64,000 nt of DNA from Alkalispirochaeta sp. (GTDB taxonomy: Bacteria > Spirochaetota > Spirochaetia > DSM-27196 > Alkalispirochaetaceae): positions 2,528,001 to 2,592,000 of the forward strand of contig OZ271854.1 in NCBI GenBank assembly GCA_965601925.1, written 5' to 3'. Positions 1 to 64,000 of the stretch are shown in pieces (within the stretch, counting starts at the first letter, position 1; each line of letters starts with the position of its first letter). The notes under the pieces were generated by a model. It was not told the DNA's origin. It saw only the letters and a list, made by a program, of their open reading frames with translations, and made no database searches. The position numbers were made by a program, and so were the translations under genes.

Positions 1-1
1 C

Positions 2-2035
2 GACGAGGAGTTTCTCAGGCTTCGTAAAACCCTCTCCTCGCTTCCCCTCAACATCAAGATCGCTACCGAAGAGTGTATCGGCGAGGGTAAGGGGTCCGCG
101 GAGAGCATCAATGAGCTCATCGACCTATTAATCGGCGGGGCCTCTCCCGTTAAGATCGCCGATCACGTCTCCAAGACGATCGGCAAGAAGCTCGAAGTTC
201 CCCGAGGCTACCAGAAGCGAAGCGGGCTCGCCTTCGAGGAGGAGCAGCAGACGCTGCTCTACCGCTTTCAGCACGTCGTCCTGCCGATGCTGCGTACCGC
301 GCTTCTCATCGGTCTCGCGACGGCCGTGGTGGGCCTGCTCGGCCATCGCTTCGTCTATCGACCGATTCACGCCGCTATACTCTACCAACGCGGCTACGAG
401 TATGCGCTCGAGGATCGATATCAGTTGGCCAACGATACCTTTTTTCGCGCGTGGCAACTGCGGCCGCGAGATCGTTGGTTTACCGAGTACGCGGAGTTGT
501 ACGTTGAGAAGAGGCAGTATCAACTCGCCGTGGAGAAGTACGACGAGCTCGTATTCGGCATGGACGAGGCGACGCGCGAGTTTCTGCGTCGGGCGGTCTC
601 CGAGAGGCGTCTGATCGAGAGCGTGCCCGTCGGACCGCGGGAGCGCAGACAGATCTACGATCTTCTCAACGTCAATCGCGAGGCGATTCTCGACCATGGG
701 GCGTTGCAGTCTGAGGTGTTGGCGAGTTATGAGCGCGCCGACGAGCTGTACTCGATCGTTCTTTTCGGCGACGAGTACGACTACGACGCTCTGTTGGCGC
801 GAGGGGACAATTTCATGCGGTGGGCCGACGAGAACCCCGAGCGCTACGAGGATGCGCGTCTCGCCTACGCCGGACTGTTGGCGCGCTACGGCGATACCGA
901 CGAGATTCTGATGCGTTTTCTACGGTACTTCGTGCGCACCGACAACGCCGAGCGGGTCGAAGAGCTCGTCGATCTGTTCGAGGAGCAGGCGCCGCAGGCC
1001 GAGGTCGACCCGGAGATATACGCCGGTGCGGCGGGCTATATGATGGATCGAGGCCGCGTCACGGGGATCAGAGAGATGCTCATACGCTCCTATCAGCGCG
1101 ATCCGCTCGTGCCGGAAGTGCACTATGAGTTGGCCCGCTACAGTCGGGTCGTGCAGGCCCCCATTCAGGAGCGCGAGGCTCTTGAAAACGCGCGGCAGGC
1201 CTTCGCGCTCGCCGAGCCGCTCTCGCCTCGACGCTTGATGCAGCAAATCGATACCGATATCCGAAGCGGCGAGTATTGGTACGAACGCGATGAGTTTTTG
1301 CAGGCGAGGGGCGACTTCGACGCCGCACGACGACGATACGAGACGGCGCGCGAGTCCGGTTTCATCTCCGCCGAGGCGCATTTGGCCCGCCTCTATGCAC
1401 GCCTGGCCGATTTGGAATATTTCCAGGGTGGCGACCTCGAGTACGCATTGGATCGCTACAATCGCGCCTCCGCCGAGGGGTACGAGACCGACGAGCTCAA
1501 TTATAAGCGCGGATTCATCCACTTCGTTGCGGGACGATTCGATCAGGCGGTCGACCGCTTCTACGACATCGGATCGTCCAACGCCTTGGTGGGGCCCGAC
1601 ACCGTCCTCTACGCGCGAGCAAATACGCTCTTTCTGCGAGAGAACTTCTTCGGCGCCGAGGCGTTCTATCGTGAGTTGCTCGATCGACTGGACGCCCAAC
1701 GTGACGCAATCCCGACCCTTCTGGTCGAGGAGAATCCGGCTCACCGCGCCGTCGTGGAGAATCTGATTCGCGTCAATAACAACCTCGGTGTGACCCTTTT
1801 TCAGATTTCCGAGCGCGACGTCACACAAGAGGAGCGCCTTTCGGAGGGGTTGAGCCTTCTCACCGAATCGGCGGAGCTGTCGGAAAACTATCTGCGCGAG
1901 GACGAGACGGGCGAACGGGCGGCGGCGACGAACCTGGCCTTTCTTAACATACGCGACATCCTTTATCCCGCCGGAGATTTCGAGCCGCGAATATATGAAC
2001 AGCTGCCGCGCGATATAGCCCAAGAGCTCTTTTGA
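2..2035 (+). CDS. flcA: Periplasmic flagellar collar protein FlcA-like TPR protein (5' end lies outside the window)
   Basis: The frame is open from nt 2 (DEEFLRLRKTLSSLPLNIKIATEE...VPRGYQKRSGLAFEEEQQTLLYRF) into ORF 287-2035. One TM segment is followed by TPR-like helical repeats, resembling spirochaete FlcA. Confidence 0.75.
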   Translation, partial: DEEFLRLRKTLSSLPLNIKIATEECIGEGKGSAESINELIDLLIGGASPVKIADHVSKTIGKKLEVPRGYQKRSGLAFEEEQQTLLYRFQHVVLPMLRTALLIGLATAVVGLLGHRFVYRPIHAAILYQRGYEYALEDRYQLANDTFFRAWQLRPRDRWFTEYAELYVEKRQYQLAVEKYDELVFGMDEATREFLRRAVSERRLIESVPVGPRERRQIYDLLNVNREAILDHGALQSEVLASYERADELYSIVLFGDEYDYDALLARGDNFMRWADENPERYEDARLAYAGLLARYGDTDEILMRFLRYFVRTDNAERVEELVDLFEEQAPQAEVDPEIYAGAAGYMMDRGRVTGIREMLIRSYQRDPLVPEVHYELARYSRVVQAPIQEREALENARQAFALAEPLSPRRLMQQIDTDIRSGEYWYERDEFLQARGDFDAARRRYETARESGFISAEAHLARLYARLADLEYFQGGDLEYALDRYNRASAEGYETDELNYKRGFIHFVAGRFDQAVDRFYDIGSSNALVGPDTVLYARANTLFLRENFFGAEAFYRELLDRLDAQRDAIPTLLVEENPAHRAVVENLIRVNNNLGVTLFQISERDVTQEERLSEGLSLLTESAELSENYLREDETGERAAATNLAFLNIRDILYPAGDFEPRIYEQLPRDIAQELF

Positions 2036-2233
2036 CCCGCTGTGAGCATACGGTGTATGCTCACATCCTTTCCTAACACATGTATGGGGAAATACGCGCG
2101 ATACGGGCGCTCGGCATTCCGCCGAATGCGGGTGACGTATTACCGCAGAGGGCGACGGTGCGCAGCGCGACACGGTTCGGTCGGTGGCGGCGAACGTCGA
2201 TCTCATCTATAGTGGCGATATGGGAGGAGTCTC

Positions 2234-3385
2234 GTGGTAGATAATGTCGTTATTCTCGCCGGCGGTTCCGGTACACGTTTGTGGCCGGCGTCCATTCAGG
2301 ACCGACCGAAACAGTTTTTCGATCCCGGCACCGGACGGTCGCTCCTCCAGATGACGATAGAACGCGCAGCCGAGGTCGCTCCGAAGGCGACGGTCCTCAT
2401 CGTAACGCACGTCTCTCAGATGGAGCGCGTTCTCGACGATTGCCTCAAGCTCGGGAAGCTCCGCGAGCGGATTGTGATCCTTCCCGAACCGGAGATGCGC
2501 AATACCGCGCCGGCTCTCGCGTTTGCCGTCTCCTATCTTGCGGACAACGGTGCACTCGAGGAGACGTCTCTCGTTCTGCCGTCCGACCACCTGATCACCC
2601 CCGTAGACCTCTTTGCCGCCGACGTAGAGCGGGCCGACGCTTTGGCGCGCGAGGGACTTCTGGTCACGTTCGGCATTCAACCGACGCGTGCGGAGACCGG
2701 CTACGGATATATCGAGGCGGGGGAGACCCACGGTCAGGGTCACCTCGTGCGATCGTTTCGCGAGAAACCGGATGAAGAGACGGCGTTGCAGTACGTCGAG
2801 GACGGACACTTCCTATGGAACAGCGGAATGTTCGTCTTCCGCAACGCGGTCATTCGCGACGAGATAGCCGCCCATGAGCCGGCGATCGTCGCAACCTTCA
2901 AGGATTTGGAAACGTTGCCCTTTGAACAGCGACGTACCGCGCTCCCGGTGGTCAACCGCGAAGGGATCTCCATCGCCTGGAAGTCGGGCTATATCGATCA
3001 GCTGTACGCCAATCTACCCAAGATTTCGATCGACTACGCCGTCATGGAGCGCTCAAAACGCACGGCCGTCGTCGAGACCTCGTTCCGGTGGAACGATATC
3101 GGAAGCTGGGACGAGATGGCGCAGTTGACCGACGATGGTATCGTAGGAGATGTTGGGAATAACTCTTACACGCCCCGGGACGGTCGGCCCCGTCAACCGG
3201 CGGTGCAGATCGATTGTTCCGGCGCCTACGTGTACTCGGAGCTCCCGATTATTCTCTGCGGCGTTGAGGATATCTCGGTGGTCGTCAAGAACGGCCGCGT
3301 CCTCGTTGCGCAGCGGGGTAAAGGCCAACTCGTGAAAGACGCCATCGAGCAGCTGCGCGAGATGGGGCGCGAAGACGTCACGTAG
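2234..3385 (+). CDS. manC: Mannose-1-phosphate guanylyltransferase
   Basis: ILAGGSGTRLWP, PKQF, EPEMRNTAPA, PSDH, TGYGYI, FREKP, WNSGMF, ISIDYAVME and WNDIGSW motifs; SD GGAGG before GTG. Confidence 0.92.
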   Translation: MVDNVVILAGGSGTRLWPASIQDRPKQFFDPGTGRSLLQMTIERAAEVAPKATVLIVTHVSQMERVLDDCLKLGKLRERIVILPEPEMRNTAPALAFAVSYLADNGALEETSLVLPSDHLITPVDLFAADVERADALAREGLLVTFGIQPTRAETGYGYIEAGETHGQGHLVRSFREKPDEETALQYVEDGHFLWNSGMFVFRNAVIRDEIAAHEPAIVATFKDLETLPFEQRRTALPVVNREGISIAWKSGYIDQLYANLPKISIDYAVMERSKRTAVVETSFRWNDIGSWDEMAQLTDDGIVGDVGNNSYTPRDGRPRQPAVQIDCSGAYVYSELPIILCGVEDISVVVKNGRVLVAQRGKGQLVKDAIEQLREMGREDVT

Positions 3386-3429
3386 CGGGATGTGCGGCGC
3401 ATCGACGCGGCCAGATCCGAACCACCGAT

Positions 3430-4428
3430 CTATCGAGAGATCCAGCGGCGTAACACAGATGCGGTCTCCTGTGCGAGAATCCGGCTTAATCTATGCGCCG
3501 CTCCTTCGCCGCCGGTCGCGTCCGCGGCGGCCTCTTCCTCCTCGTCCACCGTCGCCATTACCGCCTCCCGCCGCCGTGCGAGGCGTACGAGTGGGCCGCG
3601 CATACCGCTCTGTTTATCGGCGACGAACAGCAGTGTCGAACGGATAAAACTCAACTCCTCGATCTCACCGGTCAGAATACGCACCCACGCCTTGACGTCC
3701 AAATCGCGCACCGGCGAATCGGACCGATGCGAGCCGCTTCCCTGTTGCTCCTCCAAAAACGCACTGTAGTTCCTGCGAATACTCTCGAAAATTTGTTTGA
3801 ATGTGCTCGCAAAAGTCTTTGAATACATCTCCAGGCGGTAGCTCGTCGCCTGTTCCTTGAGCTTGCGGTACGTCGCCGCCTCTTCGCGGTACTTCTGCAG
3901 TTGCAACAGGATGTTCTTGATCGCCGTGTTCATGCGTGCGCTCGGATCGGCGGCCAGAATCTCCTTGATATCACTCATGATTTCGTTGACGTCGCGAGCC
4001 GTAGTCGTATTCGTCTTTTCCTCCGCGGGTGTTCCGTTACCGGGAGCGACGCGTTCGCCGTCATCGAGCTGCTCTGAATGCGCCGGACCACTGAACGCAA
4101 GATCTCCGGAAAGTTGGCCCCTTTGACAACTCGATGCCAGGATCATCGCGGTCACGTGGCGCTCAAGATCGCCCAATCGTGCAAAGACCTCGCTGGAAAA
4201 CTCCGCCTCCGCAAGCTCGCTGAACAGGAATGCCAGCGCATGGCGCCGAAACTCGAATACACCGCCCTCAATCGCCCGTTCGAGCTCCGAGGCCGCTTTT
4301 CGCAGAACGGCCGCCGCCGCCTCGTCGTATCGCGACGAGGCGAGATACTCGTAGAGGTGCCGCGGGTGGCGCAGACGCTCGCGAATCTCGAACCATTCGC
4401 CGCTCGCTACCTGTTCCAGGCTCGCCAT
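3430..4428 (-). CDS. Hypothetical helical protein
   Basis: 332-aa ORF with coding-like composition; extended -10 (TGtTATGCT) 6 nt upstream of the ATG. Confidence 0.7.
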   Translation of the reverse strand: MASLEQVASGEWFEIRERLRHPRHLYEYLASSRYDEAAAAVLRKAASELERAIEGGVFEFRRHALAFLFSELAEAEFSSEVFARLGDLERHVTAMILASSCQRGQLSGDLAFSGPAHSEQLDDGERVAPGNGTPAEEKTNTTTARDVNEIMSDIKEILAADPSARMNTAIKNILLQLQKYREEAATYRKLKEQATSYRLEMYSKTFASTFKQIFESIRRNYSAFLEEQQGSGSHRSDSPVRDLDVKAWVRILTGEIEELSFIRSTLLFVADKQSGMRGPLVRLARRREAVMATVDEEEEAAADATGGEGAAHRLSRILAQETASVLRRWISR

Positions 4429-4552
4429 GGCTATAGCATAACAGCAAAGCCTGTGCGGGACGAGAACGCATTTTCACTCCATGATTTACACCAATGGAAC
4501 ATCGAGACGTAAAAAACCGATTTTAAGAAGCGGATACTGATTTCGATATTTC

Positions 4553-4581
4553 TTGACAGCAAATTTTGCGGTTGATATACT
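4553..4581 (+). promoter_or_regulatory. Sigma70 promoter of the outer-membrane protein gene
   Basis: TTGACA-17 nt-TATACT. Confidence 0.8.
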
Positions 4582-4658
4582 ACCCCGGAATCCTAAGATC
4601 AAGGGGTGGCAACGGGTCGTTGACCTTTAAGCCCCAACACATTGAGGAGGAATCTAAG

Positions 4659-5759
4659 ATGAGAAAACTTTCTCTGATTCTGCTCTCCCTGTTCATCGTG
4701 GCTGGTTTCGCGATGGCCGAGGAGATGAGCTACCCGGACGTAACGGTCAGCGGTAGCGTTCAACAAGCCTGGGGCTTCGGTGACAGCGCGTACAGCGATT
4801 TCGAGGGCGATACCAGCTCCGAGATTGACGTAGTATTCACCGCTATGGTAGATGCGGTTAACACTGCTGTCATCAAATTCGAGAATGGTCCCGTCGTTGT
4901 TGGTACGGACGGTTTGGAAGAGGAACTCGTTGAAATCGACGACGCATACTTCGACACCGATCTTGCTGCGGCGCTCGGTCTTGACGGTGTGATTCTCCAG
5001 ACTCGTGTCGGTTACTGGGCGGTGAACAACTTCAACGTAAGCACCGTGACGGGTCTTGAGTTTGAGAACGTCGTAGACGTCGACACCCAGTACTCCGCCA
5101 TCCAGTTTGAAGCCGGTCTTACCGACCTCTTCACTGCTCGGTTCGTCATCGCCCCCGGTGACGGCGATGCCATGGACGGTGTTGCCGCCGTTAAGGGTGG
5201 ATACGGTCCCATCACGGCTGAGGTTTTCTATTCCGACAAAGGTGGCCAAGAGCCCGGTTCTGGTGAGCTCGGCGTAGGCGTCGTTTTCTCCCAAGAGTTG
5301 GTTCCCGGCGTGGTCGATCTAAGCGCCGGTGCCGACTTTGCTTATGAGCTCGATGCCGCGGACGGCGCGTCCGATATCTTCTACGGTGTCGGCGCGAGCG
5401 CCGGTCTTCTCGGTGGCTTGAGCACCGTCGGTGTAAGCTTCAAAGGTCAGAGTGAAGCGGCTGCGGAAGCGCTCGGTTTCGATATTAACCTTGCTCCCGT
5501 ACCCTTCGCCGGTCTCGATATTGCAGTGGCTCTCGGACTGGACAGCGATCTCTATGATGAGACCCTCCAGTACTCTGAGTTCTCCGCATATCTGAAGCCT
5601 GGCGCGGCTGAGTTCCGTATCGGTTACGCGTTCTATGACGGCCCGAAGGTTGTCGACGCCGATGGTGACAGCTTGCTCTACGATGATTACAATGCCGGTG
5701 GTTTTATCTCCACCGCCGAGAGCGGCTTCATGTTCATCAACACCTCGGTCAGCTTCTAA
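4659..5759 (+). CDS. Outer-membrane beta-barrel protein (porin / major sheath protein-like)
   Basis: SD GAGGAGG, signal peptide MRKLSLILLSLFIVAGFAMA, alternating beta-strand pattern, C-terminal Phe (…INTSVSF), own promoter and terminator. Confidence 0.75.
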   Translation: MRKLSLILLSLFIVAGFAMAEEMSYPDVTVSGSVQQAWGFGDSAYSDFEGDTSSEIDVVFTAMVDAVNTAVIKFENGPVVVGTDGLEEELVEIDDAYFDTDLAAALGLDGVILQTRVGYWAVNNFNVSTVTGLEFENVVDVDTQYSAIQFEAGLTDLFTARFVIAPGDGDAMDGVAAVKGGYGPITAEVFYSDKGGQEPGSGELGVGVVFSQELVPGVVDLSAGADFAYELDAADGASDIFYGVGASAGLLGGLSTVGVSFKGQSEAAAEALGFDINLAPVPFAGLDIAVALGLDSDLYDETLQYSEFSAYLKPGAAEFRIGYAFYDGPKVVDADGDSLLYDDYNAGGFISTAESGFMFINTSVSF

Positions 5760-5786
5760 GCTGGTCTACGGTTAGTATGGATATGT

Positions 5787-5820
5787 AGGGCCATCCCCTT
5801 CGGGGGATGGCTCTTTTTTT
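5787..5820 (+). terminator. Rho-independent terminator
   Basis: AGGGCCATCCCC-TTCG-GGGGATGGCTCT followed by a T-run. Confidence 0.9.
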
Positions 5821-6376
5821 GTCTTTTTATGTGAGTTTGCGATTATCGTTCGATTGATCCATCTATTCTCTGTGTTTTTCAGGTGCGCGTATGGATGCTC
5901 AAACGGTGCCGTAAAAAGAAAGGGATTGGCACGGACGGTCTCTCCCGTCCGGTGTCGAAGCCTTAGTCCGGTGGAAACGCCGCCTTGTAAGCAATACGGG
6001 GTCCGTTCTCCCCCCACCAAACACCCACGGATGAGATTTTATTTCGATGCCTTTCGAGTTTTAAGTAAAGGAGTAACGAAGACTCACGGTCGTCTCGGTG
6101 ATTGCGAGTGTGTGAGCCCCATGCGTTTCTCTAAGATTAGTATCAACCGGGTTTTGATAGGCGAGATCATACATGACGAATACCGGTCAGTGGACCGGGC
6201 TGCCCGCACCTCCGGTGCGGGGTGGTGTGGCAGATCATGCTCAGCCACACTCGACAGATACTCGCAGGTACCATACACTTATCATCCCACCTTGGAAGCC
6301 CATTTGTGAAATGACGTTTTCTTGTGGGGTAATTTGGTTTGGAAGGGGGGCCCGGGCGACCCCGGGCCGGAGTTGC

Positions 6377-7015
6377 CTAATCGTCGATCTCGGCAAGGGG
6401 TACAACGATACGGTGGCGCGTTACACGACCTGACGATAGGCTGGTAATCGGAAGGGTTATGCGCGCCCTCCCTTCGGCAGGAAATCGACGACCGCGAAAG
6501 ACCGCCAACCCGAACGCAACGCCGCTTTTTTCTAGGGGTGAGCGTGTGACAAGCTCGCGATTGATAAGACGATTAAACCTTTCGCGACTAAAACCCGTTA
6601 TATCATCGTAAATGGCTGTTCCTTGCCAAAATCGACGTAATTCGGAGGGGGTCGACGCCATATAACTTCGATCGCCGAACGAGAGCTCAATTTCGCTCGT
6701 ATCGATGATCGCTCCCGGTTCGGTCGTCTCGACGTTGAGCTCAAAGACCATAAACTCCGCCGGCGTGAAGAGCATCCACGGCGCGACAAACGGTATTACG
6801 CGCTCGGTGTAACGGGCCTCTATCTCATTGCGGGAAAGATAGCGCGCCGTAATGGTGACCTCGTCGTTCACCTCCACAACGGCGCCGCCGCTCGAACGCA
6901 CGGGTGCGGTTACGCAACCTGACAGCATGATGAGGGCAAACGCGACGGACGCCGTGCATCTGCCGAGCCTCCGCGGTCGGTCGGGATTAGTCTTGGGTTT
7001 GAGTGTACAATACAA
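6377..7015 (-). CDS. Putative lipoprotein
   Basis: In-frame TTG at 7015 with SD GAGGAGG 6 nt upstream; hydrophobic stretch plus lipobox LSGC. Start is uncertain. Confidence 0.6.
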   Translation of the reverse strand: MYCTLKPKTNPDRPRRLGRCTASVAFALIMLSGCVTAPVRSSGGAVVEVNDEVTITARYLSRNEIEARYTERVIPFVAPWMLFTPAEFMVFELNVETTEPGAIIDTSEIELSFGDRSYMASTPSELRRFWQGTAIYDDITGFSRERFNRLINRELVTRSPLEKSGVAFGLAVFRGRRFPAEGRARITLPITSLSSGRVTRHRIVVPLAEIDD

Positions 7016-7691
7016 GAAATTCCTCCTCGGTCGTGGTGATACCCCACGGAAACAATAGATTTGATGTTGCGCTATCGATACCGGGAACGTAGTTGTCCGG
7101 GTTGAACACATAGGACTGCACGGAAAGTTGCCTATCGGGAGCTGCATCCGCCTCCCGTAGGAATAGAAGCCACGCTTGATCCCCGTGATTTGAGATGGCC
7201 CAGGCGGAGAATCCTTGGATCGCCCGCCGCCGTATCTCCATCGATATCGACTGGAGATTGAATCGCGTCGTTGCCAGTCCCCAGTCGAGTACCGGGATCT
7301 CAGTTCGTACCAGGAGCAGCGTGACGCCGTCGGCGTGGCTCGCCATCCCCATCGGAACGTATCCCGCCTCCAATAAGGCGTTCATCTCTCCTCCCAGACC
7401 GTTCATATCGGTTATCGTATGGAGCGAGACCTCGGAGATCGGCGTGTTTATGTTTTGGGTGTACATCACCATCACCGGTCGACCCGGTGCATGTTCCAAC
7501 CCCACCGGTAGATAACCCGCCTCTACCCACTGGGAGATTTCCACCGTTGCCTCTTCAATGTCTTGACTGTGAACTTGCAGTTCCCAAACTCGGATCGCGA
7601 CAGTTTGTGACCACAGAGTTGCGCTGCACCCGAAGATCAACGCGATTACAATAATTGCGGTGCGAGTAGCCTTTGTATGCACGTGTTTCAT
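6987..7691 (-). CDS. Exported hypothetical protein with internal ~50-aa repeats
   Basis: Start MKHVHTK with signal peptide; repeated (E/Q)xGY/FxPxG-like units (EAGYLPVG, EAGYVPMG, IQGFSAWA, NLLFPWG). Confidence 0.65.
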   Translation of the reverse strand: MKHVHTKATRTAIIVIALIFGCSATLWSQTVAIRVWELQVHSQDIEEATVEISQWVEAGYLPVGLEHAPGRPVMVMYTQNINTPISEVSLHTITDMNGLGGEMNALLEAGYVPMGMASHADGVTLLLVRTEIPVLDWGLATTRFNLQSISMEIRRRAIQGFSAWAISNHGDQAWLLFLREADAAPDRQLSVQSYVFNPDNYVPGIDSATSNLLFPWGITTTEEEFLVLYTQTQD

Positions 7692-7873
7692 TTGATACCT
7701 CGCATACCATACGCTATCACGATAGCCCGGTCTGCTCCAAGCAAACGCCGTCACTCCGTTTGGTCTCGATAGACGGTCATGTATCTTTTCCACGAAATGA
7801 AGCGTAAATAGAAGCATCGTGCCCCTCGCGGCGGTAATGGTGAGTGAAACCAATCTTCTAAAGGAGGAGTCGC

Positions 7874-8344
7874 ATGAACGACCTCAACTCGATCATTGTC
7901 GAAGGGAACCTCACCCGCGATCCGGTGCTGTCGACGACGCCGAACGATGTATCGGTGTGTAATTTTTCAATAGGGAGTCACCATATGTACAAGAAGGGGG
8001 ACAAGCAACACACCGAGACGTCGTTCCTCGACGTTGAAGTCTGGTCCAAGCTTGGAGAGAACTGCGCCGAGTACCTGCGGAAAGGACGTGGAGTACGAGT
8101 CGTCGGGCGACTTAAGCAGGATCGGTGGAAGGATGGCGAGGGTAAGTCGCGCTCGCGCCTCAAAATTGTCGCCGAGCACGTTGAGTTTCGTACGATGAAG
8201 CGTAAAGTCCAAGAGGACGAGACGGAACGCGATAAGGCGGAAGAGCTTGAGGGCGTCGTCGTATCCGATCCGGTCCCCGCCGGCGATCCGCATCCCTCCG
8301 TTGCGCGGGTGAACCAAGCGACCGAAGAGCTCAGCGTTTTATGA
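7874..8344 (+). CDS. ssb: Single-stranded DNA-binding protein
   Basis: NSIIVEGNLTRDP, FLDVEVW, YLRKGRGVRVVGRLKQDRW OB-fold motifs; SD AAGGAGGAG. Lacks the canonical acidic DIPF tail. Confidence 0.9.
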   Translation: MNDLNSIIVEGNLTRDPVLSTTPNDVSVCNFSIGSHHMYKKGDKQHTETSFLDVEVWSKLGENCAEYLRKGRGVRVVGRLKQDRWKDGEGKSRSRLKIVAEHVEFRTMKRKVQEDETERDKAEELEGVVVSDPVPAGDPHPSVARVNQATEELSVL

Positions 8345-8404
8345 GTCCATTGGTAATGCTTGACGTAATCCGGTGCGCCGAGATATTGTAGTGACGTGCA
8401 GCAG

Positions 8405-8467
8405 ATGGAAAAGAGCCGTACTGCATACAGTTCTCCGGTGACATTTCAATGGTGGTGGGCCGTATAG
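8405..8467 (+). CDS. trpL: trp operon leader peptide MEKSRTAYSSPVTFQWWWAV
   Basis: 20-codon ORF with three tandem TGG codons (8450-8458) upstream of the attenuator and trpE; candidate promoter TTGACG(8360)-18-TATTGT. Confidence 0.85.
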   Translation: MEKSRTAYSSPVTFQWWWAV

Positions 8468-8529
8468 ATCGGTCCGCACCACAATAGTAATGAGCGGACC
8501 GTCGTGTATGGTCCGCGGTTATGAAGAAG

Positions 8530-8555
8530 AAGCCGCGTGTATACGCGGCTTTTTT
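8530..8555 (+). terminator. trp attenuator terminator
   Basis: AAGCCGCGT-GTAT-ACGCGGCTT plus TTTT, about 100 nt before trpE. Confidence 0.85.
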
Positions 8556-8652
8556 ATTGTCCAAAGAGGCAGATGGATAGTGCCTTTCGGGTGTATATGG
8601 CGATTGATGTTTCAATGAGCACGGGGAGCCAAAGGATCTTTCAGGAGGGATA

Positions 8653-10055
8653 ATGGCTGAACGCAATCAGGTGATCAAGGTCTTGTCTGGAGAGCGGTTC
8701 ACTCCGTATACCCTTGCGCGCAAGTTTCAGGCGCGGGCGGTACTGGAATCGGCGACGTTCAACGGTGGTCGTGCACGCTATTCTCTGCTCATGGTGCGCG
8801 AGGCGTTTCGCCTCTTTCAGCGGGATGATGCGGTGTTTTTTGACGACGGCGAGACACAGTATCGGGTCAAAAGCGATGCGCGGGACATCCTCGATGTCCT
8901 TGCATACTTCGCCGATCAGCATCGCCCCACCCAACAGGACTTTCCCTTCCCGTCGGGGGGGATCGGCTATCTGTCCTATGAGTTTGCGAGGTTTTGCGAC
9001 ACGATCCATTTTCGGGATCGCCCCGATCCTACCGGCCTCCCCGACGCACTGTTCATCTTCGGGCACGTTTTAATCGTCTTCGATCATTATAGCGATCTGC
9101 TCTATCTGATCGGACTCAACTATCGCGAGCATTCCATCGATCTGGATAAAGCTATTGCCGAGACCGAGGAGGCGATCCACGATCTTAACTTCAACTATAT
9201 GCAGGCGACTACGGAGACCTACCGGACGGAAATCGTGCACGACCCCGACGATCGTGAGCGCTTCGAACGTGGGGTGCTGAAGGTGAAAGAGGAAATCGTC
9301 GCCGGAAATCTTCTCCAAGGCGTTCTTTCGCGTCGTCTGAACGTACGCACGGGCATGCCGGCTCTAGAGGCGTATCGTCGTCTGCGTTCATCCAACCCCG
9401 CGCCGTATCTGGTGTATCTCGATTTCGGCGAGTTCCAGCTCTTCGCAGCTTCTCCCGAAATGCACGTTCGCGTCAAAAATGGTCGTGCCGCTATGCGTCC
9501 GATCGCCGGGACGAGGCGGCGCGGCGCAACCGACGAAGAGGACACGGCGTTGGAACGAGAGCTGTTGGCCGACGAGAAGGAGCGCGCGGAACATCTCATG
9601 CTCGTCGACCTTGCAAGGAACGATCTCGGGCGCGTCTGCATACCTGGAACGGTCGAAGTGACCGAGTCCTACGCCGTCGAGCGCTATTCCAGAGTGATGC
9701 ACATTGTGAGTCAGACGGAGGGGCGGCTCATGGAGGGTAAATCGGGCCTCGACGCCCTTCGCGCGACGTTTCCCGCCGGGACATTGAGCGGAGCGCCGAA
9801 GATACGCGCGATAGAGACGATCGATCGTATTGAGGCGGTGCGTCGCGGCTTTTACGGGGGCGTGGTGGCCTATGTGGAGCCGGGCGGCAATCTCGACAGT
9901 TGTATTACGATTCGCTCGGGGTTGCGGCGCGGCGATGAATTGATTCTTCACGCCGGGGCGGGAATTGTGCACGACTCCTCTCCCGAGAGAGAGTTCGAAG
10001 AGACGAACGAGAAGTTGGCGGCTCTGGTACGAGCCGTCGGACTGGAGGACGACGC

Positions 10056-10059
<4 letters not shown>
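8653..10059 (+). CDS. trpE: Anthranilate synthase component I
   Basis: GGIGYLSYE, NPAPY, ASPE, RPIAGTRRRG, KERAEHLMLVDLARND, FPAGTLSGAPKIRA, AGAGIVHDS. Confidence 0.96.
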
Positions 10060-11766
<1,707 letters not shown>

Positions 11767-11777
<11 letters not shown>

Positions 11778-13407
11778 TGTTCTGCGTCGCATCGTCGACC
11801 GACGGAAAGAGCGACTGCTTCGAGAGGGATATACCCAAGGACTCAGCATTCCCGCTGCGCGCCCTCGGGAGGTGCCGGTGCGCCCATTTCCCACTCCCCT
11901 CATTTGCGAGTTCAAGAGACGCAGCCCATCTCGTGGAGCCCTTGCCGGGGACGCGGACCCCGTGACGCGCGTCGGTACCTACCGTGACGCCGGCGTACAG
12001 TCGGTAAGCGTACTCACCGAGCAAGATCATTTTCACGGCTCTCTCGCCGATCTCGTGGCCGTGAAACGGGCCTTTCCGGATCTCGCGGTCCTGAGAAAGG
12101 ATTTCCTGTTTACCGAGGAGGACATCGAAGTCTCATGGCGCGCCGGTGCGGATGCCGTACTCCTGATCGCGAGTATCCTCTCTCCCGAGACGCTTGTCGC
12201 ACTTACGGCCGCGGCGACGGCCAGGGGCCTCGCGGCACTTGTGGAGGTCCACGATCGCGCCGAACTCGAAAAGGTGCGGGAACTGAAACCGAGGCTCGTG
12301 GGTATTAACAGTCGCGATCTTCGCACCTTTCGCGTCGATCTGCTCTCGCCGTTGTCGTTGGCGCGTGCAATCGATTGGGATGCCCGTCTTGTATTCGAAT
12401 CGGGTATCTTCCATCGTGAGGATGTGCTGCTCGCCAATGACGGCGGCTTCTCCTCACTGCTCGTCGGCGAGGCGGTCGTTACAAATCCCGAGAGAATCCG
12501 CGCGTTACAGGGCGCGTTGCGAAGCGTTCCCTCGGAGCTGCGACGCGGAAGGGAGGATCGCTCCGACGGCTCGAGGAGCTCCTTTTGGCCGACCATTGCA
12601 GTACGACGTGAAAAGATCGACCGGAGCGAAACACACGGTGAATCGCCGACTCGGTCCGATCGAGTCGGCCCGCGCGTCGTACGCAACGGCGGCGACGGCG
12701 CCGCCTACGCTCCACTCGTCAAGATTTGCGGCATCACCAATCGAGAAGACGCTGAGCGCGCTCGCGATCTCGGCGCCGACGTACTCGGTCTGGTCTACGC
12801 CCGCTCTGTAAGGAGCGCACGGCGCGGACTCGCCGCGGAACTTGCACGCGATATCGGCGTCCCGCTCGTCGGAGTCGTGGTGGAGCCCGACGAAAGCGGA
12901 GACGGGGATGCGGAGAACGCATCTCTGCTTGTCGAGGCACTTCGCGACCTCTCGGCGGGCCACCTATCGGCGTTACAGTTACACGGCGGCGCGGGACCGG
13001 AGAAGGCCCTGGATTACGGCTGGCCGTACTACAAAGCGGTGCGACCGGCAACGAGTGATGAAGCGCGCGCTGCGGTTCTGGCGGCTCGCGGTCCGCGCCT
13101 CTTGGTAGACGCGTATCATCCCGCGTTGGCCGGCGGAACGGGGGTACCGGTCGGTGAGCTCATCCTTGATGCGGTCGCGGAGGCGCTCCAAGAACGGCCT
13201 CACGGCGCCCTCTGGCTCGCCGGTGGATTGGGGGCCGAGACGGTGTACGATGCAATCGTGCGTCGCCGACCGGAGTTGATCGACGCCTCCAGTAGGTTAG
13301 AGGCCGAACCGGGAAAAAAGGACCATGAGGCTATGGAGCGGTTTTTCGCGGCCGTCACCGAGGCGGCGATTCACGTGCGGCGCACACAAAAGGAGAGGGC
13401 GACGTGA
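11767..13407 (+). CDS. trpC: Bifunctional indole-3-glycerol phosphate synthase / phosphoribosylanthranilate isomerase (TrpC-TrpF)
   Basis: ICEFKRRSPSRG, SVLTE, LRKDF, GINSRDL, ESGI, then KICGIT, QLHG, GGTG, LAGGL, DASS. Confidence 0.94.
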
Positions 13408-14642
13408 GAGAGGGATATTTCGGCGAGTTCGGCGGGCGATATGTGGCTGAGGTGTTGAGAGGCCCCTTGGATGATTTGGACGATGCATTTCGTATCGCCC
13501 GGGGAGACGAGTCATTTTGGAATGAGTTTCGCGCGATCCATGACGAGTACACCGGACGTCCGACGCCCCTTTTATTCGCCGAGAACAGCACGCGAGAGCT
13601 CGGCGGTGCGCGATTGTACATCAAACTGGAGGGGCTCGCGAACACCGGCGCGCACAAGATCAACAACGCAATCGGGCAAGCGCTCCTCGCCCGGCGCATG
13701 GGAAAGCGGCGTATTATCGCCGAGACCGGCGCGGGCCAGCACGGCCTCGCCACCGCCGCGGTGTGTGCAAAACTCGGACTCGACTGCACGATCTATATGG
13801 GCGAGGTCGACATTGCGCGGCAACGTCCCAATGTCTTTATGATGGAACTATTCGGTGCCGATGTCGTCCCCGTCGCATCGGGGTCGCGCACGCTTAAGGA
13901 CGCCGTCAATGAGGCGCTCAGAGACTGGGCCGCGATGTCGCGCGAGACACACTACATCATCGGTTCCGCCCTTGGCCCGTCGCCGTATCCGGATATGGTT
14001 CGCGAGTTTCAATCGGTCATCGGGCGTGAACTTCAGGAGCAACTGACGGCGCGCGGTGTGGAGCCGACGGCGTTGGTTGCCTGCGTGGGAGGGGGGTCCA
14101 ACGCGATCGGGTTTTTCGCACCTTTTCTCGATGCGACCGGTCCGCGTCTTGTCGGGGTTGAAGCGGGAGGCAGAGCGATTGAACGGGGGATGCACGCCGC
14201 GCGCATGAATGGACTCGGGCGCACGGGGATCGTGCAGGGGTACAAGTCGCTCTTTCTCTTGGACGACGACGGGCAGGTCGAGGCGACGCACTCGGTCTCG
14301 GCGGGGCTGGACTATCCGGGTATCGGGCCGCAGCTCGCCCATCTGGGAGAGTTGGGACGCGTCGAGTTTCGCACCTCGTCCGACTCCCAGGCGTTGGAGG
14401 CGTTGCGTTTTTTTGCGCGGAATGAAGGTATCGTATTCGCATTGGAGTCGGCTCACGGCGGCTATCAGGGGATGGAGCTCGCCCGCAGCTTAGGACCTGA
14501 GGCGACGGTCGTCGTGAACATGAGTGGGCGTGGAGACAAGGATCTGTTCATCACTGCGCGGGAGCTTACTCCGGAACCGTGGAGAGAGTTCTTGGTTGCC
14601 GAGGCCGCACGCATCGACAACGCGAAGGAGATGTCTCGATGA
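13404..14642 (+). CDS. trpB: Tryptophan synthase beta chain
   Basis: FGEFGGRYV, TGAHKINN (PLP Lys), AETGAGQHG, GGGSNAIG, SAGLDYPGIGP, NMSGRGDKD. Confidence 0.97.
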   Translation: MREGYFGEFGGRYVAEVLRGPLDDLDDAFRIARGDESFWNEFRAIHDEYTGRPTPLLFAENSTRELGGARLYIKLEGLANTGAHKINNAIGQALLARRMGKRRIIAETGAGQHGLATAAVCAKLGLDCTIYMGEVDIARQRPNVFMMELFGADVVPVASGSRTLKDAVNEALRDWAAMSRETHYIIGSALGPSPYPDMVREFQSVIGRELQEQLTARGVEPTALVACVGGGSNAIGFFAPFLDATGPRLVGVEAGGRAIERGMHAARMNGLGRTGIVQGYKSLFLLDDDGQVEATHSVSAGLDYPGIGPQLAHLGELGRVEFRTSSDSQALEALRFFARNEGIVFALESAHGGYQGMELARSLGPEATVVVNMSGRGDKDLFITARELTPEPWREFLVAEAARIDNAKEMSR

Positions 14643-15388
14643 CCGCGCCGATCATGGCCCACATGATTCCCTACTATCCCGACCTCGAACGGAGCCGCTC
14701 CGTCGCGCGGGCGCTCATCGACGGAGGCGTGGCCTATCTCGAGATTCAGTTTCCCTACAGCGATCCGACCGCCGACGGTCCGGCAATTCAGGAGGCGTGC
14801 GCAACTGCGTTGTCGAGTGGGTTTCGCGTCTCCTCGGGATGGGAGTTTATCCGGCGCCTCACCTCAACGACGGAGCGGTGCCCACCGATTTTTCTCATGA
14901 GCTACGCGGGGCTGGTCTACGCCTACGGAGTCGAGCGGTTTGTCGAGAAGGCCGCCTCTTTGGGCGTGACCGCATTGATTGTTCCCGACTTGCCCGTGGA
15001 TTCCGACGAGGGCCTACTGGCGGCTGGGAGACGGCATGAAGTAGAGATCGTCCCGGTAATCGCCTTCGGAGCGCATCCCGAACGTGTGCGGTTGGTGCTG
15101 GACGCCGGCACACGCTATCTGTACGCGTCGCTTCGCCGTGGCACTACTGGATCGCCGACGGAGATCGGCGAGGAGAATATCACATTTATCGAGGAGCTCG
15201 GAAAAGGAGGCGCAGCGGTAATGGCCGGTTTCGGCATCGTGACGGCAGATCAGGTCAAAACCGTGACGACGTACGCCCATGCTGCGGTCATCGGCTCCGC
15301 CTTTGTGCGCTGCGTTCGGAGTACGGTAGGCGATCCGTATGAGGCGGTCCTGTCGCTCGCGAAGGAGCTCCGCGGCATCGATCGATAG
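14639..15388 (+). CDS. trpA: Tryptophan synthase alpha chain
   Basis: EIQFPYSDPTADGPAIQ, IVPDLP, GTTG, AGFGI; ATGA overlap with the trpB stop. Confidence 0.94.
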   Translation: MTAPIMAHMIPYYPDLERSRSVARALIDGGVAYLEIQFPYSDPTADGPAIQEACATALSSGFRVSSGWEFIRRLTSTTERCPPIFLMSYAGLVYAYGVERFVEKAASLGVTALIVPDLPVDSDEGLLAAGRRHEVEIVPVIAFGAHPERVRLVLDAGTRYLYASLRRGTTGSPTEIGEENITFIEELGKGGAAVMAGFGIVTADQVKTVTTYAHAAVIGSAFVRCVRSTVGDPYEAVLSLAKELRGIDR

Positions 15389-15463
15389 TACCGAGCGCTA
15401 CGGGTTCGCCGATCCTCATCGTGCGAGTTGACCCTGTGCGTTCGGTCGCGTACTGTAGGACGT

Positions 15464-15784
15464 ATGGAATTAGACGTCACGAGTGACAACTTTGAAAGTG
15501 CCGTGGTGAAATCCGATGTGCCGGTTCTGATCGATTTTTGGGCGGACTGGTGCATGCCGTGTAAAATGATCGAGCCTATCGTCGAAGAACTTGCCGCCGA
15601 GTACGACGGGCGTCTTGTTGTGGGGCGTCTGAACGTCGACGAACAGGCGGAACTCGCCGCGCGCTACGATATCGTGAGTATTCCCTCGTTGCTCATGTTT
15701 AAAGACGGTGAGGTGGCCGACCGCCACGTGGGAGCGGCTCCCCGAGAGACGTTGGTCGAATTTATCCAAAACCACGTGGAGTAG
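15464..15784 (+). CDS. trxA: Thioredoxin
   Basis: PVLIDFWADWCMPCKM, SIP cis-Pro motif, 106 aa. Confidence 0.93.
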   Translation: MELDVTSDNFESAVVKSDVPVLIDFWADWCMPCKMIEPIVEELAAEYDGRLVVGRLNVDEQAELAARYDIVSIPSLLMFKDGEVADRHVGAAPRETLVEFIQNHVE

Positions 15785-15820
15785 TCCGCAGTATTCCGAG
15801 GTGCGCCGGGTTAATGCATC

Positions 15821-16849
15821 TCACCGCTGATATGTCTCGTCGGTGTTGGTGTACCCCGGCGAGGCGCTGCTCGTCGGGCCGATGTGCCAATCAAGAGCGG
15901 TGTCGGTATCCCGACCATCGTTGTTACGGTTGAGCGAGCGTGTCGCCGTGCTATCCTTAGGATCGATTCCGTCCTCCGGTATGACTTCCGCTCCGTCGAT
16001 CTCCCACGCGCCCGCCTCGACGACCTCCTCGAACATATCCACCTGTGACGCCAGACCGAATCCGCGCAATGGACTATCGGGGTCGTAGCGCCTGGTAGTG
16101 TACAGCACGGCGTCGACGATGGGACCGTCGGGATACGGGGTAATCGATAGCGCTCCGGTGGAGTTGGGAATGCCGTCTCCTCCCTCGACCCAGAAGTCCC
16201 ACGCCTCGGGGTGACTATCGCGTCCCCCGCTCTCGTCGCGACGTTCCGTTTCGTCGATCTCTTCGGGAATCGCCTCCGGTTTGAAGTGAACGATGACGTA
16301 ATCGTCCGCCTCGACCGACACATCGGGAAAGACGAAGCGGCTGTCCCACGTACCGGGGCTCCCTTCATAGAGTGTAAGGCCGCCCAGATTGCCCGCCGCC
16401 AATACACGAAGCTCAACCCAGTCGGGGCGGGTTCCCGAGCCTTCGCAGACAAACTCGTTGATGAGGACCGGCGGAAGCTCCTCGTTGAGCCCGTATACCG
16501 AGACCACGATCGACGAAATGTTCCCCGACTCGTCCGCTACCACCGCATCTATCCAGTACTCGGCACCCGGCTTGAGCTCGCTGTCGGTATGCAGGTGGAG
16601 CTCGCCCTCTCGCCATTGGGACGAGACAATCTCCCTGTCGGGCGTAATGAAGGCGCGCTTCAACTCCACCGTCTCGTCAAATTCGAGCGCGACGACTGCG
16701 GGCGAACGGGCGAAGACACCCGTGAGGATCGGTGAGGACCAATCGCCGTCTATCATGTTCGGAAGCTCCGGGACGGCCGAGCAACCGATATTGCAAAGGA
16801 TTACCGAGAGTGATATCGTCATCGCCGATACGGAGCGCCGTCGAATCAT
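15821..16849 (-). CDS. Lipoprotein with lamin-tail-like (LTD) domain
   Basis: SD GGAGG; lipobox-like NIGC; PVLINEF..DWVEL and terminal SPG motifs typical of LTD-like domains. Confidence 0.65.
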   Translation of the reverse strand: MIRRRSVSAMTISLSVILCNIGCSAVPELPNMIDGDWSSPILTGVFARSPAVVALEFDETVELKRAFITPDREIVSSQWREGELHLHTDSELKPGAEYWIDAVVADESGNISSIVVSVYGLNEELPPVLINEFVCEGSGTRPDWVELRVLAAGNLGGLTLYEGSPGTWDSRFVFPDVSVEADDYVIVHFKPEAIPEEIDETERRDESGGRDSHPEAWDFWVEGGDGIPNSTGALSITPYPDGPIVDAVLYTTRRYDPDSPLRGFGLASQVDMFEEVVEAGAWEIDGAEVIPEDGIDPKDSTATRSLNRNNDGRDTDTALDWHIGPTSSASPGYTNTDETYQR

Positions 16850-16961
16850 GGGGAACCTCCTCTCTTTACCGTTACAGCGGCCGGAGGCGTGACGCTTCGT
16901 TTGCGGTCCGGTTGCGGTCCGCCGAGGGCGGGGCTATACTTCCGCTCAATGGAGAACAAAA

Positions 16962-17582
16962 TTGTCGGATAACCCGCTATTCGAGAAATACGGACAGACG
17001 GTCCGAGACGGAACGGTGCTCTTTCAAGAGGGCGACTCCGGCGACAAAATGTATATCATTCAGTCCGGAACGGTAAAAATAACGAAGACGATTGCGGGCA
17101 GGCAGCACCTTTTGGCGGAGTTGACGAAGGGCGATTTTTTCGGTGAGATGGCGATCGTCTCGCTCACCGCGCGTTCAGCGACGGCAACCGCATCGGGCGC
17201 GACGGAGCTCCTTACCTTCGACCGCCAGGGGTTCGAGGCCATGATCGGCAAAAATACCAAGATCGCCATGAACGTCATCGACAAGTTGTCGAGGCGCCTT
17301 CAAAATGCCAACGCTCAGATTCAACAGCTCGTCCGACGAAACGAGCGCAGCATGGTGGCGCTTAACCTGTATAATCGTTTCATGGAATGCAAGTCCGCAG
17401 AGAAGACGTTGACCTTCGGTAAAACCGTAGAGATGATCGCCCTCGACCTCCAGTGTCCCAGGGACTTGGTGTCGGATACGCTCTACGAGTTCGATCGGAT
17501 GGACATCTGTAAAGTCGACGGCAACGCGCTACATTTGAAAGACAAAAAACGGCTGGTCGCACTCGCCAGCGTGGAGGATTAA
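16962..17582 (+). CDS. Cyclic-nucleotide-binding Crp/Fnr-family protein
   Basis: LFQEGDSGDKMYIIQSGTV, GDFFGEMAI, RSATA; TTG start with SD GGAG. Confidence 0.85.
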   Translation: MSDNPLFEKYGQTVRDGTVLFQEGDSGDKMYIIQSGTVKITKTIAGRQHLLAELTKGDFFGEMAIVSLTARSATATASGATELLTFDRQGFEAMIGKNTKIAMNVIDKLSRRLQNANAQIQQLVRRNERSMVALNLYNRFMECKSAEKTLTFGKTVEMIALDLQCPRDLVSDTLYEFDRMDICKVDGNALHLKDKKRLVALASVED

Positions 17583-17588
17583 CCACTC

Positions 17589-19412
17589 ATGTGTGGAATT
17601 ATCGGTTATTGCGGCCCTCGGCTCGCCGCTCCAATTTTGCTCGAAGGGCTCAAGCGACTCGAGTATCGCGGGTACGACTCCGCGGGCATTACCGTCGAGG
17701 ATGACGGCGCCTTTCAACTCATCAAGCGTGCCGGAAAAATCAACGACCTTCGCGGCCACGTCCCCTCCGATCTACCGGGTAACGTAGGAATCGGGCACAC
17801 GCGCTGGGCCACTCACGGCGGCGTAAATGATACCAACGCCCATCCCCATCTCGACTCATCGATGCGCGTGGCTATCGTTCATAACGGCATTATCGAGAAT
17901 TATCACGTTCTGAAAGAGCGTCTCGAGTCGGAAGGTCATGAGTTCGCAAGCGATACGGACTCCGAAGTCATCGCCCATCTGGTCTCCGATTTTTACAAAG
18001 ACGATCTGGAAGTCGCCGTTAAGGAGGCGTTGAGTCTCCTCAAGGGTACCTACGGCATCGTCGCCATGCACCTTGACGAGCCCCATCGGCTCGTGGGTGC
18101 GCGCAACGGCTCGCCGCTCGTCCTCGGTATCGGTGACGGCGAGATGTTTCTCGCGAGCGACGTGACGGCGATCATCACGCATACCAAACACGTCGTGTAT
18201 ATCGAAGACGGCGAGGTGGTGACGGTAACCCGGGACGATTACGCTACAACCGACTTGCGCAACAACCGCATAGAGAAGCAGATCGACCATATCAGCTGGG
18301 AGTTGGAGGAGATCGAAAAGGCCGGATTTCCTCACTTCATGGAAAAAGAGATCTTCGAGCAGGAAGAGTCGATCGCCCGGGCGATGAAAGGGCGCATCGA
18401 TTACGAGTACGCTACCGGCCACCTCGGCGGTCTCAACCTTTCCAATCGCGAGCTGTTGGATATCAGTCGAGTGAAGATTCTCGCGGCGGGGACGAGTTTT
18501 CACGCCGGGTTGGTTGCCGGCTACGTGCTGGAGTATCTCGCTCGGATTCCGGCAAGCGCCGAACTCGCGAGCGAGGTACGCTACCGCAACCCGATCGTCG
18601 AGCGTAACAGCCTCTACTTCGCGATCAGTCAGTCCGGCGAGACGGCCGACACGCTGTATGCGATGCGTGAAGTGCAGCGCAAAGGCGGACGTGTTTTGGG
18701 GATTTGTAACGTGGTCGGTTCCACGATCGCCCGGGAGTCCGACGGCGGAGTGTACATTCACTCCGGCCCGGAGATCGCCGTCGCATCGACGAAAGCCTTC
18801 ACCAGTCAGCTGGCGGCGCTCTATCTCTTTGCGTTGAGCATGGCGCGCATGCGGGATATGTCCTATGAACAAGGGTTGCAGTTCGTGGAGGCTCTCGATG
18901 CCGTGCCGGGGCACGTTCACGAGATTTTGGAACATACCGAGCCGATTCAGGAGTTGGCGCGCAAGTATGCCGGCTCGGAGGACTTTCTCTTTCTCGGACG
19001 CGGCATTAACTATCCGGTGGCTCTCGAAGCCGCCCTCAAGCTCAAAGAGGTGAGCTACATTCACGCCGAGGGTTATAGCGCAGCGGAGATAAAGCACGGT
19101 CCGATCGCCCTGATTAACGAGGAGACGCCGTCGTTCTTCATTATTCCCAACGACGGTTTGCGCGATAAGGTTATAAACAGCATCAAAGAGGTGAAGGCCA
19201 GAGGCGGCCCGGTTATCGCTTTAGCAGTGGAGGGGGATCACGAGGTGGCGTTGATCGCCGACGACGTACTGTATGTGCCGCGTGCCAATGAGCTAATGTA
19301 TCCCTTTCTTATGGCGGTACCGACGCAGTTGTTCGCGTACTACTGCGCGCTCGAGCGAGGGTGCAACGTCGACCAGCCGCGCAATCTCGCAAAGAGCGTC
19401 ACGGTGGAGTAG
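17589..19412 (+). CDS. glmS: Glutamine--fructose-6-phosphate aminotransferase
   Basis: MCGIIG, LEYRGYDSAG, GHTRWATHG, SQSGETADT, VASTKAF, PRNLAKSVTVE. Confidence 0.98.
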   Translation: MCGIIGYCGPRLAAPILLEGLKRLEYRGYDSAGITVEDDGAFQLIKRAGKINDLRGHVPSDLPGNVGIGHTRWATHGGVNDTNAHPHLDSSMRVAIVHNGIIENYHVLKERLESEGHEFASDTDSEVIAHLVSDFYKDDLEVAVKEALSLLKGTYGIVAMHLDEPHRLVGARNGSPLVLGIGDGEMFLASDVTAIITHTKHVVYIEDGEVVTVTRDDYATTDLRNNRIEKQIDHISWELEEIEKAGFPHFMEKEIFEQEESIARAMKGRIDYEYATGHLGGLNLSNRELLDISRVKILAAGTSFHAGLVAGYVLEYLARIPASAELASEVRYRNPIVERNSLYFAISQSGETADTLYAMREVQRKGGRVLGICNVVGSTIARESDGGVYIHSGPEIAVASTKAFTSQLAALYLFALSMARMRDMSYEQGLQFVEALDAVPGHVHEILEHTEPIQELARKYAGSEDFLFLGRGINYPVALEAALKLKEVSYIHAEGYSAAEIKHGPIALINEETPSFFIIPNDGLRDKVINSIKEVKARGGPVIALAVEGDHEVALIADDVLYVPRANELMYPFLMAVPTQLFAYYCALERGCNVDQPRNLAKSVTVE

Positions 19413-19457
19413 CGTATCGAGCGTCTCCGAACGGGGAGTGCGACGGGGTGGTCGCTT

Positions 19458-19958
19458 GTGGCCGCGGTTGCGCTCCTCGCCTTTGTGGCGCCGATCGGCG
19501 CACAGGAGATCGATTCGTACGCCTTTCTTCTCGCGCAGCCTCGGTTTCGTATCGGGTTACCGCAACTGCCGGCCAACACGATTCGGCATTTTGCGGCGCA
19601 GTACGACCTGTCCGGGCGCATTATCGATGTCTCCGTCGCTCCCGATTTCCCGTCCGACGGCGACGCCGCGGTAACGACGTCGGACTCGTGGCGTGTCGTC
19701 CCGTGCGACATTCCCCTCGAGCGATCCACGGCGGGAGAACGGTCCTCGGTCGCACGCGCCTACGCTGGGGACTACGACGTGTATATGACGGCTCTCGAGG
19801 ATGAGACTATGTTATGCCGCTTTGCCGTCCAGTTCACCACGACATTCGACTTCTTTCTCGAGGCCCTCGGTCTGAGAGACGACACGTTGAGCGGTCCCGG
19901 CGCGGCTATCGGCGGTGTCGTACCGCAGTTTCCCGGTGTGTTGGACCTCGACGGTTAG
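19458..19958 (+). CDS. Exported hypothetical protein
   Basis: ORF fills the gap; signal-peptide-like N-terminus. Start is uncertain. Confidence 0.5.
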   Translation: MAAVALLAFVAPIGAQEIDSYAFLLAQPRFRIGLPQLPANTIRHFAAQYDLSGRIIDVSVAPDFPSDGDAAVTTSDSWRVVPCDIPLERSTAGERSSVARAYAGDYDVYMTALEDETMLCRFAVQFTTTFDFFLEALGLRDDTLSGPGAAIGGVVPQFPGVLDLDG

Positions 19959-20014
19959 GCTCGCACTCAACTCGATCGGCGTTCGTGCCGATTTCTCACA
20001 ATGAGGTAATCGGT

Positions 20015-21184
20015 ATGAAACTCCCACGTGTCGGGGACTGGGTCCTCATAGGTATTCTCCTCGCGGCCGAAGTTGTCGCGGCCCAGGGGCTCGACGGGCA
20101 GACCCCAGCAGCCGAAGACGGAAGCGGGAACGCGGGAGCGGTAGATCTGTCCATTACTTCCGAGGATCTGCGGATCGAACAGAGCATCGAGGGGGGGTAT
20201 TACCTCCGGATACGGAAGAAGGACGGTATCAACTCGGTACTTCTTACCGAGTCGACCGAGGCTCCGGAGCGTAATGTCAGTACGTTCGCGTACCGTTCGC
20301 CCACCTTTCATCCCACGATCGGCAATGAGCGCCGGATACTGGACGGAGAGTTTTTGCCCCTCGACGGGCGCTATTTTTTGGTGGATAGCACGCCTGAGCC
20401 CGACGAGGAGTTCGGTTTAGCTTTTCGTATTTTCATCCCCTATATCTTGGAGTACGGGTATCCGTGGACGCGAAACGGCGAGGTGATGGTTCTCGACGGT
20501 ACCTACCTCAGCATACGCACCTTCGAGTTTCAGTACGCCGACTATCGCGGCGCCTTTGCGGACAATCCGTTCATACTCAGGGTGGAGCAACGACCCTTCG
20601 AGGGGCCGCCTGAAGGTAACTTCATGCCCGACACCGTCGAAAGCTTTCTCGATATCTCGGCCGAGAACGACGGCGAGGCGCTCTACTCACAAGGGCCCGA
20701 GGATACGCTCAATCAGATCGCGGCGTTGCTGCCCGACGGCGAAGAATCGCTCGATCTGGTGCTTGCGCTCGATACCACCCAAAGCATGCGCGACGACATG
20801 CCGGTCCTCCGCGACGAGCTTGTCGCACTCTTGGAGTCCGAGAGCGCCGGATACGAGTCGTTCAGAATCGGCTTCATGCTCTACCGTGACTATCTGGAGG
20901 ACTACCTGGTACGGAAGTACGATTTCGTCGCCGATTTCCTGAGTGTACAGGATCGTCTCAACCGTATCCGCGTCGGCGGAGGACGGGACATACCCGAGGC
21001 GGTATACGAGGCGTTGTGGGCGAGCGTCGAAGGGTTCGAGTGGTCGGCGACGCAGCGTATGATCATTCTGGTCGGCGACGCCCCACCGCATCCGCGTCCG
21101 AGGGGAACCATTACGCGTGAACAGGTCTTCGACCGCGCCGGGGAGCTCGATGTGCAGATCAATACGATCATCCTGCCGCAGTAG
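20015..21184 (+). CDS. Exported vWA-domain protein
   Basis: Signal peptide; DLVLALDTTQSM (MIDAS), GGRDIPEAVYEAL, ILVGDAPPH. Confidence 0.85.
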   Translation: MKLPRVGDWVLIGILLAAEVVAAQGLDGQTPAAEDGSGNAGAVDLSITSEDLRIEQSIEGGYYLRIRKKDGINSVLLTESTEAPERNVSTFAYRSPTFHPTIGNERRILDGEFLPLDGRYFLVDSTPEPDEEFGLAFRIFIPYILEYGYPWTRNGEVMVLDGTYLSIRTFEFQYADYRGAFADNPFILRVEQRPFEGPPEGNFMPDTVESFLDISAENDGEALYSQGPEDTLNQIAALLPDGEESLDLVLALDTTQSMRDDMPVLRDELVALLESESAGYESFRIGFMLYRDYLEDYLVRKYDFVADFLSVQDRLNRIRVGGGRDIPEAVYEALWASVEGFEWSATQRMIILVGDAPPHPRPRGTITREQVFDRAGELDVQINTIILPQ

Positions 21185-21210
21185 ATCTCCGTGCGCACCG
21201 TTCAAACCCA

Positions 21211-22986
21211 TCAGATCGGGCGTGTCGCCTCATCGAGCCACGCGCGATCACGCGCTTCAAGGCCTTCGGAGAGCGCATCGCGGACGCGCGCGTGATAGTC
21301 ATTGAGCCACGCTCGTTCTACGTCGTCCAGCGCGTCCGCCTTGATGAGGCGCCGATCGATCGGGCATAGCGTCAACGTTTCGAACGCGAGAAAGCGACCG
21401 AACTCGCTCTCTCCCGCGTCGGTTACGGCAAGAAGATTTTCGATCCGAATGCCGTATTTGCCGACACGATACAGCCCCGGTTCGTTCGAGACGATCATGC
21501 CGACTTCCAACGGCCACGGCGGGGCCTGAGGGGCGATTTTCTGCGGGCCCTCGTGGACGTTGAGAACGTATCCCACTCCGTGGCCGGTGCCGTGACCGTA
21601 GTTGCGCCTGTGGGCCCAGAGATGCTGGCGCGCGATCGTGTCGACGGCGGCGCCGGTGGTGAGGCGAGGAAATATGAGACGCGCCAAGGCGATGTGCCCT
21701 TTGAGTACCAGCGAGAAGTCGTCGATCACCGCCTGATCGGGTGCGCCGACCGCAACGGTCCTCGTGATGTCGGTGGTTCCATCCCGGTATTGCGCGCCCG
21801 AATCGATCAGGTATACACCGTTTGTGTCGAAAGGAGCCGGTGACGCGGGATCTAACGCGTAGTGAATGATCGCCCCGTTGGCATCGAATCCCGAAATATA
21901 GTTGAAGCTGTCGCTCACGTACGAGGCGTCTTCACAGCGAAATCGTCGCAGCCGTTCGGCAGCCGTAAGCTCGTCAAGTTTGTCGCCGGCGGCAACGGCG
22001 TCGTCGATCCACGCAAGAAATCGCACCATGGCGCGGCCGTCTCGCACCATTGCCTGTCTTAGATTGGCAAGTTCGATCGTATTCTTTTGTGCCTTCATCG
22101 CCGTCGTCGGCTGCATCTTTTCGACGCGCTCGACGCCGTTCATGGCCGCCGTCGTAGCCCAACTGACCCGCTCGGGATCGATCAGGACGGGGCCCGCTAC
22201 CGCGCCGATATCCGACTCGAACGCGTTGTACGGTCGCACCGCGCAGTCGATCTTCTTCAGCGCCTCCGACGCCTCGCTCGTCAAACGCGCGGCGTCGGTA
22301 TAGAGCGTGAGATCGGCGTCGGTAACGATCGCGTAGGCGAGAAAGACCGGGTTAAAGGCGACATCGCTCCCGCGTAGGTTGAACAGCCACGCTATGTCGT
22401 CCAGCGTCGTTATGACGTGGCTCCGCGCGCCGACCCTCTGCATCGTTCCGCGGAGACGGTGAAGCTTTTTCGCCGCAGATTCGCCGGAGAGCGAGTCTTC
22501 GAGTACCCATACGGGCTCCGAAGGAAGTTCGGGACGATCGCGCCATAGCTGCTCCATCGGTTCGGAGACGGCCGTGAGTTCGATGCCGGCCCGGGAGAAC
22601 AGCGCATCCATGGTGCGTTGGTGGGACAGCGTCACGAGACGCGCGTCAACGCCCACCCGCTGCCCGGCCCGTAGCGATGAGGCGAGCCATTCCGGGAAAT
22701 CGGCGCTCCCTTCGGTATGGAGACGGTGAAGCACGAACTCGCTGCCGGCTAAAGCGCTCTCGGCCTCCAAAAAGTAGCGCGAATCGGTCCATAGACCGGC
22801 GTGATCGTGGGTGACGACGACTGTGCCTGCGGAACCACGAAATCCGCTTACGAAGGCGCGGGAGGAGAATCGTGCGGGCGTGTACTCACTTTGATGCGGA
22901 TCGGTGGTTGGAATAATGAGGGCGTCGACGGTCTGTTTGGTCATCCATACGCGAAGATCGGACACGATCGATGAGGGCTGATTCAT
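21211..22986 (-). CDS. Xaa-Pro aminopeptidase (aminopeptidase P, M24B)
   Basis: DPHQSEY, GFRGSAG, WTDSRY, LIDSGAQYRDGTTDITRT, HGTGHGVG, VHEGP, SNEPGLY, GIRIEN. Confidence 0.93.
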   Translation of the reverse strand: MNQPSSIVSDLRVWMTKQTVDALIIPTTDPHQSEYTPARFSSRAFVSGFRGSAGTVVVTHDHAGLWTDSRYFLEAESALAGSEFVLHRLHTEGSADFPEWLASSLRAGQRVGVDARLVTLSHQRTMDALFSRAGIELTAVSEPMEQLWRDRPELPSEPVWVLEDSLSGESAAKKLHRLRGTMQRVGARSHVITTLDDIAWLFNLRGSDVAFNPVFLAYAIVTDADLTLYTDAARLTSEASEALKKIDCAVRPYNAFESDIGAVAGPVLIDPERVSWATTAAMNGVERVEKMQPTTAMKAQKNTIELANLRQAMVRDGRAMVRFLAWIDDAVAAGDKLDELTAAERLRRFRCEDASYVSDSFNYISGFDANGAIIHYALDPASPAPFDTNGVYLIDSGAQYRDGTTDITRTVAVGAPDQAVIDDFSLVLKGHIALARLIFPRLTTGAAVDTIARQHLWAHRRNYGHGTGHGVGYVLNVHEGPQKIAPQAPPWPLEVGMIVSNEPGLYRVGKYGIRIENLLAVTDAGESEFGRFLAFETLTLCPIDRRLIKADALDDVERAWLNDYHARVRDALSEGLEARDRAWLDEATRPI

Positions 22987-23041
22987 GGCGCCATTCTATC
23001 ACACCGGCGTAAACTTTTTTTTACTTTTTCCCGTAAAAGAG

Positions 23042-23182
23042 TTGACTGGGGAGGAGGTGATTTGATAGGGTGCGTCTCACGCCGCAGGGATGCGGTGGTC
23101 GGAGAGAGGCGCGAGGGCACGCAAGAAGCGTGTAAGAAACGCTTGTGAGTAGTTGACACTACTTGGGGGAGTTTGGTAGGAT
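23042..23182 (+). promoter_or_regulatory. Tandem rRNA promoters (P1/P2)
   Basis: TTGACT(23042)-18-TAGGGT and TTGACA(23153)-18-TAGGAT, with an AT-rich tract upstream. Confidence 0.55.
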
Positions 23183-23263
23183 ACGCGCCTGTCACAACAA
23201 TGGTGCAAGAGATATGAGACGCGTGCGGGAGCATGAGGGATCGTATGCGCTTTTGAAGTGACG

Positions 23264-23275
23264 AGCTCTTTTACA
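23264..23275 (+). promoter_or_regulatory. rrn leader boxA-like antitermination element
   Basis: AGCTCTTTTACA; a second copy TGTTCTTTAACA lies at 25239-25250 in the ITS. Confidence 0.6.
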
Positions 23276-23356
23276 TGGCAAGGGAAGGGAAGGACGCGTA
23301 CAGGAGAAGCGGGTCTCATAAATGAGACACAGAGCGTCCCTTCGGGGACGTAGTAT

Positions 23357-24898
<1,542 letters not shown>

Positions 24899-25064
24899 CT
24901 ACGAGAAAGGTCACATCGGCTCAACCGGTCGTTCTGCGATCGTGCCGATGCATGTGATATCACGGTTTCGTGATATCAGAGGGGCCGTCGGCCCCGGGAG
25001 TACGACCTCGGTCGTCCTCCCACCCCGCTTCTCCTGCGTCCTTCCTTTTTTACCCATGACAGAT

Positions 25065-25138
25065 GGGGGTATAGCTCAGTTGGCTAGAGCACTAGATTTG
25101 CATTCTAGGGGTCAAGGGTTCGAGTCCCTTTACCTCCA
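25065..25138 (+). tRNA. tRNA-Ala(TGC)
   Basis: Cloverleaf GGGGGTA…TACCTCCA, G3:U70, anticodon arm CTAGA-TTTGCAT-TCTAG, GGTTCGAG T-loop; CCA not encoded. Confidence 0.97.
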
Positions 25139-25381
25139 TATATTCATCCGTTGTGTTATTATGTGACTTCGACGGATGAACCGGCACATGTTCGATGTGT
25201 TGTAATTGGGTGACGGCGTTAACACGTACGTGCTCAGTTGTTCTTTAACAGTGAATAGGGAAGGGAAGAAGGAAAGCGAACGCGGAGTGTGCATGCGGAA
25301 GCATGCATATGAGATACGCAGGAGTGCGTATCCGGTACACATGCGAGTGTGTATGAGATAAGCGTCGTGAGAGACTCATAT

Positions 25382-28316
<2,935 letters not shown>

Positions 28317-28431
28317 ATGAGGCCTCTCAGGACGCTTATCATACGCCGCATTCCTTCCTTCTTCCCGTTCGTATCCCGGCACCGACGCCGCGATGATACG
28401 AACTACCTATCAATTATCGTGTCTATTACAC

Positions 28432-28543
<112 letters not shown>

Positions 28544-28551
28544 GTTTTTTT

Positions 28552-28590
28552 TGGTCTCGTGGTCCCGCAGGGACCGGGAGACCATAAAAG
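28552..28590 (+). terminator. Hairpin after 5S (rrn terminator candidate)
   Basis: TGGTCTC-GT-GGTCCC-GCA-GGGACC-GG-GAGACCA with a T-run before and an A-run after. The U-tract favours the minus strand, so direction is uncertain. Confidence 0.5.
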
Positions 28591-28906
28591 GATATCAGAC
28601 GGCGACCGTGCCAGCTGTGTACCGCAGGGACACCGTCTCGAGGAACGTACGCATTAGGGGGTGAGCAATAGCGAACCCCTCGTCGCCCCAAGCATTCGGC
28701 TACCGAATGCGGAGCCTGAGCGATGAGCGAAGGAGACGTTTTTTTATGCCCAGACGACAGGATGGGCATAAAAAACGTATGGGAACCCCGTTCGCGTACC
28801 GCAGCGCACAGTACGAGGAACGCGAACTTCTGCCCCATGCACTCGGCATGCCCAGTGCGGAGTCCGGGCCGGAGGCGCGGAAGACGGTTTCACAATCTGT
28901 AACAAC

Positions 28907-29815
28907 ATGGAAAAAAGACTAGTTTTTTCGGGCCCGGAACGACACATTCAACTGGTGAGGGCGTTCGTAGTCATGATCGCTCTCAATACATCGCCGTTGT
29001 ACGCTCAGAGCATAATGGAATCCGTGCGCGCCGTTGAAGGTCGCCTGGACGCACGAGTCGGTGTATTTGTTCTAAATACCGGGACAGGCGAGACGTTCGC
29101 CCATCGAGCGGATGATCGTTTTCCGATGAATAGCACGTTCAAAACGCTGGCTTGTGCAGCGTTGCTGGCGAAGGTCGATGGTGGCGAGATCTCTTTGTCG
29201 GACGTCGTGATCTTCACCTGGGACGATATCGTCCCGTATTCCCCGGTGACAACGTACAGAGTCGGTGTGCCGGGCATGACGGTGGGCGAAATTTGCCAAA
29301 CGACTCTCGCCGTGAGCGACAATACGGCGGGCAATCTCGTGTTGGAGGCAATCGGTGGCCCCGCCGGGTTGACGGCGTTCCTTCGATCTGTAGGCGACGA
29401 TGTGACACGCTTGGATCGTTGGGAGACAGCGCTTAATGAGTCCACACCCGGCGACGAGCGCGACACGACAACGCCAAGAGCAATGGCGCACACTATGCAG
29501 GCGCTTGTACTCGGTGACGTGTTATCGCCGGATTCGCGTCGGCGGTTGGAGGATTGGATCGTCGGCCACGAGCTGGGAGATGCTCTCATCCGCTCGTCGG
29601 TTCCGGCTTCCTGGAGAGTTGGTGACCGAACCGGAGCGGGTGGGTACGGCTCGCGATCCATTGCAGCTATCATGTGGCCCACCGACCGCGATCCTATTGT
29701 AATGACCGTGTATATCACCGAGACGGAAGCGTCATTCAATGAACGTAACGCCGCCATTGCGGAAATCGGCCGCGCTGTCGTCAGCTCAATGGTCGAAATC
29801 GATGAATATTACTGA
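28907..29815 (+). CDS. bla: Class A serine beta-lactamase with RTG triad
   Basis: FPMNSTFK (SxxK), SDN, DRWETALNE (E166/N170), RDTTTP, DRTG; signal peptide ending LYA-Q. Confidence 0.93.
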   Translation: MEKRLVFSGPERHIQLVRAFVVMIALNTSPLYAQSIMESVRAVEGRLDARVGVFVLNTGTGETFAHRADDRFPMNSTFKTLACAALLAKVDGGEISLSDVVIFTWDDIVPYSPVTTYRVGVPGMTVGEICQTTLAVSDNTAGNLVLEAIGGPAGLTAFLRSVGDDVTRLDRWETALNESTPGDERDTTTPRAMAHTMQALVLGDVLSPDSRRRLEDWIVGHELGDALIRSSVPASWRVGDRTGAGGYGSRSIAAIMWPTDRDPIVMTVYITETEASFNERNAAIAEIGRAVVSSMVEIDEYY

Positions 29816-29926
29816 GTCTGTCATGATGCATTGCGGCCTACCCGAGAGTTCCTTAAGAGGGCGGCTCGGCGTCGATCTCCGCTCTTTGTATGCCCCATGC
29901 GTTATCGCTTGTACGGGTTAGCAGGG

Positions 29927-30550
29927 CTACTCGTCGCCAAGTAACTCCTCCAACCCCATCGCTCGGAACAACCCGGGAACTACCATATTGGAGAACCAAT
30001 ACGCCATGGCTACCGCAGAATCGCGCTCGTCCCGGCATATCCACCATCCGGCGGTTGATACCGCCGCGCCGGCTAAGTACTGAGCAACGAGATCGGGATC
30101 AACCGAGTCGGGTGCAAGGTCGCGCAAACTGGCGTGTTGCGTTTTTGAGATTTGGGCGACGTCACGGCGGAGGAGAAACTCAACGGGCGCCCCCCGGGGA
30201 TCGGCGAAGACTAATCGGTACGTTTTCTCATGCTTCTCGACATGGGCAAAGAGGGGGTAACTCAATGGTCTCCCTTCCGTCAGCAACGTAGCGGGCTCAA
30301 GGGCGCTCTCGCCGCCGATGACGCCGGGAAACTCTTTTCGATAGTCCTCGCGTAACGCTTCGTAGAGCGGCTCCCACGCCTCTCGATAGTGAAGGTAGAA
30401 GGTCGATCTCCCGACGTTTGCGTGGTCACTTACATTTTGCACGAGGAGTGCGTCCCATCCTCCCTTTAAAAGCACCGCGATCGCCGCGTCCCGAAGGGAT
30501 CGTTTCGTTCGTTCAATCCTTCTATCCCGACTCACACCGTTGTTGGACAT
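29927..30550 (-). CDS. TetR/AcrR-family regulator
   Basis: DRRIERTKRSL, ANVGRSTFYLHY HTH; divergent from the hydrolase gene. Confidence 0.88.
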   Translation of the reverse strand: MSNNGVSRDRRIERTKRSLRDAAIAVLLKGGWDALLVQNVSDHANVGRSTFYLHYREAWEPLYEALREDYRKEFPGVIGGESALEPATLLTEGRPLSYPLFAHVEKHEKTYRLVFADPRGAPVEFLLRRDVAQISKTQHASLRDLAPDSVDPDLVAQYLAGAAVSTAGWWICRDERDSAVAMAYWFSNMVVPGLFRAMGLEELLGDE

Positions 30551-30622
30551 CTGTTTAGAATCATACACCCTTCTGAGACTCGATAATACACCGTGACTAT
30601 TGTGTTGCCAGGAGGAAAGCAG

Positions 30623-31594
30623 ATGAAAAGCTGGCAACGTATCCCCACGCACGGGGAAAAACAACACTACATCGACCGCATCGAGTGGCACTGGTATCAG
30701 CGGTTCTTACCCGAGTCGTGGCGGCTCTCAGGGACGTCCATGCCGCGGGAGGAGTGGGCCGAGGTGGAGGGCTGTGAGGTTCACATCGACCGTCTACCGC
30801 ACCCCGACCCATCTTGTACGGTTATGCTGCTGCACGGCGGAGGCGGCAACGGACGGGTGCTCATGCCCCTCGGACGTATGGCGCATCGCGCCGGCGCGGA
30901 GGTTATCGCTCCGGACCTTCCGGGCTACGGTCTGAGCGTACGAACGAGAGGCTATGTCCCCACCTACGACCATTGGGCCGATATCGCCGCCGCGATTGCC
31001 GACGAAGAGCATCGCCGGACGGGACGACCCGTCGTAGTGTGGGGTTTAAGCCTTGGAGGACTCTTGGCCTACGGCACCGTCGCCCGTAGCGAGGCCGTAC
31101 ACGGCGTCATAGCGACGACACTGTTGGATACTCGGAAGGCTAAGAATCTGGCAATTACCGCGCGGTCCATGCTCATGGGCTACCTCTCTGCGGCCTTCTT
31201 GCCGATCCTTCCGCGTCTCTTGCAACGCTTTCGGATTCCGATCCGCTGGGTATCCAAGATGGAGCACATTACCAACACGCCGGAACTCAGCGCGGTCTTT
31301 TCTCGCGATCCCCTTGCGGGCGGCGCTTCGGTGCCGTTGGGGTTTCTACGAAGTCTCATGCGCTTCGATCTTCGTATCGAGCCCGAAGAGTTCACGCGGT
31401 GTCCCGTTCTCGTAGTCCATCCCGCCATCGATCCATGGACGCCCGCCTCGCATTCGAGGCCCTTCTTCGACGCCCTCGCATGCGAAAAGGAGTGGATCGA
31501 CCTCGCGAGGTGTGGGCACCTGCCGTTCGAAGAACCGGGCGCGAGCGCTATGGAGGAGGGAATCGGCCGCTTCCTCGGACGCATCGCGCGGTGA
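30623..31594 (+). CDS. Alpha/beta-fold hydrolase
   Basis: LLHGGGG, PDLPGYG, WGLSLGG nucleophile elbow, DP and GH catalytic motifs; SD GGAGG. Confidence 0.88.
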   Translation: MKSWQRIPTHGEKQHYIDRIEWHWYQRFLPESWRLSGTSMPREEWAEVEGCEVHIDRLPHPDPSCTVMLLHGGGGNGRVLMPLGRMAHRAGAEVIAPDLPGYGLSVRTRGYVPTYDHWADIAAAIADEEHRRTGRPVVVWGLSLGGLLAYGTVARSEAVHGVIATTLLDTRKAKNLAITARSMLMGYLSAAFLPILPRLLQRFRIPIRWVSKMEHITNTPELSAVFSRDPLAGGASVPLGFLRSLMRFDLRIEPEEFTRCPVLVVHPAIDPWTPASHSRPFFDALACEKEWIDLARCGHLPFEEPGASAMEEGIGRFLGRIAR

Positions 31595-32079
31595 GATCGC
31601 GAGGGAAAGAATCCACTAGTGACGGGGCGTCCCTCTCCGGACGCCTCGTCGCTCGACAGCGTGTCGCGCGGCGGGACGCCGTGACGGAGCACTGGTCCGC
31701 GCGTCCCCTATCTTCTCTCGATTGTTACCCCCTCCCTTCGTTCAGTATAGTTTCGAGCGCGGCTGGTGTGCGCAAGGCGTCGACAAACGGCGGTCGGGCG
31801 GAATGATCTCCGCTTGTCTCGGTATGGGTGACCGCCTCTCTCATTCTGCGCGGCTGACGTTGAATCGTGGTCGCGGACATGGTTGCGGGTTTTGGTTCCC
31901 GTCGCCCGACCGCGGCGTACCGAGTCATATGGTCGGCAATCGGCCCCGCCCGTGCCGTTCGGACCTCGGAGACGATATAGGTTGCGGTGATCGCTCTGCG
32001 TACGATTCGTCGCGAACCCGCTTTGTTCCTCACATACGGTCCCTGGCGCGATATCTTAGTGCTCTTTATACTTAACGGC

Positions 32080-33639
32080 GTGAGTATGCGCGAGCGATCG
32101 AAACGCATGGTACGCGGACGGGACCGAGAACGAGAGCGCTTGGACGACTTGAAATCATACCGCATCGTCGGAACTCCCGCAGAGCGTGATTTCGACGACA
32201 TTGCAGACGTTGCGGCGTCTTTGGCTCATGTCCCGATGGCCTACGTGAGCTTCGTCGATGAAACAAATCTTTGGTTTAAGGCGGCTCACGGCTTTGACGC
32301 CGTATCGATGCCGCGTGAGAAGACCTATTGTCAATATGTCGTTCTCGGCGGCCGGCCCGTCGTTATCTCCGATACACGGCTGGATACCGAACACACCCCG
32401 GAGTCCGACGAGGGAGGACTTGCCGAGATGATTCGGTTCTATCTCGGCGTGCCGCTCATGTCCAGGCGGGGTCTCGCATTGGGTTCTCTATGCGTCGTCG
32501 ATACTCAACCGCGCGATGTTCCCGATGGCCTCGTGGAGCTCATTACCAAGCTTGCGCGTCAAGTCTCGGCGCAGCTCGAGCTTCGTAAGACGAACATGAC
32601 CTTGGCTGAGGAGCGCGATACGTTTTCGGTGCTCTTCGAGGCCGCCCCTGCACCGCTCTTGTTAGTTCGCGACGACGTTATCGTTCGTGCAAATCGCGCG
32701 TTTACCACGTTGTCGGCCGAGCCGTCGTCGACACAGTTGGAGGCCCGGTCGACGCGCGCCTTCTTTGCAGCGCTCCCGACAGAAGAGGGCACGCCCATCG
32801 AGACGAGTGTGACGAGTCGCACCGGCGAGCCGATTCCGGCGCTTGCATATCTCACTCGCCTGTCGAAGGGGGACGATACGTACGACTTGATAGCCTTCAC
32901 TGACATTCGTGACAGAAAAGCGAAGGAACACATGCTTCGCTCTCAGCGTGTGAAGGCGGAGAATGCCAATCGAATTAAAGACACGTTTTTGTCCCTTGTT
33001 TCCCACGATTTGAAGTCACCGCTCTCGGGGATCTTCTCCATGCTCGATCTTCTCGCGAAGGAAGGCGATTCTTTTACAAAAGAGGAACGGGACGAAGCCA
33101 TTCGCGAGCTCCGCTCTTCGGTGGCAATTTCGGTTGAGATGATTAACCAACTTCTTAATATCCATCGTCTGCAGAGCGGATATGTGGAGGTCGATTGCAC
33201 CGATGTGGAGGTTCGTACACTCATCGAGCACATCACGCTCAGTCTCAGTAGTCAGATCCGCGAGAAGGCGCTCCATATCGAGCTCGATATCGATCCGTCG
33301 TTGACGGTCTACGCCGACATGAACCTGTTTCGTGAGGCGATCTTCAATCTCGTGAGCAACGCGATCAAGTTCTCTCCCGATGAAGGACATATCTACGTCG
33401 GGGCGGTCGGCGCATCGGTGTGGATCGCCGACGAAGGGGTCGGAGTGCCGGCGGAGGATCGTGAGCACCTATTTCGGCAAGAGATCAAAACCAGCCGTCC
33501 CGGCACACGGGGAGAACCGGGAACGGGGCTCGGTCTGCCGCTCACAGCCGACATTATGAAGGCTCACGGCGGGCGCGTGTTTTTGGATGAAGACTACACG
33601 CCCGGCACGCGTTTCGTACTCGAGCTGCCGGATCGATGA
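32080..33639 (+). CDS. Cytoplasmic GAF-PAS sensor histidine kinase
   Basis: GAF (FDDIADVA, RFYLGVPL, GSLCVVD), SHDLKSPL H-box, NLVSNAIKFS, DEGVG, GTGLGL. In-frame GTG 7 nt after TATACT. Confidence 0.88.
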   Translation: MSMRERSKRMVRGRDRERERLDDLKSYRIVGTPAERDFDDIADVAASLAHVPMAYVSFVDETNLWFKAAHGFDAVSMPREKTYCQYVVLGGRPVVISDTRLDTEHTPESDEGGLAEMIRFYLGVPLMSRRGLALGSLCVVDTQPRDVPDGLVELITKLARQVSAQLELRKTNMTLAEERDTFSVLFEAAPAPLLLVRDDVIVRANRAFTTLSAEPSSTQLEARSTRAFFAALPTEEGTPIETSVTSRTGEPIPALAYLTRLSKGDDTYDLIAFTDIRDRKAKEHMLRSQRVKAENANRIKDTFLSLVSHDLKSPLSGIFSMLDLLAKEGDSFTKEERDEAIRELRSSVAISVEMINQLLNIHRLQSGYVEVDCTDVEVRTLIEHITLSLSSQIREKALHIELDIDPSLTVYADMNLFREAIFNLVSNAIKFSPDEGHIYVGAVGASVWIADEGVGVPAEDREHLFRQEIKTSRPGTRGEPGTGLGLPLTADIMKAHGGRVFLDEDYTPGTRFVLELPDR

Positions 33640-33654
33640 GTATACATTCCGCAA

Positions 33655-33690
33655 TAAAAAACCCCCGACGCGTTGTACGCCGGGGGCTTC
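33655..33690 (-). terminator. Rho-independent terminator of the pyruvate oxidoreductase gene (possibly bidirectional)
   Basis: Minus strand GCCCCCGGCGT-ACA-ACGCGTCGGGGGT plus T-run. Confidence 0.75.
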
Positions 33691-33743
33691 TGCATCTCGT
33701 ATCGAGGTGATAGTCCCGACGGCAGTCGACCGTCGGAACGGAA

Positions 33744-36956
<3,213 letters not shown>

Positions 36957-37044
36957 CTGTCTTCCTTTAAAACCAGGATTTTCGCCGTCTATCCCGTCCG
37001 TCGGGGTAAGATGCGAATGATTTGTAGGGAGATTTTTCAACCCC

Positions 37045-37073
37045 ACTATAGCCGCTTTTACCGGATCGTGCAA
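37045..37073 (-). promoter_or_regulatory. Sigma70 promoter of nifJ
   Basis: Minus strand TTGCAC-17-TATAGT. Confidence 0.6.
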
Positions 37074-37179
37074 GCGTGGACGAGCGCGTTGTTGATTTGT
37101 TGTACCCGATTTCACGATAACGACGAGTGCGGTGAACGCCGACGCCCAAAACGAACGTGAGTCGCGTCGGTCCGACGCG

Positions 37180-38847
37180 TTATTCGTACAGAAGCCTCTG
37201 ATAATCGAGCGTCGCGAAGGCGCGCAGCACGACATCGTCGGAATCGGGCGGGTCGGGCCGGGACGGCTCTTCTCGGCGATCCGTCTTCACGATGTCGTCC
37301 AGACGTCCGGCAAACCCCGCGAGTCCGAACTGCTCCGCCACCGCAGCCTCTCCGGACTCCGGCGATCGGTCAAACGCCGAGTCGAGGCGGCGAAGGAGGT
37401 CGCGATTGAGAGCGGCTACCTGCCGTCGAAAGCCGTCGTCGGCGCGCAAGTCCTTGAGATACGTGTATTGCATATGGGGCATGAGAAACGAGAAGTCGAT
37501 CGTGTCGGCGCTTACCATCTCGTCGACCTCGTGGTGGAGACGTTCAATAACCTCCGTCGAGAGCGATGAGGCGAGTCGGTCTATCCGCTCGGTGTATCGA
37601 AATCGCAGGAGCGCCTGAGGACCCGACAACGACGGACTCGTTGAAGGCACCGCAATACGACGATAGAACGCATGGGGCCACCGTTCATACAACGGCTCTA
37701 TATCGGTCAGAACGTCGAGATGTCGTGCGATCAACGGTTTTGCTTGGAGAAGCGGCGCTATGAACTGATATCCGAACCCCTCCTGCACGGAACTCGAGAT
37801 GATTGCATCCGCGGTCGCCTGCAGCTCGGAGAAGGTGACACCCGCCTCGTCGAGGCTGCCTCCGATGCCCCACAGCCCGGGAATGGTGCCGTCTCGAAAA
37901 GCGTGACGTACCATCTGGGAATAGGCCTTTTCCGCTTGCGAGACGCCGGGAAGCGTCACAATGAGCGACGACGGCTCCTCACCGAGCATTACGATCAGCG
38001 CCGCCTCGAAGATGTTTTTGCGCCGTATCGTTCGCACCGGATAGAGAAACAGTCTATGATCCGGAGAGAAGTAGGCGAACGTTTTGTCGAACGCGTTCGC
38101 GAGTCGCTTCCGGATATGCCTGCGCGATTCCGGTTGTCCGTCGCCTCTCGCATCGGTGGAAACGCGAACCGGGTTGGGAAGATACGTCGCGTGGTCGATT
38201 CCGGCACGTTGCAATACATCTCTATCCCGGGAGTTGATCGTTACGTACGTCAGGTTGGGCCGGTTGGGATACAGGCGCTCGATTCCCGCTTGACGCAGAA
38301 ACCGAAGGTTGCTGTACCGTCCGCACTCGGGGAAGTCATGGATATGAAGGATGATGCGTTGATCCGGCGCCCGCCGCGAGACGGCGATCAGCGCCTTGGT
38401 GAAGGCCGGGTTCTTTCCGAGGTGGTGGTTATGGACCCACCATACGCTATCGGGCCCTCCCCAGCGCTCAAGAAGTGTATCGGCAAGGCGTCGAGACAGG
38501 ATCGCGGCGCCCGCGCTCACGTCCTCGGAACGTACCCGACCTACGGGGCCCGGCGACTCCTCCGACGCGGCGTCACTCCTCTCCGTCGTATCACCGGCGA
38601 CCGTGTCGGATTTTTCCGTGGAGCCCTCGGCAAGTTCGGCGAGGCGTTGACGGGAGGTGTAGCCGATCTCCGGTAACACCTCCACGCGTACGCGTTTGCG
38701 TAGCACGTCGGCGCTCTCCTCGCTGCCGGAGACGACCACAACCGAATCAACGACACGACTGTAGCTGTCTATTGCCTCCGCCATCGCGTCGATGACCCCC
38801 GTCACACCACCCGGAAGAACGTGGTAATGAAACACAACAAGCTGCAC
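37180..38847 (-). CDS. GT-B (GT4-like) glycosyltransferase
   Basis: HYHVLPGGVTGVI, HNHHLGKN, HIHDF, PVRTIRRKN, SSVQEGFG. Confidence 0.8.
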   Translation of the reverse strand: MQLVVFHYHVLPGGVTGVIDAMAEAIDSYSRVVDSVVVVSGSEESADVLRKRVRVEVLPEIGYTSRQRLAELAEGSTEKSDTVAGDTTERSDAASEESPGPVGRVRSEDVSAGAAILSRRLADTLLERWGGPDSVWWVHNHHLGKNPAFTKALIAVSRRAPDQRIILHIHDFPECGRYSNLRFLRQAGIERLYPNRPNLTYVTINSRDRDVLQRAGIDHATYLPNPVRVSTDARGDGQPESRRHIRKRLANAFDKTFAYFSPDHRLFLYPVRTIRRKNIFEAALIVMLGEEPSSLIVTLPGVSQAEKAYSQMVRHAFRDGTIPGLWGIGGSLDEAGVTFSELQATADAIISSSVQEGFGYQFIAPLLQAKPLIARHLDVLTDIEPLYERWPHAFYRRIAVPSTSPSLSGPQALLRFRYTERIDRLASSLSTEVIERLHHEVDEMVSADTIDFSFLMPHMQYTYLKDLRADDGFRRQVAALNRDLLRRLDSAFDRSPESGEAAVAEQFGLAGFAGRLDDIVKTDRREEPSRPDPPDSDDVVLRAFATLDYQRLLYE

Positions 38848-38962
38848 AGGCCGTCCTTTCAGCTCCGTAAGCCGGAAGAAAGCTCCCGGAAACGCACGGA
38901 GTCGTAAATCGGCGGTCTCGACGAATTGCGGGACACCGCTTCTCTGTCCTATTCTTGTGGCT

Positions 38963-40744
38963 ATGGACGCTGTTGTAAAGCAACTAATAGAGGTGCTCTA
39001 CCCGAACGAGCCGGATGCGGCGGATCGGGTGTTGGAGTTGGTGGAACGGTACAAGCCGACGATCGCCCGGCAACGGGAACGGTTCTCCGACGCCGTCGGT
39101 GATTTTCCGCTCTCTGCCGACGATGCGATCCTCATCACCTATGGGGACACCTTTCGCGGCGACGATGGCAAGCCCTTGGGGTATCTCTTTCGCTTTCTCG
39201 ATGAAGTGTGCGAGGCGACTCTGTCGGGTGTGCACATTCTACCCTTTTCTCCGTACTCTTCCGACGACGGGTTTTCGGTGATTGACTATACGGAGATCAA
39301 CCCGGACCTCGGAACGTGGGACCACATTGAGACGATAGCCGGCGAGTTTCGCCTCATGGCCGATTTAGTGCTGAACCATTGCTCGGCGGAGGGTCCGTGG
39401 TTTCAACGTTTTCTCAAAAACGAGGAGCCCTATAACGAGTACTTTATCAGCGCCGACCCCGACAGCGACTACAGTATGGTCGTGCGTCCCCGCGCGCTAC
39501 CGCTGTTGACTCCGTTCGACACCACCGACGGCGTTAAGCACGTGTGGACGACCTTTAGCGCCGATCAAGTCGATCTCAACTGGAACAACGTGCGAGTAAT
39601 GCTGGAGATGGTGGAGATCTTCCTCTCCTACCTGGCCCACGGTGCACAGGTCGTGCGCCTCGATGCGATAGCCTATCTGTGGAAGGAGATCGGTCACTCG
39701 AGTATCCACCACCCCCACACGCATCGAATGGTGAAGTTGTTTCGCCGCGTCATGGAGCTTGCCGATCCCCACAGCATTCTCATCACCGAGACCAACGTTC
39801 CCCACGCGGAAAACGTCTCGTATTTCGGCGACGGCGACGAGGCGCACATGGTCTACAACTTCTCGTTGCCGCCGTTGCTCCTCGAGGCGGTTACGCGCGG
39901 CGACGCCGGCCACTTGAGCCAGTGGGCGGCGGGTCTCGAAGATCCCGGACCGGGAGCGAGCTACTTCAATTTCTGCGCGAGCCACGACGGCATCGGACTC
40001 ACACCGACGCACGGAATCCTCTCCGACGACGAGCGCGATAAGCTCATCGCCGCCGTGTTGGAACGCGGCGGCCGCGTCTCTTATAAGGCGACGGCATCCG
40101 GGAAGATTCCCTACGAGATGAACGTGAATTACCTCTCGGCCTCGGCGGACCCCAACCTTCCCGACGCTCAACGCGCCCGGATTTTTCTCGTGACGCAAGC
40201 GGTGATGCTCGCCATGGCCGGCGTTCCGGGAATATACGTACATAGTCTGATCGGCTCGCAAAACTGGACGGAGGGTGTCGAGGAGACCGGTATGAACCGG
40301 ACGATCAACCGGGAGAAACTCGATTTCGAGACGATCAAAGCCGAGTTGGAAGATGAGGAAAGCCTGCGTAGCATCGTCTTCACCGGATACAAGCACCTTC
40401 TTCGCGCCAGAGCCGACGAGGCGGCTTTTCATCCCCGTAGTCCGCAGCGAGTCGTCGAGAGCGACCGGCGACTGTTCGTGCTCGCGCGTGGGCCCTATGC
40501 CGAACGGGACGCGCAACACGGCGAGGGGCGCCCGAACGAGCGGGCATCGTCCGGCCACGTGCTCGCCATTCACAATCTCTCCGGCGACATCGTCGAGTTT
40601 CGCGACCGTAGGGATCGCTACCCATGGCGCGACGACGGTGTCGTGCGCGATCTCATCAGCGACGACTTGGTGTATCCCGTCTCGGACGGGGCGCTCTTTT
40701 CACTGGAGTTAGAACCGTATGAGGTGATGTGGCTCCAGTTTTGA
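38963..40744 (+). CDS. GH13_18 sugar phosphorylase, glucosylglycerate phosphorylase type
   Basis: LITYGD, HILPF, SSDDGF, DLVLNH, WTTFSADQVDLN, RLDAIAY, ITETNVPH, ASHDGIG, PYEMN, NRTINR. Confidence 0.88.
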   Translation: MDAVVKQLIEVLYPNEPDAADRVLELVERYKPTIARQRERFSDAVGDFPLSADDAILITYGDTFRGDDGKPLGYLFRFLDEVCEATLSGVHILPFSPYSSDDGFSVIDYTEINPDLGTWDHIETIAGEFRLMADLVLNHCSAEGPWFQRFLKNEEPYNEYFISADPDSDYSMVVRPRALPLLTPFDTTDGVKHVWTTFSADQVDLNWNNVRVMLEMVEIFLSYLAHGAQVVRLDAIAYLWKEIGHSSIHHPHTHRMVKLFRRVMELADPHSILITETNVPHAENVSYFGDGDEAHMVYNFSLPPLLLEAVTRGDAGHLSQWAAGLEDPGPGASYFNFCASHDGIGLTPTHGILSDDERDKLIAAVLERGGRVSYKATASGKIPYEMNVNYLSASADPNLPDAQRARIFLVTQAVMLAMAGVPGIYVHSLIGSQNWTEGVEETGMNRTINREKLDFETIKAELEDEESLRSIVFTGYKHLLRARADEAAFHPRSPQRVVESDRRLFVLARGPYAERDAQHGEGRPNERASSGHVLAIHNLSGDIVEFRDRRDRYPWRDDGVVRDLISDDLVYPVSDGALFSLELEPYEVMWLQF

Positions 40745-40770
40745 TCTCGTCGCGCCGAATGAATCTATAG

Positions 40771-41307
40771 GTGATGCCGGTACATAGAAGCGAGTTTGTA
40801 CACGCCGCCCGCCGCGTGAAGATCGGTGGATTCCGGCGCCGACTACGGATCTCTCTGTCCGTCGCGATGGTGATTGCATGGGCGATCGTACCGGTTGCGG
40901 CGCAGGAACGCGTTGCCGAAGAACCGATGCCTCCCGACGCATTGGAGCCCCCTGCATGGCCGCGTTCCACGCGAGTGTTTCGTTCGCCGGAGCCCTTCTC
41001 ATTGAACGGTTACGACGCGCGGCAGGCGACGGCGATGATCCGTCGCGCTGGTTTGCTCGTTCGCGGCGGCGACACCGCATCGCGGGAAATTATCGTGGTG
41101 GACGCCGTCCGTGCCGTCCGTGGAGAGATCATCGACGAATATCCGCCGCTCCATCGACAACGATGGGACATCCTCCTCAACGGCGCGCCGATCGATTGGG
41201 ACGATACCTACATTGAATACGGCGGGCAGTTGGTGAATCTGCAACTGCTGTTTACCTACCGCAACCAACGACCGGTTCCGCCGGTTCCCTTTGTGCTCGA
41301 TCGATAG
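40771..41307 (+). CDS. Exported hypothetical protein
   Basis: ORF directly after the phosphorylase; hydrophobic signal-like segment ending VAA-Q. Confidence 0.5.
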   Translation: MMPVHRSEFVHAARRVKIGGFRRRLRISLSVAMVIAWAIVPVAAQERVAEEPMPPDALEPPAWPRSTRVFRSPEPFSLNGYDARQATAMIRRAGLLVRGGDTASREIIVVDAVRAVRGEIIDEYPPLHRQRWDILLNGAPIDWDDTYIEYGGQLVNLQLLFTYRNQRPVPPVPFVLDR

Positions 41308-41335
41308 ACGTTGCGCAGGTCGCGGCGCCCGAAGT

Positions 41336-43576
41336 CTACCACTGGTACCCGTCACCGCCGACGGTAAAGGCGGGACCCAGAAGCACGTAGGCCAAAGCGC
41401 GGAAGTCTTCATTCATCGAGACTCCGATGTTGAGCTCTCCCAAAATCGTGTTGAATGCAAGGGCGGCTCGCGCTCCGGCAATCGCCTCAAACTCAACGAT
41501 CTCGTCGATATCTTCGGTCCAGATGCGTCCGACGTTACCGCCGATGCGAATGTACGCCTCCTCGCCGATGCCGAGCGGAAGATCGAAGATGGCGATGCGG
41601 AGGTCCGCACCGAGCCCGACGACGTGGTTGCCGCGCAGTTCGTTGTAGTAGTAGCCCTCGAAGATTTCTGCGCCGCCGGTGGAAAACTGCTCGTATTCGG
41701 GTAGCCCGGAGTCGAAGTCGGTGCCCAGTGCGCCGCGAATCTGCACGTTCAGCACGCGACCGAGGGGGATGAAATGTCGCGTCGATATCCCGAAGCGATC
41801 GTTCGCCGACTCTTCTTCGTCGTCATAGCGCCACCGATATCCGATGGTCGTCTCGCCCCCGCGATTCGGAAAGATCGGACGGTCGAGGTCGTCGAAGCGT
41901 AACTGCCCGCTCACCCCGACCCTCAGGGCGTCGATCTCTTCAATTTGATCGACTCCCTGCACGCGATCCAAGGCGAACTGCTCGACGAATCCCGATACGA
42001 CCACCAATGCGCGGCGTAGTGCGGTGAAATCGAATCCCAGCTCGGCGCCGGTCCGGCTCTGTAGATAGAGCGACTCCACCGTTCTTCCGTCGTAGAAGAT
42101 CAGTGGGGGTGCCAATGAGTAGGCGCCGATCGTGGCGCGCAGCGAGGCTATCACTGCGCCCGATACGGTGATACGGGCCTGAGGAACCTCGGTGAGCCAG
42201 ATGTCGGTCTCCAATAGTCCCCGTTCGGTGTTCATGCGGGAGCGGTAATTGAGGTTGAGTATCGAGCGATCGTTAACCTCGCCGTCAAGCGAAGAGCGAA
42301 ACCCGATACCGAGGCGTACCTCCGAATCGAAGGGCCGTTGAATGACGGCGTAGAGCACCACGTCATGCGCTCCGTCCTCGCGGCGAATTAGATCGTAAGA
42401 AACGTATTCGTACGCCCCGCCGTCGTAGAGGGCGTATATCGTCTCGCGGAGCTCCTCCCGGGTGAACCGCCCGTTGCGCAAGACGCGGCGCAACGCCTCG
42501 AGCTCCTCGGTGATGGGGTTCTCGAACGGAAACTCGATGCGCACGTCTCGTATCTGAAGATACTCGTCACGCCGTGAGGTCGGCGGCTCGTCGATCGTCC
42601 GAGGCGATTCCGCCGTCCCGTCGGATACCGTAGCGTCGAGGCGTTCTCTCAGCGCAACCAACTCGTCCCGCATCTCCAGTGCCGCCTGACGTCCCACCTC
42701 TACCAGCTCCAACGCGGAGCCGAAGTCCGTCGTCGTGTACTCCCGAAGATCGGGAGCGATGACGATGTCGGCAAGCTCCAGATTCCGCGAGAGTATCCGA
42801 CGGCGTAGAATCATATTGGACTGATCGGCAATCGTGAAGATATCGCGCAGCTCCTCGATATCGCGATCCGTCGTGATGAGGCTGACGGCGATGGTCGTAT
42901 GCGCGCCGAGATCGACCACGGCGTCGACCGGCAGGTTGTTTACCCAGCCGCCGTCGATCAGATAACGCCCGTCGTAGTACAGGGGCGACACCACTCCCGG
43001 TACGGCCATGCTCGCCCGAACGGCGCTTTTGAGGTCGCCGGACGTAAAGACGATCTCCTCGCCCGATACGAGGTCGGTCGCGACGATAGCAAGGGATCGC
43101 GGCAGATCCCGAAAGTCCTCGACGTCGGCGTGGTCTTCCAGCAGCTCGTCGAGAAACTCCACGACATTCTGCCCCGCCGACAAGCCGGAACGTCCCAACA
43201 ACGCACCGTCTGCAAAGCGGAGAGAGAAGCGATACCGGCGCGTCGATTCTTTGGCGTCGTAGTCGAGATATTCCCGGATAGGCGTATCGAAGAACAGGGC
43301 GTTCCAGTCGACCTCCTCCACGATGCGGAGGAGCTCCTCGACGGTGTATCCCGCGGCGTACAGCGATCCCACGATGCTCCCGATACTCGTGCCGGAGACG
43401 TACTGCGGATCAAAGCCGAGCTCTTCCAAGACGGTTATCACGCCCAAGTGCGCAAACCCGAGCGCCCCGCCGCCGGCCAACGCCAAACCCAGCCCCTCTT
43501 GTGCCGATACCGTAGGCGGATGGCTCGCCGCGGAGAGTGCGAATAGTAGAAAACCTGCGGTTAGAAATCGTTTCAT
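41336..43576 (-). CDS. Patatin-like phospholipase fused to POTRA-like and beta-barrel domains (PlpD-like)
   Basis: Signal peptide, LAGGGALG, GTSIG, RASMAVPG, DGG; C-terminal DDLDRPIFPNRG and amphipathic strands. Confidence 0.85.
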   Translation of the reverse strand: MKRFLTAGFLLFALSAASHPPTVSAQEGLGLALAGGGALGFAHLGVITVLEELGFDPQYVSGTSIGSIVGSLYAAGYTVEELLRIVEEVDWNALFFDTPIREYLDYDAKESTRRYRFSLRFADGALLGRSGLSAGQNVVEFLDELLEDHADVEDFRDLPRSLAIVATDLVSGEEIVFTSGDLKSAVRASMAVPGVVSPLYYDGRYLIDGGWVNNLPVDAVVDLGAHTTIAVSLITTDRDIEELRDIFTIADQSNMILRRRILSRNLELADIVIAPDLREYTTTDFGSALELVEVGRQAALEMRDELVALRERLDATVSDGTAESPRTIDEPPTSRRDEYLQIRDVRIEFPFENPITEELEALRRVLRNGRFTREELRETIYALYDGGAYEYVSYDLIRREDGAHDVVLYAVIQRPFDSEVRLGIGFRSSLDGEVNDRSILNLNYRSRMNTERGLLETDIWLTEVPQARITVSGAVIASLRATIGAYSLAPPLIFYDGRTVESLYLQSRTGAELGFDFTALRRALVVVSGFVEQFALDRVQGVDQIEEIDALRVGVSGQLRFDDLDRPIFPNRGGETTIGYRWRYDDEEESANDRFGISTRHFIPLGRVLNVQIRGALGTDFDSGLPEYEQFSTGGAEIFEGYYYNELRGNHVVGLGADLRIAIFDLPLGIGEEAYIRIGGNVGRIWTEDIDEIVEFEAIAGARAALAFNTILGELNIGVSMNEDFRALAYVLLGPAFTVGGDGYQW

Positions 43577-43870
43577 GGGTGAGGTTCACACACTAATTCG
43601 TCGACGCCGGTGTGGTCAAGGAACGATGTGTTCCAAGCGTATTCGGGTGCGCGCTCACCGACTCGGCGAGGTCTCCGGGAGACCATTCATGTTGCCTCGC
43701 CCCGGCGCACCGACGCGTCTGCGCGGCGCTACGCGTTCGGGTTTCTCCGGCGCGTAGTCCGCCCGGCGCGATCCGGACGAACGATGTGATTGCAAATGAG
43801 AGCACAATCGGCCGCAACGACGCCGGAAACCCGGCCATACGCGAGCGCCAAATGGCGGTGCCGCTCGCGT

Positions 43871-45148
43871 CTACGGACAGCCCAGAGCGGCATCCTCTAC
43901 ACCGTAGAAACTGCGCGCTATGTACCACAGCTTCTTTTCCAAGTTGGTGTAGGAGAAGTATTTCAGGGCGAGATCGTAGTTCACCTCGACCATCTTCTCC
44001 GCGAGGCTCGGGTTATCCAGTACCTCGACGGTGCGCCGGATCGTCTCGTTCGAGACGAAATCGTCCATCTCGACGACACGGAACCCGAGCGGTTTGATGT
44101 CGTGGGAGTAAATCGAATAGTTGTTGACGACGATCGGTTTACGGAAATAGACCGCCTCCAGAAAGGCGTTCCCGAACCCCTCGAAGATCGACGGATACGT
44201 AACGAGATCGGCGTGGGGGTACACATCCTGCAGACTATATATCTTGCGTCCGTCGGAGGTCGTATCGCGTCGATCACCGATAACATCGTCGACGAAGATC
44301 GCTCGGATTCCCAACAACTCGGCGTATTCTTTTACTCGCGTCTGATATTCGTACCCCTCGTCTCCTGAGGCGTGCGAGATTACCAGCGCCGCCTTGCGAC
44401 CCAATCGAGCCACCAACTCGATGGCGTGTTCGATACCCTTCCGCTGGACGACGCGCGTCGGTTGTAAAATGAACAGTTCGTCGTCCGCGACACCTAACGC
44501 CCGGCGTACATCTTCGTTGTATTCGTCCAGCCCCGGGGCCGGCGTCTCGAAGTCCATCACGTTGGGAATGAGCGTGGAGCTGATACCGGTGCGCAGCGCG
44601 AGTTGGTTTTGTCCCGACGTGTTGATAACGACGTGGTGAACGTTGGGCAAGTGCGGTGGGAAGCAACTGTTGAGATAGTCCCACACGCAGTTGACCAGAA
44701 ACCGTTTACGCTCCCAAAAAAAATCGTGGTGGTGAGCGATCGTGTGAGTACCCGTCTCGGCGATGAACTCGGTAATCGCCATTCCCAGCGGTACGTTGAG
44801 CGGAATCGTAACTGCGTTTTCGGGGACGAGAATATCGATGTTGAATCGTTCGGCGAACTCGTACAGCGACGCCTTTATCTTTTCGCGGTGGTCGTGCAAC
44901 GTATGGGTGAGCTCTGCGGGGCGTACGGTGTTGGAGAAGCACGCCCGATAGGTGGAGCGGACATTCGGCTCTTGGAAATGAAAGTACGGCGCAAGCATAC
45001 TGTTGTCTTCCGGCGTATCCAGCTCACCGCCCAGGTAATAACAACTGCACCCGTTTCGCTCGAAGATGTCGGCCCACTTTTTGGTTTCAAGCGAGACCCC
45101 GTCGGTTCCGGCGATCCTGAATGAGACAAAGCCGATACGTTTATTCAT
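43871..45148 (-). CDS. GT4 glycosyltransferase, mannosylglucosylglycerate synthase-like
   Basis: RIAGTDGVSLETKKW, HHHDFFWER, PTRVVQRKGIE, YPSIFEGFGNAFLEA. Confidence 0.8.
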   Translation of the reverse strand: MNKRIGFVSFRIAGTDGVSLETKKWADIFERNGCSCYYLGGELDTPEDNSMLAPYFHFQEPNVRSTYRACFSNTVRPAELTHTLHDHREKIKASLYEFAERFNIDILVPENAVTIPLNVPLGMAITEFIAETGTHTIAHHHDFFWERKRFLVNCVWDYLNSCFPPHLPNVHHVVINTSGQNQLALRTGISSTLIPNVMDFETPAPGLDEYNEDVRRALGVADDELFILQPTRVVQRKGIEHAIELVARLGRKAALVISHASGDEGYEYQTRVKEYAELLGIRAIFVDDVIGDRRDTTSDGRKIYSLQDVYPHADLVTYPSIFEGFGNAFLEAVYFRKPIVVNNYSIYSHDIKPLGFRVVEMDDFVSNETIRRTVEVLDNPSLAEKMVEVNYDLALKYFSYTNLEKKLWYIARSFYGVEDAALGCP

Positions 45149-45220
45149 GTAGGAAAGTGTAGGATGGGATCGGTATCCGTGCAACCTTGGGTATCCTCCG
45201 CGTCCCGCCTAAGAATCTAT

Positions 45221-45946
45221 CTAATGAAACTCGCTATACCGCACACCGTCCTGATCGATCTCCCGCAGTAGCGCGAGCTCCTCCTGCGCGGGCGGCGACA
45301 GTTCCGCGCAATCGGCCGTCTCTGCGATGGGAAAGGCGGTGTTGCGGCGTATCTCGTCGCGATTGGAGTAGGGAAACCACCCCGCCAGACGCAGCTCGCC
45401 GTCCTCTACGCGCAACAGCCCCAACGGGGAGACGACCTCGCGGACATTACCGGCCGCGGTGACGAAGTCGCACCGGTCTGGAAAGCTGCGCCGGTCGTGG
45501 CGCGTACGCCATACGATGGTACGGCGGGCGGTGGGGACGATTGCGGCGCTCCCCGCACCTCCCGGGAGCTTGACCTTGGGTGCATCGAAGCGTCCGATAA
45601 CGCTGTTGTTTATGTTCCCTAACCGATCGATCTGCACGCCCCCCAAAAACGCGACGTCCAGCCGCCCGCGCGCCGAGAGGTCGAAGATATCGACGAGGGA
45701 AAAGAACGATTCGCTTCCTTCGAGAAAACGCGGGGAGCATGTTGAGCTGTCCAGCCGGGTGGGGTCGATGTTTACCCCGCCGGCGATGTTGAGATACAGA
45801 AGCGATCGGTTATGCATGCGCCGCGCCAGTGCGATAGCGACCGCCGGCAGAGGACTTGCAAGGCCGTGAAAGACGGTCTGCGCACCCTTGAGAAGCCGCG
45901 CCATCGTCACCGCCATAGCGTCACCCACAGTTGTTGTATCGATCAT
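45221..45946 (-). CDS. CoA-transferase family I beta-subunit-like protein (GctB/AibB-like)
   Basis: GRLDVAFLGGVQIDRLGNIN, KLPGGAGS; canonical ExG catalytic motif replaced by NIAG. Confidence 0.8.
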   Translation of the reverse strand: MIDTTTVGDAMAVTMARLLKGAQTVFHGLASPLPAVAIALARRMHNRSLLYLNIAGGVNIDPTRLDSSTCSPRFLEGSESFFSLVDIFDLSARGRLDVAFLGGVQIDRLGNINNSVIGRFDAPKVKLPGGAGSAAIVPTARRTIVWRTRHDRRSFPDRCDFVTAAGNVREVVSPLGLLRVEDGELRLAGWFPYSNRDEIRRNTAFPIAETADCAELSPPAQEELALLREIDQDGVRYSEFH

Positions 45947-46752
45947 TGTTCGCCATCCAAGAGACGGGCCAACGACTCCTCGTCGGCCGCCTCGATCAAA
46001 CTCGTTACGCCCTCCTCGTCGATCTCATACTCGCCGTAACAGCTCCCCGGCGCCGCGCCGCGTGGGGCGTGTACTACGGCATTGACCAGTACCGACGGGA
46101 TATCCACGTGATCCACGGGGACGGGAAGATCCGCCGTCTCGACGATATGTTCCGCGGTCAGCACTACCGTCCGCGCCGCGCGGGCCATAATGAGATCCTC
46201 GTTCTTTGAGCCCACGATGACGCCGTTTCCGGTCGTGTCGGCGTACTGGACGTGCATGACGGCCATGTCTGGAACGATGGCGGGTATCACTACGACGTGC
46301 TCCGTCTCGTCGTACGGATCGGCGATACGGCGGAACGATCGCGCCTCCACCAGATCGCTTCCGTCCAATCCGCGTACCGGAAGAAATCCCAGACCGTAGG
46401 ACGCCGCTCGCAGAGCGGCGATCACCGTATAGCAGGCGTGTTCCCGTGCCTTCACCGCGCCGGACTCTACCGCTCTTCGGTAGTGTCGAGCGAGGCCGAA
46501 GCGAGACTCGTATCCCACGAATCCCGCCGACACGTCGGTCACCATTCCCGCGAGGCACAATAGATCGATATCCCACGCTCCGGCGGTCTTGACGATATGG
46601 AGTTTAAGGTCGCCCCGGCGATGGCGCGCCAACGCTCTGATGAAGGAGTGGGGTACACGATGGAGGCTATTGCCGCCGACGGCGAGGGTCCTTGATCCCG
46701 GCTCGAGAAGTGCCGCGGCGCTACGCATGGAAGTGACTCGTGACGACGTCAT
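45943..46752 (-). CDS. CoA-transferase family I alpha-subunit-like protein (GctA/AibA-like)
   Basis: AVGG..LHRVP, LRAASYGLGFLP, GSDL, PAIVPDMAVMHVQYADTTGN, TAEHIV, APRGAAPGSC; ATGA coupling to the beta gene. Confidence 0.82.
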   Translation of the reverse strand: MTSSRVTSMRSAAALLEPGSRTLAVGGNSLHRVPHSFIRALARHRRGDLKLHIVKTAGAWDIDLLCLAGMVTDVSAGFVGYESRFGLARHYRRAVESGAVKAREHACYTVIAALRAASYGLGFLPVRGLDGSDLVEARSFRRIADPYDETEHVVVIPAIVPDMAVMHVQYADTTGNGVIVGSKNEDLIMARAARTVVLTAEHIVETADLPVPVDHVDIPSVLVNAVVHAPRGAAPGSCYGEYEIDEEGVTSLIEAADEESLARLLDGEQ

Positions 46753-46835
46753 GGACGCATTATACCACTATTTCGGAAATATATAGTCTTAAACGTGCAT
46801 GTTTTTCGCCATTAACAAGCCGCAAAAGATGATGA

Positions 46836-46887
46836 ATGTGGTTTTGTGTGTTTTTTTGTTGACATCAGGTATAACCGGACCTACAAT
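46836..46887 (+). promoter_or_regulatory. BMC operon sigma70 promoter with upstream ATGTGGTTTT box
   Basis: TTGACA(46859)-17-TACAAT(46882); motif at 46836-46845. Confidence 0.75.
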
Positions 46888-46922
46888 CACATGCAACGCA
46901 CGTTGGAGGTGCCGGAGGACGC

Positions 46923-47633
46923 ATGGTAGAGCTTTTGACGTACGCCTACTTGGACCGGTTGCAACCGCAATTTACCGCATTCGTCGCGACGATCGCCAAG
47001 GGGTACCTACCCCTTTCGGGGCAGGCGAGCCTTTGGGTCGAGATCCGCCCCGGCATGGATATCAACCGTCTGACCGACATCGCCCTCAAATCCAATGATG
47101 TGCAGCCCGGTATCATGTATGTGGAGCGCGCCGCGGGTGTGCTTGAGTTCCACAGCTACGACCAAGGCGCGGTCACCGAGGCGGGACACGCAATCCTCGC
47201 ATCCCTCGGCATGACGGTCGAAGATCGTCACAAGCCGGAGCTGGTTGGGTTGGAGACGGTGAAGAACGTCACGGACTTTCAGTGTCAGCTTATCAACCGT
47301 ATGCGTCACGGCAACATGATCCTGCCGGGCGAGACGCTGTTGACTATCGAGACGCAGCCGGCTTCCTACGCCGCATTGGCAGCCAACGAGGCGGAGAAGG
47401 CGGCGCGTATCAATATTCTCGAGGTGCGCGCAATCGGCGCCTTCGGGCGTGTCTATATCGGCGGTGAGGAGGGTGAAGTCCTGGCCGCCAAAGATGCGGC
47501 CGAACGCGCCGTCGGCGATATTGCCGGTCAAGGGCGCCTAAAGGAGATCACGAACCATTGGGTAATGGCGGGTAGAGACGATTCAACGGACGGCAAAGGA
47601 GACGCAAGGATATGGCGGATGCACTGGGGATGA
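46923..47633 (+). CDS. BMC shell trimer, double-stacking (BMC-Tdp, CcmP-like)
   Basis: [51 protein letters not shown]. Confidence 0.88.
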
Positions 47634-47911
47634 TCGAAGCGCAAGGATTTGTCGGCATGGTTGAGGCGGCCGACGCGATGGTCAAAGCCGCTAAGGTGGA
47701 GCTTGTCGGATACGAGAAGACCGGGGGCGGATACGTGACGGCGATCGTGCGCGGAGATGTCGCGGCGGTAAAGGCCGCCACCGAAGCGGGAGCCAAAAGC
47801 GCCGAGCGCGTCGGACGACTGGTGAGCGTTCACGTCATTCCGCGGCCTCACGAGAACGTCGATACGGCGCTCCCTCTGGGGCGTCAGGAACGCGGAAAAG
47901 GCGAGAAGTAA
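47612..47911 (+). CDS. BMC shell hexamer (BMC-H)
   Basis: [32 protein letters not shown] pore, [17 protein letters not shown]; 99 aa. Confidence 0.97.
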
Positions 47912-47923
47912 GGAGCGTGGACG

Positions 47924-48211
47924 GTGAATCTGGCCCGAGTCGTCGGTACGGTGGTTGCTACGCAAAAGGAACCATCGATGGTCGGGAGTACGTTTCTCGT
48001 CTTGGAGCGCTTGGCTCACGACCTGCAATCTGCCGGCGAGTTCGTCGTTGCCGTTGACGCCGTCGGCGCGGGGGAGTCTGAGGTCGTCCTATACGCCACG
48101 GGTTCGTCGGCGCGGCAAACCGCGGTGACGCGTGATCGACCGGCGGACGCGGTCGTGATGGCGATCGTCGACTCGTTTTCCATCGGCGACCGTACGGTGT
48201 TTAGGAAGTAG
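47924..48211 (+). CDS. BMC shell pentamer (BMC-P, EutN/CcmL family)
   Basis: ARVVGTVVATQK, VAVDAVGAG, GSSAR, DAVVMAIVD. Confidence 0.93.
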   Translation: MNLARVVGTVVATQKEPSMVGSTFLVLERLAHDLQSAGEFVVAVDAVGAGESEVVLYATGSSARQTAVTRDRPADAVVMAIVDSFSIGDRTVFRK

Positions 48212-48221
48212 CGGGGAGAGC

Positions 48222-49685
48222 ATGCTCTTACACGAACGCCATCTTGAACAAATCGTCGAACGGGTCGTCTCTCGCCTGACCGAAGAGGGAGTCGGAAGGT
48301 CCGCCGGACGCGTCGTCGCGAATCGAACGCATGAGGGCGCTTCGTTGCGTGATGTGCCGCATCTCGGCGTCTTTCGTGATATTGAGTCAGCCGTTGCCGC
48401 GGCGCAATCCGCCTCGCGAGAACTCTCTCGGCTACCCCTCGCTCGCCGGGATGAGATCGTCGGCGCGATGCGGCGTACCGCTCTGGATCACCTCGAGCTC
48501 CTCGCCGGGACGGCGCGGGAAGAGACCGGTATGGGTCGCGTCGAAGATAAGGTCGAGAAGAACCGCCTCGTCGCCGAGAAGACGCCGGGTGTCGAGGCGT
48601 TGGCTACCGCCGCGACGACCGGCGATCTCGGGATCACCCTCGATGCGCGCGCTCCGTACGGAGTGATCGGCGCCATCATTCCCAGCACCAATCCGACCGA
48701 GACGGTGATCAACAACGGTATCGGAATGTTCGCCGCCGGGAACGCCGTCGTCTTTAACCCGCATCCCGCCGCGGCGCGGTGCTCTTTGGCGATCATGAGT
48801 ATGCTCAATCGCGCCATCGCCGAGGGCGGCGGGCCGGAGCACTCCTTCGTCGCCGTAGAGGAACCGACGATCGATACTGCCACGGCGATTATGCGCGACC
48901 GGGACGTTCCCTTCTTGGCGGTCACCGGATCCGAGGGCGTCGTTGCCGCGGCCATGCAGAGCGGCAAGAAGGTCGTGGCGGCGGGGCCGGGCAATCCGCC
49001 GGCGGTCGTGGACGAGAGCGCCGACATCTCGAAGGCCGCCCGCGATATTCTGGCCGGTGGCTCCCTCGACAATAACATCATTTGCATCGCCGAGAAGGTC
49101 ACCGTCGTCGTCGAGGCGGTCGCCCGGCAGCTGGTAGAGGAGATGGGGAGGGCCGGTGCGTACTGCGCCTCGGCCAACCAAATTCGGCAGCTGCAGAATG
49201 TGTTGTTCGCCCGCGAGCCCGAGCCCGGGCGTCACACGCCGGTACGTCGCGAGTTCGTCGGGCGCGACGCGCGCGTGCTTTTGGAGGCGATCGGTACGCG
49301 CGTCGACGGCGATCCGCGGCTGATCTTGTGTGAGGTCTCACCGGATCACCCTTTTGCATGGACGGAGATGTTGATGCCGGTGATGCCCATCGTGCGGGTG
49401 CGCGACGTCGGCGAGGCGATAGACTACGCGGTCGCGGTTGAGGGTGGGAATCGACACACCGCGAGTATGCATTCCCGTAATATCGACGTCCTCACTGAAA
49501 TGGGGCGACGAATCGGCTGTTCGGTCTATGTGAAAAACGGCCCCAACTACGCCGGCTTGGGCTTAGGCGGCGAAGGAATCACCTCCTTCACCATCGCCTC
49601 TCGCACCGGCGACGGCCTCACCACCGCTCGGACCTTCTCCCGCGCCCAGCGCTGCGCCCTGGTCGGAAACTACGGCATCGTATGA
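48222..49685 (+). CDS. CoA-acylating aldehyde dehydrogenase (PduP/EutE family) with N-terminal encapsulation peptide
   Basis: ETGMGR, PSTNPTET, AAGPGNPP, DNNIICIAEK (catalytic Cys), EMLMP, HTASMHS, VKNGP, GLGGEG; N-terminal LEQIVERVVSRL helix plus linker. Confidence 0.93.
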   Translation: MLLHERHLEQIVERVVSRLTEEGVGRSAGRVVANRTHEGASLRDVPHLGVFRDIESAVAAAQSASRELSRLPLARRDEIVGAMRRTALDHLELLAGTAREETGMGRVEDKVEKNRLVAEKTPGVEALATAATTGDLGITLDARAPYGVIGAIIPSTNPTETVINNGIGMFAAGNAVVFNPHPAAARCSLAIMSMLNRAIAEGGGPEHSFVAVEEPTIDTATAIMRDRDVPFLAVTGSEGVVAAAMQSGKKVVAAGPGNPPAVVDESADISKAARDILAGGSLDNNIICIAEKVTVVVEAVARQLVEEMGRAGAYCASANQIRQLQNVLFAREPEPGRHTPVRREFVGRDARVLLEAIGTRVDGDPRLILCEVSPDHPFAWTEMLMPVMPIVRVRDVGEAIDYAVAVEGGNRHTASMHSRNIDVLTEMGRRIGCSVYVKNGPNYAGLGLGGEGITSFTIASRTGDGLTTARTFSRAQRCALVGNYGIV

Positions 49686-49692
49686 GGCGCAT

Positions 49693-50274
49693 ATGGCGTA
49701 TCGACTGACCATCGTACCGACGCCCGAGACGTTCGGCGCTCTGGAGTTGACCGGCATCGCCCGTGGATACGCGGTGGTAGATCGGATGCTCAAAAAGGCG
49801 CCAGTACGCCTCTTGGACGCCCGCGCATACTGTCCCGGAAAGTTTTTGATCGCAATATCCGGCGACGTCGCCTCCGTAGAAGAGGCGCTGGGGACCGGTA
49901 GTCGCCACGCCGGCGAGGCGCTCTTCGGTACCCTATGTGTCGCAAACATCAACCCGGGAGTCATTGCAGCGATCAACCGCGAGGCTGCGTGTGAGGTCGA
50001 CGACACGCTCGGTGTTGTGGAGAGTTTTTCCGCGGTATCGATCATCGACGCCGCCGACGGTGCGGTCAAAGAGGCGGACGTCGCGATTCACAGCATCAGT
50101 CTGCTGCAGGGGCTCGGCGGCAAGGCGTTTGCGCTGTTTGCCGGAGAGCTTTCGGAGGTTACCGCGGCGATCGAGGCGGCGCGGCGGCGCATACCCGGCG
50201 ATATGCTCGTGGAGGCTCAGATAATCCCCGAGATTTCGCCGGACGTCGCGCGGTTTCTACCGGGGAGGGAGTGA
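49693..50274 (+). CDS. BMC shell trimer, single-layer (BMC-Ts, PduT-like)
   Basis: GALEL..IARG..VVDRMLKKA, CPGKFL, GDVASV, second domain AADGAVKEA..GLGGK. Confidence 0.88.
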   Translation: MAYRLTIVPTPETFGALELTGIARGYAVVDRMLKKAPVRLLDARAYCPGKFLIAISGDVASVEEALGTGSRHAGEALFGTLCVANINPGVIAAINREAACEVDDTLGVVESFSAVSIIDAADGAVKEADVAIHSISLLQGLGGKAFALFAGELSEVTAAIEAARRRIPGDMLVEAQIIPEISPDVARFLPGRE

Positions 50275-50275
50275 C

Positions 50276-50545
50276 GTGTTTTTGGGACGGGCGATGGGTG
50301 TCGTTGAGGTTACAGTTGCGTGCGACGGCCTATCGGGGGTGCCGTTGTTGTGGGTGCAGCCAGAACGATCCGACGGCGCGCCGGCCGGCTCCGCAATCGT
50401 GGTCGCCGATTCGACCTACCGTGCCGGTCCGGGAGATCGCGTGTATATCGTCGACGGGCGGGAGGCGACCTTTCCGCTTCCCTCGCCGTTTGTCCCCGTC
50501 GACGCGACGATCGTCGGAATCGTCGACGAAGTGGATTGCCCATGA
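50276..50545 (+). CDS. BMC shell pentamer (BMC-P)
   Basis: MFLGRAMG, LLWVQP, VVAD…AGPGD, GREA, PVDATIVGIVD. Confidence 0.85.
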   Translation: MFLGRAMGVVEVTVACDGLSGVPLLWVQPERSDGAPAGSAIVVADSTYRAGPGDRVYIVDGREATFPLPSPFVPVDATIVGIVDEVDCP

Positions 50546-50817
50546 GATTGGGAGTCGTGCGCGGAACGGTTACCGCGACCGTAAAGCATCCCCATTACGA
50601 CGGTCGGCGGCTCTTGGTGGTCGCGCTGTGCGACCCTGCGGGGAACGCCGCCGGTAAAGAGACTGTGGCCGTCGATACGGTCGAGGCGGGAGTCGGGGAC
50701 CGCGTCTTGGTCCTGAAGGAGGGCAACTCGGCGCGGGCCGTGTTGGGATTGGATAAGCCCGCAGTGCAGGAGATGATTGTGGCGATCGTCGATTATGTGG
50801 AAGTAAGAGGAGCGTAG
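50542..50817 (+). CDS. BMC shell pentamer (BMC-P)
   Basis: MRLGVVRGTVTATVKH, VAVDTVEAGVGDRVLV, EGNSAR, IVAIVD; ATGA overlap with the previous gene. Confidence 0.9.
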   Translation: MRLGVVRGTVTATVKHPHYDGRRLLVVALCDPAGNAAGKETVAVDTVEAGVGDRVLVLKEGNSARAVLGLDKPAVQEMIVAIVDYVEVRGA

Positions 50818-50819
50818 CG

Positions 50820-51704
50820 ATGTTTCCTACCGAGTTGGAGGCGCGCAAGGACATTGCCCACTACAGTCGCAAGGTGCACGCCCACGGTTTGGTATCGGCC
50901 ACGGACGGTAACCTTTCCGTGCGTCTCGACGACGAACACGTTTTAATTACTCCATCGAGTATTCGCAAAGAGGATATGACGGTCGAAGCGCCGGTTATCG
51001 TGACGATGGCGGGAGAGTTGGCGTGGGGAGAACGGCGTCCATCGACGGAGGTGAAGGTGCATCTCGAAGCGTATCGCCGCCGAAGGGATATCAAAGCGGT
51101 GATTCACGCCCATCCGCCGAAGGCGATCGCCTTTACCATCGCCGGCGCCTCGCTGGATACGTGCGTGCTCCCAGAGGTGGTGGTGACTCTCGGCGACGTC
51201 CCGATAGCGCCGTACGCGACGCCCAGCACCGACGACCTCCCCGCATCCATGAGCGATCTCATTTGCAATAGCGACGTCGTCATGCTTGCGCGCCACGGAA
51301 GTGTTACGGTGGGACCGACCCTTGCCGACGCATTCAAAAAGTTGGAAAAGCTGGAGCATAACGCGGAGATTCTGATATACGCCCGAGTTCTGGGCGGTGC
51401 GACGCCCTTCTCAACGGAGCAGTTGGAAGAGCTTCAGAATTTGCGAACCTTCTACGGCGTCACGACGACGGTCAATGCATGTTCCCGCAGGACGAATGGA
51501 GAGTCGGTGGCGGCGCCGTGCCGGAAGTACGCGGTGGAGTCCGAGATCCATGCGCCTACATATCGGTCCGATCGTGACGTCTCGACGCCGACCCACGGAT
51601 CGGGCGGCGCACCGATCGGCGTTCAGAGAGATCCCGGTGCGACCGATGTCGAGGTAGACGCCCTGATAGATGAGATCGTCGCGCGCGTGCGTGCTCGACT
51701 CTGA
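50820..51704 (+). CDS. Class II (FucA-like) aldolase with C-terminal encapsulation peptide
   Basis: DGNLSVR, ITPS, PSTE..VH, AVIHAHP, ARHG; long low-complexity tail ending VDALIDEIVARVRARL. Confidence 0.9.
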   Translation: MFPTELEARKDIAHYSRKVHAHGLVSATDGNLSVRLDDEHVLITPSSIRKEDMTVEAPVIVTMAGELAWGERRPSTEVKVHLEAYRRRRDIKAVIHAHPPKAIAFTIAGASLDTCVLPEVVVTLGDVPIAPYATPSTDDLPASMSDLICNSDVVMLARHGSVTVGPTLADAFKKLEKLEHNAEILIYARVLGGATPFSTEQLEELQNLRTFYGVTTTVNACSRRTNGESVAAPCRKYAVESEIHAPTYRSDRDVSTPTHGSGGAPIGVQRDPGATDVEVDALIDEIVARVRARL

Positions 51705-51736
51705 GATAACGTCCAAGAACGATAAGGAGGAACGTC

Positions 51737-52939
51737 GTGGCGTATAAGACCCTCAACGAACGGACAGCGATCGATTATGTGAGTAAAAAAACGCACCCCT
51801 TCTCCGATACCTCGGCGCTGGCGTGTCGTGAAATAGGCGACGGGAATCTCAACATGGTCTTTCGTGTGTGGGATACCGGTGATTCGCATAAGAGCGTGAT
51901 AATCAAACAGTCGCTCCCCCACGCCCGCATAGACGAGAGTATCGTGGCACCCCTGGATCGGGCGCGTATCGAGAGTGAAATGTTGGTGCTCCACGATCGA
52001 CACTGTCCGGGGCTCGCGCCCAAGATTCACGATTACGACCGCGAGATGTACGCGATCGTCATGGAGGATCTCTCGGATCACGTCGTGCTTCGCAAAGGGT
52101 TGATCAAGGGCGTTGTCTACCCGCGCCTGGCCGATCACATGGGGGAGTTTCTCGCTCGTTCGCTTTTTCTGACATCCGATCTGGGCATGGACCCGCAGGA
52201 AAAGAAGGAGTTACAAAAGCAGTTCATTAATCCAGCGCTGTGCAAAATCACTGAGGATCTCGTCTTCAGCGAGCCGTACTTCGACGCCCCGAACAACAAG
52301 ATCGACCCGGAGATTCGCGAGCGCGTCGAAGAGAATTGGAGCGACGGCGCGCTCAAACGGGAGGTCGCCGTCCTCAAGGAGTCGTTCATGACCCACGCTC
52401 AGGCGCTCATTCACGGAGATCTTCACACCGGGAGTGTTTTCGTCACTACCGAGAGCACCAAGGCGTTCGACCCCGAATTCGGCTTCTTCGGTCCCATGGG
52501 ATTCGATATCGGCGCGATTCTGGGCAACCTCATTTTGAATCACGCGAGCCACATCTGGCACACCGCCGACGAGGCGCAGCGCGCCTCGTACCGCGAGTAT
52601 CTTCTGACCACGTTCAAAGGTATTTGGGAGACCTTCTCGCGCCTCTTTCGAGCGTTGTGGCGCGAGAAGGTGACGACGCCTATGGAGAGTAATCCGCTCT
52701 ATATGGAGAGCTACATGAAACGGCTCTTTGCCGACGCCATCGGCTTCGCGGGGTGTAAGATGACGCGGCGCATCGTCGGTCTTGCTCAAGTTGAAGATAT
52801 CCGGTCCATCGAGGACGCCATGGTGCGTGAGGCGGCGCAGGTCACCGCGCTGAATACGGCGCGGGATTTCATCATGAAGCGGCGGGAGTATCGTTCGATC
52901 GACGAGGTTGTAGAGACAGTGCGCGCCCATCAAGTGTAG
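51737..52939 (+). CDS. mtnK: 5-methylthioribose / 5-deoxyribose kinase
   Basis: EIGDGNLNMVF, IKQSLP, LCKITEDLVF, LIHGDLHTGS, DPEFGFFGPMGFDIG, RRIVGLA; SD AAGGAGG. Confidence 0.95.
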   Translation: MAYKTLNERTAIDYVSKKTHPFSDTSALACREIGDGNLNMVFRVWDTGDSHKSVIIKQSLPHARIDESIVAPLDRARIESEMLVLHDRHCPGLAPKIHDYDREMYAIVMEDLSDHVVLRKGLIKGVVYPRLADHMGEFLARSLFLTSDLGMDPQEKKELQKQFINPALCKITEDLVFSEPYFDAPNNKIDPEIRERVEENWSDGALKREVAVLKESFMTHAQALIHGDLHTGSVFVTTESTKAFDPEFGFFGPMGFDIGAILGNLILNHASHIWHTADEAQRASYREYLLTTFKGIWETFSRLFRALWREKVTTPMESNPLYMESYMKRLFADAIGFAGCKMTRRIVGLAQVEDIRSIEDAMVREAAQVTALNTARDFIMKRREYRSIDEVVETVRAHQV

Positions 52940-52978
52940 CCGGTGTGTTATATTCCCCTACGTAGGAGGATGTGACCG

Positions 52979-53761
52979 ATGCTCGCTGTGGAGAGGCGCC
53001 ATGCTATTTTCGGAATACTTCAGGAGACCGGCAGCGTAACGGTCGTCGAGTTGTCGCGACGGTTCGACGTGAGCGAAGAGACGATCCGACGCGATCTCAC
53101 CAAGATGGAGAGCTCCGGATTGCTGCAAAAGACATACGGCGGCGCGTTTCTCAACAGCGGGATGCACCTGGAAGTTCCCGTGACGATGCGGGAGCACACG
53201 TATGTTGAGGGTAAGAACATCATCGGAACCCTCAGCTCGCAGTTGATACATAACGGCGATACTATTTTTCTCGACGCCAGTACGACCGCGGTTTATATCG
53301 CCGAGAACATCCTCGACAAGAAGAATCTCATCGTGATTACCAATGCGCTAAAAGTCGCCGAAACGTTGGCCCGCGGTCCCGGGATCAAAGTTATCTGCGC
53401 CGGGGGGACGTTGAGATCCCAGTCTCTTACGATGGTCGGCAAGGCCGCGGAGACGGCGATTGCCACCTACTTTGCCGACAAAGCCTTCATCTGTTGTGAC
53501 GGCGTCCATCGTCTGCACGGGGTCACGGACGCCAATGAAAAAGAGGCGGAGATTCGCAAACAGATGATGCGTCAGGCCGAGAGCTCGATCCTGGTGGTCG
53601 ACGCAACCAAGTTCGACAAAACGTCGTTCGTCCATATGGCCGATTTCGGCGCCTTCGACGTGATGGTCACCGACCGCGAGGTATCGTCGGAGTGGAGAAC
53701 GACGTTGGAGGAGCACGATGTCCAGCTCCGATGCGGAGTCGCTCCGAGCGGCGCCGCATGA
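52979..53761 (+). CDS. DeoR/GlpR-family transcriptional regulator
   Basis: FDVSEETIRRDL, TYGGA, IFLDASTT, ITN, DATKF. Confidence 0.93.
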   Translation: MLAVERRHAIFGILQETGSVTVVELSRRFDVSEETIRRDLTKMESSGLLQKTYGGAFLNSGMHLEVPVTMREHTYVEGKNIIGTLSSQLIHNGDTIFLDASTTAVYIAENILDKKNLIVITNALKVAETLARGPGIKVICAGGTLRSQSLTMVGKAAETAIATYFADKAFICCDGVHRLHGVTDANEKEAEIRKQMMRQAESSILVVDATKFDKTSFVHMADFGAFDVMVTDREVSSEWRTTLEEHDVQLRCGVAPSGAA

Positions 53762-53931
53762 ACCGTCGATTCGGGGGAGCCGCGTCGTCGTGAACGCTTC
53801 TGGCGACCGAGGCGCGTAAAAAGTCACCACATTCATGTCTTTCTCTCCGATATACGCGCGGCACGGTATCGACGCCCTCTCCGGAATGTGTCGGAAGTGA
53901 CGGCGTTCGATCTATCTCCGTTTTTTCATAG

Positions 53932-54043
53932 AAAACCACATAAACAGTCATCAAGATAAAAAATCATTTGACATTGCACGATTGTGGGAGCATAATTCTG
54001 GAAAACCAGCTAAGAAACAACATTAGCTTGGTATAAAACCACA
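53932..54043 (+). promoter_or_regulatory. ABC/mtnA operon promoter flanked by AAAACCACA boxes
   Basis: TTGACA(53968)-17-CATAAT(53991); boxes at 53932 and 54035, variants at 54002 and 54015. Confidence 0.75.
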
Positions 54044-54081
54044 AAATTGGCATATCATATGCCGGGTACAAGGAGGGGAAG

Positions 54082-55149
54082 ATGCAAAGGAGTCTAATTC
54101 TGTTTTTGATTACCGTGCTGGTCGCAGGTACCGGTTTCGTATACGCCGCCGGCCAGGGCGAGTCCGACGAAAACGTGACGAGAATCGAAGGTGCTCCCGC
54201 CCCCTTCGACGGAAGTGCCGGGCGGCAGCTGCATATCGCGCACATCAGCTATTTGGTCGAGGGCGAGTTTATGCAGATGTATCGCGCCGGTCTGGAGGCT
54301 CAGGCACAGGAACTCGGTATGCGCGTTACGGTGCTCGGAAGACAGGGCGACGCGCAGGCGCAGGCCAATTTCGTGAATCAGGCGATCAACCTCGGCGTCG
54401 ACGGCATTGTCATTCAGCACGGGCTCACCGAAACGATGCGGGGCCCCGCCCAGGACGCTTTGGACGCCGGCATTCCCGTGGTCGCGTTCGACGTCGATCT
54501 ACAGAATTCGAATATCCCGCAAGTGGCGCAAAACGACCCGCAACACGGATTGAACGCAATCACTGCGATCGTCGAGGATTTCGGTGGAAACGTCGACATG
54601 GCCTACGTGCGTGTTGCCGGCATTCTGCCCCTCGACAAGCGCGACGGACCGATTCAGGAGATCGTTGCCGCCTATCCGAACGTGAGTATTGTGGCCCAGA
54701 CCGGTACACTCGACTCTCCTATTGCCGTGCGCAATGCCGACCAGGCCCAGGCGGTGCTACGGGCAAACCCGAGTATTCAGGCGTATTTAGCGCCGTACGA
54801 CGAGTTTGCCAAGGGTATCGTTCTTGCTCTGGAGGAGTTGGAGATGACCGACTCGGTGCGGGTGTACAGCATCGATATCTCGACGCAGGACATCGAGATC
54901 ATGACGCAGCCCGGTAGTCCCTGGGTCATGACCTCCGCGGTCAATCCCGCGGAGATGGGGGCCGTGTCGGTGCGCACCCTTGCGCAAGTAATGGCCGGCG
55001 AGGATGTGCCGCGCGATGTTCTGGTGGAGCCCATGATTTTCACCGCCGATATGCTGCGCGAGGCGGGTGTGACGAACATGGAAGAGCTCATGGCGAGTTT
55101 CGCGGCATTTAACGAATCCCCGGCGGCGCGTTCTATTTGGATGCCCTGA
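54082..55149 (+). CDS. Sugar ABC transporter substrate-binding protein (candidate methylthioribose/deoxyribose binding)
   Basis: Spirochaete-type signal (…VYAAGQGE), QAINLGVDGIVIQHG, AGIPVVAFD, APYDEFAKG. Confidence 0.88.
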   Translation: MQRSLILFLITVLVAGTGFVYAAGQGESDENVTRIEGAPAPFDGSAGRQLHIAHISYLVEGEFMQMYRAGLEAQAQELGMRVTVLGRQGDAQAQANFVNQAINLGVDGIVIQHGLTETMRGPAQDALDAGIPVVAFDVDLQNSNIPQVAQNDPQHGLNAITAIVEDFGGNVDMAYVRVAGILPLDKRDGPIQEIVAAYPNVSIVAQTGTLDSPIAVRNADQAQAVLRANPSIQAYLAPYDEFAKGIVLALEELEMTDSVRVYSIDISTQDIEIMTQPGSPWVMTSAVNPAEMGAVSVRTLAQVMAGEDVPRDVLVEPMIFTADMLREAGVTNMEELMASFAAFNESPAARSIWMP

Positions 55150-55267
55150 TAACGAGATCAGATACGATTTTTTCCTCGACGATAGATGCCGCCGTCCCGA
55201 TACGGGGCGACGGCCGAGCCATACTTGCGTATGATCGTGGATACCGATTGCGCGTGCGGAGAGCATT

Positions 55268-56347
55268 ATGCATTATGACGAACGGACGATGACGAATACC
55301 GAAACGATCAAGAGCATCGAGTGGCGTTCAGGAGCACTCTTTCTTCTCGATCAAACGAAGCTGCCTCTATCGGTAGAGGTCGAGGAACAGACGAGCGTCG
55401 AACAGGTATGGGACTCCATCAGGCAGTTGAAGGTACGCGGAGCGCCGGCGATCGGTGTCGCGGGCGCGTACGGTCTGGTCGTCGCGATGCGGGACAAAAC
55501 AAGTCTCGATAGGCCTTCATTTCTCGCGGAACTTCGGCGACAAGCCGCCTATCTGGACTCGTCGCGTCCGACCGCCGTCAACCTTCATTGGGCGTTGACG
55601 CGCTGCGTTCGCGTCGTTGACGCCGTCGAAGGTGGAACGGGCGACGAACTCCTGGCGACGCTCGTCGCCGAGGCGGAAGCGATCCACAAGGAGGATCTGC
55701 TTCTGTGCCGACGCATCGGCGAACGCGGGGAGCATCTCATCCGCGAAGGCGTCGGTATCCTCACCCACTGTAACGCCGGACGGCTCGCGGCCTCCGACTA
55801 CGGGACCGCTACCGCGCCCATGTATCTCGCTCATGAGAAGGGCGTACGGTTTACCGTCTATTCCGACGAGAGTCGGCCGTTGTTGCAGGGCTCGCGACTC
55901 ACCGCGTGGGAGCTGCGGGAGGCCGGAATCGATGTGTATACGATTACCGACAATATGGCCGCCTTTGTAATGCAAAAGGGGTTGATCGACATGGTGATCG
56001 TCGGTACCGATCGCGTGGCGGCCAACGGCGACGTCGCCAATAAAATCGGCACCATGGGCGTGGCGATTCTCGCCAAACACTTCGGTATCCCGTTCTACGT
56101 TGCGAGTCCCGCCTCCACCATCGACCTCAACACGGCTACCGGCGACGATATCGTGATCGAGGAGCGTAGTACGGACGAAGTGACGCACTTCGGCCTTAGA
56201 CGCACCGCTCCCGAAGGTGTCAAGGTACGTAACCCGGCTTTCGACGTGACGCCCGGAGAGTTGGTCACCGCGTTTATCACCGATGCGGGCGTCATCGAAC
56301 CGCCGTACGACGCGAATCTCGCGCGCATGTTCGCGCCGGACGCGTAA
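55268..56347 (+). CDS. mtnA: Methylthioribose-1-phosphate / 5-deoxyribose-1-phosphate isomerase
   Basis: LLDQTKLP, VRGAPAIG, SRPTAVNL, LTHCNAG, ESRPLLQGSRLTAWEL, GTDRVAANGDVANKIGT, NPAFDVTP. Start may be 55289. Confidence 0.95.
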   Translation: MHYDERTMTNTETIKSIEWRSGALFLLDQTKLPLSVEVEEQTSVEQVWDSIRQLKVRGAPAIGVAGAYGLVVAMRDKTSLDRPSFLAELRRQAAYLDSSRPTAVNLHWALTRCVRVVDAVEGGTGDELLATLVAEAEAIHKEDLLLCRRIGERGEHLIREGVGILTHCNAGRLAASDYGTATAPMYLAHEKGVRFTVYSDESRPLLQGSRLTAWELREAGIDVYTITDNMAAFVMQKGLIDMVIVGTDRVAANGDVANKIGTMGVAILAKHFGIPFYVASPASTIDLNTATGDDIVIEERSTDEVTHFGLRRTAPEGVKVRNPAFDVTPGELVTAFITDAGVIEPPYDANLARMFAPDA

Positions 56348-56370
56348 CGTCGCGTATCGAGGAGGCGCGT

Positions 56371-57906
56371 GTGGCTCGACCGTCCCCATTGATTGAAGTA
56401 CGAAACATCGGCAAATCCTTCGGTGCGACGCGGGCGCTGGACGATGTTTCGGTGGAGTTCTTTCCCGGCGAGGTCTTGGCGATGGTAGGCGCCAACGGGG
56501 CGGGCAAGTCGACGTTGATAAAGATCATCTGCGGATATCACGTAGACTTCGACGGTGAAATCGTGATCGGGGGTCGGCCGGTACGTTTGGCGACGCCGAA
56601 AGACGCTGCCGACAACGGTGTCGCGACGGTACACCAGATCATCAACCAAGGCGTCGTACAGAGTATGTCGGTGTATGAGAATCTTACGTTGGCCGAGCTG
56701 CTCGCTCCGGGTCAACGTCCCTTCTATGATAGAAATGCGCTTCGCGAGCGCGCGCGAGAGATCGCGCTTTTGATGGGGCTTGAGGTCGATTTGGACGTCG
56801 CGGTGGAGGATTTGAGCCAGTCCGACCGACAACTCATCGCCATCGCTCGCGCCTTGGCGGGAGATCCGAAGCTCCTCATTCTGGACGAGCCGACCAGTTC
56901 ATTATCCGAGAAGGAGTCCGAGCGCCTTTTTGAGATGTTGGAACGGCTCAAGGCGACGGGCGTCTCGATTCTGTACGTCTCGCATCGCCTACACGAAATC
57001 GGGCGTATCGCCGACCGCGTGGTGGTCCTACGAGACGGGACCACCGCGGGAACGCTGACGCGTCCCTTCGACGTCAAGGAGATGGTAACCAGAATGGTCG
57101 GAGAGATTCCCAAGCACCAGCACATGGTACGAAGCAACGGTCGCGACGAGGCGGAGCTCAAGATCGCGTTGCGCGATCTGGTCGTGAGCGAGGGTTCTCC
57201 GCCCGTAAACTTGCGCATCCATCGCGGCGAGATACTCGGCATAACCGGGCTCATCGGAGCGGGGAAAAGCGAGTTGGCCCAGGTGTTGTTCGGGATCAGG
57301 CGGCCCGTTTCCGGCGATATTCTGGTGGATGGACGGCGTATCGCGCCGCGGAGCGTCGCCGAGGCGGTCGCGCGGGGAATCTTCTACGTACCGGAGGATC
57401 GCACCAACAACGCGGTCGTACCTATGTTTACGGTGCGGCAGAATATGACGCTTCCTTTTTTGCGCGTCTTCGACTGGTTGGGAATCATGAAGATCGGCAG
57501 CGAACGCCGGCGGACCCGCGCTATGATCGAGGCGATGGGCATTAAGTGCGACGGCGAAGAGGCTGAAATGGACAGTCTCTCAGGCGGTAATCAACAAAAG
57601 GTCGTCGTGGCGCGGTGGCTTCTGGAGTCCTTCGAACTGGTGATTCTCGACGAGCCCTTTCAGGGCGTCGATGTCCGCTCGCGTCACGATATAGGACGCC
57701 ATCTGAGGGAGCACATCGGCGAACGGGCGGCGATCGTCATCGCGACCGATCTGGACGAGGTTATCGAAGTCGCCGACCGCATCATCGTTATGAACGCCGG
57801 CGCGATTGTCGGAGAGCAGCTCTATGAAAACATCGATCGCGATCAACTTCTCCATTGGGTCTCCCAGGAGGCCCCGCAAGGCGAGCGGGAGGCGCTTGAA
57901 GCATGA
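56371..57906 (+). CDS. Sugar ABC transporter ATP-binding protein (tandem NBD)
   Basis: GANGAGKS, LILDEPT, VSHR, GLIGAGKS, PEDR, LSGGNQQK. Confidence 0.93.
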   Translation: MARPSPLIEVRNIGKSFGATRALDDVSVEFFPGEVLAMVGANGAGKSTLIKIICGYHVDFDGEIVIGGRPVRLATPKDAADNGVATVHQIINQGVVQSMSVYENLTLAELLAPGQRPFYDRNALRERAREIALLMGLEVDLDVAVEDLSQSDRQLIAIARALAGDPKLLILDEPTSSLSEKESERLFEMLERLKATGVSILYVSHRLHEIGRIADRVVVLRDGTTAGTLTRPFDVKEMVTRMVGEIPKHQHMVRSNGRDEAELKIALRDLVVSEGSPPVNLRIHRGEILGITGLIGAGKSELAQVLFGIRRPVSGDILVDGRRIAPRSVAEAVARGIFYVPEDRTNNAVVPMFTVRQNMTLPFLRVFDWLGIMKIGSERRRTRAMIEAMGIKCDGEEAEMDSLSGGNQQKVVVARWLLESFELVILDEPFQGVDVRSRHDIGRHLREHIGERAAIVIATDLDEVIEVADRIIVMNAGAIVGEQLYENIDRDQLLHWVSQEAPQGEREALEA

Positions 57907-58940
57907 GTTCACAAATACATCCAGGGACGGTCGCGGACCGTCGCGCGGTGGACCGCACGGAACGGCTCAAACGGTTTTCCATCCGGTACGGATTTCTCAT
58001 CGTGATGGCGGCGTTGTTCGTGATTTTTGGGATCATACAACCGGTCTTTTGGCGGCCGGGGAACCTCTTTTCGATTCTCCTCGGCGTGACGGTATATGGA
58101 ATTTTAGCCTTGGGAGTGACCTTTCCCCTTGTGATCGACGGACTGGATCTGTCGATCGGCTCGGTCGCGGCGCTGTCGGTGATGATTTCGGCGTATATGA
58201 TGGTCGTTCTGGAGACGAGCGGCCTTGCGGCGATCATTGCGTGCCTAAGCCTGGGCGCGTTTATCGGGTTGATAAACGGTATATTGATCGTCAGGGTCAA
58301 AATACCGGACCTTCTCGCCACGTTGGGTATGATGTTTTTGGTACAGGGTTTGCAGCTCATCCCCTCCGGCGGACGATCGATCGGCCGTGGCGCGGTGCTC
58401 GCCGGCGGCGTGACCGCGCGCGGTGAGTTTGCCGACTACTTTCTCTTTTTGGGGCAGGGTCGCATATTGGGTATCGTACCGACGGCGGTGGCGATTATGC
58501 TCGTGGTTGCCGTCCTCGTATTTGTCGTGCTCTCCCTCACGCGTTGGGGGCGCATCTTTTACGCCATCGGCAGCAACGCCGAGGCGGCGCGGTTGGTCGG
58601 CGCCAAAGTCGATACGTATCGTATCATGGCCTACGTCATCTCCGGTACGATCGCCGCTCTCGGCGGTATCGTGTTGGCTGCGCGGGTGGGGCGGGGTGAT
58701 GTTCAGTCCGGCGGCACGCTCCTGTTGGACGCGGTCGGTTCGGCGCTTATCGGTTTTGCGGTGCTCGGCGTGCGTAAGCCAAACCCATTCGGCACCATCG
58801 TCGGAGCGATTTTCATCGGCATGCTGCTTAATGGGTTGACGATGCTCAACATGCCGTATTTCGTGCAGGACTTCATCAAAGGCGTGGTGTTGGTCGCCGC
58901 ATTGGCCTTCACCTTCGGACTGTCCAAGACCAAGACGTGA
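57903..58940 (+). CDS. Sugar ABC transporter permease (RbsC-like)
   Basis: Multiple TM helices, LDLSIGS, LATLG, YAIGSNAEAARLVG. Confidence 0.92.
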   Translation: MSSQIHPGTVADRRAVDRTERLKRFSIRYGFLIVMAALFVIFGIIQPVFWRPGNLFSILLGVTVYGILALGVTFPLVIDGLDLSIGSVAALSVMISAYMMVVLETSGLAAIIACLSLGAFIGLINGILIVRVKIPDLLATLGMMFLVQGLQLIPSGGRSIGRGAVLAGGVTARGEFADYFLFLGQGRILGIVPTAVAIMLVVAVLVFVVLSLTRWGRIFYAIGSNAEAARLVGAKVDTYRIMAYVISGTIAALGGIVLAARVGRGDVQSGGTLLLDAVGSALIGFAVLGVRKPNPFGTIVGAIFIGMLLNGLTMLNMPYFVQDFIKGVVLVAALAFTFGLSKTKT

Positions 58941-59343
58941 CCGATCTCCTCGTTCCGGCGAGCGAAGATGTTCGGCGCCGTGGGAATCGGCGCCTCACGA
59001 GTCGATTCAGAGTATCCATCGCTTCGGTCCCCGGTGTGCGCAGGGAAATATCGGTGATCGTTGCGGTATGTTCGCATTGATCGGTATTGATCTCGATGAT
59101 CGTCGCTCCATAGCGCTTCGCCATCGTCGGAAGCATCCCCGCCGGGTACACTTCTCCGATCGTACCGACGACGAGCATGGCATCGGCCGCCCGAGCGGCT
59201 TTTCCTGCGAGCTGCGTCGTCTCAGACGGTATCCCGTCGCCGAAGAAGACGACATCGGGCCGCAACAGCGCTCTCCCTTCGGACCGCGTCGGTGCGCTGT
59301 TTCCGGCCCGGCGGTAGTCGTCGGTCGATACGGATGTTTCCAC
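58909..59343 (-). pseudogene. Truncated sirtuin (CobB/Sir2) remnant, C-terminal half only
   Basis: LRPDVVFFGD, LVVGT.GEVYPA and IIEIN are present; the GAGxS, QNID, HG and Zn-Cys motifs are absent. Confidence 0.7.
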
Positions 59344-59354
59344 GATCCTCGCGT

Positions 59355-59900
59355 CTACTTAACCAGTTTCGAGATCTCTTTAAAACGCGCGGTCCCGCTG
59401 ACACGGGTGAGCTCGAAGAGAATCGATTCTACCGAGGTAATCCGCCCCCCCTCGCGTTCGATACGTCGAGCGGCTATCTCGCGATCGTGGCCGTTGCGAC
59501 TCGATGTCGCGTCGAGGACAACGACCGGCTGATATCCGGTCTCCAGGAGGTCGAGCGCCGTCTGGAGTATACATACATGCGCCTCAATACCGGCGAGCAG
59601 TACCGTCTTGCGGCCGAGAGAGGCGAGGCGCGCTCGGAACGTCGTGTCGTCGCAACAACTGAACGACGATTTTATGATCGGCGTTGCGGACTCACCCAAC
59701 GCCTCGGTAATCGACGCCGCGGTGGGCCCGAGTCCCTTTGGATACTGTTCGGTAACCAGAAGCGGCGCCTCCAGAATGCGGGCTCCGCGGATGAGCGTGA
59801 GTATCTTTTCGCGTGTTCTGTCGGCCTCGTCCATATGGACGAGCAGTCGCTCCTGTACGTCGACGATTACGACGGCTGTATTGTCAAGGACGATGCGCAT
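59355..59900 (-). CDS. Isochorismatase-family hydrolase
   Basis: VIVDVQERL, TEQYPKGLGPT, KSSFSC, GIEAHVCILQT. Confidence 0.88.
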   Translation of the reverse strand: MRIVLDNTAVVIVDVQERLLVHMDEADRTREKILTLIRGARILEAPLLVTEQYPKGLGPTAASITEALGESATPIIKSSFSCCDDTTFRARLASLGRKTVLLAGIEAHVCILQTALDLLETGYQPVVVLDATSSRNGHDREIAARRIEREGGRITSVESILFELTRVSGTARFKEISKLVK

Positions 59901-59917
59901 GTTGTTATTATGGCGCA

Positions 59918-61078
59918 ATGCGCACGTTTTTAGAACTGCCCGTATTTCTCACTGAGCCGATTGCACTGGGAGTGGTTACGCTTCCCTTCTCCATTTTTGA
60001 GCTGGTCGCGGGGTTTGTGCTTCCGCTCGTGGGCATCGCCGCGGCGCTTCTTCTCGTCACTGTGCTCTTTCGACGCCTCATCCGGCGTTTTGATATCAAG
60101 GAGGGGACGCAGGACCGGGCGTTGCGCTGGCTGCGTCGCGGCGTGCGGATAAGCTGGCTCATCGCTTTGTTGGGGCTCTCCTCTCGCCTCCTTGGAGCAC
60201 AGCTTGCGCGTTGGATCGCCACGATCTTTCGCGTTCTCAATCAGCCCTTTTTCACCTCCGGCAACACCGCGATATCGGCGGTGACGCTCCTGCTCGTCAT
60301 ACCGGTCTTCTACTTCGCCGGGTGGCTCTCTCGTTTGAGCCGGCGGCTGCTTCAGCAAAACGTGTTCGGACGGTTCAACCTCGACCCGGCGCGCTCCTTC
60401 TCCTTTCTCAACGTCACGCGATTCGTCGTTTTGGGACTGACCATTATCGTCGGCTTGAGCGTGATCGGGATCGATCTCTCGTCTCTTGCCGTGCTGTTCG
60501 GTGTGCTCGGCATCGGTGTCGGCTTCGGCCTGCAAGACGCCGTCGCGAATATGTTTGCCGGCCTCGTCATCATCTTCTCGCGGCCGATCAAAGAGGGGGA
60601 TCGCGTACTCGTCGACGACGTCGAAGGGTCGGTACAACAGATCAAGATTCTCTACACCGTGGTAAATACCGTCACCAACGAGACGATTCTCATTCCCAAT
60701 GCGAAGATCACCGGGAACCCGATGCACAACTACTCCTACGACGACGTTCGCATCGTTATCTGCAACACCGTGCAGGTCGCCTACTCGAGTGACTTGGATC
60801 GTGTCGGCGAGGTGCTCTTGGACGTCGCGCGCCGTAACCCGTGGGCGGTTCCGGGAACGGAGCACCGCTATCAGGTCTGGTCGTTCGACGACTCGGGGAT
60901 TACCGTACGCCTATGCACCTGGATCGCGAATGCGACGGATCGTATTCCCGCATATAGTTGGACGAATCTTGAGATATGGCGGGCGTTTCGCACCGCGAAG
61001 GTCGAGATACCCTTTCCGCAGGTTGATCTCCACGTCAAAAATCGGGGGGACGTGCCCGACGTCCCTACCGACGCATAG
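59918..61078 (+). CDS. mscS: Small-conductance mechanosensitive channel (MscS family)
   Basis: GVLGIGVGFGLQ, RPIKEGD, IPNA, VAYSSD, FDDSG, IPFPQVDLH. Confidence 0.88.
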   Translation: MRTFLELPVFLTEPIALGVVTLPFSIFELVAGFVLPLVGIAAALLLVTVLFRRLIRRFDIKEGTQDRALRWLRRGVRISWLIALLGLSSRLLGAQLARWIATIFRVLNQPFFTSGNTAISAVTLLLVIPVFYFAGWLSRLSRRLLQQNVFGRFNLDPARSFSFLNVTRFVVLGLTIIVGLSVIGIDLSSLAVLFGVLGIGVGFGLQDAVANMFAGLVIIFSRPIKEGDRVLVDDVEGSVQQIKILYTVVNTVTNETILIPNAKITGNPMHNYSYDDVRIVICNTVQVAYSSDLDRVGEVLLDVARRNPWAVPGTEHRYQVWSFDDSGITVRLCTWIANATDRIPAYSWTNLEIWRAFRTAKVEIPFPQVDLHVKNRGDVPDVPTDA

Positions 61079-61128
61079 CCACGTACTGCACGACCGGATG
61101 TGAGCCGGACTACGGATGCGGCGAATCG

Positions 61129-61593
61129 TCAGGCCGAGATTTCGGCTCCCGATAGTATGCGTTCCACTTTTTCGCCGTTTTTTTCGACGATGCTTTGCAG
61201 CGTGATACTATCGAAGTAACCGAGAATGTGGTCGGAGACCTCTTGCCAGACGGAATAGACGATACACCGGTCCATACGATCGCACGGGTCGACGCCCTCG
61301 GTCGGGTTGCACGTGGTGCATGGGGTGAGATCCAAACCCTCGTCCACCGCAATGAAGATGTCTTTCATCGTGATTGACGACGGATCTTTTTCGAGAACGA
61401 AACCGCCGCCGGGACCGCGCACGGAGCCGATAACACCGGCCTTCTTCAACTTAAAGAAAATCTGTTCCAGAAACTCGGGAGAGATATCTTCTTCGGCCGC
61501 GATCACTTTGATAGGGCGCGGTTTCCCGTTAAACGATATTGCGAGATTCGTGAGGGCGCGCAGTGCATACCGGCCCTTTGTCGTTATCCTCAT
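61129..61593 (-). CDS. Rrf2-family (IscR-like) regulator
   Basis: MRITTKGRYAL, ISPEFLEQI, SVRGPGGGF; Cys cluster CTTC…C…C. Confidence 0.9.
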   Translation of the reverse strand: MRITTKGRYALRALTNLAISFNGKPRPIKVIAAEEDISPEFLEQIFFKLKKAGVIGSVRGPGGGFVLEKDPSSITMKDIFIAVDEGLDLTPCTTCNPTEGVDPCDRMDRCIVYSVWQEVSDHILGYFDSITLQSIVEKNGEKVERILSGAEISA

Positions 61594-61789
61594 GGATTCC
61601 TCCGAATGTGTAGTGCGTGGTGACGCTCAGTATAGAATGAATAACAAAAATGCTCAAGATTTTATTATCAATGCATCGGATATGTCCGTTTTCGTCTTCT
61701 GCATTCGGATGGTGACCGTCGTGGCAAACGCGGGGCCGACCAACTATCATTTATAGCGAGTCACTAATCAAGGCTAAAGCGAGGTACTC

Positions 61790-63412
61790 GTGGTCTCTTT
61801 CATTCGTAACGCCGGGTTCGGTATGCGTATTATTTTTTCGATTATCGTCTTTTTTTTGATCTTTTCGTCGGTAAACGTATGGTATTTCTCGCGCCAACTC
61901 ACGCTCTCGGCCGAGGAGAGTATGGTCGAACGGGCGCGATCGGTCTCCATCGTCGCCGAATCGATTCGAGACTCGGTGGGCGAGTTGTGGGGGAACGGCA
62001 GCGTCGACGGCGATGCGCTCTTTGCGGAGGCGAACGAGGCGTTGGCCGGCGTTCATAGTGCCGAGGAACGTTTGGAAATACTAGAAACCCAGCGCGTGTA
62101 CGACGCGATTCCTATCGTTCGGAGTTGGGAGGCGATCGAACAGAATGCCGAGGAGATCGGTGTCGAGTTCAAGGTTCTGTCACTCAGTGCCCGGAATCCG
62201 CGCAACAGCGCCGACGATACGGAGGCCGAGATTCTCGAGTTGATGCGCGAGGAGGGGGTGAGCGACTTTTGGCGTATCGAACCGCAGACCGATCAGTTGC
62301 GCTATGTTCGACGTATTACCGTGCAAGACAGCTGTCTCGTGTGTCACGGTGTCGGCGATTTCGATCCCGTCGGATTTCCGATGGAGGGCATGGCGATCGG
62401 CGACCAGCGAGGAGGGTTTCAGTTCCTCTTTTCATTGGACGACATGCATCGCCGTGTACGGTCCTCGGTTGCACGGACCCTCGGAATCACCCTCGTTTTG
62501 ATCGTGATCTTGAGCTTCTTCGTCCGTTTTCTCGTCTTTCGCCTCGCCGTCGAGCCGATGCGCAATCTTCGCGGTGCCGCGCAGCGCGTCGCCGAGGGCG
62601 AGTTGAACTTCGATATACCGCCGGCGCGCAATCCCGACGATATCGGACAGCTGCAGGATGCGATTCGGGAGATGATTACGAGGCTACGCGAAGTGGTTTC
62701 CGGCGTGCGAGACGGAGCGGAGTCGGTGGCGAGCCATGGGGTAGAGGTGAGCGGCAGCGCCGGCGCGTTGTCGGACGGAGCCACCACGCAGGCGTCGAGC
62801 TTAGAGGAGATCGCCGCCGCCATGGAGGAGACGGCCGCGAGCGTACACTCGAACGCCGAGAATGCCGCGGAGACCGAACGAATAGCCAACGAGGTCGCGC
62901 GGGAAGCGAAGGAGAGCGGCGAGGCGGTTCAGAATACCGCCGCCGCCATGGAAGAGATCGCTCGTCGTATCGGCATTATCGACGAGATCGCGCGCAATAC
63001 CAACTTGCTCGCTCTCAACGCGGCGATCGAAGCCGCGCGCGCCGGCGAGGCGGGGAAGGGGTTTGCCGTTGTTGCCGACGAAGTTCAGAAGTTGGCCGTG
63101 CGCTCCAAGGAGGCGGCGGCGGAGATCAGCTCCTTATCGAAGGCCAATCTCATCGTCGCCCGCGACGCAGCCACACGCATCCGGGAGAGTCTACCGGAAA
63201 TCGAACGGACGGCGCTGCTCGTATCGCAGATCAGCATCGCAAGCGGTGAGCAGAGTCACGGCGTCGAGGAGATTAATCAGTCTCTCCAGAGTCTGGACCA
63301 CGTCGTACAGCAAAACGCCACCTCGTCCGGCGAGCTGGCCGACACGGCTCGGGAACTCGCCGAGCAGGTGCGGTATCTTCGTGAACGCATCGCCTTCTTC
63401 GACGACGAGTAG
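61790..63412 (+). CDS. Methyl-accepting chemotaxis protein with periplasmic c-type heme (DUF3365-like) sensor
   Basis: Two TMs, ARNPRN, CLVCHG, HAMP domain, [29 protein letters not shown]. Confidence 0.9.
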
Positions 63413-63577
63413 GCCGTGACCGTCCCACGCCGCGCGTATGCCGAGATCTCGTTCATGTGTATTTCTTACCGGTCAGAAATAAACATTTCGTTACAATCGC
63501 CTCCTGCCGTTGTCCGCGCTTTCGAGCGTTACTATATTCCGTCGCACATATCATCTTTGTGTTAGGGGGTTAGCCGA

Positions 63578-63943
63578 GTGGCTACGAACAGAGCTCGAAA
63601 CATCACCGGTTGGATACTGGCGGGAATACTCACCCTTCTCATGACTCTGAGCGCCGTGAGTAAGTTCGCCGGTGCCGCCGAGCCGCTTATCGCGATGGGA
63701 CTCGGAGATAGACTCGTGATGATAGGTATCGGCGAGTTGATAACGGCCGTGTTGTTTTTGATCCCAATGACGCTTCCCGCCGGAGCGTTTCTCCAAAGCG
63801 CATACTGGGGCGGTGCGATTGCCGCTCATATGATCGACGGTACGCCGTTCCTCGGACCGGCGATCTTCCTCGTTCTTGTGTGGGTTATCACGGTAATCCG
63901 ACGGCCGGAAATGTTCGCCGGTCTTCTCCCAAGCAAACGGTAG
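63578..63943 (+). CDS. DoxX-family membrane protein
   Basis: Four hydrophobic segments, SAVSKF, IGIGEL, YWGGAIAAH. Confidence 0.75.
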   Translation: MATNRARNITGWILAGILTLLMTLSAVSKFAGAAEPLIAMGLGDRLVMIGIGELITAVLFLIPMTLPAGAFLQSAYWGGAIAAHMIDGTPFLGPAIFLVLVWVITVIRRPEMFAGLLPSKR

Positions 63944-64000
63944 GGAGGCGGTTGACGCCCGGCCGGAAACGAACCACGGTGTAATGTGTGGCGATTGTGG

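Follow-up and report, generated by a model that had tools for sequence, protein, structure and literature searches.

A predicted metabolosome for 5-methylthioribose and 5-deoxyribose in Alkalispirochaeta sp., accompanied by a divergent CoA-transferase-fold pair

In a 64,000-nucleotide stretch of the Alkalispirochaeta sp. genome (the window), we describe a locus that, judged by its sequence, carries a full set of microcompartment (BMC) shell proteins and probably builds a metabolosome in which an encapsulated DHAP shunt catabolises 5-methylthioribose and 5-deoxyribose. In the proposed pathway, an ABC system, assigned by family, would import the sugar, and MtnK and MtnA, whose family functions have been shown in other organisms, would make the 5-substituted ribulose-1-phosphate, presumably in the cytosol. 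A tailed class II aldolase would be packed inside the shell and, as synteny, gene fusions and its active site suggest, cleave this intermediate into DHAP plus acetaldehyde or (methylthio)acetaldehyde, and a packed acylating aldehyde dehydrogenase (AldDH) would trap the aldehyde in the form of acetyl-CoA or (methylthio)acetyl-CoA. Acetyl-CoA would yield ATP through the Pta/AckA of the genome, (methylthio)acetyl-CoA would be processed by a CoA-transferase-fold pair, and a DeoR-family protein would act on both promoters through a common motif. Neither the Sutter and Axen catalogue texts searched nor other searchable papers yielded such a BMC type, in line with the initial annotation, which knew of no characterised BMC for such a substrate.

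The co-directional cluster of BMC, AldDH, aldolase, mtnK, deoR, binding protein, mtnA, ATPase and permease genes reported in that annotation was recovered in full by Pfam/NCBIfam profile searches, all 14 genes having the position, order and strand described (Table 1). Compared with the first description, the locus gains two genes, which encode the divergent CoA-transferase-fold pair (45221-46752); the earlier reading was incomplete in that it overlooked this pair and was silent on NAD+ and CoA regeneration. As far as sequence and the open literature reach, none of the three outcomes that it listed as refuting was encountered. The shell genes, mtnK and mtnA have no further copies elsewhere in the genome (96.7% complete).

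Table 1. Features of the locus, numbered from the first position of the window
Feature	Position	Strand	Basis
CoA-transferase-fold beta subunit, GctB/AibB/IpdB-like	45221..45946	-	PF01144; AibB is best PDB match
CoA-transferase-fold alpha subunit, invariant Cys107, EHACY motif	45943..46752	-	PF01144
Motif AAAACCACA, candidate DeoR operator, just upstream of shell-operon promoter	46837..46845	-	Alignment of orthologous regions
Sigma70-type promoter-like site TTGACA-17-TACAAT	46859..46887	+	11/12 consensus matches; both boxes conserved
BMC-T, CcmP-like, double-stacking type	46923..47633	+	Pfam/NCBIfam
BMC-H hexamer shell protein	47612..47911	+	PF00936, 103 bits
BMC-P pentamer 1 of triplet	47924..48211	+	PF03319
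CoA-acylating AldDH, PduP-type	48222..49685	+	PRK15398 607 bits, cut-off 403
BMC-T, PduT-like, CPGK cysteine	49693..50274	+	Pfam/NCBIfam
BMC-P pentamer 2	50276..50545	+	PF03319
BMC-P pentamer 3	50542..50817	+	PF03319
Class II aldolase, predicted signature enzyme; linker and C-terminal encapsulation-peptide-like helix	50820..51704	+	PF00596
MtnK, methylthioribose/5-deoxyribose kinase family	51737..52939	+	TIGR01767 500 bits, cut-off 275
DeoR-family regulator	52979..53761	+	Pfam/NCBIfam
Two AAAACCACA motifs (53932, 54035) flanking promoter-like TTGACA-17-CATAAT (53968-53996)	53932..54043	+	Alignment
ABC binding protein, methylthioribose-binding family	54082..55149	+	Best PDB match 4RY8
MtnA, methylthioribose-1-P/5-deoxyribose-1-P isomerase family	55268..56347	+	TIGR00512 437, cut-off 279
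Sugar ABC ATPase	56371..57906	+	Pfam/NCBIfam
Sugar ABC permease	57903..58940	+	Pfam/NCBIfam

The single-copy MtnK matches PDB 2OLC (E=6e-101), both MtnK and MtnA exceed their equivalog cut-offs by wide margins, and neither protein has a terminal extension, which is consistent with the cytosolic kinase and isomerase predicted earlier. The best PDB match of the binding protein is 4RY8 (E=7e-58, 34-35% identity; next match 3e-33), an entry whose title names 5-methylthioribose, and generic ribose binders score far below it. Among 201 matches, both rhizobial records examined (2/2) have the homologous gene adjoining mtnK-mtnA. These neighbours and the closest solved relative point to an imported sugar of the methylthioribose type, as had been suggested. 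The same architecture might instead serve a different sugar, i.e., the kinase, isomerase and aldolase might have as their main substrate some other pentose, 5-substituted or not, such as ribose (giving glycolaldehyde), methylthioribose sulfoxide or the 5-dimethylarsinoyl-ribose of algal arsenosugars. MTR kinase and DrdA have been described as promiscuous (PMC6079011), identity to 4RY8 is just 34%, several relatives have a second binding protein, from a different family (PF01547), encoded between deoR and the importer, and a dedicated acyl-CoA-handling pair would suit any non-acetyl product. We nevertheless regard another sugar as improbable in view of the equivalog margins of MtnK and MtnA, their sole copies in the genome, the low scores of generic ribose binders, and the alternative partner of the importer-mtnK-mtnA module. 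In G032, G047 and G464, which have neither shell nor aldolase, this module adjoins a RuBisCO-like protein whose best PDB match is 3QFW, which we take to be R. palustris RLP1. RuBisCO-like proteins of the DeepYkr clade use MTRu-1-P (PMC5893883).

The aldolase meets no NCBIfam cut-off (MtnB, 78 vs 137 bits; FucA, 76 vs 400 bits; RhaD likewise unmet). Residues E77, H96, H98 and H159 are invariant in 30/30 aldolase sequences, and E77 aligns with Glu76 of 6BTD, the best yet weak PDB match. The protein is distant from the characterised DrdA (E=9e-24 over 202 residues) and, in a tree that left out characterised Ald2 sequences, nearer to orphan microcompartment aldolases from other phyla than to DrdA. 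A C-terminal encapsulation-peptide-like tail is present in all 13 shell-linked copies vs none of five shell-free, mtnA-linked copies, one of them fused to MtnA; the copies counted all fall within a single clade (21 rows, support 100/99), outside of which the FucA-like aldolases from mtnA operons lie on long branches. Fusions of the aldolase with MtnA (L041, P0121) and with MtnK (P0122) were found, mtnK directly follows the aldolase gene in most loci, and after shell loss the aldolase remains adjacent or fused to mtnA. The tie of the aldolase to MtnA and MtnK made in the initial annotation is thus backed by synteny and fusions, the FucA and MtnB profile cut-offs being unmet. Class II aldolases are promiscuous (PMC4207490), and a PVM-type fucose/rhamnose organelle could be imagined, in which the aldolase releases lactaldehyde from a 6-deoxyketose-1-phosphate and the adjoining mtnK, mtnA and importer genes have no connection with it; PVM also has a class II aldolase, a BMC-P triplet and DeoR (PMC8217296; PMC4207490). 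One genome (G060) has no mtnK and instead joins an FGGY kinase and a fructose-bisphosphate-type aldolase to the same shell, AldDH and class II aldolase (66% identical), so this core can serve another sugar. For the present locus we hold the fucose/rhamnose reading to be very improbable: it contains no isomerase or kinase for either sugar, the aldolase falls below the FucA and RhaD cut-offs and keeps its association with mtnK and mtnA as described above, and one motif is common to both promoters.

The shell genes are all intact and strongly conserved between families, BMC-H being 85-97% identical. The first BMC-T has 236 aa here vs 205-208 aa in seven relatives, and its C-terminal overrun of about 30 residues overlaps the start of the BMC-H gene. 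CPGK is present in 7/9 of the PduT-like BMC-T sequences compared. The best PDB match of the AldDH is 4C3S, its catalytic Cys column corresponds to the position mutated in 5DBV, and an N-terminal encapsulation-peptide-like motif occurs in 8/9 orthologues. The locus holds the pairing of a metabolosome, i.e., a predicted aldehyde source (the PF00596 aldolase) and an AldDH above the PRK15398 cut-off, and both cargo proteins bear encapsulation-peptide-like ends, assessed by eye and a simple pattern rather than a profile; these ends support the earlier proposal that cleavage and aldehyde capture take place inside the shell. It might be argued that the genes clean up the cell's own 5'-deoxyadenosine and MTA in the cytosol at low flux, with an optional or vestigial shell, since 15/16 genomes of the genus carry mtnA, in most cases without mtnK or this shell, aldolase-mtnA pairs without a shell occur, and the first BMC-T has its odd overrun here. 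Conservation of the shell genes, retention of the aldolase tail only alongside the shell, and the shell-linked plus shell-free aldolase copies within one genome (G015) speak against this account, and the importer and kinase travel with the shell and thus point to an external sugar; we give clean-up even less weight than a fucose/rhamnose organelle.

In whole-genome searches we found no MtnB above the cut-off, no acireductone dioxygenase and no RuBisCO-like protein, so that the missing mtnB and mtnD noted earlier for the window extend, for the universal methionine salvage set searched (MtnB, acireductone dioxygenase and RuBisCO-like enolase), to the genome. The reading of the class II protein as an MtnB dehydratase in ordinary methionine salvage, which its superfamily and the frequent position of MtnB after mtnK/mtnA could suggest (PMC6302742), is hardly credible given the MtnB score, the missing dioxygenase and RuBisCO-like enolase, and an acylating AldDH and shell that have no role in that pathway.

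The synteny search proposed earlier for BMC, mtnK and mtnA returned the full locus in eight genomes from three families of one Spirochaetia order (G000, G004, G007, G010, G017, G019, G024 and G471); the loci of G004, G007 and G010 were pieced together over contig ends, and mtnA is missing from the G007 assembly. Related genomes, which are non-independent samples, repeat the arrangement with proteins that are 55-95% identical, so it is not due to chance. In the order, 14 of 99 genomes have mtnK, and ten of these 14 cluster it with shell genes and this aldolase. Acetoanaerobium noterae DSL2 and another spirochaete (G656) combine the same aldolase, mtnK, mtnA and CoA-transferase-fold pair with another shell build, PVM-like in having several BMC-H, a single BMC-P and PduL, and this locus is preceded by a CoA-disulfide reductase above the PRK09564 cut-off.

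At the shell promoter, whose -35 and -10 boxes are conserved in the alignment, the motif core AAACCACA is exact in 6/8 and within one mismatch in 8/8 orthologous regions; at the importer-side promoter the figures are 10/12 and 12/12. The window has three exact matches vs 0.11 expected by shuffling, a statistic that is optimistic because the motif was discovered by inspecting these same alignments, and the remaining 12 matches in the genome all lie within long ORFs. The DHAP shunt of E. coli is controlled by a DeoR-family repressor, MtnR (PMC12632272), and the DeoR protein here likely controls both promoters via the shared motif.

Whole-genome searching found no PduL, and no alcohol dehydrogenase gene lies within the locus, so the usual core for recycling cofactors inside the shell is lacking. 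This core is also missing from several catalogued BMC types (PMC4207490), and in E. coli redox constraints prevent fermentation of 5-deoxyribose (PMC10986504). (Methylthio)acetyl-CoA, an unusual product, is probably processed by the divergent pair; the pair tracks the locus, and a close orthologue of its alpha subunit occurs only in genomes with the locus. Family I CoA-transferases have a catalytic beta Glu (Glu54 in Gct; PMC7756340, PMC5380842), which is replaced by Cys56 in AibB (PMC7756340). Ile54 of our beta subunit aligns with this Cys56, and the column is Ile in 8/8 locus-linked subunits and Glu in 4/4 distant paralogs; with the beta Glu missing, the pair is not a canonical family I transferase. 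Alpha Cys107 aligns with Glu105 of IpdA, and E-x-x-C is present in the 120/120 best alpha-subunit homologs. The two-subunit fold is common to AibA/AibB, IpdAB and GctAB (TM 0.74-0.79), and AibAB and IpdAB likewise have no beta Glu, but the locus pair is only 24-29% identical to these proteins and differs in carrying Ile where they have the beta Glu or Cys, and Cys in place of IpdA Glu105; among the structures searched, none belongs to its own subfamily.

Speculatively, the pair may strip methanethiol from (methylthio)acetyl-CoA. Weakly favoured, and doubtful as it stands, is a thiol-dependent removal of the methylthio group by alpha Cys107 that would yield acetyl-CoA plus a methyl mixed disulfide, with NADH-dependent reduction of the latter to methanethiol and NAD+; plain hydrolysis or acyl transfer via Cys107 is about as probable, and a different reaction altogether may apply instead. 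Removal as a mixed disulfide has a precedent in MTXu-5-P methylsulfurylase (PMC13474568; PMC6302742), and the pair recurs beside CoA-disulfide reductase in the differently built shell loci of A. noterae and G656. The sole CoA-disulfide-reductase-like gene of the present genome is unlinked, below the cut-off and common in locus-free relatives (51/61 genomes), so the step would here be without a local reductase. A still more extended proposal, unlikely as a whole, is that metabolosomes for SAM waste sugars come in two or more shell builds, in two or more phyla, with a new C-S cleavage, in which the Cys-bearing CoA-transferase-fold enzyme removes methylthio as a mixed disulfide and CoA-disulfide reductase forms methanethiol and NAD+, giving a redox-balanced fermentation of methylthioribose to DHAP, acetyl-CoA and methanethiol; this branch of the aldolases would also supply the orphan signature enzyme of HO, MIC3/4, MUF2/3 and PVM-like types, some possibly serving the same shunt. 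If the pair releases methanethiol, a volatile sulfur compound would be formed anaerobically by a new route, through a reaction new to the CoA-transferase fold.

Many catalogued BMC types have a class II aldolase and an aldehyde dehydrogenase and no known substrate; the present locus would name its substrate directly, since importer, kinase and isomerase lie within the operon. PVM (Planctomycetes/Verrucomicrobia; fucose, rhamnose) shares a class II aldolase signature enzyme, BMC-P triplet, DeoR and acylating AldDH. The locus differs in its Spirochaetia host, in one BMC-H and two BMC-T where PVM has two BMC-H (PMC4207490, PMC8217296), in having no PduL, acetate kinase or dehydrogenase, and in the attached MtnK, MtnA and importer; membership was rejected on host, BMC-H number and in-locus acetate kinase. 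PVM-like loci (Firmicutes; function predicted) also have a class II aldolase, DeoR and AldDH, and mtnK/mtnA go unmentioned for them in the catalogue texts searched; the window shell is of the pentamer-triplet kind, with one BMC-H, three BMC-P and no PduL, and set against the published PVM-like definition (PMC4207490, PMC8217296) this assignment was rejected as well. The closest shell recipe, compared by description only, is HO type II (Haliangium; function unknown), with one BMC-H, a BMC-P triplet, single and double-stacking BMC-T, an AldDH with N-terminal peptide, a PF00596 aldolase in some loci, and PduL unmentioned; its description comes from Deltaproteobacteria and gives two double-stacking BMC-T, but no mtnK, mtnA, importer or CoA-transferase. 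SPU (2-deoxyribose-5-P), also found in spirochaetes, similarly takes a nucleoside-derived deoxysugar phosphate through aldolase, aldehyde and acylation, but has as its defining enzymes class I DeoC (PF01791) and RpiB (PF02502), neither of which is among the locus proteins by Pfam, and membership was rejected.

The DHAP shunt itself is known as DrdK-DrdI-DrdA in B. thuringiensis, MtnK-MtnA-Ald2 with the DeoR-type MtnR in E. coli, and MtnP-MtnA-Ald2 in R. rubrum/R. palustris; the word "microcompartment" is absent from the DHAP-shunt papers searched (among them PMC12632272, PMC6079011 and PMC13474568). Common to both are a single cluster with kinase, isomerase, class II aldolase, sugar transporter and DeoR-family regulator, and an aldolase retaining the catalytic Glu and three metal His residues, whereas the locus adds shell genes, acylating AldDH and the CoA-transferase-fold pair, and its aldolase is tailed and from another family branch. 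The natural shell-free aldolase copies, one within the same genome (G015), offer a built-in control for why pathways are encapsulated. If the proposal is true, SAM by-products would for the first time have an organelle of their own, and the end of the shunt would be altered: the aldehyde, which in the known versions ends mainly as ethanol/acetate or 2-methylthioethanol and is discarded by E. coli as ethanol/methylthioethanol, is predicted to be kept as acyl-CoA.

All fourteen genes listed by the initial annotation, from a BMC-T gene to the permease of an ABC importer, were found in the order given and on one strand, and the locus that they form is real and conserved (coordinates are collected in the table). 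We propose that it probably encodes a metabolosome for 5-methylthioribose and 5-deoxyribose. In family scans with curated thresholds, MtnK scored 500 bits (cut-off 275) and MtnA 437 bits (cut-off 279), and the PduP-type acylating aldehyde dehydrogenase (AldDH) scored 607 bits against a family cut-off of 403. The class II aldolase belongs to PF00596 and falls below every NCBIfam cut-off, including FucA (76 vs 400 bits) and MtnB (78 vs 137 bits); identity as MtnB was rejected on that score and because neither a dioxygenase nor a RuBisCO-like enolase was found genome-wide. The lack of mtnB and mtnD, noted initially for the window, holds for the whole genome (one contig, 96.7% complete), in which no MtnB above the cut-off and no acireductone dioxygenase were detected. 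A genome-wide search found neither a RuBisCO-like protein nor PduL, and no further BMC-domain genes, mtnK or mtnA outside the locus; two acetate kinases, Pta-family genes, six iron alcohol dehydrogenase matches, an MtnN-like nucleosidase and MetY are encoded elsewhere. For the PduT-like BMC-T, no satellite locus supplying a PduS partner was found in this genome, since membrane-subunit-like ORFs surround its second rnfC-like gene and shell genes are missing from that neighbourhood.

Coordinates of the locus, its neighbours and the features compared with it (strand in the third column)
Sequence	Position	Strand	Feature
Window	37180-45184		Genes for glycosyltransferases, one of them with weak similarity to mannosylglucosylglycerate synthase, plus a GH13 sucrose-phosphorylase-like gene; possibly a compatible-solute cluster
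Window	41336-43576		Patatin-like outer-membrane protein gene
Window	45221-46752	-	CoA-transferase-fold alpha and beta subunit genes (the pair)
Window	46859		Promoter-like site before shell operon
Window	46923-58940	+	Fourteen-gene locus
Window	46923-47633		CcmP-like BMC-T, 236 aa
Window	53968		Promoter-like site before importer
Window	58909-59343	-	C-terminal part alone of a Sir2-family protein; gene remnant at locus end
Window	61129-61593	-	Rrf2-family regulator, downstream of locus
Window	61790-63412	+	Methyl-accepting chemotaxis protein, downstream of locus
Window genome (G000)	2675787		Second rnfC-like gene
L066	8368-13610		Importer-mtnK-mtnA module with split transketolase and/or RuBisCO-like protein
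L142, Acetoanaerobium noterae DSL2 (NZ_CP154629.1)	13908-29708		deoR, aldolase, AldDH, BMC-H genes, PduL, BMC-P, second binding protein, CoA-disulfide reductase, pair, importer, mtnK, mtnA
L143, Brevibacillus laterosporus record	9707-12816		deoR, mtnA, aldolase with encapsulation-peptide-like tail

In seven relatives the CcmP-like BMC-T measures 205-208 aa; the longer version in the window extends 22 bases past the start of the BMC-H gene, an overrun due either to loss of a stop codon or to an assembly slip near 47540.

The whole arrangement is repeated in seven further genomes (G004, G007, G010, G017, G019, G024 and G471), from three families of one order, and on one metagenome contig. The loci of G004, G007 and G010 were pieced across contig ends. 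The G007 assembly yielded no mtnA, and a second partial copy of the locus is present in G010, which has 7% contamination. Within the order, mtnK is present in 14 of 99 genomes and is clustered with shell genes and the locus-type aldolase in ten of them. Two of these ten (G044 and G015) carry in the module the three BMC-P genes (pentamer triplet) and no other shell genes, and accompany an ethanolamine-type shell and acetaldehyde dehydrogenase; these adjoin the module in G044 and are located elsewhere in the G015 genome. The G044 contig (L039) reads as a hybrid operon, in which genes for ethanolamine ammonia-lyase, EutE and EutJ, along with shell genes, are directly followed by the pentamer triplet and then by the aldolase, mtnK, importer and mtnA, similar to the two catalogued 'SPU6-related Spirochaetes' loci. 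The remaining four mtnK genomes, all of one genus, share the same importer-mtnA-mtnK module, adjoined by a RuBisCO-like gene in three, the fourth contig being too short to judge. In L066, L059, L060, L128, L135 and L136, from spirochaetes and rhizobial plasmids, such modules are likewise accompanied by a split transketolase, a RuBisCO-like protein or both, and these partners possibly represent a further fate of 5-deoxy- or methylthio-ribulose-1-phosphate. Between deoR and the importer, L035, L037, L038 and L039 encode an additional binding protein (PF01547) that has no permease of its own. Many of these loci contain it, as does A. noterae; the window does not.

The counter-case is genome G060 (L028 and L065): mtnK is missing, and after the same shell, AldDH and aldolase come, in its place, an FGGY kinase and a class II aldolase of the fructose-bisphosphate (FBP) type. 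This would be a sister organelle for another sugar. Of 30 loci retrieved by a metagenome scan with MtnK, one (L068) carried the shell; the remainder were mtnK-mtnA clusters of the ordinary kind or short contigs. A 400-genome phylum sample added no close copy of the aldolase, and mtnA, found in 13 of 17 genomes with distant members of the aldolase branch against a background of 259/401, is not informative.

Encapsulation-peptide helices were called by eye according to the established pattern. A linker and amphipathic C-terminal helix extend the aldolase in all 13 shell-linked copies and in none of five shell-free ones. Of 17 more distant aldolases drawn from the phylum sample, those of the eight genomes having BMC-P genes show a clear tail, as does one with an adjacent BMC-H; in the remaining eight it is absent or degenerate. 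The AldDH has a comparable N-terminal helix in 8/9 orthologues; MtnK and MtnA have no terminal extension. Stand-alone tailed aldolases occur at L098-L112 (G064, G065, G080, G081, G094, G107 and G118) with BMC-P genes elsewhere in the genome, the tail being absent in this set wherever no BMC-P was found. The B. laterosporus cluster, which has no shell gene within 12 kb, is possibly a satellite of a shell locus.

As to the substrate, the best solved relative of the binding protein is PDB entry 4RY8 (E=7e-58, 34-35% identity), titled a 5-methylthioribose transporter binding protein; the next match stands at 3e-33 and generic sugar binders at 1e-15 or weaker. Rhizobial homologues (about 50%) adjoin mtnK-mtnA in both records examined of 201 matches. 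The aldolase keeps its catalytic Glu and three His ligands in 30/30 aligned homologues, the Glu aligning to Glu76 of 6BTD, which we take to be DrdA (the code is mentioned once in PMC6079011). Glu76 is described as the catalytic residue of DrdA (PMC6079011), from which the locus aldolase is distant despite the shared active-site residues. The evidence for its putative tie to the MtnA product is genetic, namely neighbourhood and fusions. Five close copies, of which three come from contigs below 5 kb, have no shell gene within the sequence retrieved; all five adjoin mtnA, and one of them is fused to it in a 583-residue protein. A search for longer proteins, covering 2204 candidates, gave two matches, in one of which the aldolase is fused to MtnA and in the other to MtnK. 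A 55-row tree, from which L086 was excluded because it duplicates L085, places shell-linked and shell-free copies in one 21-row clade with support of 100/99, the shell-free copies being nested within it.

Both promoter-like sites match the consensus at 11/12 positions. The motif AAAACCACA has three copies in the window against 0.11 expected, one at the shell-operon promoter and two at the importer promoter; the expectation is optimistic because the motif was chosen from the same alignments. Its 8-base core is exact in 6/8 and 10/12 orthologous regions and has at most one mismatch in 20/20, and its position is conserved across families. A wider regulon was rejected, the other 12 genome copies all lying inside long ORFs. 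The DHAP shunt of E. coli is described as being under a DeoR-family repressor (PMC12632272).

The promoter region of the shell operon is common to the divergent pair, which was absent from the initial list. Of 61 genomes, the seven that have the full locus, and no others, contain close orthologues of the pair (62-67%); in a class-wide sample the pair was matched in 5/401 genomes, every one with a shell-mtnK-mtnA locus. In the beta subunit, the column of the family I catalytic Glu, which is that of AibB Cys56, holds Ile in 8/8 locus-linked proteins and Glu in 4/4 distant paralogs; Cys56 is reported to stand in place of the Gct Glu (PMC7756340, PMC5380842). The canonical CoA-transferase reading is rejected because this Glu is missing. 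Cys107 of the alpha subunit aligns to IpdA Glu105 and is present in 120/120 best homologues and in 0/4 paralogs.

A plasmid-collection search led to the cultured Firmicute A. noterae DSL2, in which a PVM-like shell locus, differently built, contains the best matches of both the pair and the aldolase at a distance of 7 kb. Genome G656 likewise combines the pair and a CoA-disulfide reductase with mtnK, mtnA, aldolase, AldDH, shell, a PduL-like gene and an alcohol dehydrogenase. Since PduL is already present in these loci, the pair is unlikely to serve merely for freeing CoA, and for the same reason we propose, speculatively, that it may act on (methylthio)acetyl-CoA. It might then hand the methylthio group to a thiol, with the CoA-disulfide reductase conceivably closing the NAD+ balance. 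Among close relatives, presence of the reductase showed no correlation with the locus, and the sole similar protein of the window genome is unlinked, 861 residues long, below the cut-off and widespread. Such a transfer would resemble that of the R. rubrum methylsulfurylase, described as passing the methylthio group of MTXu-5-P to a thiol (PMC13474568; PMC6302742). We offer a new sulfur-releasing step by the pair as a tentative suggestion, more doubtful than probable.

In the Sutter 2021 catalogue (PMC8217296), the searched text and supplements contain neither 'methylthio', 'IF-2B' nor PF01144, '01008' solely within a locus tag and PF01636 for RMM alone, and mtnK or mtnA may stand unnamed in its diagrams, for instance at PVM-like or SPU6-related loci; the searched text of Axen 2014 (PMC4207490) has neither 'methylthio' nor PF01008. 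Among the matches listed, mainly from the open-access literature, no paper linked microcompartments to the methylthioribose/5-deoxyribose pathway; a sulfoquinovose review names them in its reference list alone. The window locus departs from the PVM, PVM-like and SPU types in the defining features of each, and HO type II is its nearest shell recipe. The predicted pathway would work like the DHAP shunt as described in PMC6079011, PMC10986504, PMC12632272 and PMC5893883, and the organelle, known here from its genes, like an aldolase metabolosome.
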